A stretch of DNA of 45,865 nucleotides from Reclinomonas americana ATCC 50394 (GCA_048213135.1 PS015036.1:1-45865), one strand, 5' to 3'; positions 1 through 45,865 are shown, counted from the stretch's first letter. Made by a program: numbers and translations. The notes: a model not told the origin generated them from the sequence alone.

Positions 1-92
1 CACACAAGAAAGCAAACTTGTTGTTGATGTCCCGCCATCTCCCTGCAAACACACTCTCTGCCTCTTTCTCTCTCCTTCTCTCTCCAACCCAC

Positions 93-173
93 ACGCAACT
101 GCTCTCCACCGGGACCACCCGGGGCACCACCCGCACCACTCGCGGGCGCCGCAGCCGCCGAGCCGGTCGCCAT
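93..173 (-). CDS. Probable first coding exon of a gene running off the left edge (MATGSAAAAPASGAGGAPGGPGGEQLR)
   Basis: ATG at 173, 27 Ala/Gly-rich codons, then a GTGGGT donor; divergent from the glycosyltransferase. No recognisable domain. Confidence 0.35.
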
Positions 174-354
174 GCCATGCGCACCCTCTCCGTCCGGTCG
201 CACTTCGTCAGCCATTATGCTTGTCGTTCTCGAAAGTCAATCAAAACACTGCTTTTTGCTTGCTTGCTGCACGCGCGTCGCTCGCGAAACACTGATGTGA
301 AAACTTGAGCAGGCCGAGCAACGAATCGACGGATGGATTGTGCAATTCCACTCA

Positions 355-1874
355 ATGACCGGCGGCGGGCATCCGATGTCGCCACCGTCGATGGAAGGCC
401 GTCGACGCGGTCTCTGTTGCGGCACGCTCGCGCTCACACTATGCATCACGCTCATCCTGCTCGCGGCAATGCACGCCGCTCGCCACGCGTCGCCCCTGAC
501 AAGCCGACGCTCCTCCTCCACCGCCTCCTCCTCCTCCACATCCTCCTCATCGTCAGGTGACTCATCGCGAGTGGACTCGCCACGATCGCTGCCGTCGGCG
601 TCGTACAAGTCGGCACCTGCACGACTGTTGCGATTGTGGACACGTGGTCCGCGGCTGGGCGAGCCGGGCTCGGCCAACTGGTGGACTCCGGAGTTGTGCG
701 ATGAGCTGCCGGTGTGGCTCGACGCCACGCGGAAACGCATCGATGATGTGGTCGAGAATGCCAATGGCTTGCAGTTGCGTGGACAAGGCAAAGGGACATG
801 TCGACCGCCTGCCTTGTTGCTGACTCTTGCACGCACAGCGATGCACTGTCGTACTCGGCCAAGGCGTCGTTTGTGCAGCAACTGAAACCGGTGCTGGCCA
901 AGCATGCGATTCGATCGACGGTGACGGTGTTGGAGTTGCCGCAGGCGATCCTGTTTACGGTGGTGCAGGTGGCGACGCGCGACTACGCCGAGTGGGTGCA
1001 CAATTGGGTCTACTATACGCGACTCAACACGCCGTTCCAGTTGCCGTTGATTGTGTGCGTCGATGAGAGCGCGCGCAAGTTTCTGCTGCAGACCGGCCTC
1101 GACGATGAGCTGTTGTATGTCGATCAGAGTGGGTGGCGTGCGGAGGCGGTCGAGTCGCGTGCGGTGGAGCTCAAGTACTTGTACGCGCACCTGATGCTGG
1201 TGCACGGGTATCAGGCGCTGTACTCGGACTGCGACGTGGTCTTCCATCGTGACCCGCTGCTGGCGGTGATGAACCTGCCGTTCGACTTTCCGTCGTACGA
1301 CGAGCCCACCAAGCCGGCGCGCTGGCAACCGGCGCTGCCCGACTGGTACGCTCTCAGCGACGCCACCGATCCGAAGACGACGCACTGGCGTCTGCCGTTC
1401 TCGACGCGCGTGCGTGCGCCGTACCTCAACCTGCCCACCGCCTGCATCACCTACGCCCGCTGTCCCAACTGGCCGCACAACTACTGCCTCTCGACCGGAC
1501 TGTGGCTGGCGCAGCCGACCGCGCGGACACGCGCACTGCTGGCGCAAATGATTGACCTGATTCCGCGTTTCGCGCTGTGGGAGCAAAATCTGTTCAACTC
1601 GATCGTGGACCTGCACGTGCTGCAGGACGGACTGGTGCTGGTGACGCTGCCGCCAGACCGCGTACTGAATGTGCCCGTCGGCGTCGACGCCATGCGGCTG
1701 GTCGGTTTTGCGTGTCGCGAGAGCGAACGTGTGGCCTCGCATGTGGGCCACCGATCCGGCAAGCGGAAGAAGCAAGTATTCATCGACGGTGGTCTGTGGA
1801 AGGGAGCGTTGTTGATGCTTCCGCCGGCGCCTGGATCGGAGGTTGTTGGCGGTGGGGAGGATAAGAATAGGTAG
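355..1874 (+). CDS. Nucleotide-diphospho-sugar transferase (GT77/PF03407-like), type II membrane glycosyltransferase; 2 exons (about 355-773, 839-1874)
   Basis: N-terminal TM segment (TLALTLCITLILLAAM) and Ser-rich stem. DxD motif in LYSDCDVVFHRDPL, then STGLW and WEQNLFN motifs. A 65-nt GTTGCG...CTGAC...CAG intron joins ORFs 340..885 and 798..1874 in phase. Confidence 0.75.
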
Positions 1875-2225
1875 AGGCGGTGGTGGGGGGGGAAGTGGAG
1901 AAGTGAATTGCCTCAAGATTGGTGTCTGTGTTGATGTTTTGGATACGGTTGAACTTGGTCATCAAGACAGTTGTTGCTTGTTTGTTGGTGAATGAATTGT
2001 TGTTGTTGTTGTGGGAGGGAAAATTGGGAGGCCGGTGCACCGTCATATTAAGATATCGGTGACAGTGATGAGGAACCGATTCTTCCGTGTGCGCAGCTGC
2101 GTCATCGTGCATGCGCAAGGAGAATGCACAAGCAAACACTAGACCACGAGGGAGATAAGGATACAACTTGACAGTAATTCATATGCGTCAGACGGTGCAT
2201 CTGTAAGAACATGAACCAGCATGTG

Positions 2226-5200
2226 CTAGTCATCCTCTGAGATTGTTGAAGTCGCAGTTGAGGAAGTTGTGGATGACTTGTAGCTAACGTCAACACCAAC
2301 TGCGCACACAGGGTTAGCAAGCAGATTGGACTGACACAGGCGATGTGGACACAGCCGCAAAGAAACGCAACGTTCCTCCGCAAACTGCGCATGACAAGCA
2401 CGAAGAGTGAAATCAACTGACAAGAAATGCAAGAAGACTGACACGCCGGGAGAACACAAACCATCGCAAGTTGGGGCATTGAGTCTGCCATCCAGTCCAG
2501 CGCAAAGCGCGTACGCATCGTCTTCCGCGTTCGCTCGAAGAGACACCGCAGCTCCGATGCTCGGACCCACCACTGCCGAGCCGTGTGTTTCCACTCTTCA
2601 GTGGAGAACTTAGGAGTGCGCGAGAAAAGTGAGGGCAAACGTTGGATACTGGGAAGCGCGCATTTGCAAACCATCCCAGTCAGCTCGAGAAACTTGCGTA
2701 GATGCTCCAAAACACTGTGCGCGCACTCGGTAATAATGCGATTGCGTGGCTCGTGGTCGTTACGGTTCCAGTGCGAGAGAATGTAGGCCAGTGGCGTGCG
2801 GCGGTAAAACTCCAGTCCATCCAGAATCTGCGTCAGGTTCGATAACACCTCCTTGCATGATTCCAGCGCAATTCGAGTTTCGTGCACTCGATTCTTGTTA
2901 TCCCCACGGTCATCCAGGTGTTCGTAGCGTCTCAGTGCAATGCGCAAGTCAATAGATTGCGACTCAATGGTGGTCTTGAAGTCTTGCAACCTGCGCGTGA
3001 AGGCGACTTCCAGCTCGTCCAATTCCGGTTTCGGCTGCTCGCAGTCGCGCAACTGTTCCAACAGCCGTTCCGTCTCTGTTAGTCTATAGACTCGTAGCGA
3101 GTACAGGAACTCTTGCACAGCGTCCGTGTCCGTCCTGCCCTCAGAGTTGGCAAACGCTGCATGCGCGCCAACGGTCGAGGGTATTTCCAGGCTGACACTC
3201 ACGTCAGCAATTGACAGCATGGTCTGAGCCGCCTGCTCACACACACGAAACAGAGTCAGGGAGGTACTGCGCAAGTGTAACGGGGGCACGCAATCAACCT
3301 GCACAAGATAAGTCGAGTCGCCGTACAAACCAACGAGTACCGCTTGTCCGCAGATAAGCTTCAGCGCGTTGATGTGATGCACTGTGCGCGAACGCACAAC
3401 AGGCGAGCCCTCCAGTTGAACAGACAGACGCTCCCACTCCGACTGGGCGCGCTCCAGAAACTGTATAACTGCGCGTGCTTGTCTGCTGTCTGCGCATGGG
3501 TGTCGCGTGTTGGCACGAGTTCGGAGAGACGAACAATGTGTGCTGGCAACCAACCATCCACTTTGCACGCTGCTGACGCCGCTAGGACACGATAATGCAA
3601 GACTCCACGCATCCGATCGATGGTGCGACCAACTTCTGCGCCACAACAATTAGTTCTCTCATTGACGAGTAAGATCAGATGCAAGCACAAACCATCCACC
3701 GTGGCTTCGTCTGGTATGATCGTGAGTGCCACTTCGGTTTCCATACCAGCCAATGCAGTTGCTGAATGTTCCTGCTTCCGACGGTCAAACCACGTTGGTG
3801 TGACACCGTCGTCACTTAAGTCGTCCTCTTCAGCATCAGAGTCGGCGCGATCGTGACGGAGATAGGAACTCTCGTCGTTAAGGGAGCTTGACAAGTCCGT
3901 CGCCGAGATTCGTGTCTATTGATCAGGCACAATGTTTTAGAACTACTAACGTCCAGATGTTTGTCGACTGACAACACAAACTTCACTTACCCCTGGCAGT
4001 CCGGCATCGGACGCTGGTAGAGGCGCTGCCTCGGATCCGGTGTCCGAAGTGCCAACGACGGTGCTCAAGGACTGTTGTCGAGACTCTCGACCGACAAGAA
4101 GTTGTCGTATATCGTCCACTGACAACTCAGTGGCCATTCTTGCGAAAATGGCCGACTGCGGAAGAAGAAGCTGTGCATCCACTGCAGTATCGGCCAGCAA
4201 ATGCGGGTTGAACTCTCCGTCGATCAGTCCTGTGCATGTGGTGGATACTCGTGATACCGGTGGTGCCAACCGTAATTTCGACATGATACGTACCTCTCAG
4301 TAGCTCATAAATGAGTGACCGACACTTTGTTAGTCTCTCCTCGAAGACAAGGGTAACGAATCGGTCCCTTGAACATTGAAGTCGCAGCTGTAGCAGCAAT
4401 GGAGAATGAGAGATGCATGGAAAGTCACATCCACGGGTTGCACACGAGCGTACCTGAGTATGCTGGCTCATTATCTCAACGACATTGCGATTGCCAGGCG
4501 CAAAGTCGGGGCCCTCGTGTGCAGTCAGCACAAACACTGCTGCGGTCCCGTAGTTCTCATGAGCGAGAGCCTCCGTCGCGGCAGCGCAACACTCGTCAAC
4601 TGTCAGCTCCCTCAGGTACGCCTGCATCCGCAACGCGACCAGTATCTGGAGGGCAGTCTCCATCGAAGCTCTGGCAGCCACCTGACGCAGCATGCTGATG
4701 CCGTTCACGTTTCTGTGCCCCAGCAAGCGCCGAGGATCACACTGTCGCAGATGCGGTCAGTTGCAACCACGAAAGTGCCAAGAGGATGAGGAACTTGCCT
4801 TCCTGAACAATGCATTGAACGCTCCACCGATTGTCCGGGCATCTTCGAGCGAAGCATTTGAGTTGCTGACCAGTGTAACCAGCAGATTGTTGCCGTCCTC
4901 ATCGAGCAACAACTCAATGTCTGCCGACGTGAGTTCGGGGGAACAGGCGAGCGCAGCATAGAATCCTTCCACCCAGCAATGTGCAAATACTTGCAGTGGA
5001 GCAACTTCCACGTCACTGAACGAGCGATCCACAAACAGGCTGCAGTGGCACCAACGTGAGTGAACATGAGCATCGACAAGCATACTAATCAGTGGTGTAC
5101 AGACACGAAACGACTGGTACCACGGTCCGTCCCTCGGATGGCAAAGCAGCATCTGTAGACCTTCAACGTCAGCGCTCACGGCCAGACTGAACAGAATGTC

Positions 5201-8042
5201 CAGGGCAGGTCGATTGGTCGATGCTTCCAGGCTTTGCAGATCGCATTGCATGCCTGCACCCAATTTCGTAAATTGTAGGAAAGGATACAGTTGACATTCA
5301 AGTATTTTCGTACCAGCCACAGCACTCTCGGTGAAAGAGATGGTCGTTCGAGACGCAGATTCTGGTGGCAGCTTGAAGTATCGTCTCTGAAACGATGGTG
5401 GATGATTACTCGAGCCTGCATACATGCAAGGCAGTTGAGTATTTGTGTTGCAGAAAGAAACGACATCGTGCCAGTCATCTCGTACCAGACGGCTCGCCAA
5501 CACGCGCTCGTCCGCGTGGTGACCTCGGTGGTAGTGGATCGTCTGCTTTCTCGCCACGCGCCTTGATCTTGGGTGGCTTCCCTCGTATAACTTGCATGGG
5601 CTTGTTGTACACAAGGCAGCCATCTCGCTCCGCAACAACGACAAACATCAATGCGCCGTTCCTCTGGTCACTCACAAACTCGAGATCGACCTCGACGGCA
5701 ATCGTCATGTCATCATAGTTCACGAGCACTTGCCCACCAAGTACTCTGCACAAACGAGATATCTGCATGCACAAGCATTATTGAGAGCCGAGTCTTCGCA
5801 GGTGCTGGATAACAGCGCGCAACGGAACGCACCTCGCGATGCACCATCGCTGAACTGTGCGCAAATAGTACACCGATAGCATGAATGGAAGTCATATCAA
5901 CAGTGGCACCGACACACTGGAGGCGGACACTCAGTGGCAGCATAGTTCCGTCTGGATTCCTTGCCAAGTACACCTCCTCTGGAATTGGGATGAACTCTGT
6001 GCGTCAGTCACAATTTTAGCAAAGCAGAACTTCTGCGAGAGGCGGCAAGGCACTGGGAGGGCTAGAGACCTATTTGACAACCAGGCTTGGGACGTCGAAG
6101 TCGATTGCGTTCATTGCCAACATGTACCGGCACGTGGTCCGTGGATTCAATTGCCCACCACTGCGAAGAATCGTATCCCGGAGCGTCTTGATGGCCCATC
6201 CACGTGATGTGGCTGGCACAATACGGTGAAGCTCCCTCGGCAGCCCTATTCCGCAGCACTACAGGCACCGCGCACTCCAGCTTGTACGTCCGCGCACCTT
6301 CCCCAGGTGGCTCGTCGCCGAAATACACGTCGAGCACAAATCGAAGTAGACACAGTGGATCGCAACCCCTGCAATTCCTCACAGCCTAACGCATGCACAC
6401 ACGGTCGAATTCAGTTGCTGACAAAGGCGGAACAACAAATGGTGTCGCATACCTCCAACTGCTCAACAGCGATGTCCACTGTCGTACGGGACCTGCCGAC
6501 AAAAGCCGAGACTGCGAAACATCGCAGGCGAGACTCTGCTCTCGCCGACATGGCTTCGTCGATGCACCTGGTCGCAGGCTCGAGACGAACGTCAGCTGCG
6601 TGAATCTTGACCTGAAGGTCCCCGCGATCCGCAGGCTCATCTCGGAGCTCGAACTGCAGGCTTGTTGGCAGCACAGGGCCTGTCATGCCCTGAAAGTCCA
6701 TGGCCAGCAAGAAATCGCGACTCAAGAGCTGGTGATACTGATGCGCATGCATGTAGCTGTCAGCTTTCACCGCCGAGTGCGCTCTCTCTTCCAGGTCCCG
6801 TTGGCATAGGCGAAACACGATTTCACCCTCAGTGCAAATATGGGGGAGGACATTCTCCAAGTTCCACTTCGCACCAGCGAGAAGCCGATTGCACTCGACA
6901 ACGTCATCGGTACCGCGAGTGGAATCACTGCGGATCTGTGAAACAGAGATGTGCACGTCACGTCTGTGCAAGAATGACACACGAGTGCGGTCATTTGCAC
7001 GCACCATACTGACTTTGTATCCACCACCAGGGCCTCGGTGGCCGAGCAGGATTTCGGGAGGGCCAACTCTGCCGACTCGCAGGTACTCCTCCGCTGATGC
7101 TACTATTGATTGGCCGCCACTTCCAGCGTCGACACAGCCGATTCCACTGCTCATTCCGCCGTCAACGTAACCACCACTGCCACTGCCGCTGCCACCGCTG
7201 CCACCTCTACCGTCATAGTCACCACCGAGAAGTCCGCTGCGATCCACCACGATCTCTGGAGTTAGCTGTTCGAGTGCCGGAGCTCCATCGGGACCGCGAA
7301 GACCGGCAGCGAGCCCCCGTGCACAGAAAACGCCACTGCGGGCATTAACATGGTCGGCAGCATCAGCGGCAGCTGAGGATTTCTGCATCCCTGGCCTCAA
7401 CAGCACAGGCGGGGGCGCGGCAGCCGTCGGTGGCTGCTGAGTTTGATGCCTGACGGCAGAATACTCAGGATCCACTCTACGAGCTGCTTCAACCAGGGCC
7501 GTGAGGCCAGGAGCGAGGGGCGAAGGCGGTCGCGGCGGAGGTGGTGGTGGCTACACGCAGTATTTGAGAGAAAGTTAAAGCAGAGCCAATGATTCCAGAT
7601 GCTCACCATCACAGCCACTGGCACTGGCACATGCTTCGGTTCCATCTCCATCTCCACGTCGTCGTCGGCGACCAGGTGCGCGGCTTCATCGCCTCCACCA
7701 GCGCCGATGCCTGCACCAGCTCCCTGTGTACCATGTGAGAACATCAAACGCAAGCAAGCGAAGCTTTCAACAATATCCAACCTTTTGCGCAAACTGAAGC
7801 GAATACGCAGCACGGACTGCCGGTGGCTCGTCCTGAGGCGCACCCATGTGAGAATCGAGCAATGTACGTAAACAGGTGATTGCTAATGAACCAAGTGCTC
7901 TTGCGGTGAGTGTTGTGTGTGAGAGTGTATGTGAATGTGAGAGTGTGAGAGAGGGTGTGTGTGAATGCGCAAGTGTGATTGGTGAGTGTTGTGGTGTTCA
8001 CAAGCCTTCACTCACCATGTCGGCGTCCTCCAAGTCACTCAT
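2226..8042 (-). CDS. Large multi-exon hypothetical protein (roughly 1500-1600 aa) with beta-rich central segments, two degenerate ankyrin-like repeats and a helical C-terminus
   Basis: Successive minus-strand ORFs (6411..7475, 6062..6382, 5713..5973, 5475..5774, 4757..5644, 4127..4726, 3946..4284, 3361..3894, 2102..3649, 2226..2594). The junctions checked can be joined in phase by short introns. Likely start MSDLEDADM at 8042 and end ...STISEDD* at 2226. Not every junction was resolved. Confidence 0.6.
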
Positions 8043-8559
8043 GGCTCTCGGCTCGATTGGTCGTCTCCCTTGACTTGCGACGTCGAGTCTTATTGTGCCG
8101 CTGCGGCAAGCGCCGTGTTTCTCCGCGTTTCCGACACCCGACGCCTGTTGACAGGACTGCTGTCGGACAGACACTCACACCATGGCCGCCGCCGACGACC
8201 GGCGCTCTGTGCACCGCCTACGTGTGCACAGAGACTGCGACGCACAATACCCTGGTCACTTGAGCGTGAGAGCCGATGACCTGCTGTACTTCTCATGTGA
8301 AGTAGTTGCGTTTTTCCTCGCACACGCCAGACACACACACACACACACACAGAGAGATGTGAGAGAGAGAGAGAGAGAGAGAGAGATGAGAGGGAGAGAG
8401 AGAGACGTGAGAGAGCGGAGGGAGAGGAAAGACATCTGATTGTGTGATGATGCATTGAGATGACATGATTGTTCTCTCTTCCCCCCCCCCCCTCCTCTCT
8501 CTCTTTTTTCTCCACTCACACTCACACAGCCACAAGCACACCCCAACTACGTCTACGTG

Positions 8560-9498
8560 ATGCGGCACAAGCGCACACTGGGTCAGCCACTGCGCGGATT
8601 CGTGCCACAAGCAGTGGTCACTGGTGAAACATGCGGTCCTCCACCACCACCACCACCACCAGTTCGACGCATTGTGGATGACAGTCAGCGACGGCGTGAG
8701 GAGGGAGGAGGCGGCAGCTCGTCTTCTTCACCGCCGTACTCATCGTGGCCGCCTCCTCCGGCGTTTCCGTGTCAACACTGCTATGCGTCGTTTTCCGGCA
8801 GTGAGGATCTGCAGTTCCACGTGTTGACGGAGCACGCTGAGCTGGCTGTTGAGGTTGGTGAGGGGGAAAGGGAGGGGGGAGGCAGAAAGAGATTGAGAGA
8901 GCTAGAAGTAAGGGAAAGGGTGAAGAAGAAGAAGGAGAGAGAGAGAAGAGAGAAAGGAAGGAGACAGAGAGACGAGAGAGAAGAAGACAGAAGAGAGAAA
9001 GGGAAGAAAGACGAACGGGAGGGATCGAGAAAGCGAGAGAGAAAACTGAAGGGAGGAGACAGAGGGAATGAGAGAGAAGAAAAGAAGAAGACAGAAGAGG
9101 GAAAGGGAAGAAAGCGAGAGAGAGAACTGAAGGGAGGAGACAGAGGGAATGAGAGAGAAGAAAAAGAAGAAGACAGAAGAGGGAAGGGGAAGAAAGACGA
9201 ACGGGAGGGATCGAGAAAGCGAGAGAGAGAACTGAAGGGAGGAGACGGAGGGAATGAGAGAGAAGAAAAAGAAGAAGACAGAAGAAGACAGAAGAGGGAA
9301 AGGGAAGAAGGCTGACGGGAGAGAAGGAAGACAGCAGAAGACACACACACACACACACACAGTCGTGTTCATCTGCGACGCCACTGCTGCTCTTTCTCGC
9401 TATCGCATTGCAGATCGCACTGCAAAAGAACGTGGTGGACGAGGCAGGAGCGTGCAAGCTTGATCACTCGCGGGAAAACACTCTCTTCTCTATCCGAG

Positions 9499-9543
<45 letters not shown>

Positions 9544-11185
9544 GGCATCACGTGCACTCTTCACAGTCGTCACACTCTTCAAATTCCTCACGCTTCTCCC
9601 CCCACAGATGATGGACATGCAGCTACGCGAGTCGCTGGGCAGTGCGCGGCCGCCGGAGCTGTGTTCACTGGACGAGTTGATGCGTGGTGCGAAGCCGCGG
9701 TCGTGGAGCTGGTCGAGGTATGCACTCCGCCCGAAGAACCCTCCTTTCCTCCCCGTCATCATGGTGGATGCTATACGCAGGTTCCCGGAAAGCGACCGAG
9801 AGCTGCGACAGTGTGTGGTCGGCAAGTACCGCGGCATTGCCGGCAACAACAACTCGTGCTACATGGACTGCGCCGTGTTCTGTCTCTTTGCCTTCACCGA
9901 CGCTTTCGACGGGTGCCTGCGTCAAGTGGCCACCGACGAGAGCTACGTGTACCCGGCAGAGTGGCACGAGAATGCCGTCCGTTCGCTGGAGTTGTGCGTC
10001 CGTCGACTGCGCCACGACTGCTTCGTGCCCGAGACCGAGGTGCGGTGCCGCTTCTGTGGTGGTCTCTTCGCTCCTGTCCCTCACGATGTCGCCCTCTCAG
10101 ATGCTGGCGTTGCACGACGCAATCTCACCGTTCCTGGCCGGCGACGGGTTCCATGGTGACGTGCGCGAGAAGCGCGACGTGACAGAGGTGTTTGACGCCA
10201 TGTGGCGAGCCTCGCGGGTATGTGATTTCCCGCCGTGCCTCTGTCTATCCGTCTGCTTGTCTCCTTCTGCCTCTCATTTCCCGATCTATCTCTTTGACTG
10301 TCTCTCTACGGTTCACTCTCTCTCTCTCTCTCTCTCTCTGACGTTCAGTCTTCTCTTCTCCTTCCACATCCGTCTCCCTTCTCTTTCTCCCTTCACCAAC
10401 CATTGTTCCGTGGCAGGCCCCACTACCCCTTGTGCTGCGCACCGTCACCGGCACCGGATCTGCCGCACCGCTCATGCACTGCAGCTACTTACAGCTGACG
10501 GAGGGCGCCCCGGGAGGTGCACGTGAGACGAGTGTGCAGCACTTGCTGCAAAGCTTCCTCGACCAGAACCGAATGCAGTTTGATCGTGCCCCCGACACGC
10601 TCATTCTCGTGCTGCCGCGTGCTGGTGTGTGTGCTTGTTGTTCACGAAGCATTCGACTGAACCACTCCGTGTGCTCACCTGGCACGTGCAGGAGAGTACC
10701 GCGCACTCGACGCATGCGTCGCCAACCCCATTCTCCAACTGCAGCCACAGCATATCGGCCAGTCACCACCGCCAGCTTCCAGTCGGTTCGGTCGCAGTGA
10801 GGTGGAGGCGAGCGGCGCCGAGTACAAGTTGCACGCCATCGTGGCCATTGAGCGCGCACACTACGTCTGCTACGCCGAATGCGACGGCATTGGATGGGTG
10901 CAATACAACAGGTGCGGTTGCAGTGTTCTCTCCCCCACCTTGCCCTCCACCTCCCACTCCTCTCACAAAAGAGAATACACTATGCGCAGCATGGCTCACC
11001 AGTTCCAGGGCAATGGCGAGTGCGTGCCCGAAGTGAGCGAGTGCCACGATCTGGCGCGTCACTTGAAAACATTTTCCGAGAATCCGCGAATCATCAGCAT
11101 CCGTCTCGACTCGTTGCAGGAGCACACAAGACGAGCCATTCGTGACCCATACGTGTGGGTGTACATACGAGAGCAGCGACAGTAA
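8560..11185 (+). CDS. CYLD: CYLD-like ubiquitin-specific protease (C19 family) with N-terminal C2H2 zinc finger; about 7 exons (8560-8853, ~9414-9443, 9608-10039, 10101-10217, 10417-10624, 10692-10911, 10990-11185)
   Basis: Cys box GKYRGIAGNNNSCYMDCAVFCLFAFTDAFD, SVQHLLQSF..QFDRAPDTLILVLPRAG, His box YKLHAIVAIERAHYVCY and WVQYNSMA..VPEVSEC all parallel the CYLD USP motifs. Exon 1 has CQHC..HVLTEH. Exon 2 frame is uncertain. Confidence 0.8.
8985..9305 (+). repeat. Purine-rich minisatellite (about three imperfect 80-110 bp units) in intron 1 of the CYLD-like gene
   Basis: The block aaagcgagagaga..aactgaagggaggagac.gagggaatgagagagaagaaaa occurs three times. Confidence 0.8.
9500..9542 (+). repeat. 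(AG)n microsatellite
   Basis: Perfect AG dinucleotide run. Confidence 0.95.
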
Positions 11186-11728
11186 AGGCAATGTAAAAGC
11201 GCCGAGTGGTGGTGGACAGATGCTGCGTGGAGATCCTGCGGGCGGACTATGCGATGTTCGCCTTCCGCTGTGCTGGTGGCAACCAGAACCAAGCAAACAA
11301 CCTCTCACCCGCAGCAGCTGCGCCGCAGCCTCAGGGTAATTAGAACCATCGCAGCACCCAGCTTCAACGAGTTCAGAGTCTACGCAGGCCGCTGACACTT
11401 TATACATTTTTCGCACCGCAGGGTCAGAGGAGACATGTTGAGGGAGGGGCAGACGAAGATTGGAGGGCAGAAGATCGGTCCTCGTGTCACAAAAACGCGA
11501 AATAAGCCAAATCTGATTTCCCGTGACTGACTATTTGCGCCACGAAATCCTCTCGAGGCCCACACGCGTTTGATTGGCTTTGTCTCCTTAAAGGGAAGAT
11601 GACTGTTGGAGAAGAGTGATCATGTGTTTGTATATTGTTGGTGTGCCAAGGTCATTGTCGGCAAGGGACTTGTGGGCGTTCATCGCACTATTGGAATGTG
11701 GTGAATGAAGTGTTTTGTTTGTTTTTCA

Positions 11729-14700
11729 TTACTTGAAGAGCTGTCGGGCGGGTATTGTTGGTGGTCGGTCTCCGGGACTGGCGCTGGCACTCCGCGCAGT
11801 GCCACCAGACGAGTGACCCCCACCGGCTCGCCGTCCGTGCCTCGGTGGTGACAGGCGCGACACGAGGTGCTTGACATATCCACGCTCCATCTGGTGTCGA
11901 GCGACAACAATCAGTGACACGTACAGAAAGAGAGAGTAGACAACTTTTTTAACGCACCGCTCGCATGCTCTCCTCCAGATTGCCGCCGACTTCCACGACT
12001 CGGCGGATCGTGCTGATCTGCATGTCGAGACGCTCCTGTTCCACCTGTTTCCGACTGATGGTCTCCAGCAGTGGCCGTGCGCTATCTGTCGCTCCTTGTG
12101 GTGTTCGCCTACCATAACAGCCAGCAGCAGTGAGCAGGAGATTAATGGCACACACTCAAAAATAACGTTGATTATGAAACATACCCGACGATCATATCCA
12201 GCAAGTTGGGCGAGTCGTACAATTTGGCTGCATCATCATCAACGTAAGAAGCACGCACACTATCAACAACAGCAAGCAAGCAAATGCTCACCCTCTTCTC
12301 TGGCCTCAATCTCCTCGTCGACGTCGATGGTCAGCTTTGGGCCTGAATCACCGGCCTCCTGCACGTCAATAGTGTCAGATCTCGATATGTCACAGTCACG
12401 CATCTCTCGACAACAAACCTCGAGAGCTGCCATGATCAGCTTGTGCTTCTCGCCGCGCACAAAGTCCAACGAGAGGACCTGCCACTTGCCGAGGACTCCG
12501 GCATCGACAAGCAAGCGCACCTGCCAGCGACAGATTCAGATACAGTTGAAACCTCAATCGCACATCACAGCTTCGCTGCTCACTTGTTCTGTGCGCGTGG
12601 AGCTGGTCATGATGCCGCGAATGTGACTGCCATCGTCTTTTGGTGTGACAACAATGCCGCGGTAGTCGTCGGCCACATCCGGCACGCTGATGCGACTCTG
12701 TGACAGCGCCGTCGGCATGGGTGGTCGTCGCACACTCGGTGGCGCAGAGCCGGAACGCGACGATCTGTGCAGAGTGCGGCGTGAGGCAGCAATCGCGGAG
12801 AAGACCGAGAGTGGTCGGCGACACACGTTCGCGTCGATGATGAGGCCGTTGTGTCGGCACCACCTACTACGAGTGGCGCAGGACTGCCGCCGGCCGCTGC
12901 CACCATGCTGGGACGACCACGCCGACCAAATCGCGTGTTTGCACCCATACCAAAGGCAGTGGTCGACGAGCGTACCGGTGGAGGTGGGCCTGCGCACACG
13001 ATATCCCACGATCAGCGAGAGACGCGAGAATAAAGCAACACAACCAACACACACCACGCGAGTCAACACTCCACCACGGATTGCTGTGAAACTCGTCCAT
13101 CATTCCACGGATCTTGTCTTCGCTCACGCCCTTGTTGCCGTCCAGTGCTCCCGCTGATGCCTGTTGCAGCATGTCCTCCATGGCGCTGGATCGACACGTC
13201 CGATGAGCAACGGTAGAAGATGAAAGTGAGGGAGAAAAACACGCGCGCACACACCTGATGATATCGCGCGTTTGACTCGACGATCGCCCACGTCGGCTCG
13301 ACTGCGGCGCCGAACCCTCGCGCGACGATGGTCGACCACTCCATGTGCGACTCGCCGACGCTGTGCGATACACTGAGTGAGCGCCTTGGTCGAAGACAAA
13401 ACCACACATCGCCACCAATCAAGAAAACGCACAGGGTGCCGTCGGTTGCAAGAGAATCGACGGGTCGTACTGGTACGGCTTCCACTCCTCGGCACTCGGA
13501 CCACCGGCTCCATGCAGCGGCATGCCGGCGGCACTGGATGCGCTGCTGGATGGCACGGTGGCGCCCGCAGTCTCACTGGTGGTGCAAAGATGAGCACACT
13601 GCAAATAATAGCCCAACATTGTGTTTGCGGTAAGACGCAACGCCGTCGTAGCGGCAGTCGTGACCGACACTGGTGGAATGTAAAAGAGGGAACCGAGGCA
13701 CGCCTCTGTTGCATTCGGCTCGTTGGAGGCCAAAAACAGCTCAAAGTTCCAGAAGCGCACATCGCCTTCGGTGACACTCAACAGCGTCTTTCGTGGATCG
13801 TTGAATAATGACAGTCTGCGTGTGGCAAGCCGTCAGTCCGATGAAAAAATGGGAGGAGAACACAGTCCGTCGCACCGTTTCAACATTTGCTCGTCCAGAC
13901 AGCGCGGCTCCGATACGCGAAGATCGGCCGGATCCATGGAGATAATGTAATCGGGCAGAGTCGATCCTTCAACCATTTTCTGTGGCCAGTGTAAGCAACA
14001 GCGGGGGAGTGCGCGACAGAAAGATGTGCTGTGGGACCGCACCGTGTTGCCCTTGTGGCGGAAACGAATGTATTTGCGGTCGGGTCGCTCAATGGGCACG
14101 ATTGCGCCTCGGCGGAAGGCCTGCTTGAGGAAAATCAGACGGATTTTGCCCTCGTCGTCACCTGCGGCGACGAGCGTCACAATGCAAGTTTCGCGGAGAG
14201 TGACAGTGTAAAGTGCGACGCACCTGTCACGAGCACTTGTGTCTGCCTGTCGAACTCGAGCGAGGTGATGGCCGACGGTGGCACAGCCTCGGGATCGTCA
14301 GTGTACGAAATGCCGCGCTGCATGTGCTGCTCGTCGGGGAACGACGGATTGCGGAAGCTGCGGACAATGATAGTGAGTCGGGTGTCACAAAAAGAAATGT
14401 AGAGTCACACGCAACGTCATGAGACGGGTGAACTTGTTCTGTGCCGGATTCGTCGAGTAAAAGGTCAGCATGCCCGACGAGTCGCCCACGGCCAAGACTG
14501 GGAAGTGACTGAGCAGGCGAATGCACAGGATATCCTATCAAAGACGATCATGAGCAGCGTGAATGTGGAAGCAGTGTCATCGTCACCAAGTTGCTCACCG
14601 CTTCGCCCTCGTGGTGCACGGTGCCGAGGACGCTGCCATTGCGAATGTCGAAAGCAAATGCCTCGTGGCTGCCGGCAGCCGCACCAACGCTGAGCTCTTG

Positions 14701-15752
14701 TGACAGCGACAGCATGAGCAGCTCCACTTGCGACTGGTTCTCCTTGCGACGGCGACGTGCCAGTTGCTCGGAGGGTTTGTTCGTCTCGCGTTCGCCGAGA
14801 ATCTTGCCCTGCATCAGCAGCGACATGATGTCGACTCGTTGCACTGCGGGCGCGGGGAAAAGTCAGAAAGGAGAACACCGATGTGCGACACACGGGGACA
14901 AAACTGCGAGAGCGATCGCCGTGGACCGTGCCGCGCCGCAACGCCGCCAGATCCTCTGCTGTGTCGCTCATGTCGATTGACATTTTGCTGGCCTGTGGGT
15001 TGCCAAAGTCAGACGACGCACCGAGACGGACACGGAAAGCAAAGTGCTACTGACCGACGTGTGCACGCGTGTCTGAGCGCTGCCCACGAGCAGGCGTTCC
15101 GGACCAGCGATGCGATGCATCAGCTCCATGCCATCTTCACCGGCGCTGTACAAGTGCTGCATGTGTGTCGAGTGAGGCGATCAGTCCACAATTTGCTTCG
15201 CCAACTCTAATCACTGCGATTATCAGTCACGCAACAACTGTGCCATCCCACGAGCTGGAGACGAGGCAGTTTTCCGTCAACGCAAACGCAATGGAGGAGA
15301 CCTCGGCATAGTGCGGCGCCAGTTCTTGAATGACGGCACCCGTCGAGTTGTTGTGTTCCTGTGGCACAGCGTCAGCATCATGCTTCCATCTCCGTTGTGC
15401 GACAAAAGAAGCTGCAGTACCGTGAGATCGCCATTCGAGTTGCCGACGTAGAACTTGCGACCGGTCAAGTCGAGCGAAAAGGCGGTGATCTCGTGGCGAC
15501 TCACGTCTTTGAAGGTGTCTTGAATGCGCCCGGTGACGGCGTCCCACACGAGAATGGTTGTGTCGGAGCAGGTGTAGATCAGGTAGTTGACCGGATTGTA
15601 GGCGGCAATGGAGACCGACGATCGCAGCTCCTCGTCTTGTCGCGCGGCGGCGGTCGCTGCATCGGTGCCACTGACCGCATTGATGTCGACCTTGACCTTG
15701 TCCTCTTCGGACTTTTTGGCCACTTTCTTGCTGCAATCCAGACCCATCAGCC

Positions 15753-15800
<48 letters not shown>

Positions 15801-15827
15801 AAGAAGAAGAGAAGAGAGAAAGAGATA

Positions 15828-15865
<38 letters not shown>

Positions 15866-18504
15866 CGACGACGAACGTAACGAACGAACGACGACGACGA
15901 CGACGACGACGNNNNNNNNNNNNNNNNNNNNNNNNNNNNNNNNNNNNNNNNNNNNNNNNNNNNNNNNNNNNNNNNNNNNNNNNNNNNNNNNNNNNNNNNN
16001 NNNNNNNNNNNNNNNNNNNNNNNNNNNNNNNNNNNNNNNNNNNNNNNNNNNNNNNNNNNNNNNNNNNNNNNNNNNNNNNNNNNNNNNNNNNNNNNNNNNN
16101 NNNNNNNNNNNNNNNNNNNNNNNNNNNNNNNNNNNNNNNNNNNNNNNNNNNNNNNNNNNNNNNNNNNNNNNNNNNNNNNNNNNNNNNNNNNNNNNNNNNN
16201 NNNNNNNNNNNNNNNNNNNNNNNNNNNNNNNNNNNNNNNNNNNNNNNNNNNNNNNNNNNNNNNNNNNNNNNNNNNNNNNNNNNNNNNNNNNNNNNNNNNN
16301 NNNNNNNNNNNNNNNNNNNNNNNNNNNNNNNNNNNNNNNNNNNNNNNNNNNNNNNNNNNNNNNNNNNNNNNNNNNNNNNNNNNNNNNNNNNNNNNNNNNN
16401 NNNNNNNNNNNNNNNNNNNNNNNNNGAGAGAGAGAGAGAGAAAAGAAAGAAAGAGAAAGAAAGAAAGATGAAAGAGAAGGAAAGAATGAAAGAAAGAAAG
16501 AGAAACTGATGGCGTGGCATGCGCGCAACTCAAAGTAAAACAACTGGCGGCCTCCGCCCGCAATACGACGTAGGGGTGGAATGTACTTGAACGTGCGCAA
16601 TCCACCGTCGGCGCCGTCCGTGAAACTGCGCTCCATAAAGGTCTGCACGCAGCGGAAGTTGCGACTGGAGACACTCAACAGTCAGCACGGGTAGACGGTT
16701 GGGGAGAGGCTACTGCGCTACGCAACGTGTCCCACAGCTTGAAGGTTCCCGACTGTACACAAAACACCAGCAACAGTGAGGAAGTGGATCGCGGTCAGCA
16801 CTCAATTTATCACACAAACCACATCGGCTGTGATGACTTCTGGCGTGTCCGGGATGGAACAGACGCTGACCAGCGGCGCCAAGTGACCCTCCAAGCGGTA
16901 CAGTCGCTTGCAAATCAGCGGGTCCCACTGGCATGACACATAAGTGAGGAAAACGAAGGGAGGGAGTCACATGGGCGAGCGCCAACAAACCACATATGCG
17001 TGATGTTCGTAGCCGGAGCTGAACAGCATGTTGTAGAGATTGTCGTAGCTGAGCGACGCCACGCCCTTGGTGTGATCGCGCAGCACGCCCTTGGTTGTCA
17101 GTGTGCGAATGTCCCACAGACGAATGGCTGCGCGGCGCGCGCGCGTGTGAGTGCGATGAAAGAGAAGCGAACACTGAAAAGACAAACACGCACTGCGATC
17201 GAGGGAAGCCGAAATGACCATGTCGCGTTCGCCGACAGTGAGCATGTCTTGTACGGTGTTGGAGTGGGCGGAGATCTTTTCCGTCGCCCGAATGTCGTAC
17301 GTGGAGATCTGCAAGTGGAGGGTGAGCTGATTGAACCAAGGCGAGGCTGTGTTTCGATCTCACCGTCTTTTTCACGCGCCAAACAGACAGGTCACCGGTG
17401 ATGCTGCCAGAGAAGAGACGCTCTTCGTCTCGCGACCATCTCACGGCCTGTGATATATAAGAGGTGTGAGACTCTGAAAGGAGAAAGGAGGGCTGACTCC
17501 TCATCAACAAACCGTCTGCGGCAGACCCACAGTGGTGGTGGAAACGCTGCGGAAGAGTGAGCCGTCCCACAGCACGAAGCGGCCCTCCGAGTGCGACGAC
17601 ACGACGAGGTTCTCGTGCACAATGTGATCGGCGGCCACGACGGCGCCGCGTGCGTTTGGTCCTCGCAGGTCGCAAATCATTTCGGAAGTCTGGTGGAGGG
17701 GATTTAGGAGAAGGGAATAAAGGAGAAGGGAATTAAGGGGAAGGGAATTGAGGAGAAGGGAATGAAGGAGAAGGGGGAAGACAAGGGAAGAAGGGGAAGA
17801 GCGAAGGGGGAAGAGCGAAGGGGGAAGACCGAAGGGGGAAGACCGAAGGGGGAGGGGGAAGGAAGAGATGAGAGGGAGGAAGACGGAAGGGGGAATGCGA
17901 AGGGGGGTGGAACCAAGGAGGCAGGAAGTGGAGTGTGAAAGCTGACCTGCGCATTGTACAACTTGAAATGCTTCTCCTGATCGGCCACAAACAAAAACGT
18001 CTCCAGGCCCGGGAAGAACCACACACGATCGACGCCTCCCGGATTGTGCCGCGTCTCATCCGTGACATTCGGCGCCGGCTCAAACTCCTCAATATCAGCA
18101 AACTCCTCACTGGAGAACAGCAAGCCGCCCTCAATCAAATACGTGTTGAACTCCTCCCACGAGAGACCGCCGTCCGAGTTGGCGTCGATGCGATGAAACA
18201 AGTCGATGAGACTGTCGACGCGAAACAGTAAGAAACATGCATTGTTGTCAGAGAAGAGACTGCTGCTGGTCGCACCCATCGTGCACATCCTCGCCACTGG
18301 CCTCGAATCGCCCGTGCAATCGCTCGCCCAGCAGGTTGGCAAACTGGCCAAGTGACAGCTCACCGCCGGCCTGAGAATGAAGGAGAAGGTGAGTGACAAA
18401 GGGTAGAGAGGAGGACAAGAAGAGACATACTGAACTGAGCGACTGAGAGACTGAGAAACTGTGACAGAGAGGGGGACTGGGAGACTGAGCGACTGGGAGG
18501 GAGG

Positions 18505-18583
<79 letters not shown>

Positions 18584-19022
18584 GAGACGACGAGACGAGA
18601 CGACGACGACGACGACGACGACGACGAACGAACGAACAACACGACGACGGAACGGAACGGAACGGACGGACGGACGAGGACGAACGAACNNNNNNNNNNN
18701 NNNNNNNNNAGAGAGAGAGAGAGAGAGACAGAGACTGAGAGGACTGAGCGACTGAGAGACTGCGCGACTCAGAGACTGAAACACACTCAGAGACCGGAAG
18801 GGACTGCGAGAGAAGCACAGACACACACTCACAAACCTGTTCCCACTTGCGACGAAACACCAAGAAATCGGTGTCATTCAGCGACTTTACAATGCGCGTC
18901 GGCAGCGCCTCAACTCCGCGTTTCGCCCGCTCAATCTCCGCACGCGATGGAGACGCGCCCGAAGGCGACGACGCGCCAAGCATTTTAAAACGGGCAGTTG
19001 CGCGGGTGTCGCCGGCCTCCAT
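11729..19022 (-). CDS. EF-hand plus multi-WD40 protein (WDR49/CFAP337-WDR64-like, probably ciliary); many exons, two introns contain gaps
   Basis: N-terminal EF-hand LIDLFHRIDANSDGGLSWEEFNTYL followed by WD repeats (LFSGSITGDLSVW, AHSNTVQDML..ISASLDR, DHTKGVASLSYD, TCSDTTILVWD, LVSSSWDGTV, AAGDDEGKIRL, TEGDVRFWNF). Last exon ends ...PARQLFK* at 11729. The start could instead be the ATG at 18983. Confidence 0.7.
15759..15911 (+). repeat. Compound intronic microsatellite (AG)n-(GAAC)n/(GAC)n abutting a gap
   Basis: Directly visible. Confidence 0.9.
17700..17900 (+). repeat. Intronic purine-rich short tandem repeats (ggagaagggaat; gaagggggaagacc)
   Basis: Repeated 14-15 bp units. Confidence 0.75.
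18505..18689 (+). repeat. Compound intronic microsatellite (AG)n-(GAC)n-(GAAC/GGAAC)n abutting a gap
   Basis: Directly visible. Confidence 0.9.
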
Positions 19023-19276
19023 CACGTCAATCAACGAGTGTCACCGACGCACATCATGATCGTTTTGCGCAAGAGGCGGGCGGAGGGCGTGGAGAGCAGC
19101 GCTCTGAGTGTCATGAGTGGCGCATTCGACCAGCGAGGAAAGACGAGGCTTTCTCCGGGACAGCGGGTGTCACCTGCCTCCATCACGTGTGTCAACGAGT
19201 GTCATGTCCGCCCATCATCTGCACTGGTTATTGGCTTTTCAAGTTCGTGCGCGACAACTGTGTGAGAGAGAGAAGG

Positions 19277-21266
19277 ATGCATCGTCGACTGCGGCCACCA
19301 GTTGCGTCCGACACGAGCACCATGCGTGGCCAATGTGCGTGTGACTCACTTGTTGACAAACAGCCTGTGAGGACGACTGGCTCACTGCAATCGCTCTCCT
19401 CGCCGACCTCGTCGTTGGAGTCGAGCTCGTCTTCGACTGCGTATTCGTTTGGGCAACTGGTGGCGGCCATGGACGATCATATGGTGCGCTCGACGTCGTA
19501 TGATCATGAGGCGGTCGATGGGCCGCAGCTGGAGCAGCGGAGGTACACGGCCGAGGTCGATGCGCTGGCCAGTGTACTGTTGCAGCGTGAGAGGTGGAGC
19601 CAGGAGGTGCGTGACTCGAGGAGGAGAGAGAGCGAGAGGCAGAGGGAATATCGCATTCACGTCGTTGTGCGAACAGAGGCAAGAGCGAGAGAGCATTCGC
19701 GTGCGCGATGAGGCGACAGTGTTGCGAGAGCAGCTGGAGGAGGCGAAGCAGGTCGGTGGTGGCGTGTGATTGGTCACTGTGTGTTCGCTTTCCGCCTCAA
19801 TCGGTTGTTTGGGCAGGCGCTGCTGGTGGCGCAGGCGGAGAACCGAGCGCAGCAGGCGACTGTGTCTGGTTTGCGAGCGGTGCTGGAGCAGTCGGCGACG
19901 CAGACGTGGCAGTCGGTGGATCATGTGGCGGTGGTCATGCTGCGGGCGGCGGTGGACAGCGATGCCGATTCGGACGCGGTGGTCGCGTTGAGCGAACCGT
20001 ACGTCGTTGTCGTGCAGATTCTTCCTCTCTTTCTCGTGCTGACAAGGCGTGCGTGCGTTCATAGACTGGTGAGGCAGCTCTTTCCGATCCTGCAGCGAGC
20101 GCAGCGGGATCCGTCGGCGTCGCCCTCCGCGACCACGGTGTATTCGATTGAGCGTGCTATCGAGTCACTGGCGTCGGTGAGTGGGCACTCGCAAGGAGAG
20201 AAAGTAGCATATCGTGTTTTCTGAACGCGTCCACCAGGTGGAGCTGGAGCTGGCCGCACTCGTGCACCGCTCGCTTCCGTCCGGCTCACCGTCACGGTCG
20301 CCCTCGGCTGCGCGCACCCTCGGATCGCCGTACTCACCACTGGTCAAGACCGGAGAGCCGCTTGCAGCGCGACTGCACGCTCACGTGGACCAACTGCGCG
20401 ATCTGGTGCGCCAGTGCCACGCAACCATGCCGCGGCACAGCGTGAGCGCCAACAGCAGTCCCGCCAGCGGAAGCGGCAGTGTGTACAGTTCCCCGTCTGC
20501 CGGCTCACCACCGCGATCGCCGCTGATGACCTCGTCGGTGACGCGGTCGCCACCAGTCAGCCGCGGTCTCGCCGTGCTGCGCGACGAGACACGGGAAAAC
20601 TTTCTGCGTGGTGATCGGAAAATTACCGAGGTGCGGATCATGCAAGTCTCCCTCTCCTTTGTTTTCTTCGCTGACGGTGGTTGATGGGCAGATGGAGACG
20701 GCACTGGCTGACGCCACCTCGGTGCTCTTGTTGCGTCAACGGACTCTGCGCGAGGCAACGGCCTGTGTGGGCGGAGCTGCCGACGATACCAGTGCGCGAC
20801 AGCAAGTGGAGGCACTGCGATGTGAGGATCGCGTGGCGGGAGCGCAGGTTCGTGCATCAACAATGTGTGTACCTCCCATGATTGTTACCAACTCATCCCC
20901 CTCCGTGTGCGTGTTGGCAGATTGTCGCCGAGTTGAACCGCCTCCACCAGCTGACGGTGGAATCGTGGGAGGCCTCGAGAGAGTGCACGAGGTTTTTTGA
21001 TCGGTTAGCACGCGCGCAGCCGGAGACCGCGGAGCTCATGGCGCTGCGGGTGCGTGTGTGTGCATCCAACACCATGGGTCTTCGCCCTCTCAACTCTCTT
21101 CTCTTTCGCGCAGGAGGAGGAGCGACAGCGCGCCGACGAAAGACGGCAGCGCATTGAGCGAAGCCACGAACAGCTCGAGGCACTGCAGCGCTCACAGTCC
21201 GACCTGGACGCCGCATGGGCCGACCTGTCGCTCCGCTGGCGACAATTGCGTGCCACCGTCCTCTGA
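19277..21266 (+). CDS. Hypothetical multi-exon coiled-coil protein with Ser/Pro-rich linkers
   Basis: Helical E/R/L/A-rich exons (LREQLEEAKQ, ALLVAQAENRAQQATVSGLRAVLEQ, EEERQRADERRQRIERSHEQLEALQRSQ) separated by short GT-AG introns; stop at 21264-21266. Confidence 0.6.
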
Positions 21267-21382
21267 GTGAAACATAAAACCAAGCGTGTTTCCAGCATCC
21301 CATTGGGTGTTATTCTGCGCGTCACACAGTTCTCTCTCTCACACATACACAGAGAGGGGCGCAGGCTTGCGCGCGCTCACAC

Positions 21383-22954
21383 TTACAGGTCCTTGAGCAG
21401 GTTCTCTGCGCTCGTGGTCTCGAACGATCCCGGAGGCTCGACGTGGATGGACTGCGGAGAAGAGGGTGAGAATGAAGGGATGAGAATTCAAGCGAGGAGG
21501 GGCACGTGTACCTCGATGCGACCATTGTCGACAATCATCGAGTAGCGCAGCGAGCGAGTGCCGAGGCCGGCCACCGACAGATCGACAGCCAAGCCGAGAG
21601 CGTTGGTGAAGGCGCCCGACGGATCGGCCAGCATGGAGACCTTGCCGACGCACGACATGGACTCACCCCACGCCTTCATGGTAAAGGGGTCGTTCACAGA
21701 GCTGCGGAAAGGGGGAAGGTGAGCGAAGAGAGGAGAAGAGAGGAGAGGAAGGGAAGGGGGAGAAGAAAAAGAAGGAGAAGGGGGAGGAGGAGAAGAAGAA
21801 GAGGACGCAACAGAGGAGGAAGTGGAAGAAGAGGAAGAAGAGGAAGAATGGCAAGGAGAGAGAGAGCGAGGAAGAAGGAGAAGAAAAAAGAGGAGGACGA
21901 GAAGAAGAAGAACAAAGAAGAAGAACAAGAATGAAGGAAAAGAGGAAGAAGACCAAGAACAAGAAGAGAAGAAGAAGAAGAACACGAAGAAGAAGAAGAA
22001 GAAGAACACGAAGAAGAAGAAGTAGAACGAGAAGAAGGAGACGCAGAAGAAGAAGAGAAGAAGAACAAGAAGAGGAGAAGAAGAAGAAGAGGAGAAGGAG
22101 AAGAACACGAAGAAGGAGAAGAAGAATACCAAGAACAAGAAGAGGAGAAGGAGAAGAAGAGGGAGGAGGAGGAGAACAAGAAGAAACAAGAACAAGAAGA
22201 GGAGAAGACGAAGGAGAGCAAGAAGAGAAGAAAGAGAAGAAGAGAGGTGAAACAGCGTGATTGTCACAGGTGTGAATGGAGGGGAATGAATGAATGAATG
22301 CAGACAAGAGAGCGCGGGAGAGAGAAGTGAGAAAAGAGGAGGAGAGAGGCAGTGCGGAACACCACGAACGAGCACTGCATCAGTTGTCTTGCATTGAAAG
22401 AATCGCGATGCAGAAGAGGAAGAGGAAGAGAGGAGAGCCACTGGAAGCAACGCTGATGCTGCTGATGCAGAGGAGCAAGCAGCACGCCCGACAAAAAAGA
22501 AAAGAGAAAGTGAACGCAACATGCAGTACACTTCCTGCACGCCCTTCTTCTTCTTGAGCTCCTCTGCATGGTCGCGGAACGAGGGCACCTGTTGACACAC
22601 ACCAGTGAGCGAGAGAACACACACTCTCTGTGCCTCACACACACACGCAACATGCTTCAATGAGCACACAGGCGTGAACGCGCCAGGCACACCGACCTGA
22701 TGCAGCACACATATTAGTGAGCAAGCACTGATGCAGTGTACGCCTGTGTGTGAGTGTGTGAGAGCATACATGCACACCAGTGCGACTTTGCGATTGCGGA
22801 AGAGCTCCTCAGTGGAGACAGCGGGCGGCTTGGAGCCGGGTGCCAGGAAGAGCTGCACACCCGGAACAATCACGTTGCTGCCCTTGGTCACTTGCTTGGC
22901 AGCAGCGGCGGAGAAGGAGCGGCGAGTGAAGGGGAGAAGAGCGCGGGCAAACAT
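21383..22954 (-). CDS. PRDX5: Type II peroxiredoxin (PRDX5/Ahp1-like) with probable mitochondrial presequence; about 5 exons
   Basis: VGVPGAFTPVCSLKHVP, YCISVNDPFTMKAW, MLADPSGAFTNALGL and GLGTRSLRYSMIVDNG motifs; Arg/Ala/Ser-rich N-terminus MFARALLPFTRRSFS; last exon SIHVEPPGSFETTSAENLLKDL*. Confidence 0.92.
21705..22250 (+). repeat. (GAA)n/(GGA)n-rich low-complexity tract inside an ~820-nt peroxiredoxin intron
   Basis: Almost pure purine tract on the + strand. Confidence 0.9.
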
Positions 22955-23024
22955 GGTTGCGATTGAGAGTGGAAAGTCCTGCACTTTGCGAGACAACACT
23001 ACCCGCTTTTACACAAGGGCTCAC

Positions 23025-24092
23025 TCACTCCACGCTGCGTCGATACGCAACGGCTGCTGCTTCCTCGACAATGAAGCAACGCAACACCAGCTCTGGCAGG
23101 CACCGCGAATCTGCCTCGTCTGCTACTTGCTGCACGGCTAGCATTGCCTGACGCGCTGCCACGAGTTCCTGTTGTGCGAGACCGAGTGGTGTGGACCACA
23201 CTCGTATGGCGTTGTCCTCACCGCCACTGACAATGTGCTGGCCGTCGCGAGAGACGGCAACGCACATTACTCCATCACTGTGCCCCTCCAATCGTTGCAC
23301 TTCGGCGCCGCTTGCAATGGACCACACTCGCACCGTGCTATCCCAGCTCCCACTCACGATCGCGACGTGCTGACCATCGGGAGTGACGGCAACAGAGCGC
23401 ACCCCAGAAGTGTGACCCTCCAACTGCCGCACCTGCTTGCCAGTCGACATGGACCACACTCGTACAGTGTCGTCACTGCTGCCGCTGATAAAGTGCTGAC
23501 CGTCGGGAGTGAAGGCGACCGACCACAAGTAGCCGTAGTGACTCGCCCGTCGCACGCACTTGCCTGTTGCAAGCACCTGCACGTGCACCATGTTGTTCGC
23601 CGTGCCACTCACGATGTGCTGGCCATCGGGGGAGATGGCGACAGAGAGCACACTGTCGACGCGTCCCTCCAGTTGCCGCTCCTGCACGCCGCCACTCGTC
23701 TCCAGTGACCACACTCGCACGGTCTTGTCCCAGCTCCCACTCACAACGTGTCGACCATCGGGAGTCACAGCGACCGACGACACCATGGCAGTGTGACCCT
23801 CCAGTTGCAGCTCCTGCTCTCCACTCGCCAGTGACCACACCCGCACACTCATGTCCTTGCCGCCACTCATAATGTGCTCACCATTGGGGGTGACAGCGAC
23901 AGATGACACCACTCCCGTGTGACCCTCCAGTTGTCGCACTTGTTCTCCACTGGCAAGATGCCACACTCGCACTGTTGCATCGTGACTCCCGCTGATGATG
24001 TGCTCACCGTTGGGAGTGACAGCCACGCACGTCACAGTGTCAGTGTGCCCGACAAGGTGCTGCGAGGCAAGGAAGGGGGGAGGGAGTGACAT
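23025..24092 (-). CDS. Intronless 7-repeat WD40 protein of the same repeat family as the NACHT-WD40 gene, with a short helical C-terminal tail
   Basis: MSLPPPFLASQHLVGHTDTVTCVAVTPNGEHIISGSHDATVRVW...; seven repeats of the GHxxxVxSVAVTPDGxHxxSGSxDxTVRVWS type (two with degenerate GH). ATG at 24092, although extension into the upstream gap cannot be excluded. Confidence 0.85.
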   Translation of the reverse strand: MSLPPPFLASQHLVGHTDTVTCVAVTPNGEHIISGSHDATVRVWHLASGEQVRQLEGHTGVVSSVAVTPNGEHIMSGGKDMSVRVWSLASGEQELQLEGHTAMVSSVAVTPDGRHVVSGSWDKTVRVWSLETSGGVQERQLEGRVDSVLSVAISPDGQHIVSGTANNMVHVQVLATGKCVRRASHYGYLWSVAFTPDGQHFISGSSDDTVRVWSMSTGKQVRQLEGHTSGVRSVAVTPDGQHVAIVSGSWDSTVRVWSIASGAEVQRLEGHSDGVMCVAVSRDGQHIVSGGEDNAIRVWSTPLGLAQQELVAARQAMLAVQQVADEADSRCLPELVLRCFIVEEAAAVAYRRSVE

Positions 24093-24374
24093 GATTGCGG
24101 AAGGAAAGGACGCAGCGGACGAGGAAGGAAGCAGTGTGGGACTTTGATGCTTCGACTTCGTTTGCCAACCACTCTCCCTTTGGCCTCGTCGGAACTTGTA
24201 TGAAGGACTTTGGCGTGCCTTTACATGNNNNNNNNNNNNNNNNNNNNNNNNNNNNNNNNNNNNNNNNNNNNNNNNNNNNNNNNNNNNNNNNNNNNNNNNN
24301 NNNNNNNNNNNNNNNNNNNNNNNNNNNNNNNNNNNNNNNNNNNNNNNNNNNNNNNNNNNNNNNNNNNNNNNNNN

Positions 24375-25380
24375 GCCGCTCCATCTCATGCACGCGACGA
24401 CGCGCCTCCACACGCCGCGCCAGCACCAGCTTCTCGTACTCCACACGCGCCGTCTCCAGCTTCTCGGCCTCCTCACCCTGCTTCTTGCGCACCTCGGCGG
24501 CCAGCACACACTGGCACACGCAGCAGCACGGAGCGAGCACGGTCAACAGCAGATTGGCAAAGAAGCGCGTCGGTTGCTCCCAGCAGCCGCGCAGGCAGAA
24601 CCCGTAGCAGGCCCACTGTTGTGTGGCACAGGAGTGTGAGAACATGGGGAAAAGCAATATGGGAAGGGCATGCATGGTACTCACATCGCGCAGATACGGC
24701 ACTTCAGGGGCCTCGAACGGCGGCAAACCGAGTGCGTCGTTAGGCACACCCTCAATGCTCGCCGACAGATCGGCGTCCATCTCCACCGAGGCCACCGACA
24801 GCATCGATCCGCGTCGTGCAAACGTCGGACTGTACGCCGCATGCTGCAGATACGCGTCGGCCACATGCGACAAGCTCGATCGCCGCGCCCTCCGCAACCC
24901 GCCCGACGGAGACCGCTCGGCCGCCGCCGCGGCCGCTGCGTCCACTCGACGTCGCGACTGCGGCGACATCATGGCGGCATGAGTCGGCGACTGCAAGCGA
25001 TCGCCTCCTTGTATCCGCTGTGGGTCCTCATCGCCCCAGTACGACGCCGACTCGTAGTGTCGTCGACCTCCTTGTTGGCGTCGGTGATGCGGGTGGAGGC
25101 GCGGTTGTGGCGAGTCGGGCAGTGGATGCGGTTGTTGTTGTTGTTGGTGCTGGTGATGGCGATGGGCAGGCGAGGGGTGCTGCTGGTATCGCAGACGCTG
25201 CATGGAGCGTGCGGCGTAGGTGGCCTCCAGGGCGGATGGGGGTGGAGAGGGGGGAGGAGGCGGAGGAGAGGCAGAGTCGACGGCGGCGACTGATGCACCG
25301 GGCAGAGGCTCGCTGACGGGTGGGGCGCTGCCACCGCCACCGTCCATCACCAGGCTGCGTGGACGGTGTTGGCGAAGCAT
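24375..25380 (-). CDS. Hypothetical protein with Pro/Gln-rich N-terminus and a Cys-rich hydrophobic segment (loosely PLAC8-like); 3' end lost in a gap
   Basis: ORF from ATG 25380; GTGAGT...CAG intron near 24683-24615; segment WACYGFCLRGCW..LLLTVLAPCCCVCQCVLAAEVRKK followed by a coiled coil. Confidence 0.5.
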
Positions 25381-25565
25381 GATGTGTGGCTTGTCACAGC
25401 TTGTCTCTGTGTGCGTGTGTGTGAGTGCGTATAGTAGGAAAAACTCGGCACGCGTCGGTTATTTTGTAGACAAAGTTCGGTTTTTCGGTTTCCGGGGAAG
25501 CAGGAAAATTAAGGGAACGGTGGCAGGATGCGCATGATTGTTTACAATCAAAGAAGGAAACACTT

Positions 25566-28500
25566 CTACACTCCCAAAGCCCCGGTAAAGTCAGGCGAGA
25601 CAGCGCCCAGAATGCGCTCGACAAGCCCGCGAGTGTGACGCCGCATCAGATGGATCGATTTGCCGGACACGCGAGCGGTGTAACCAGCGCCAAACGCGAT
25701 GCGACCAAAGGAAACCACACGATCGATTTCTGGGTCCACCAGATCTGCCTGGTCGTCGAGAGACACTTCTTCACCACTCGCTAGTGTCCATACTCGTAAA
25801 GCGCCATCATTACTCCCACTAACAATGTGCTGGCCATTGGGGGTAACTGCTACAGATTCCACAACACTGAAGCCAGTGTGTCCCTCAAAACGTCGCACTT
25901 CTTCACCATTTGCCACAGACCACATTCGTACTGTCTTGTCCGCGCTCCCACTAATCACATACTGACCATCGGGAGTGACGGCAACACAAAAAACCAGATT
26001 TGTGTGGTCCAGCAATCGCCGCACTTCCTTTCCACTCGCCAATGACCACAGTCGCACAGTCTTGTCTGCACTCCCACTCACAACGTGCTGACCACTGGGA
26101 GTGACGGCAACAGAGAACACTGGCAATGCGTGTCCCGTCAATCGTTGCAACTCTTCTCCACTCGCGAGTGACCACACTCGCACTGTCTTATCGTAGCTGC
26201 CGCTCACAACGTGCTGGCTATCGGGAGTGACAACTACCGACCACACCCACCGAGTGTGTCCCTGCAGCAGTCGAACTGCTTTCCCAGTTGCTAACGACCA
26301 CACGCGCACAGTTCTATCAGCACTTCCACTTACAATGTGCTGCCCATCAGGAGTGACAGCAACAGACCGCACCATGCCAGTGTGTCCTTCCAATCGGCGC
26401 ATCTGCTTTGCACTCATCACAGACCACAGGCGCACCGTATTGTCACGACTTCCGCTCACAATGTGACGACCATTTGGAGAGAATGCAAAGGTACTACCCT
26501 CCAGGCTCCACAGCTCTTCGCCGTTAGCCACAGACCACACTCGCACCGTTCCGTCTACGCCTGCACTCACCACGTGTTGGCAGCTGAGAGAGAGAGCAAC
26601 GGATTGCACTAAACCACTGTGGCCCTCCAACCGTCGCACTTCTTCCTCCCCAACAATCGACCACACTCGCGCTGTGTCGTCACCGCTGCCACTGACAATG
26701 TGCTGGCTGTCAGGCGTGACGGTGACGCAGAATACCTCACCATTGTGTCCCTCCAATCGTCGCAACTCTTTCCAACTGTCCAGTGACCAGACTCGGACTG
26801 TCTTGTCCACGCTACCACTTACTATGTGCTGACCGTCGGGAGTAACGGTGACAGAGGTCACCACATCAGTGTGTCCCTCCAATCGTCGCACTTCATCTCC
26901 ACTCGCCAGAGACCATACGCGTACTGTCTGGTCATCACTCCCACTAACTATGTGCTGACCGTTGGGAGTGACGATGACAGAATGCACTGCATCACTGTGT
27001 CCCTCCAGCCGTCGTACTTCCTCGCCTCTTGTCAGTGACCACACTCGAATCGTCATATCCCAGCTCCCACTCACAATGAACTGACAATCGGGAGACACGC
27101 CTACAGAGTTTACCCTCTCTGTGTGACCCTCCAATATTTTCAATAATTCCCCACTAGATAGTGACCACACTCGCACCGTCATATCCTCACCACCGCTCAC
27201 AATGTGCAATCCATCAGGAGAGACCGCGACACATCGTACAGCATCAACGTGCCCCACTAACTGCTTCACTTCCTCCCCAGTCGTCAGTGACCATATGCGC
27301 ACTGTCCCGTCACCACTCCCGCTTACAATGCACTGGCCATCGGGAGTGATTGCAATGGAGCGCACCCAGAGAGCGTGCCCCACTAACCGCCGCACTTCTT
27401 CTCCACTAGCTGCAGACCACACGCGTACTGTCTTGTCGTTTCCCCCACTCACAGTGTGCTGACCATCGGGAGTGACAGCAACAGACGCAACTCCCCAAGT
27501 ATGTCCCACCATCGGCTTCCTCGGCCACTTCACACCCGTCACATCCGCCCCTCTTAAATCCGCCTCTCTTGCATACGCCATGCGCACATTCACCCCTCGC
27601 AAATCCGCTCCCCTCCACACCGTCCGGTGCATCACCGCATCCCTCAAATCCGCACCCCTCACTCGCACACCCGACAGATCGCGCCCACTGAACGACACTT
27701 GTGCCACACACAACACTGTCGCCGCATTTGCCGCTGCCGTCACTAATCGTTCCTCATCCACCTCTCTTGACAACTCAATCAACTCCCACAATCTCGCTTG
27801 CAATTGCCGAGATCGTCGCACCACCTCGGCCATCTGCTCCACCAACGATGGTCGATCATTCAGTAGTCGCACTGCCAGCACATGCTGTTGCACATCCTGC
27901 ACCGTCAACCTCCTCTCCTCATTCCACGTCTCCCACGCAAACACATGCCGTGCCACACAGTGCTCCAACAACGACAGATGCACGAATCCCCACTGATCCG
28001 TCCCATACCGTCGAACAATCGGACAGCACACTCGCACATGCTGGAATTTGTCGCCAAGGAACTTGTCAAACGGCCCGTCCTCTCGTCGAAAGCCGACTGG
28101 CGCGCCACCGAACTCATCAATGTCTTCTTCGAATGCTCGCTCCTCTGACACAGCACGCACCACATTCCTCTCGTGCATCAACCGCGCCAGTCCCTCACAG
28201 AATGAGAGGCACGTCTTCTCTTTCGGTACGCGCTCTGCATCAAGACGCGTCTGCCTCTCCTGTTCCCTCAAAATCCACTGCCGAATGAATCGGTCAAACA
28301 CATCGCACCGAGTCGGTCGCTGCACTTCGCTTGCCACCAACTGCGGCAACACACGAGCCACCACAGCCAGCAGGAACGGATTCGACACCAGTACATCCAG
28401 TCCATGCACACTCTTCAATGCACGAATGTACTCCGCGGCAGTCGACCATCGCACTTCACAGTCGTCATCGTCACCCTCCACATCCACCAGCCGCTCAAAG

Positions 28501-30377
28501 TACTCCTTAATTTGTCTCTTGCTGAATGGTACAATATATCGCTCTATCAGCTTCTCCATGCACAACTGTCCTCTTGCATCCACCGGTGCAAAGTACCGTC
28601 GATACTGCGCCGCTCCACCCAGTGTCGTCAGTGCGTAATCGCCTCGACAGGTGATTATTACCTTCACATTGCGACACACATCCAGCTGGTTCTTGACAAA
28701 CAGATTCACACCACGATACAACTCATCGTATCCGTCAAGCAACAACAACAGTGGTTCCTCCTTCAACCGTCGCACATCCGCCTCATTGAATCCCAACTCA
28801 GGTGAGAGTCGCTCCAGTGCCTCCTCCAACAGCCGCTCATCGGCATTGCGTAGTGCACCAAGAGGCACACGCACAGGCACTCGTCTGCTCTCTCCCGTCT
28901 GCCACTGTCGCCATGCTCGCTCGGCCAGCACCGACATGGTGGTGGTCTTGCCGGCTCCACTGTTGCCCAAGAGCACCAGCACACGGTGCGTGGTGTTGGA
29001 GTCGGAGAGGAAGGCATCCACCTCCGTCAATAGATCCGTCATCTTGTCCCTCGATGAGACGTCACGCTCAAGTGAGCACCGCAACGGCACATACATCCGC
29101 ATGTCCTTGCGCACACTCTCATCGTGTTGATAGAAGTACAGCGCGCGCACAGCTAATCGATGCAGTCGTTCTTCGAAGGTACTAATGCTAAAGTCGAAGT
29201 GGCGCGCTTGGCGGATTCGTGTTGCATAACAGTCAATCACATCGGCTGGAAGATGCAGCTTGCCAAGGAGGGAGAGGAGTACACCACCGCCATCACTCAG
29301 GTATTGATGCACAGTGATCTCCGTCAGCACGAGGTCCTTGTGAGCCAATGCCTTTCTCACATCATTCAGCTCTTCCACAGCCTTCCGTTCATCAGCATCG
29401 TCAATCAGCAGCAGTTTGCGACTGTCACTCAGAACGAAGCCACCATACAGCATGATGGTGGTTAATGCCGTCGTGTCAAAACCGTCACACGGAGGGTCTG
29501 AAGACGGGTCGGTGTCGAAGGCAGCACGCCAGGCCAACGTAACTGATTGCTTCTCTTTGAAGATTCGCACCTGCCCGGGATGGAGTGGAGCATGTCGGTC
29601 ACGCCATGCCTTCGCGGCCACCGCATGCATGTGCATGCCAGTCGGCATAACGCTGGGCACCCACTTCCACAAATCGCCAGAGTTGATCCGTGGAGACCAC
29701 AGGTCCACTGCCCACGCCCGTGCATCAAAGTCGGGATGATCGCGACTGAACTGCGCCAGCACTCGAACACAGCGCAGACGCACAGCTTCCTCCACCACCT
29801 CGAAGGCCATGTTGATGCGATTGAAATTGACCATGCTGAGTGCACACAGCGCAGTCAGCATAGACTCACACCGAGTGAAGAACGAGAAGAAGAGAGAGAG
29901 AGGATGGCAGTGGCAAGCAAGACAAACCGAGTCACTCGCTCCAAGTTGCTGTGCCGAGACATGAGAGTGAGCTGCATGTTGTGCACAGAGGATGCTTCAC
30001 AAGCACATCCACGTACACACCTTCCACTCTCACTCCCGCTCGGCGGCAGCGCCACGCCAAGTGTCACACGGACGACGAGATGAGTGGATGAGTTGACGCC
30101 GAGTGATTTTAACTTCATCACATTCGCATCCTCCAAATCGAACGGCAACGGCTTCTCCACCCCCACAATCTCCAACTCCCCATCTCCACTCTTCTCACGC
30201 AGCAAGCGAGTGGCCTCGCGCAGCAAGTCCGCCAGAGTGGACATGCCCGCCATGCCCTCCACCACCACCGACAGCGACGAATCATGCGCCGCACTCACAT
30301 GCACAGAGAACTGTGTGTAAGCACAATGGTCAGTGAGCGCACACAGAAAGGAGGGAAAGAGAGAGCCTGCTCACCAT
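25566..30377 (-). CDS. NLR-like STAND protein: Ubl-like header, HEPN-like domain, NACHT, pentapeptide repeats, 14 WD40 repeats (about 1527 aa; exons 30377-30375, 30310-30021, 29948-29928, 29835-25566)
   Basis: Walker A GNSGAGKT (28944-28967), Walker B LLLLLDGYDE, sensor VIITCR, SNPFLL and FVHLSLLEH motifs. Pentapeptide stretch FSGRDLSGVRVRGADLRDA...GADVTGV. Fourteen WD40 repeats at about 25770-27510. Three phase-consistent GT-AG introns (64, 72, 92 nt) attach the 5' exons. Confidence 0.9.
25770..27510 (-). repeat. Coding tandem repeat, about 126-bp unit x14 (WD40 blades) with high internal similarity
   Basis: Recurring + strand motifs gaccacactcgcactgtc, ccactcacaatgtgctg and ccatcgggagtgac at about 126-bp spacing. 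Confidence 0.9.
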
Positions 30378-31458
30378 TTTTTTGTGGATCTGTCGACTTG
30401 TCAGCTGCAGATTCGGACAATTGCAAGACAACTTCGAATTCATGATCATGTCAGCATGACAGCTGTTGGTTACTGCAACAACAATAACTTTACTAATCCA
30501 AACAGCAACACAGCTGCATGATGATCACCATCTTGCGCGAGCACCAGAAACTCAGACCGCTGGACAACCGTATTATTTCCGATAAATCNNNNNNNNNNNN
30601 NNNNNNNNNNNNNNNNNNNNNNNNNNNNNNNNNNNNNNNNNNNNNNNNNNNNNNNNNNNNNNNNNNNNNNNNNNNNNNNNNNNNNNNNNNNNNNNNNNNN
30701 NNNNNNNNNNNNNNNNNNNNNNNNNNNNNNNNNNNNNNNNNNNNNNNNNNNNNNNNNNNNNNNNNNNNNNNNNNNNNNNNNNNNNNNNNNNNNNNNNNNN
30801 NNNNNNNNNNNNNNNNNNNNNNNNNNNNNNNNNNNNNNNNNNNNNNNNNNNNNNNNNNNNNNNNNNNNNNNNNNNNNNNNNNNNNNNNNNGAACAGTCCC
30901 TTGGCCGCGTCCAGCCATCGGCCTATCATATTTGATGCATCAAGACAGCTGCTATGGCTCTTCACGATTGTGAGGTCGCCTCCGCATCGGCGGATATCAT
31001 CTTCCCGCAATTCGAAACGTGTGTGCCTCACCCACCTTTCGCGTCAATATTGGCCCGCCTTTCATACCCTTCATCCGCACCCATAGAAACGCGCGACGGC
31101 CGAGATACATGTGCACTTCAAGTCGCATCTGACGGTGGCAAGCAGCCACGCGAACGCGCTGCTTGAATGCGGTTAGATTAACGTCGAAATCGAACACATA
31201 TATCCAGTAATTATTATACCCTCCTGCTCACGACAGGCCCTTACCCCGGAACTGCAGTGCCTCTCTCCACGCAACAGCGCCTGCTGTCTCAGTTGTCCAC
31301 CAGCACCTGCAAAGAATGATTTTTTTCACCACTTGCCTATTCGAGTTACCGGACGAAACCGATGTCTGTGCTCTGTTTCGAACCAACTTACTTTTTGCAT
31401 CGAGTGGAGAAGAGGTGGCCAGCACACACACACCAGAGCACTGTCCTATCCAAAGAAG

Positions 31459-32522
31459 ATGAGCGTTGCCCGAGTCGCCGTGGTCATGATGGTGCTTGCA
31501 GTGGTGGCCGTGAGTCTGGCAGTGAGCGCGTTGGCCGAAGGTGAGCACTGACACAAAAAGTGACAAGTCTTTGTTTGTTCCTCGTCTGAAGCTGACGAGT
31601 CTCTCTCTCTCTCTCACGCGCACAGACGTCGCACCACACATTGCGGCCGCACGAGCACGCAACGCCGCGGAGCAAAAGGCGGCCGCGCGCGCTGCGGGCG
31701 CCCCGACCAACAATGGCGGCGGTCGTCCTGCTGCACCCTCTGCACCCTTCCCCAACTCGCAGCAGCAGTCGAACAGCAACAAGCAGCAGCAGCAGCAGGC
31801 GAACAACAACAAGCAGCAGCAGCAGCAGCAGAATGGAAAGAGCGCGCCCCCGCCACCACCTCCGGCGCCCTCCAACAAGACTGCCAATCAGCAGGCGGCT
31901 CCTCCGAAGCGCCCCTCGCCACCGCAGATGCCCTCGCNNNNNNNNNNNNNNNNNNNNAGCAGCAGCAACAGCAGCAGCAGCAGCAGGTGCCGGAGCACGT
32001 GCAAGCAGCGCGTGATCGCAACGCCAGCAGACGCAGGCCAAGACGCAGACGCAGCAGTCGCTCTCGCAGCCCCCACGCACCGCTCCGATGCCACCACAGC
32101 AGCAGCAGCAACAGCGCAATGCCGGCGCCGGTGCTGGAGCGGCAGCCGCCAACAAGAACAAGTTTGCCACCCCGCCCAAGAGCAACACTGCTCCTGCGGC
32201 GCCGACTGCGGCCGGCCGTAACCCTGGCGCTGCGGCGGGCAAGAACTCTGCGGCTGCTGCGGCTGCCACTGCGGCCGGCAACAGGGGACCGCGCGCCAAC
32301 AACAATAGCGCGCCGGCTCCAGGACCGGCCAGCAAGCGGCCGGCGATGCCGCAGGCGGCCCCCGCCAACAACAACAATGCCGGCAAGAACGCCGCCGGTG
32401 CGAACAAGGGACCGGCGGGTCGTGGCGCCAACAACGCCGGCCCCGCCTCCCGTGGCGCTGCGCCGAACTCGGCCGCAGCCAAGCTGGCCTCCATCCGGGC
32501 CACCTACAACAATCGCAAGTGA
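31459..32522 (+). CDS. Secreted low-complexity Ala/Asn/Gln/Pro/Gly-rich protein
   Basis: Signal peptide MSVARVAVVMMVLAVVAVSLAVSALA-E; intron 31541-31625 (GTGAGC...CTGAC...CAG); probable second intron near 31986-32100; small gap at 31938-31957; ends ...RATYNNRK*. Confidence 0.7.
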
Positions 32523-33000
32523 TTTCTCTCTCTCTCTCTGTACTCTCTCTCCTTTCTCTTGTTTATCACCATCCCCCCAAACCATCTCCGTTGAGGGTGT
32601 CAGTGTGTGTGCGCGAGAGTGTGANNNNNNNNNNNNNNNNNNNNNNNNNNNNNNNNNNNNNNNNNNNNNNNNNNNNNNNNNNNNNNNNNNNNNNNNNNNN
32701 NNNNNNNNNNNNNNNNNNNNNNNNNNNNNNNNNNNNNNNNNNNNNNNNNNNNNNNNNNNNNNNNNNNNNNNNNNNNNNNNNNNNNNNNNNNNNNNNNNNN
32801 NNNNNNNNNNNNNNNNNNNNNNNNNNNNNNNNNNNNNNNNNNNNNNNNNNNNNNNNNNNNNNNNNNNNNNNNNNNNNNNNNNNNNNNNNNNNNNNNNNNN
32901 NNNNNNNNNNNNNNNNNNNNNNNNNNNNNNNNNNNNNNNNNNNNNNNNNNNNNNNNNNNNNNNNNNNNNNNNNNNNNNNNNNNNNNNNNNNNNNNNNNNN

Positions 33001-33342
33001 GCAGAGAAGGGACGGAACCACTGCCAGGGAAGAAGACATCCTGGTGTGGGTTTTTTCCTCCCGTCCCTTTGTGTCTCTCTCACTCTTCTCTCTCGCACAT
33101 CGGAACACCGCAACGTGTGCCGCTTTTTGATCATTGTAAAACAGAATGTTCTTGTCCACCGTGCGCTCAAACAAAAGGCTCTTCTCTTGGCAAAAGACAA
33201 GTTCCAGCAGCATGCAAAACTGATATCGAAGCGTTCGGAAAGGAAAACTCCAGACTCGGCTGTCACTTCCGCAGCTGATGCCACCTCCGCAGCAGCTATT
33301 GCATCACCTCACCCACGGCGAGCTCGATGGCTCTGCACGTGA
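33001..33342 (+). CDS. Possible fragment of a hypothetical gene emerging from a gap
   Basis: QRRDGTTAREEDIL spliced (GTGTGG...CAG, 33044-33144) to NVLVHRALKQKALLLAKDKFQQHAKLISK reads as helical coding sequence. Ends are unclear. Confidence 0.3.
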   Translation, partial: AEKGRNHCQGRRHPGVGFFLPSLCVSLTLLSRTSEHRNVCRFLIIVKQNVLVHRALKQKALLLAKDKFQQHAKLISKRSERKTPDSAVTSAADATSAAAIASPHPRRARWLCT

Positions 33343-33772
33343 CACAGACAACTTCAGGCATGCAAAACTGTGATTCCAATACCGAACGGTCCGGAATGAA
33401 AACAGACTCGAAACTCGGCTTCCGCACATGCGCACCATCACCACCACACCACAGGCACGTGGAGGTGAGCGATATACTGAGAGCCAATTCATTCCTGGCA
33501 GTGTTTCCGACGACCACCTGTGCTGAGCGTTTCGAGAGGAGGATTCCATCAAGTCGCTTCCGGGAAGTGGAGAACGATGGGTTTCCCATCATGCGAAGTG
33601 GCATAGCAAGAAACACATACCGACCCCACACACGTAAGCAGCCTTTTCCTCGGGCCGAAGGACGTGACTGCGAACATTTACAGCATTTGGCAAGAGAGAT
33701 GGTCAAGACAGGTCACCGTACGCGTCGCCGCCCAGCGCTAGCCGTCGGCATCGATCGCGAAGGAGATCGTCC

Positions 33773-35101
33773 TCACGGCATATCGTCCAGTTGATCAGTT
33801 GCACGCGCACCCGAAGAATCCGCGTTGTAAGCTGCCCGTATCACGGCGCCGCAGAGGCAAAAACTCGCAGTATTGTAGTCCTTGCATCGCATCCAGAAAA
33901 CGCGAATCAGACGCTCGCCTCTGTCGTAGGTGACGATGTAGCCGCGCTGGTCGTTATCCAGCTGTGACCACCGAATGGGTTGGTTGGTGACTGAGACGAA
34001 GTCAATGCCTTCGACACGAGCGCAACTCGGATGAGCACAAGATCTTCTGCGCAAGGCGATTTGCCCGTGTCGAGTTCAAGTTTCAGCGCGCACATGTACC
34101 GTTTTCGTTTGCCGTCGTCGTCCTTCATTGCCGTCACGTGGTACTCCCCGCTGTCGGGTTGTATCTCATCACCAAACCCGTCATACACGTGACCTGTGGG
34201 GGAATTCATGCTGAGGCGTGTACAACAAGGTGAACATCGATCGCGATCCACGCCAACTCTGAGCGTGCGAACCGTGGAATCCGAAAGCTCCGGATCCGGA
34301 TCCCCGGGCACTGGCCATGGTCCTTGGTGCCATGACGGTACAGTCGATACCACCGCGCAAGCCAACACGAATCTGGAATTTTGCCGGATGGCGTCGAAGG
34401 CACACTGTGGTATTGACCGAATGCGAGTGGCCAGCAACTGATATCGATGTGAAAGACGTGAGTTGCGACGAGGCTGAGAGATCATGATCACTTGTGCAAA
34501 ACTCACCACTCGCAGCAGTCTCGTCAAGTATCATGTACTTGAGGGAACCACGTGCCAGGTAGCCCATGTCGAATTTGAAGAACCGTCCTTCCATCCACAA
34601 GGTCACCGACGATGTTGTGTAGAAGGATCGACGGCTCACAATGCACGCATGCAACAGCAGGTATGGCATGCCAAACTTGCCGGCAAGGATGAAGACAGTA
34701 CTGCTTCGAATAATCACCTGCAGCAGCATCAGAGGAGAGTCAGTCGTTGCTCTGATCACTCTCGAGCTCTAGATCTCTTTCTCCCCCTCTCACGCACACT
34801 CTCTTCTCTCTCTTCTTGCTCTCTCTGCTCTCCCTCTTCTAGTTTGCACACGCACTTTCTCTTCGTCGCCCCTCACACGCTGTTGCCATTCAAGCCCCTC
34901 CACGGAATCTGGGGCGATGGAGAAAGCCACGTCTTGGCCTCTGTCGACAGCCTTCAAGACATCTTCGATTGTGCACGCTGTGACAAAACCGAAACCCTCG
35001 CGAGATGGCTGCTGCGGATCCGAGAGCCTCGCCAGCTCAGCGAGCCTGTTGACGCGCTCCTCGAATGCGTACTGAGTGCTGGCCGACGCTCCACAACCCA
35101 T
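33773..35101 (-). CDS. Hypothetical multi-exon protein with N-myristoylation/palmitoylation motif (MGCGAS)
   Basis: ATG at 35101 gives MGCGASASTQ; ORFs 34790..35152, 34181..34759, 33907..34527 and 33773..34054 appear joinable by short introns. Confidence 0.55.
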
Positions 35102-36399
35102 TTCAGTTTCGGATTTGGCGCGAGCTCGAGTGGAGCTGTAAATGACGTGCATGGAAGTTCTCCTTCCTGATCATTCTTTGTGCGCTTTGTGTCACTTCCC
35201 GCACCACCCTTGTCGACGCTGGCCATCCTCCACCCATGCCTGCCGCGCTCAGTTGTCCTCGCACACCGCAGCAAGTCAACAACGAACTTCTCGTCCTCGC
35301 GTCCCATTTGCCCTTGACCCTTTCGTTACCCCTTTCCAACAATGTCCACTGAGGAGAGCAGAATAGGAGAGAAGGAGGCCGAAGAAGGCGCAGGNNNNNN
35401 NNNNNNNNNNNNNNNNNNNNNNNNNNNNNNNNNNNNNNNNNNNNNNNNNNNNNNNNNNNNNNNNNNNNNNNNNNNNNNNNNNNNNNNNNNNNNNNNNNNN
35501 NNNNNNNNNNNNNNNNNNNNNNNNNNNNNNNNNNNNNNNNNNNNNNNNNNNNNNNNNNNNNNNNNNNNNNNNNNNNNNNNNNNNNNNNNNNNNNNNNNNN
35601 NNNNNNNNNNNNNNNNNNNNNNNNNNNNNNNNNNNNNNNNNNNNNNNNNNNNNNNNNNNNNNNNNNNNNNNNNNNNNNNNNNNNNNNNNNNNNNNNNNNN
35701 NNNNNNNNNNNNNNNNNNNNNNNNNNNNNNNNNNNNNNNNNNNNNNNNNNNNNNNNNNNNNNNNNNNNNNNNNNNNNNNNNNNNNNNNNNNNNNNNNNNN
35801 NNNNNNNNNNNNNNNNNNNNNNNNNNNNNNNNNNNNNNNNNNNNNNNNNNNNNNNNNNNNNNNNNNNNNNNNNNNNNNNNNNNNNNNNNNNNNNNNNNNN
35901 NNNNNNNNNNNNNNNNNNNNNNNNNNNNNNNNNNNNNNNNNNNNNNNNNNNNNNNNNNNNNNNNNNNNNNNNNNNNNNNNNNNNNNNNNNNNNNNNNNNN
36001 NNNNNNNNNNNNNNNNNNNNNNNNNNNNNNNNNNNNNNNNNNNNNNNNNNNNNNNNNNNNNNNNNNNNNNNNNNNNNNNNNNNNNNNNNNNNNNNNNNNN
36101 NNNNNNNNNNNNNNNNNNNNNNNNNNNNNNNNNNNNNNNNNNNNNNNNNNNNNNNNNNNNNNNNNNNNNNNNNNNNNNNNNNNNNNNNNNNNNNNNNNNN
36201 NNNNNNNNNNNNNNNNNNNNNNNNNNNNNNNNNNNNNNNNNNNNNNNNNNNNNNNNNNNNNNNNNNNNNNNNNNNNNNNNNNNNNNNNNNNNNNNNNNNN
36301 NNNNNNNNNNNNNNNNNNNNNNNNNNNNNNNNNNNNNNNNNNNNNNNNNNNNNNNNNNNNNNNNNNNNNNNNNGTCGTTTCTCTCTCATTCTGTCCCGC

Positions 36400-36407
36400 T
36401 CACCTCT

Positions 36408-36456
<49 letters not shown>

Positions 36457-37012
36457 CCTTCTCTTCATCGCCTTGTCGTTCTCACTCTGTCCTCGCTTCC
36501 TCTCACTCTCTGTCTTGCTCGCTCTCTTTTTCGTTTTCCCATTACTTGCTATTCTTTCACTCTGCTGCCTTCGTTTTCTCTGTTTCCGTCGCCTTGTCGT
36601 TCTCGTTCTGCCCTCACTTCCTCTCTCGCTTAAACTGTCTTGCGCACTCGCCCTCTCATATCCCGATCTCTCGGCTCCTGCGCCCCGACTTGTCATTCTC
36701 TCCCTCGCCCGCCCGCTTATCCCTTGTGCTCTCTCGTATCACCTCACTCATTCTGTCACCCGTTCACCGTTGCTTCTCACTCTCCCTCTATTATCTCTTG
36801 CGCGCTTCCCCTTGTTTCCCATTCATTTTCGCTTGCCGTCTGATTCCCCTCTGTCGCCTTGTCCACCTCTCACCCTCTCTCATCTCTCTCTCTTTCTCCA
36901 TCTCTCGCCTCTCCTCTCTCTCACACACGCGCGCTTTTCCTCTCCCCTCGTCCCCCTCCCTCTCTGTCGCCCTTTCCCCTCTCCTTCCCCTCACCCCTCC
37001 CTTCCCCTCCCT
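36400..37012 (+). repeat. CT-rich low-complexity intronic tract with (CT)n
   Basis: Pyrimidine-rich stretch ending at a CTGCAG acceptor. Confidence 0.85.
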
Positions 37013-37016
37013 GCAG

Positions 37017-37425
37017 TCGAGATGCCCAACCAGCGCAAGTTCACCGACCTGGAGGACCAAGCACTGACGGCCGCCGCTCACGCGGCCAACGAGAGCGGTG
37101 GAGTGCTCGGCACCGAGGGCCGCCTGCGCACGGACATGCTGGCCAGTGGCGAGCGCCTAATGGATCCGGCGAGCTCCTCAGGTATCTCCCTTGTCCCTCC
37201 CTCCCTCTTCCGCCTCCTCCTCCTTCTATCTCTCCCTCATCGCACATCGCAGCCGCCGCCGCAGCAGTAGCGGCAGCGACAGCAGCTGCGACGATACAGG
37301 CCCAGGCCGTGTTGGCAGGAACGGCGGGCAAGAAAATGACGAATGCGGAACCGATTGGACCCGGCCTGGCCACCGACAACCTGGCGGTGGAGCGCTTCCG
37401 CCGCCGCTTCGTGTTCCGCCGATAG
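37017..37425 (+). CDS. 3' exons of a probable C9orf78/HCA59 (Tls1)-like splicing factor; 5' part in the gap (possible start at 35342)
   Basis: C-terminus GLATDNLAVERFRRRFVFRR* resembles the conserved ATDxxxxExF(K/R)(K/R) tail of that family; intron about 37182-37252. Confidence 0.45.
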
Positions 37426-37496
37426 TCTCGACCTTCCCCCAATCTCCTCTTTCTTTTTTTCATTACATGTTACACCACCGTAAAAAATGAGAAAAC

Positions 37497-39243
37497 CTAT
37501 AAGTTCACATCCAGCCGTCGCGGTGGTCTCCGGCTGAGACGACTGCCACCACCACCACCACCACCATCGCCGTCGTCCGACGCACCCTCCCGCCTCCTCC
37601 TCCTCCTGCTGCTGCTGCTGCTGCGCGTCCGCCGCACGTAGCCCGTGACCGTGCCCGACATGGTCGACTGCGCCGGCCGTGGGAACTGCAGGTCGTCCAC
37701 CTCCTGGGAGAACGCCAGCGGCGCCGGCGGCTGTCGCGGCCTCGACACCGACCTCCTCCTCACTTTTCTCGTCTTCTTCAGGCCCTTCTTGTTGCGACGG
37801 NNNNNNNNNNNNNNNNNNNNGACGCTCTTCGTCGGCACGAGGGCGCGCGCGGAGCGGCAGTGATGGGCACGGGTCGACGACACCGCGGCGTCTGGTCAGC
37901 AGTCCGTTTGCGTCGCCGGCGCATCGGAGACCGGCGGAGGCGTGGGTGCGGGAGGATTTGCGCACGAGTCGCGATCCGCCGCTGCGTCCGCAGTTGCCGC
38001 CGGACCGACTGACCTTTGCGGCGCGCATGCGTGCGGCGGTGACGCAAAAGGAGTTCAAGCGCTCGTTGGCGTACGCCGAGGCCGAGAAGCATCGGCGGGA
38101 GACGGGCGATGTGTGGAGGCCGCGGTTGGTGCGCAAGGGCCGCGAGAGTGTGCCGCTGGATGTGCCGCAGCCGCCCACCTTCTCGCCGCCCATGTCGCGG
38201 CGGCAGGTGGCGGCTCTGCTGGAGGAGTCGGTGGCGCGNNNNNNNNNNNNNNNNNNNNNNNNNNNNNNNNNNNNNNNNNNNNNNNNNNNNNNNNNNNNNN
38301 NNNNNNNNNNNNNNNNNNNNNNNNNNNNNNNNNNNNNNNGCCGCCTTGCAGGTCGCGGATACACATCCACAATGCGATCGACGGTGAACTCAGGTCCCAA
38401 CAACGACGGCTCCGATCGTGGCGACACAGCATCCTCATCAATCTCCGAGTTCTCGTACCACCCTCGTGGAGACTGCGATGACGAAGACGATGCTGACGAC
38501 GACAATGACGCGGAGGACGATGAATCGAGAATGCGATTGCGACCAAGAACGCGACCGCTCGCCCCAATCGATCCCCACGGTCCTCCACCTCCAAAGCCCA
38601 CTGTCGACGAGGCCACTGACGGTCGCGGAATACGCACTGCCTGTGGTGACATGGACAGGCGACTGTGCCGACTACTGCGCGTACTGCCCGGACTAGCTGC
38701 TGGTGCGGCCTTCTTCGCCTTGGCCTTCTTCTCGCCCGACATGCTCTCAAACTGCAGTCGCGTGCGCTGCTCCAGGTTGCTGCTGGCCAAGTCGTACACA
38801 CTGCTGCTCCGCTGCGACATGGGCGATAGAGGCGCGCGCAAGGAGGAGGAGGAGGAAGACAAGGGCGGTGCGAGTGGAGGTGGCGGCTGGTGCCGCGGGA
38901 ACACCGGACTCGCTGCAAAGTTGCGGAAGCGGATCACTACGCCGCCTCCCTCTTGCTCTTCCTGCGCGGAGACAGAGTGAGTGGAACAGCACAGAGGCCA
39001 CTTGCTCACACACACGCACGCACGCACCTGCTCGTCATCATCGCGTGGAGTGCGCAGGCCCATGCCGCGTCCCAGATCGTCCACATGCAGCTGCTCGTCG
39101 AGCAGTCGCCTCGGAGGCGGAGGAGGAGGAGGCTGTGAAGGAGGAGCAGCTCGTGCAGAGGCACTTCTCATGCGTTCTGCCTCCTGTAACCGCCGACGCA
39201 GTTCGCCGAGCACATCACTGACTTGTGCGTCGGCTGCACTCAT
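37497..39243 (-). CDS. Hypothetical Ser/Pro/Arg-rich low-complexity protein, interrupted by two gaps
   Basis: MSAADAQVSDVLGELRRRLQEAERMRS... at 39243; intron about 39027-38964; terminal exon ...RRPPRRLDVNL* at 37497. Confidence 0.55.
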
Positions 39244-39681
39244 GGTCTTCCCCAATGGTGACAATCTGCAACGGTCAATTGCTCTTTCTCCGTCCTCTGT
39301 CGCCATTGTTCCTTTGTTCATCTTTCCACACACACACACAGTCGAGCTATTGTTGTGCACTGACACGCGCGCTCATCCCTTCGTCGCTCTACAGTCGACA
39401 ATCGTTCATTGTGCGCATGTCAACAAGTTTGCAAAGAGATTCCTCTCATCTTCCCCTTCCTCGCCTTTCACGCATATGGTCTTTCCTTTGGCGAACGGCA
39501 TGTGCGTGAGCAGCGACAGCCGCCAATAATGAGGCCAACCAACACACACGAAATGCCACTCGCATCTCAAATCCGCTGCTCATCACTGCCAAACGCGTCT
39601 CCCGCGCACGCAACCGCGTATGCAACGTCTTGTGTGATGATTGCATTTACTCTTCATAGCGCGCGCGCACGCAAAGACAAC

Positions 39682-41852
39682 ATGGCAGTTGCCGCACATC
39701 GTCATCGCTATCACCACTCGGCCTCGGGTGACCACATGCCACTCTTTCACCACCATGCGCCCGCCATGATGATCTCTCCTCCGTTGGCGTTTTACACTGC
39801 CACCACAACCATTGCGTCATCATCATCATCGACGACATCATCAGCGGCGGTGTCTCGCAAGGCGCACCACCCGTCGCCACCGCGCAAGCTCAAGAAGCCG
39901 GCCATCGCGACAGGATTTGGCGTGTCGTGTTTGTGTCGTCGGAGAGGTTGCTCGACGGCGGATTTGACCATCAACTGTGACGAGGAGCGCGAGGATCCGG
40001 TGGAGGACTTCTACTTGCCCGAGTCGCCCTCGTCTGCGTCGGATCTGGTGTTGTGGTCGTCGTCGTCGGCCTCGGAGGTCTCGTCGCCGTCTGCGTCGCC
40101 GACACCGCGACAGCTGCTGAGTGTGTCGTTTGGCGAGGAGCTCACAGAGGAGGAGGAGCGGCAGTGTCGTGAGCTGCTGCGACAAGTCATGCAGGCGCGA
40201 CGACAGGTGCGTGCGTGCGTGTGGCTTGTGTGTGAGGTTGTGTTTGGCGCAAGTCGTCCTTATTTGGACTTGGATCACACAGAACTTTGTGCCATCGGTG
40301 GGCTTCCTGCCAATGCCCGAGACGATCGTGCCTCCGGCATGTGTCGCTCGCACGCCGACCGCCTGCGTGTGCGGTGGTGATTGCGCATTGCCACAGGCGC
40401 GCGTCACGATTGACATGACGACGGGAGTGTATCACAGTGCGCGTTCGGATGTGCGTGTGGCGGTGGTGCCCGACGTGCATCCGGGCATCGTTCATCGCCT
40501 GCCCGCCGATGCGCCGTGCGTGCCGGTGCCGCTGGCGGTGTCGGCCGACGGAAAGCGCATTGCGGTGGCCGGCGCAGCGGGTGGCGGCGCCAAGGACATT
40601 GTGAGCTCGGCGTCGCTGGACGAGTTGTCGCTGCCGCGGCACACGGTGGTGGCCGGTGCGGCCGCCGATGCGTTGACGTTTGTGGCCGACTCGCATGCGG
40701 TGCTGGCCGTGTCGACCGACGCTGCGCTGACGGTGCTGAGTGCGGACTCGGGCGAGCGCGAGCTGCTGCACAATGAGCTGCCGATGGTCAACTTGCCGCT
40801 GTGCTGCGTGGCCGTGTCGCCCGACTACCGGCAGACGGTGCTCGGCGACGCCAGTGGCATGCTGACTGTGTTCCAGGAGGCGGCCAGCGACGACAAGAGC
40901 AGCGACACGTTTGCGCAGCAGGTGCACACGCGCTCACGATCGCGGGTGTGCGCCGTGGCCTTTTCGCCCGACGCCCGCGATCTGGCGTGCACGAATCGCG
41001 ACGGCACCGTCAGCGTGTGGTTCGGCTTCAACCCCATGTCGCCGGCGGACTTTGCCGACTCAGTGGTCAGCGGTCCGCCGCCATCGCGAGTGCTGTCGAG
41101 GCCGCAGGGTGGTCGGCCCGACATTGGCTTTGCGCCGCTGGCGTGGAGCCCGGTCGGCAAGCGGCTGCTGGTCGGCGAGTACAGCCGCTCGTCGCCGTGC
41201 TCGCTCCTCATGTGGCACCTGGACCAGCCGGGCACCTTGCCGGTGGTCAGCGTGGCGCAACCAGGCACCGTCACCAGCGTTGGCTGGATGCTCGACAACG
41301 CCTCGCTGTGCGTCAGCTGCTCCTCCGACATGACGCTCAGCACGTGGTGCGCCGCCGACCTCACCCGACTCCAGACCGTGCACCTGCGATCGGCACCACC
41401 GCGCATGTTGGCACTGCCGACGCGGAACAGATTTGCTCCGGCACTGGCCACCTTGCCGGCGCACTCGAACAGCCTGGTGGTCTCTGCCGGCGGCTCCCTC
41501 ATCAGCGTGTTGAATAGTGCGTTCAACACCCCTCCTCTCTCTTCTTTCTTCTCCTCCTTCCGTCTTCTCACTTGCCTGCTGTGCAGTTGTCGGCGTCGAC
41601 GTCGAGGTCGGTGACTGCCGGCGCGCCGTGGAGGCCGTCCGCGCATTGCTTCCACTGGACGACGACGACACGCAGATGGATGCCGAGAGCAGCGATGACA
41701 CCGACGACAGCCGTCGCATGTGGGCCGACAGCGATCCACGGCTATCGCTCGTCCTCATTGTCATGAACGCCTTCATGCTGGAGGAGGCCCGACTGCACGC
41801 ACTGCGATTCCGCTACCACAAGATGGCCGCGGCGCAGCTGTCGCCGTCATAG
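39682..41852 (+). CDS. Divergent WD40/beta-propeller protein with low-complexity N-terminus
   Basis: LAVSADGKRIAVAG, CVAVSPDYRQTVLGDASGMLTVF, AVAFSPDARDLACTNRDGTVSVW, LAWSPVGKRLLVG and VTSVGW..SSDMTLSTW; GT-AG introns near 40207-40282 and 41517-41586. Start uncertain. Confidence 0.7.
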
Positions 41853-43169
41853 CCCGGCACCTACTAATGTACCAATCAATTAATGTTGTTATCGCTGCGA
41901 AGTTGTCCTCGTTGCATCGCTTTCTCTTTGTTGTTGCGTCGATGCTGGCTCACTTTATCGGTGGGCGACACGTGGTGGCCGGCTCCGGTGCCCTCTTTGC
42001 ACTGAGCGTGTTGCGTTGCACCGTTTTCTTGCGTGCGTGCGCGCGTGCAGCAGTTGTCTCACCTCCTCCCGAGCAGGCGATCCTCACGACGCTTCAAGTG
42101 CGCCCACTTCGACCTCGTCGCCACGCACCTTCCCGCGCCTCCACCCGCCCCTCGCCCTNNNNNNNNNNNNNNNNNNNNNNNNNNNNNNNNNNNNNNNNNN
42201 NNNNNNNNNNNNNNNNNNNNNNNNNNNNNNNNNNNNNNNNNNNNNNNNNNNNNNNNNNNNNNNNNNNNNNNNNNNNNNNNNNNNNNNNNNNNNNNNNNNN
42301 NNNNNNNNNNNNNNNNNNNNNNNNNNNNNNNNNNNNNNNNNNNNNNNNNNNNNNNNNNNNNNNNNNNNNNNNNNNNNNNNNNNNNNNNNNNNNNNNNNNN
42401 NNNNNNNNNNNNNNNNNNNNNNNNNNNNNNNNNNNNNNNNNNNNNNNNNNNNNNNNNNNNNNNNNNNNNNNNNNNNNNNNNNNNNNNNNNNNNNNNNNNN
42501 NNNNNNNNNNNNNNNNNNNNNNNNNNNNNNNNNNNNNNNNNNNNNNNNNNNNNNNNNNNNNNNNNNNNNNNNNNNNNNNNNNNNNNNNNNNNNNNNNNNN
42601 NNNNNNNNNNNNNNNNNNNNNNNNNNNNNNNNNNNNNNNNNNNNNNNNNNNNNNNNNNNNNNNNNNNNNNNNNNNNNNNNNNNNNNNNNNNNNNNNNNNN
42701 NNNNNNNNNNNNNNNNNNNNNNNNNNNNNNNNNNNNNNNNNNNNNNNNNNNNNNNNNNNNNNNNNNNNNNNNNNNNNNNNNNNNNNNNNNNNNNNNNNNN
42801 NNNNNNNNNNNNNNNNNNNNNNNNNNNNNNNNNNNNNNNNNNNNNNNNNNNNNNNNNNNNNNNNNNNNNNNNNNNNNNNNNNNNNNNNNNNNNNNNNNNN
42901 NNNNNNNNNNNNNNNNNNNNNNNNNNNNNNNNNNNNNNNNNNNNNNNNNNNNNNNNNNNNNNNNNNNNNNNNNNNNNNNNNNNNNNNNNNNNNNNNNNNN
43001 NNNNNNNNNNNNNNNNNNNNNNNNNNNNNNNNNNNNNNNNNNNNNNNNNNNNNNNNNNNNNNNNNNNNNNNNNNNNNNNNNNNNNNNNNNNNNNNNNNNN
43101 NNNNNNNNNNNNNNNNNNNNNNNNNNNNNNNNNNNNNNNNNNNNNNNNNNNNNNNGGTGGAGTGGCGAT

Positions 43170-43184
43170 GATCCTCTCACTCAC

Positions 43185-43241
<57 letters not shown>

Positions 43242-43570
43242 TCATTCTCTCTCTCTCACGCGCATTCTCTCTCTCTCACACACACTCACTCGCCTTCACT
43301 CTCACACTCTCTCACCTCTCTCTCTTCTCTCTCACCTCTCTCTCTTCTCTCTCTCTCTCTCTCTCCCTTGTCTGCTTCTCTCCCCTTGTTTCTCACGCGT
43401 TGCCTTCTCTCTATCCCTCTCCTGTCTCCTTGTCTCCTTCTTCCTCTCTCTCTCTCTCTCGCATTCTTCTTCCTTCTCTCCCTATCTCTCCTCTTCTCCT
43501 CTCCTCCCTTCTCTCCCTCTCCCTCCTTCTCCCTCTCCCTTCTCCTCCCCCCTCACCCTTCTCCCCATTT
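43170..43570 (+). repeat. (CT)n/(CA)n-rich intronic tract
   Basis: Directly visible; precedes the acceptor at 43574. Confidence 0.85.
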
Positions 43571-43574
43571 CCAG

Positions 43575-43985
43575 TCAAGTTGTTCGACGACAACACCTAC
43601 TTGCGCGTGGCATCCACCTTCCACGGCATGCACGCCATTGCTCGACAGCTGTCGCCGACCAAGGGCTCCTCCGGCTTGTCGTCCGTGCAGGCCGACACCT
43701 TCAGCATGCACTGCTTCCAGACACTGACTGGTGGGTGATTGTTGCGCTCTCTCTCCTTGCACTCCGACCTTCTCTGACTCTCTCTCCGAAACAGGCACCA
43801 AATTCTTTGTGGTGGCCGACTTGCATGCGCGCGACGTGGAGAGCCTGCTCCAGAATGTGTACGAGGTGTTTGTGGATTACGCCCTCAAGAACCCCTTCTA
43901 CGAGGCCGAGATGCCGATCCGCTGCGAGCTCTTCGACATCAACCTCGACGCCACCATTGCCGGGTACAACTCCAAGGCACTCTGA
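43575..43985 (+). CDS. TRAPPC4: Trafficking protein particle complex subunit 4 (Trs23/synbindin), last two exons (43575-43730, 43795-43985); 5' end in the gap
   Basis: [41 protein letters not shown] and [27 protein letters not shown] are hallmark Trs23 motifs. Confidence 0.92.
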
Positions 43986-44038
43986 TGAAGATTGTTGTTG
44001 TTGCTGTTGTTCCATAAGTGTATCGTGTATTGTGTGCT

Positions 44039-45808
44039 TCATTCATCGTCGGCGTCCATGGCTGTGGCCTGCTGGTGCACGCCACTGCCGCTGCCGCCGC
44101 CGTCCTCGTCCTCACCCTCGCCGTCGTCGTCGTCGTGGAGACCGAGTGTGTGCGGTTCCACCAAGTAGGGCGTCTCGTCGAGGCGCCTCATGCTGGCAAT
44201 CGAGTCGTCGACCCACGCGCGGTACACGAACTTGGGTCGAGAGCGCACGCACAACTGGCGCAGCGATGGCAGGCGCCACGTGTCTAGCGAATCGCACACA
44301 ACGTGCGTGATGATGGTGCTCGGGTTCGTCTCGATGGTGGCACCGTGCGCCGACAGCGCAATTTCCGTCTCGTTCAGCCAGCTGTCCTCGATGCGAGTCG
44401 ACGGGTCGCTGCAGGAGAGACCGGTGAGTCGGGAACGCACGTAGTGCAAGAGAGGCACGAGCGAATAACGCAACCCGAGTTCGACAAAGGCGTCGACGTA
44501 GAAGATGAGGGGCGAAAAGATGCTGGTCTCGGGCATGCAACCGGTCTCCTCGTACTGCTCCATCTGCCACCAGTCGCGGCCGGCCGGCTGATGATGCAAA
44601 CAAGATTCACAACAAAGGACATGGTGTATGAGGTCGAAGGGCAGACACGCAACATCGTCGGGCGGTCGCGGATAGTCGACCATGCGGGCGAACACGGCGC
44701 GCAGTTCATCCGTACTGACTGGCTCCATGTACGAGTCGCCGTACTTGTCGGAGAGCACCTTGAAGGCCTCGCTGGTCTTCGGCGACGTGTAGATCATCCA
44801 CCTGCAAGCCACGATTGAGTGAGAAGAAGAAGACAGTCGCCGCTTCCCTTCACGACTCAACTTTTCCGAGAGCGGTATCCGCTGGCGTCGATTGAGACAC
44901 TCGGCGAACCAGTCCAGCTTGACAATGTCCACAGGGCGAAAGACGCCAGTCTCAAAGCCACGAATCACGTCCTTGACTCGCACGTCTGTTGAAGGGAAGG
45001 GAGATGAGCGACAAGCGAACAATAAGCAAAACAGTGTTGACAAAACTATTGGAGCTGGCAAGCATAATGTTGGTGGTCGGCGTGCACTCCTGCGTCTTGC
45101 GGCCACCGTACTTGACGATCAGTTCCTCTACTCGTGCCTTGCCCGTGCGTCCATCGGTCGACTCCAGCGGGCCCTTTGTGTAGTTGATCTTGGAGTCGAC
45201 ATAGAGAACGACTGGAGGGACACAGCAGTGTGTGAGATCCAGCGTTTCATCCCACTCTTCTCCTTCCAACGCACCAAACTCGTCGCCACGGAAGACGTTG
45301 CCCTGCACCTCCACACGCGACGTGTCCGTGTCGCGAAACTGCGGTGCAATCATCAGCGCCTGACGGGTGCGCGGCGCCACGTTCCGACGCTTGCTGGCCG
45401 TCTCGTCGGGCAGGTACTCGCCCGTCCTCTTGGCGTTCGTGCCGAGCAGGCCGTTCTGTGACTCGGAATCGTGCACAAGCACCATGTACTCTGCGTGTTG
45501 AAGCAATGAGCAGTTGTGGTGGTGGTACCAAAAACACACACACACTCTCACACCATCCAGCGTCAGCGAGTCACGCCAGTCCTTGTCGTGACGCACTCGC
45601 ATCATGCGCGGAAAGCGCAAGGTGTAGCCAGTGCGGAACTTGTCGGTGGTGATGATGGAGTAGCCGCGCACTTGCAGCACGATGGATCTGTGTATGCAGG
45701 CAACCAAAAGAGTGAGCACGAGGACCGTCCCTGTGTGCCTACCACGACGACGAAACTTGTCGGCTGGGATCCACACCGACGGCACATCGTTCGCGGCCGG
45801 CCGCCAGC
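44039..45808 (-). CDS. LIG4: DNA ligase IV, C-terminal part (end of OB fold, two BRCT domains, XRCC4-interacting linker); continues past the window edge
   Basis: VPSVWI..SIVLQVRG..GYTLRFPRMMRVRHDKDWRD; BRCT1 VEELIVKYGG..DIVKLDWFAECL; linker DKYGDSY; BRCT2 ITHVVCD..VYRAWVDDSI. Confidence 0.92.
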
Positions 45809-45865
45809 CTGCAGTAAGATGATAGAAGTGTAAGAGAAAGAGGCAAGAGTGCCTGCAAGGGGAGC

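Follow-up and report, generated by a model that had tools for sequence, protein, structure and literature searches.

The window analysed here, a 45,865-nucleotide stretch of DNA from Reclinomonas americana ATCC 50394 (PS015036.1), contains a locus whose sequence gives good support for a single large receptor of the STAND (NLR-like) type that belongs to the NACHT-pentapeptide-WD40 family. The most likely identity of its variable N-terminal head, as judged from sequence, is a Swt1-type HEPN domain that has diverged strongly, with R169 and H174 as the putative catalytic pair. A predicted spliced exon further upstream probably places a small ubiquitin-like domain and a flexible linker in front of the head, giving a total of about 1527 aa. 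Taken as a whole, the reading as a NACHT-pentapeptide-WD40 receptor with a divergent HEPN head and a candidate ubiquitin-like front is one that we regard as evenly poised.

The core of the receptor is encoded by an uninterrupted, intact ORF of 1431 codons on the minus strand (25566-29861; protein P0001), the strand on which all features below are located. The NACHT NOD module (aa 269-708; 27738..29057) is supported by the Pfam NACHT match and the invariant columns of our family alignment A1, and NACHT (PF05729) scores 39.8 bits over aa 293-408, above its gathering score of 26.7. The Walker A motif GNSGAGKT (aa 299-306, with K305; 28944-28967) and the Walker B motif LLLLDGYDE (aa 372-380; 28722-28748) were read directly and both lie in invariant columns of A1, where G31, G34, K37, D108, D111, E112, C137, R138, P227 and H360, and also F358, are invariant. 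The module further contains a TCR sensor motif, an NPF motif and an F-x-H motif, GFVHLS at aa 625-630, which corresponds to the invariant columns F358 and H360. The F-x-H motif with its conserved histidine we take to be the winged-helix part of the NACHT extension. A pre-NACHT helical linker with a Y-V-P motif, common to the receptor family, precedes the module (aa 201-268; 29058..29261).

Between the NOD module and the propellers lies a spacer of an AAANAATVL motif and about 11 pentapeptide repeats (aa 709-783; 27513..27737), which is a short beta-helix. Pfam Pentapeptide matches it above the cut-off (30.5 bits vs 20.2), the NCBIfam pentapeptide families match it below their cut-offs, and the segment is kept in 7/7 rows of A1. 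The WD40 repeats that follow (aa 784-1366; 25764..27512; Pfam WD40, E 6e-149) were recovered by Pfam as exactly 14 stretches in a 42-aa register, with repeats ending at aa 816 to 1359, and are expected to form two seven-bladed propellers. A C-terminal tail (aa 1367-1431), assigned to no family, together with the stop codon (25566-25568) completes the translated ORF (25566..25763). The intact Walker motifs, the pentapeptide stretch and the 14 WD40 repeats of the preliminary description are thereby confirmed, and Pfam matches, family alignment and database relatives agree on a STAND/NLR-type NACHT-pentapeptide-WD40 protein.

A profile search with the NACHT-to-pentapeptide core found 90 database proteins at E<=1e-5, and a single-sequence search found 10 relatives, the best at 1.1e-42 (P0006) and a metagenome protein (P0007) at 2.1e-29 with 99% coverage. 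Members of the family occur in Mortierellomycotina fungi and their endobacteria (Mycoavidus, Glomeribacter), in diverse bacteria and in other eukaryotes (Hexamita inflata and EukProt 'tig' proteins). A tree built from 66 NOD modules places the window protein inside the family, itself on a long branch, and groups it with P0007, which is named a WD40 repeat protein/serine-threonine kinase by its source. The NOD modules of the family are 27-33% identical to that of the window protein over the whole length and have the motifs GxxGxGK[ST], LLLLDGYDE, TCR, NPF and FxHKS in common with it, as well as the pre-NACHT linker and AAANAxTxL with a pentapeptide spacer, followed by WD40 propellers. Across these sequences the spacer is a standard part of the NACHT-WD40 family.

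Among the matches listed, the heads that can be read from source names or precomputed Pfam families differ from that of the window protein: they are of the Arm-like helical, kinase, TIR, SAM and PNP/UDP-phosphorylase types. When aa 1-290 were compared by tblastn with 80 bacterial loci, only aa ~197-289 matched (best L001, E 7e-4), and a blastp comparison with family N-termini gave a match confined to aa 207-287. The N-terminal heads are interchangeable across the family; they are described in part by Wojciechowski et al. (2022; PMC9815663), a source that leaves many fungal NLR heads without annotation.

The head of the window protein (aa 10-200; 29262..29834) is a sequence orphan, predicted to be all-helical and HEPN-like of the Swt1 type from ESM Atlas, Pfam and a profile of our own. 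No homologue of aa ~10-200 was detected in the sequence databases, family N-termini or related loci searched, and a Swt1-type HEPN or similar head was found in no other protein or locus among 101 family proteins, 80 genome loci and 80 metagenome loci. The previously noted N-terminal RxxxxH is present as R169-K-A-L-A-H174 (29340..29357), a candidate HEPN Rx4H catalytic motif that aligns with the R..AH of HEPN_Swt1 and also with that of our cyanobacterial profile, but the bare Rx4-6H pattern is at chance level, with 5 matches in aa 1-290 vs 2.8 expected. It is the sequence context of R169 and H174, and not the motif alone, that exceeds chance.

Among 24,736 Pfam models, HEPN_Swt1 was the sole family at E<=10 for four sub-stretches (E 0.048-0.14); the match is below the cut-off (12.9-14.4 bits vs 27.5) and spans about 25 residues, with aa 157-180 aligned to positions 74-96 of the 115 in the profile. 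Our own Swt1-HEPN profile, built from 30 cyanobacterial domains, gave 11.3 bits on aa 1-240, a score reached by 0/2000 shuffles (maximum 6.5) and again by 0/2000 when R169 and H174 were fixed during shuffling (maximum 5.7). On this profile the window protein ranks at the top of the 101 whole family proteins, with 8.2 bits vs 3.3 for the next, while aa 1-156 alone score -0.8 bits, as reached by 206/2000 shuffles. A comparison of head and HEPN by hhalign gave P 0.024 and a probability of 2%, with 4/200 shuffles reaching the score. In the ESM Atlas, the named cluster nearest to the head is HEPN_Swt1 (0.81), followed by HEPN_DZIP3 (0.78), and the ten best neighbours with a family all fall within one clan. 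Scores <0.9 count as leads only on this scale, and the tool itself states that 0.8 is reached by a third of shuffled proteins. The AF2 single-sequence model of the head is unreliable (pLDDT 35.5); in it, a helix at aa 155-173 ends at the R169-H174 motif, and the HEPN motif is described as sitting at a helix end (PMC3710099).

The HEPN head of the preliminary description gained independent sub-threshold support from Pfam, our own profile and ESM Atlas, but over about 25 residues and below the cut-off, and the modelling of the N-terminal region gave no confident fold. By sequence, the head resembles HEPN weakly and at the motif level only. The K after R169, a position usually taken by N, and the absence of a Swt1-type HEPN from the other family proteins and related loci searched also speak against a HEPN head. 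Alternatively, the head of the same receptor could be a helical domain that is lineage-specific and not HEPN, such as an adaptor, a regulatory cap or a helical bundle that attacks membranes. Its likeness to Swt1 would then be due to convergence or chance. We consider this possible but rather unlikely. A likeness so short, with the remainder of the head insignificant, would suit such a domain, but chance is at odds with a profile score that shuffles fail to reach even with R and H fixed, and that finds none of the 100 other real family proteins above 3.3 bits. The low pLDDT, the lack of a homologue in the databases searched that could show R/H conservation, the highly interchangeable heads of the family and the many unannotated heads of fungal NLRs (PMC9815663) likewise fit a non-HEPN head, whereas ESM Atlas and Pfam, two unrelated methods, indicate the same superfamily and no other Pfam family appeared at E<=10. 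We thus retain the divergent Swt1-type HEPN domain as the preferred reading of the head.

Upstream of the head, spliced 5' exons had been proposed, and they hold as a frame-consistent GT..AG model with a coding-type exon 2, the joining of which stays predicted. The putative start codon in exon 1 (30375..30377), with A at -3 and G at +4, is directly followed by a GTGAGC donor. Putative intron 1 (64 nt; 30311..30374) reads GTGAGC...CTCACTGAC...CACAG, putative intron 2 (72 nt; 29949..30020) GTGTGT...GCTCAC...CACAG, and putative intron 3 (92 nt; 29836..29927; acceptor AG at 29837-29836) GTTTGT...CTGAC...CACTCAG, the last overlapping the first 9 codons of the mechanical ORF. Exon 2 (30021..30310; 96 codons and 2 nt) encodes the candidate ubiquitin-like (beta-grasp) header and then a P/S/G-rich linker. 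It is followed by a putative micro-exon 3 of 21 nt (29928..29948), which is optional and could be skipped without loss of frame because its length is a multiple of 3, and by exon 4, which begins at 29835, one base ahead of the M10 ATG. All three putative acceptors have a CT[CG]AC branch-like motif within -45..-8, compared with a background of 91/841 CAG sites on the same strand. The codon-usage log-odds of exon 2 are 0.269 per codon in the joining frame and -0.65 and -0.33 in the other frames. Within the main ORF, in-frame windows average 0.30 and never fall below 0.16, and off-frame ones do not exceed -0.09. A short way upstream of exon 1, a run of N at 30589-30890 marks a gap in the assembly, so the 5' end given here may be incomplete and further exons are possible.

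For the product of exon 2, the ubiquitin-like assignment draws on the ESM Atlas (recognition 2817), where the named neighbours are all ubiquitin-like families at 0.88-0.89, again in the range of leads, and on the element order beta-beta-alpha-...-beta in an AF2 single-sequence model of low confidence (pLDDT 48.1). No Pfam match was found, however, a PDB sequence search gave one insignificant match (4xfd_A, an NAD+ synthetase, E 1.5), and Foldseek returned 0 matches at E<=0.001 using the same model. Such a header might act as a cap, serve for docking or stabilise the protein. The combination of HEPN and a ubiquitin-like domain is recorded for a KEN protein and sacsin (PMC3710099, Table 1).

A shorter protein, starting at M10 (ATG 29832-29834) or at the first ATG of the ORF (29859-29861), would lack the header, and exon 2 would then belong to another transcript, form a small gene of its own or be a relic; this we deem doubtful. 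M10 has a good context, with A at -3 and G at +4, and the weak colinear HEPN profile match starts at aa 11, the cyanobacterial domain being located at the first residues of its protein. A one-codon exon 1 and a 21-nt micro-exon are fragile predictions, yet the branch-like motif accompanies 3/3 acceptors. Without splicing, the exon-2 frame stays open as far as 29855, and its codon scores there are weakly positive (0.13-0.17), but exon 2 is coding-like solely in the frame that leads through GT..AG sites into the main ORF, its terminal P/S/G linker runs to the donor without meeting a stop, and the 186 nt from exon 2 to M10 are too little for an independent eukaryotic gene. We therefore favour the spliced form with the ubiquitin-like header.

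The 11 regular WD40 repeats have a mean pairwise identity of 0.59 at the amino acid and 0.65 at the nucleotide level. Within them, positions 16, 18, 34 and 36 vary most, flanking the conserved V17 and D35. Sister WD40 repeats are also carried by a neighbouring gene. In the fungal HET-E/HET-D (HNWD) proteins, NACHT likewise precedes many WD40 repeats of 42 aa, which closely resemble one another within a protein, and WD40 codons 7, 9, 25 and 27 are described as being under diversifying selection (PMC1805685). The x-V-x and x-D-x pairs of the window protein, whose variability is that among the repeats of this one gene, are 18 residues apart, the same spacing as that of codons 7/9 and 25/27 (PMC1805685). 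HET-E/HET-D also resemble the window gene in the presence of sister repeats in a second nearby gene. Unlike them, the window protein has a pentapeptide spacer and no HET domain (no Pfam match at E<=10), and the mean identity of its repeats, 0.59, is lower than the values of up to 100% reported for HNWD (PMC1805685). A housekeeping or scaffold STAND protein (TEP1/NWD1-like) with no role in non-self recognition or cell death is very improbable, since, although non-immune NACHT-WD40 proteins exist (the Kibby et al. preprint puts TEP1 into a separate clade of NACHT proteins), the highly alike repeats with variation focused on positions selected in HET-D/E, the head interchangeable across relatives, the lack of an ortholog in the databases searched (best NOD identity 32%) and the neighbouring gene with sister repeats are traits of a fast-evolving conflict gene and not of a conserved scaffold.

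To present the five-part architecture as novel, as was first suggested, is too strong, for HEPN-NACHT-repeat receptors are published (PMC9646362; PMC3710099; Kibby et al. preprint). The layout is already known in oysters and bacteria, and what is new is the sequence-orphan form of the head. Bivalves have an N-terminal DZIP3/hRUL138-like HEPN on NACHT with LRR, TPR or WD40 repeats (PMC9646362), and DZIP3 and CXorf38 HEPN-NACHT fusions in animals were reported by Anantharaman et al. (2013; PMC3710099); the animal genes are described as lineage-specific expansions of the conflict type (PMC9646362; PMC3710099). These receptors share their logic and domain order with the window protein: HEPN with Rx4H at the N-terminus, a candidate in the window protein, then NACHT in the middle and repeats at the C-terminus. 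Among the language-model clusters, HEPN_DZIP3 comes second in nearness to the window head. In contrast to these receptors, the window protein has no Pfam match to the DZIP3/hRUL138-like HEPN (PF18738) at E<=10, its sole sub-threshold match being to the Swt1 family, its NACHT belongs to the pentapeptide-WD40 family and not to the animal clades, and R169 is followed by K, where N typically follows the HEPN motif arginine (PMC9646362).

Bacterial NACHT/STAND defence proteins list HEPN RNase among their effectors (Kibby et al., preprint 10.1101/2022.07.19.500537), and HEPN-STAND-TPR proteins are recorded (PMC3710099). They share with the window protein an enzymatic effector at the extreme N-terminus, putative in the window protein, a NACHT switch and superstructure-forming beta-propeller/pentapeptide repeats as sensor. 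They are prokaryotic, however, and some act against phages, whereas candidate spliceosomal introns and possibly a ubiquitin-like header set the window gene apart.

RNase L and Ire1 are KEN-type HEPN RNases that are activated through ligand-induced dimerisation. They serve as a model for the activation of a HEPN head by induced proximity, a likeness of mechanism only and not of membership, as their sensors are ankyrin/2-5A or a lumenal domain, they have no STAND ATPase and they belong to a different HEPN family. For the window protein, we posit that the WD40 propellers would bind a non-self or altered-self ligand, upon which the NACHT module would swap its nucleotide and oligomerise, and oligomerisation would gather the N-terminal heads. 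Because HEPN RNases act as dimers with a composite active site, the induced proximity of the heads would switch on RNA cleavage, and the outcome may be growth arrest, cell death or the destruction of viral RNA.

In its fullest form, this proposal describes an NLR of a unicellular eukaryote that combines a sequence-orphan, hitherto unrecognised branch of HEPN RNases as effector, a ubiquitin-like cap and a diversifying 14-blade WD40 sensor that triggers dimerisation and RNA destruction, a combination that we offer as speculative and, in its entirety, improbable. If true, it would represent a suicide switch of the abortive-infection type or an antiviral switch inside a single-celled eukaryote, and the ubiquitin-like cap would constitute a new regulatory layer, acting by autoinhibition or targeting, that is undescribed for any NLR-HEPN protein.

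According to our analysis, the receptor gene of the window is real, intact and NLR-like. Its main reading frame (P0001, minus strand, to which all residue numbers refer) runs from 29861 to a stop codon at 25566-25568 over 1431 codons without interruption. Pfam assigned 14 WD40 stretches to this frame (E 6e-149), and within its first 790 residues a NACHT domain at aa 293-408 (39.8 bits, cut-off 26.7) and a pentapeptide stretch (30.5 bits, cut-off 20.2). The Walker A motif GNSGAGKT (aa 299-306) and the Walker B motif LLLLDGYDE (aa 372-380) are both intact, in agreement with the preliminary description, which had read the same motifs, the pentapeptide stretch and the 14 repeats from the sequence alone. 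The protein itself was not found in either protein collection searched.

When aa 250-720 were used as a query, 10 proteins were recovered (best 1.1e-42 at 32% identity), one of them from Hexamita inflata; all are NACHT-pentapeptide-WD40 proteins, and their heads are kinase, TIR or SAM by name or annotation. Six of these relatives were aligned with the window protein from NACHT to the pentapeptide segment, and the seven rows have in common Walker A and B, a TCR motif, NPF, F-x-H-K-S and an AAANAxTxL motif directly followed by the pentapeptide repeats. The pentapeptide segment is thus a standard part of the family and no oddity. Of 8000 candidates scored with a profile of the alignment, 90 proteins reached E<=1e-5. 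By source name the majority belong to Mortierellomycotina fungi and three to the fungal endobacteria Mycoavidus and Glomeribacter, the others coming from Sorangium, Undibacterium (with a PF01048 phosphorylase in the Pfam lists), EukProt 'tig' models and metagenome records. In prokaryotic genomes, 157 of 551 pattern matches proved to be relatives, and among the groups represented in the 80 retained are Mycoavidus, Coxiellaceae, Myxococcales and Bacteroidota; a metagenome scan yielded 126 relatives among 598 matches, with at best 27-28% identity among the strongest. In a FastTree phylogeny of 66 full-length NOD modules, from which rows with a partial profile match (the database relative P0006 among these) were left out, the window protein has a long branch and comes out as sister to P0007, a protein from a metagenome. 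The family (P0016-P0078; L001-L045) is common to Mortierellomycotina and to MAGs labelled Mycoavidus cysteinexigens, where many copies sit on contigs of small size. Part of this 'bacterial' set may stem from fungal contigs that were binned with the endosymbiont, or from genuine transfer, as PMC9815663 suggests.

The 14 WD40 repeats hold a 42-aa register, and the 11 regular ones have a mean identity of 59% at the protein and 65% at the DNA level. Variation is greatest at positions 16 and 18, on either side of V17, and at 34 and 36, on either side of D35. This spacing equals that of codons 7/9 and 25/27 around the conserved 8 and 26 of HET-D/E repeats, which are described in the part of PMC1805685 consulted as positively selected; the measure taken for the receptor is variability within the gene. 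A second gene-like stretch on the minus strand (23025-25380) lies directly downstream, 186 nt past the receptor stop. It comprises P0002 (24375-25380), a P/Q/H-rich and Cys-rich N-terminal part with no Pfam match, an assembly gap (24228-24374), and P0003 (23025-24227) with seven WD40 repeats about 50-57% identical to those of the receptor. It may act as a donor of repeats or as a partner, or be a second STAND gene with its middle hidden in the gap.

When aa 1-290 of the receptor were compared locally with family N-termini and with the 80 prokaryotic loci, matches were confined to aa ~197-289, a pre-NACHT linker carrying a Y-V-P motif, and the variable N-terminal head is therefore limited to aa ~10-196. 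With aa 1-290 as a query, no homologue of the head was found by a word-indexed search or among PDB sequences, nor did scans of metagenome and genome contigs reveal one. A phmmer search of 1.84 billion representatives returned two proteins, P0004 and P0005, which we judged spurious because they are long and repetitive and matched in many weak stretches (5 and 8, respectively). AlphaFold2 without an alignment gave a pLDDT of 35.5 for the head and predicted nothing but helices.

The preliminary description had proposed a HEPN domain for this head, and several observations point in that direction. The nearest named ESM Atlas clusters are HEPN_Swt1 (0.81) and HEPN_DZIP3 (0.78), both leads only by the calibration of the tool. 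Pfam found no HEPN match with the whole 790-aa stretch as the query; across four sub-stretches of the head HEPN_Swt1 was the sole family at E<=10, with E-values of 0.048-0.14 and 12.9-14.4 bits, below its cut-off of 27.5. Residues 157-180 align to positions 74-96 of the 115 of that profile, which is the Rx4H region. The Swt1-HEPN domain was matched in 31 of 251 cyanobacterial genomes, and a profile that we built from 30 of the cyanobacterial domains scored aa 1-240 at 11.3 bits, a value attained by none of 2000 composition-preserving shuffles (maximum 6.5) and by none of a further 2000 in which R169 and H174 were held fixed (maximum 5.7). When 101 proteins of the family were scanned whole as a control, the window protein ranked top with 8.2 bits, the runner-up reaching 3.3.

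Other results count against HEPN. Residues 1-156 alone scored -0.8 bits, which 206 of 2000 shuffles attained; hhalign gave a P-value of 0.024 and a probability of 2%, its score being attained by 4 of 200 shuffles; the bare Rx4-6H motif occurs five times in aa 1-290 where 2.8 are expected; and the residue after the candidate arginine is K instead of N. What stands, from sequence comparison, is a motif-level resemblance to HEPN that is better than chance and lies at the position expected for an effector, while the Pfam cut-off was missed and the AlphaFold2 model was of low confidence. We consider it plausible, at somewhat better than even chances, that the head is HEPN, with a fold that is only putative.

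Upstream of M10 the preliminary description had joined four exons on the minus strand: a putative exon 1 consisting of the ATG (30375-30377), exon 2 (30021-30310), a putative 21-nt exon 3 (29928-29948) and exon 4, whose first base (29835) directly precedes the M10 ATG. The model is frame-consistent, and the product with all candidate exons joined would have 1527 aa. The putative introns (30311-30374, 29949-30020 and 29836-29927) measure 64-92 nt and all have GT..AG borders. A CT[CG]AC motif lies within -45..-8 of every acceptor, an arrangement shared by 91 of 841 CAG sites on the same strand for a motif picked after inspection of the introns. The main frame served to train a codon table, on which exon 2 reached 0.269 per codon when read in the joining frame, compared with -0.65 and -0.33 for the two alternative frames; main-frame windows of the same length averaged 0.30 in frame (minimum 0.16) and reached at most -0.09 out of frame. 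By these scores exon 2 is very likely coding. The start context of M10 is good, and a protein that begins there and lacks the header is therefore possible. A run of N (30589-30890), one of ten in the window (20-997 bases), lies some 210 nt ahead of the putative start codon and hides the promoter and any additional 5' exon.

That exon 2 encodes a ubiquitin-like header is plausible, with weaker support than its coding status. In the ESM Atlas (recognition 2817) its top matches are unnamed clusters at 0.90, and every named neighbour is ubiquitin-like (0.88-0.89). AlphaFold2 without an alignment yielded a beta-beta-alpha...beta order at low confidence (pLDDT 48.1). Exon 2 has no Pfam match, and its one match among PDB sequences, an NAD+ synthetase at E 1.5, is not meaningful. 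Foldseek returned nothing at E<=0.001 for the model, and its top matches (ribosomal protein S6 permutants and GyrA) are meaningless at this pLDDT. A Crinkler-type header was considered and set aside, as exon 2 lacks a Pfam match and nothing relevant was listed in the literature searched.

Rfam and tRNA scans of the window found nothing, and 17 neighbouring ORFs together with P0002 (18 proteins) gave weak or partial Pfam matches only. The ORF at 40121-41614 (plus strand) reaches 24.4 bits for WD40 (cut-off 27) and 2.6e-11 for a THOC3-type propeller, below its cut-off; with only 25.7% identity to the receptor repeats, it is by sequence an unrelated propeller gene. Three long minus-strand ORFs (21488-22999, 44039-45106 and 17704-18642) have fragmentary matches: a Redoxin match confined to the final ~65 residues (51.7 bits), a motif of DNA ligase IV (22.8 bits, cut-off 22.1) and one EF-hand below its cut-off. 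Genes of several exons, which a list of ORFs leaves unresolved, are suggested by this pattern. Strong strand skew at 21001-23000 (AT 0.42-0.49) and 36001-37000 (GC -0.62, AT -0.72) indicates low-complexity or repeat sequence adjoining assembly gaps. The candidate introns, the gaps and the low complexity of neighbouring ORFs are in keeping with a eukaryotic source, for which the narrower term 'protist' of the preliminary description is tentative.

The five-part architecture, which had been put forward as possibly novel, belongs to a type already catalogued, since HEPN-NACHT proteins have been published for animals and bacteria. According to the available text of Anantharaman et al. (2013, PMC3710099), animals have fusions of DZIP3 and CXorf38 HEPN to NACHT, and expansions are noted for Nematostella, oyster and Capsaspora; bacterial HEPN-STAND-TPR proteins are listed as well, and a KEN protein and sacsin each combine HEPN with a ubiquitin-like domain. 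For the pearl oyster, >50 NACHT proteins with an N-terminal DZIP3-like HEPN are reported, and NACHT proteins of this animal can bear LRR, TPR or WD40 repeats (PMC9646362, part seen). The accessible part of the Kibby et al. preprint counts HEPN as one of the enzymatic effectors at the N-terminus of bacterial NACHT proteins and names beta-propellers and pentapeptide repeats as sensors. HEPN has 0 occurrences in the part of Wojciechowski et al. (PMC9815663) at hand. Of the 30 cyanobacterial loci that entered our profile, 12 (L083-L088, L090, L095-L097, L107, L108) have a Swt1-type HEPN right at the beginning of a 1031-1304-aa open frame, fitting the HEPN-AAA+ (Ava_2192-type) proteins listed in PMC3710099; frames at the remaining loci have about 200-520 aa.

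A Swt1-like orphan head was found in none of 100 other family proteins and none of 160 related loci. Within the scope searched, this sequence-orphan head on this NACHT family, the possible ubiquitin-like header and the host lineage each appear to be new; no ubiquitin-like-HEPN-NACHT protein is described in the literature searched, a scope outside which lie the supplements, the usual place of architecture tables. The receptor opens no new category, as architecture type and proposed mechanism are both in the literature.

Judging from the protein families named, we posit that a ligand would bind the propeller surface, upon which the NACHT module would exchange nucleotide and oligomerise; oligomerisation would bring the heads together, and HEPN would dimerise and cleave RNA. 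Should the head prove to be an active HEPN RNase, a further eukaryotic lineage would join the bacteria, bivalves and cnidarians in which a HEPN warhead is already known to be paired with an NLR switch. A HEPN head on a NACHT family otherwise bearing kinase, TIR, SAM or phosphorylase heads would illustrate the free swapping of effectors on one sensor chassis. The orphan head also exposes how far sequence annotation falls short where effector domains evolve fast. With K305, R169 and H174 as clear catalytic candidates, the receptor offers in one gene a compact test case for a STAND ATPase that activates an RNase by induced proximity.
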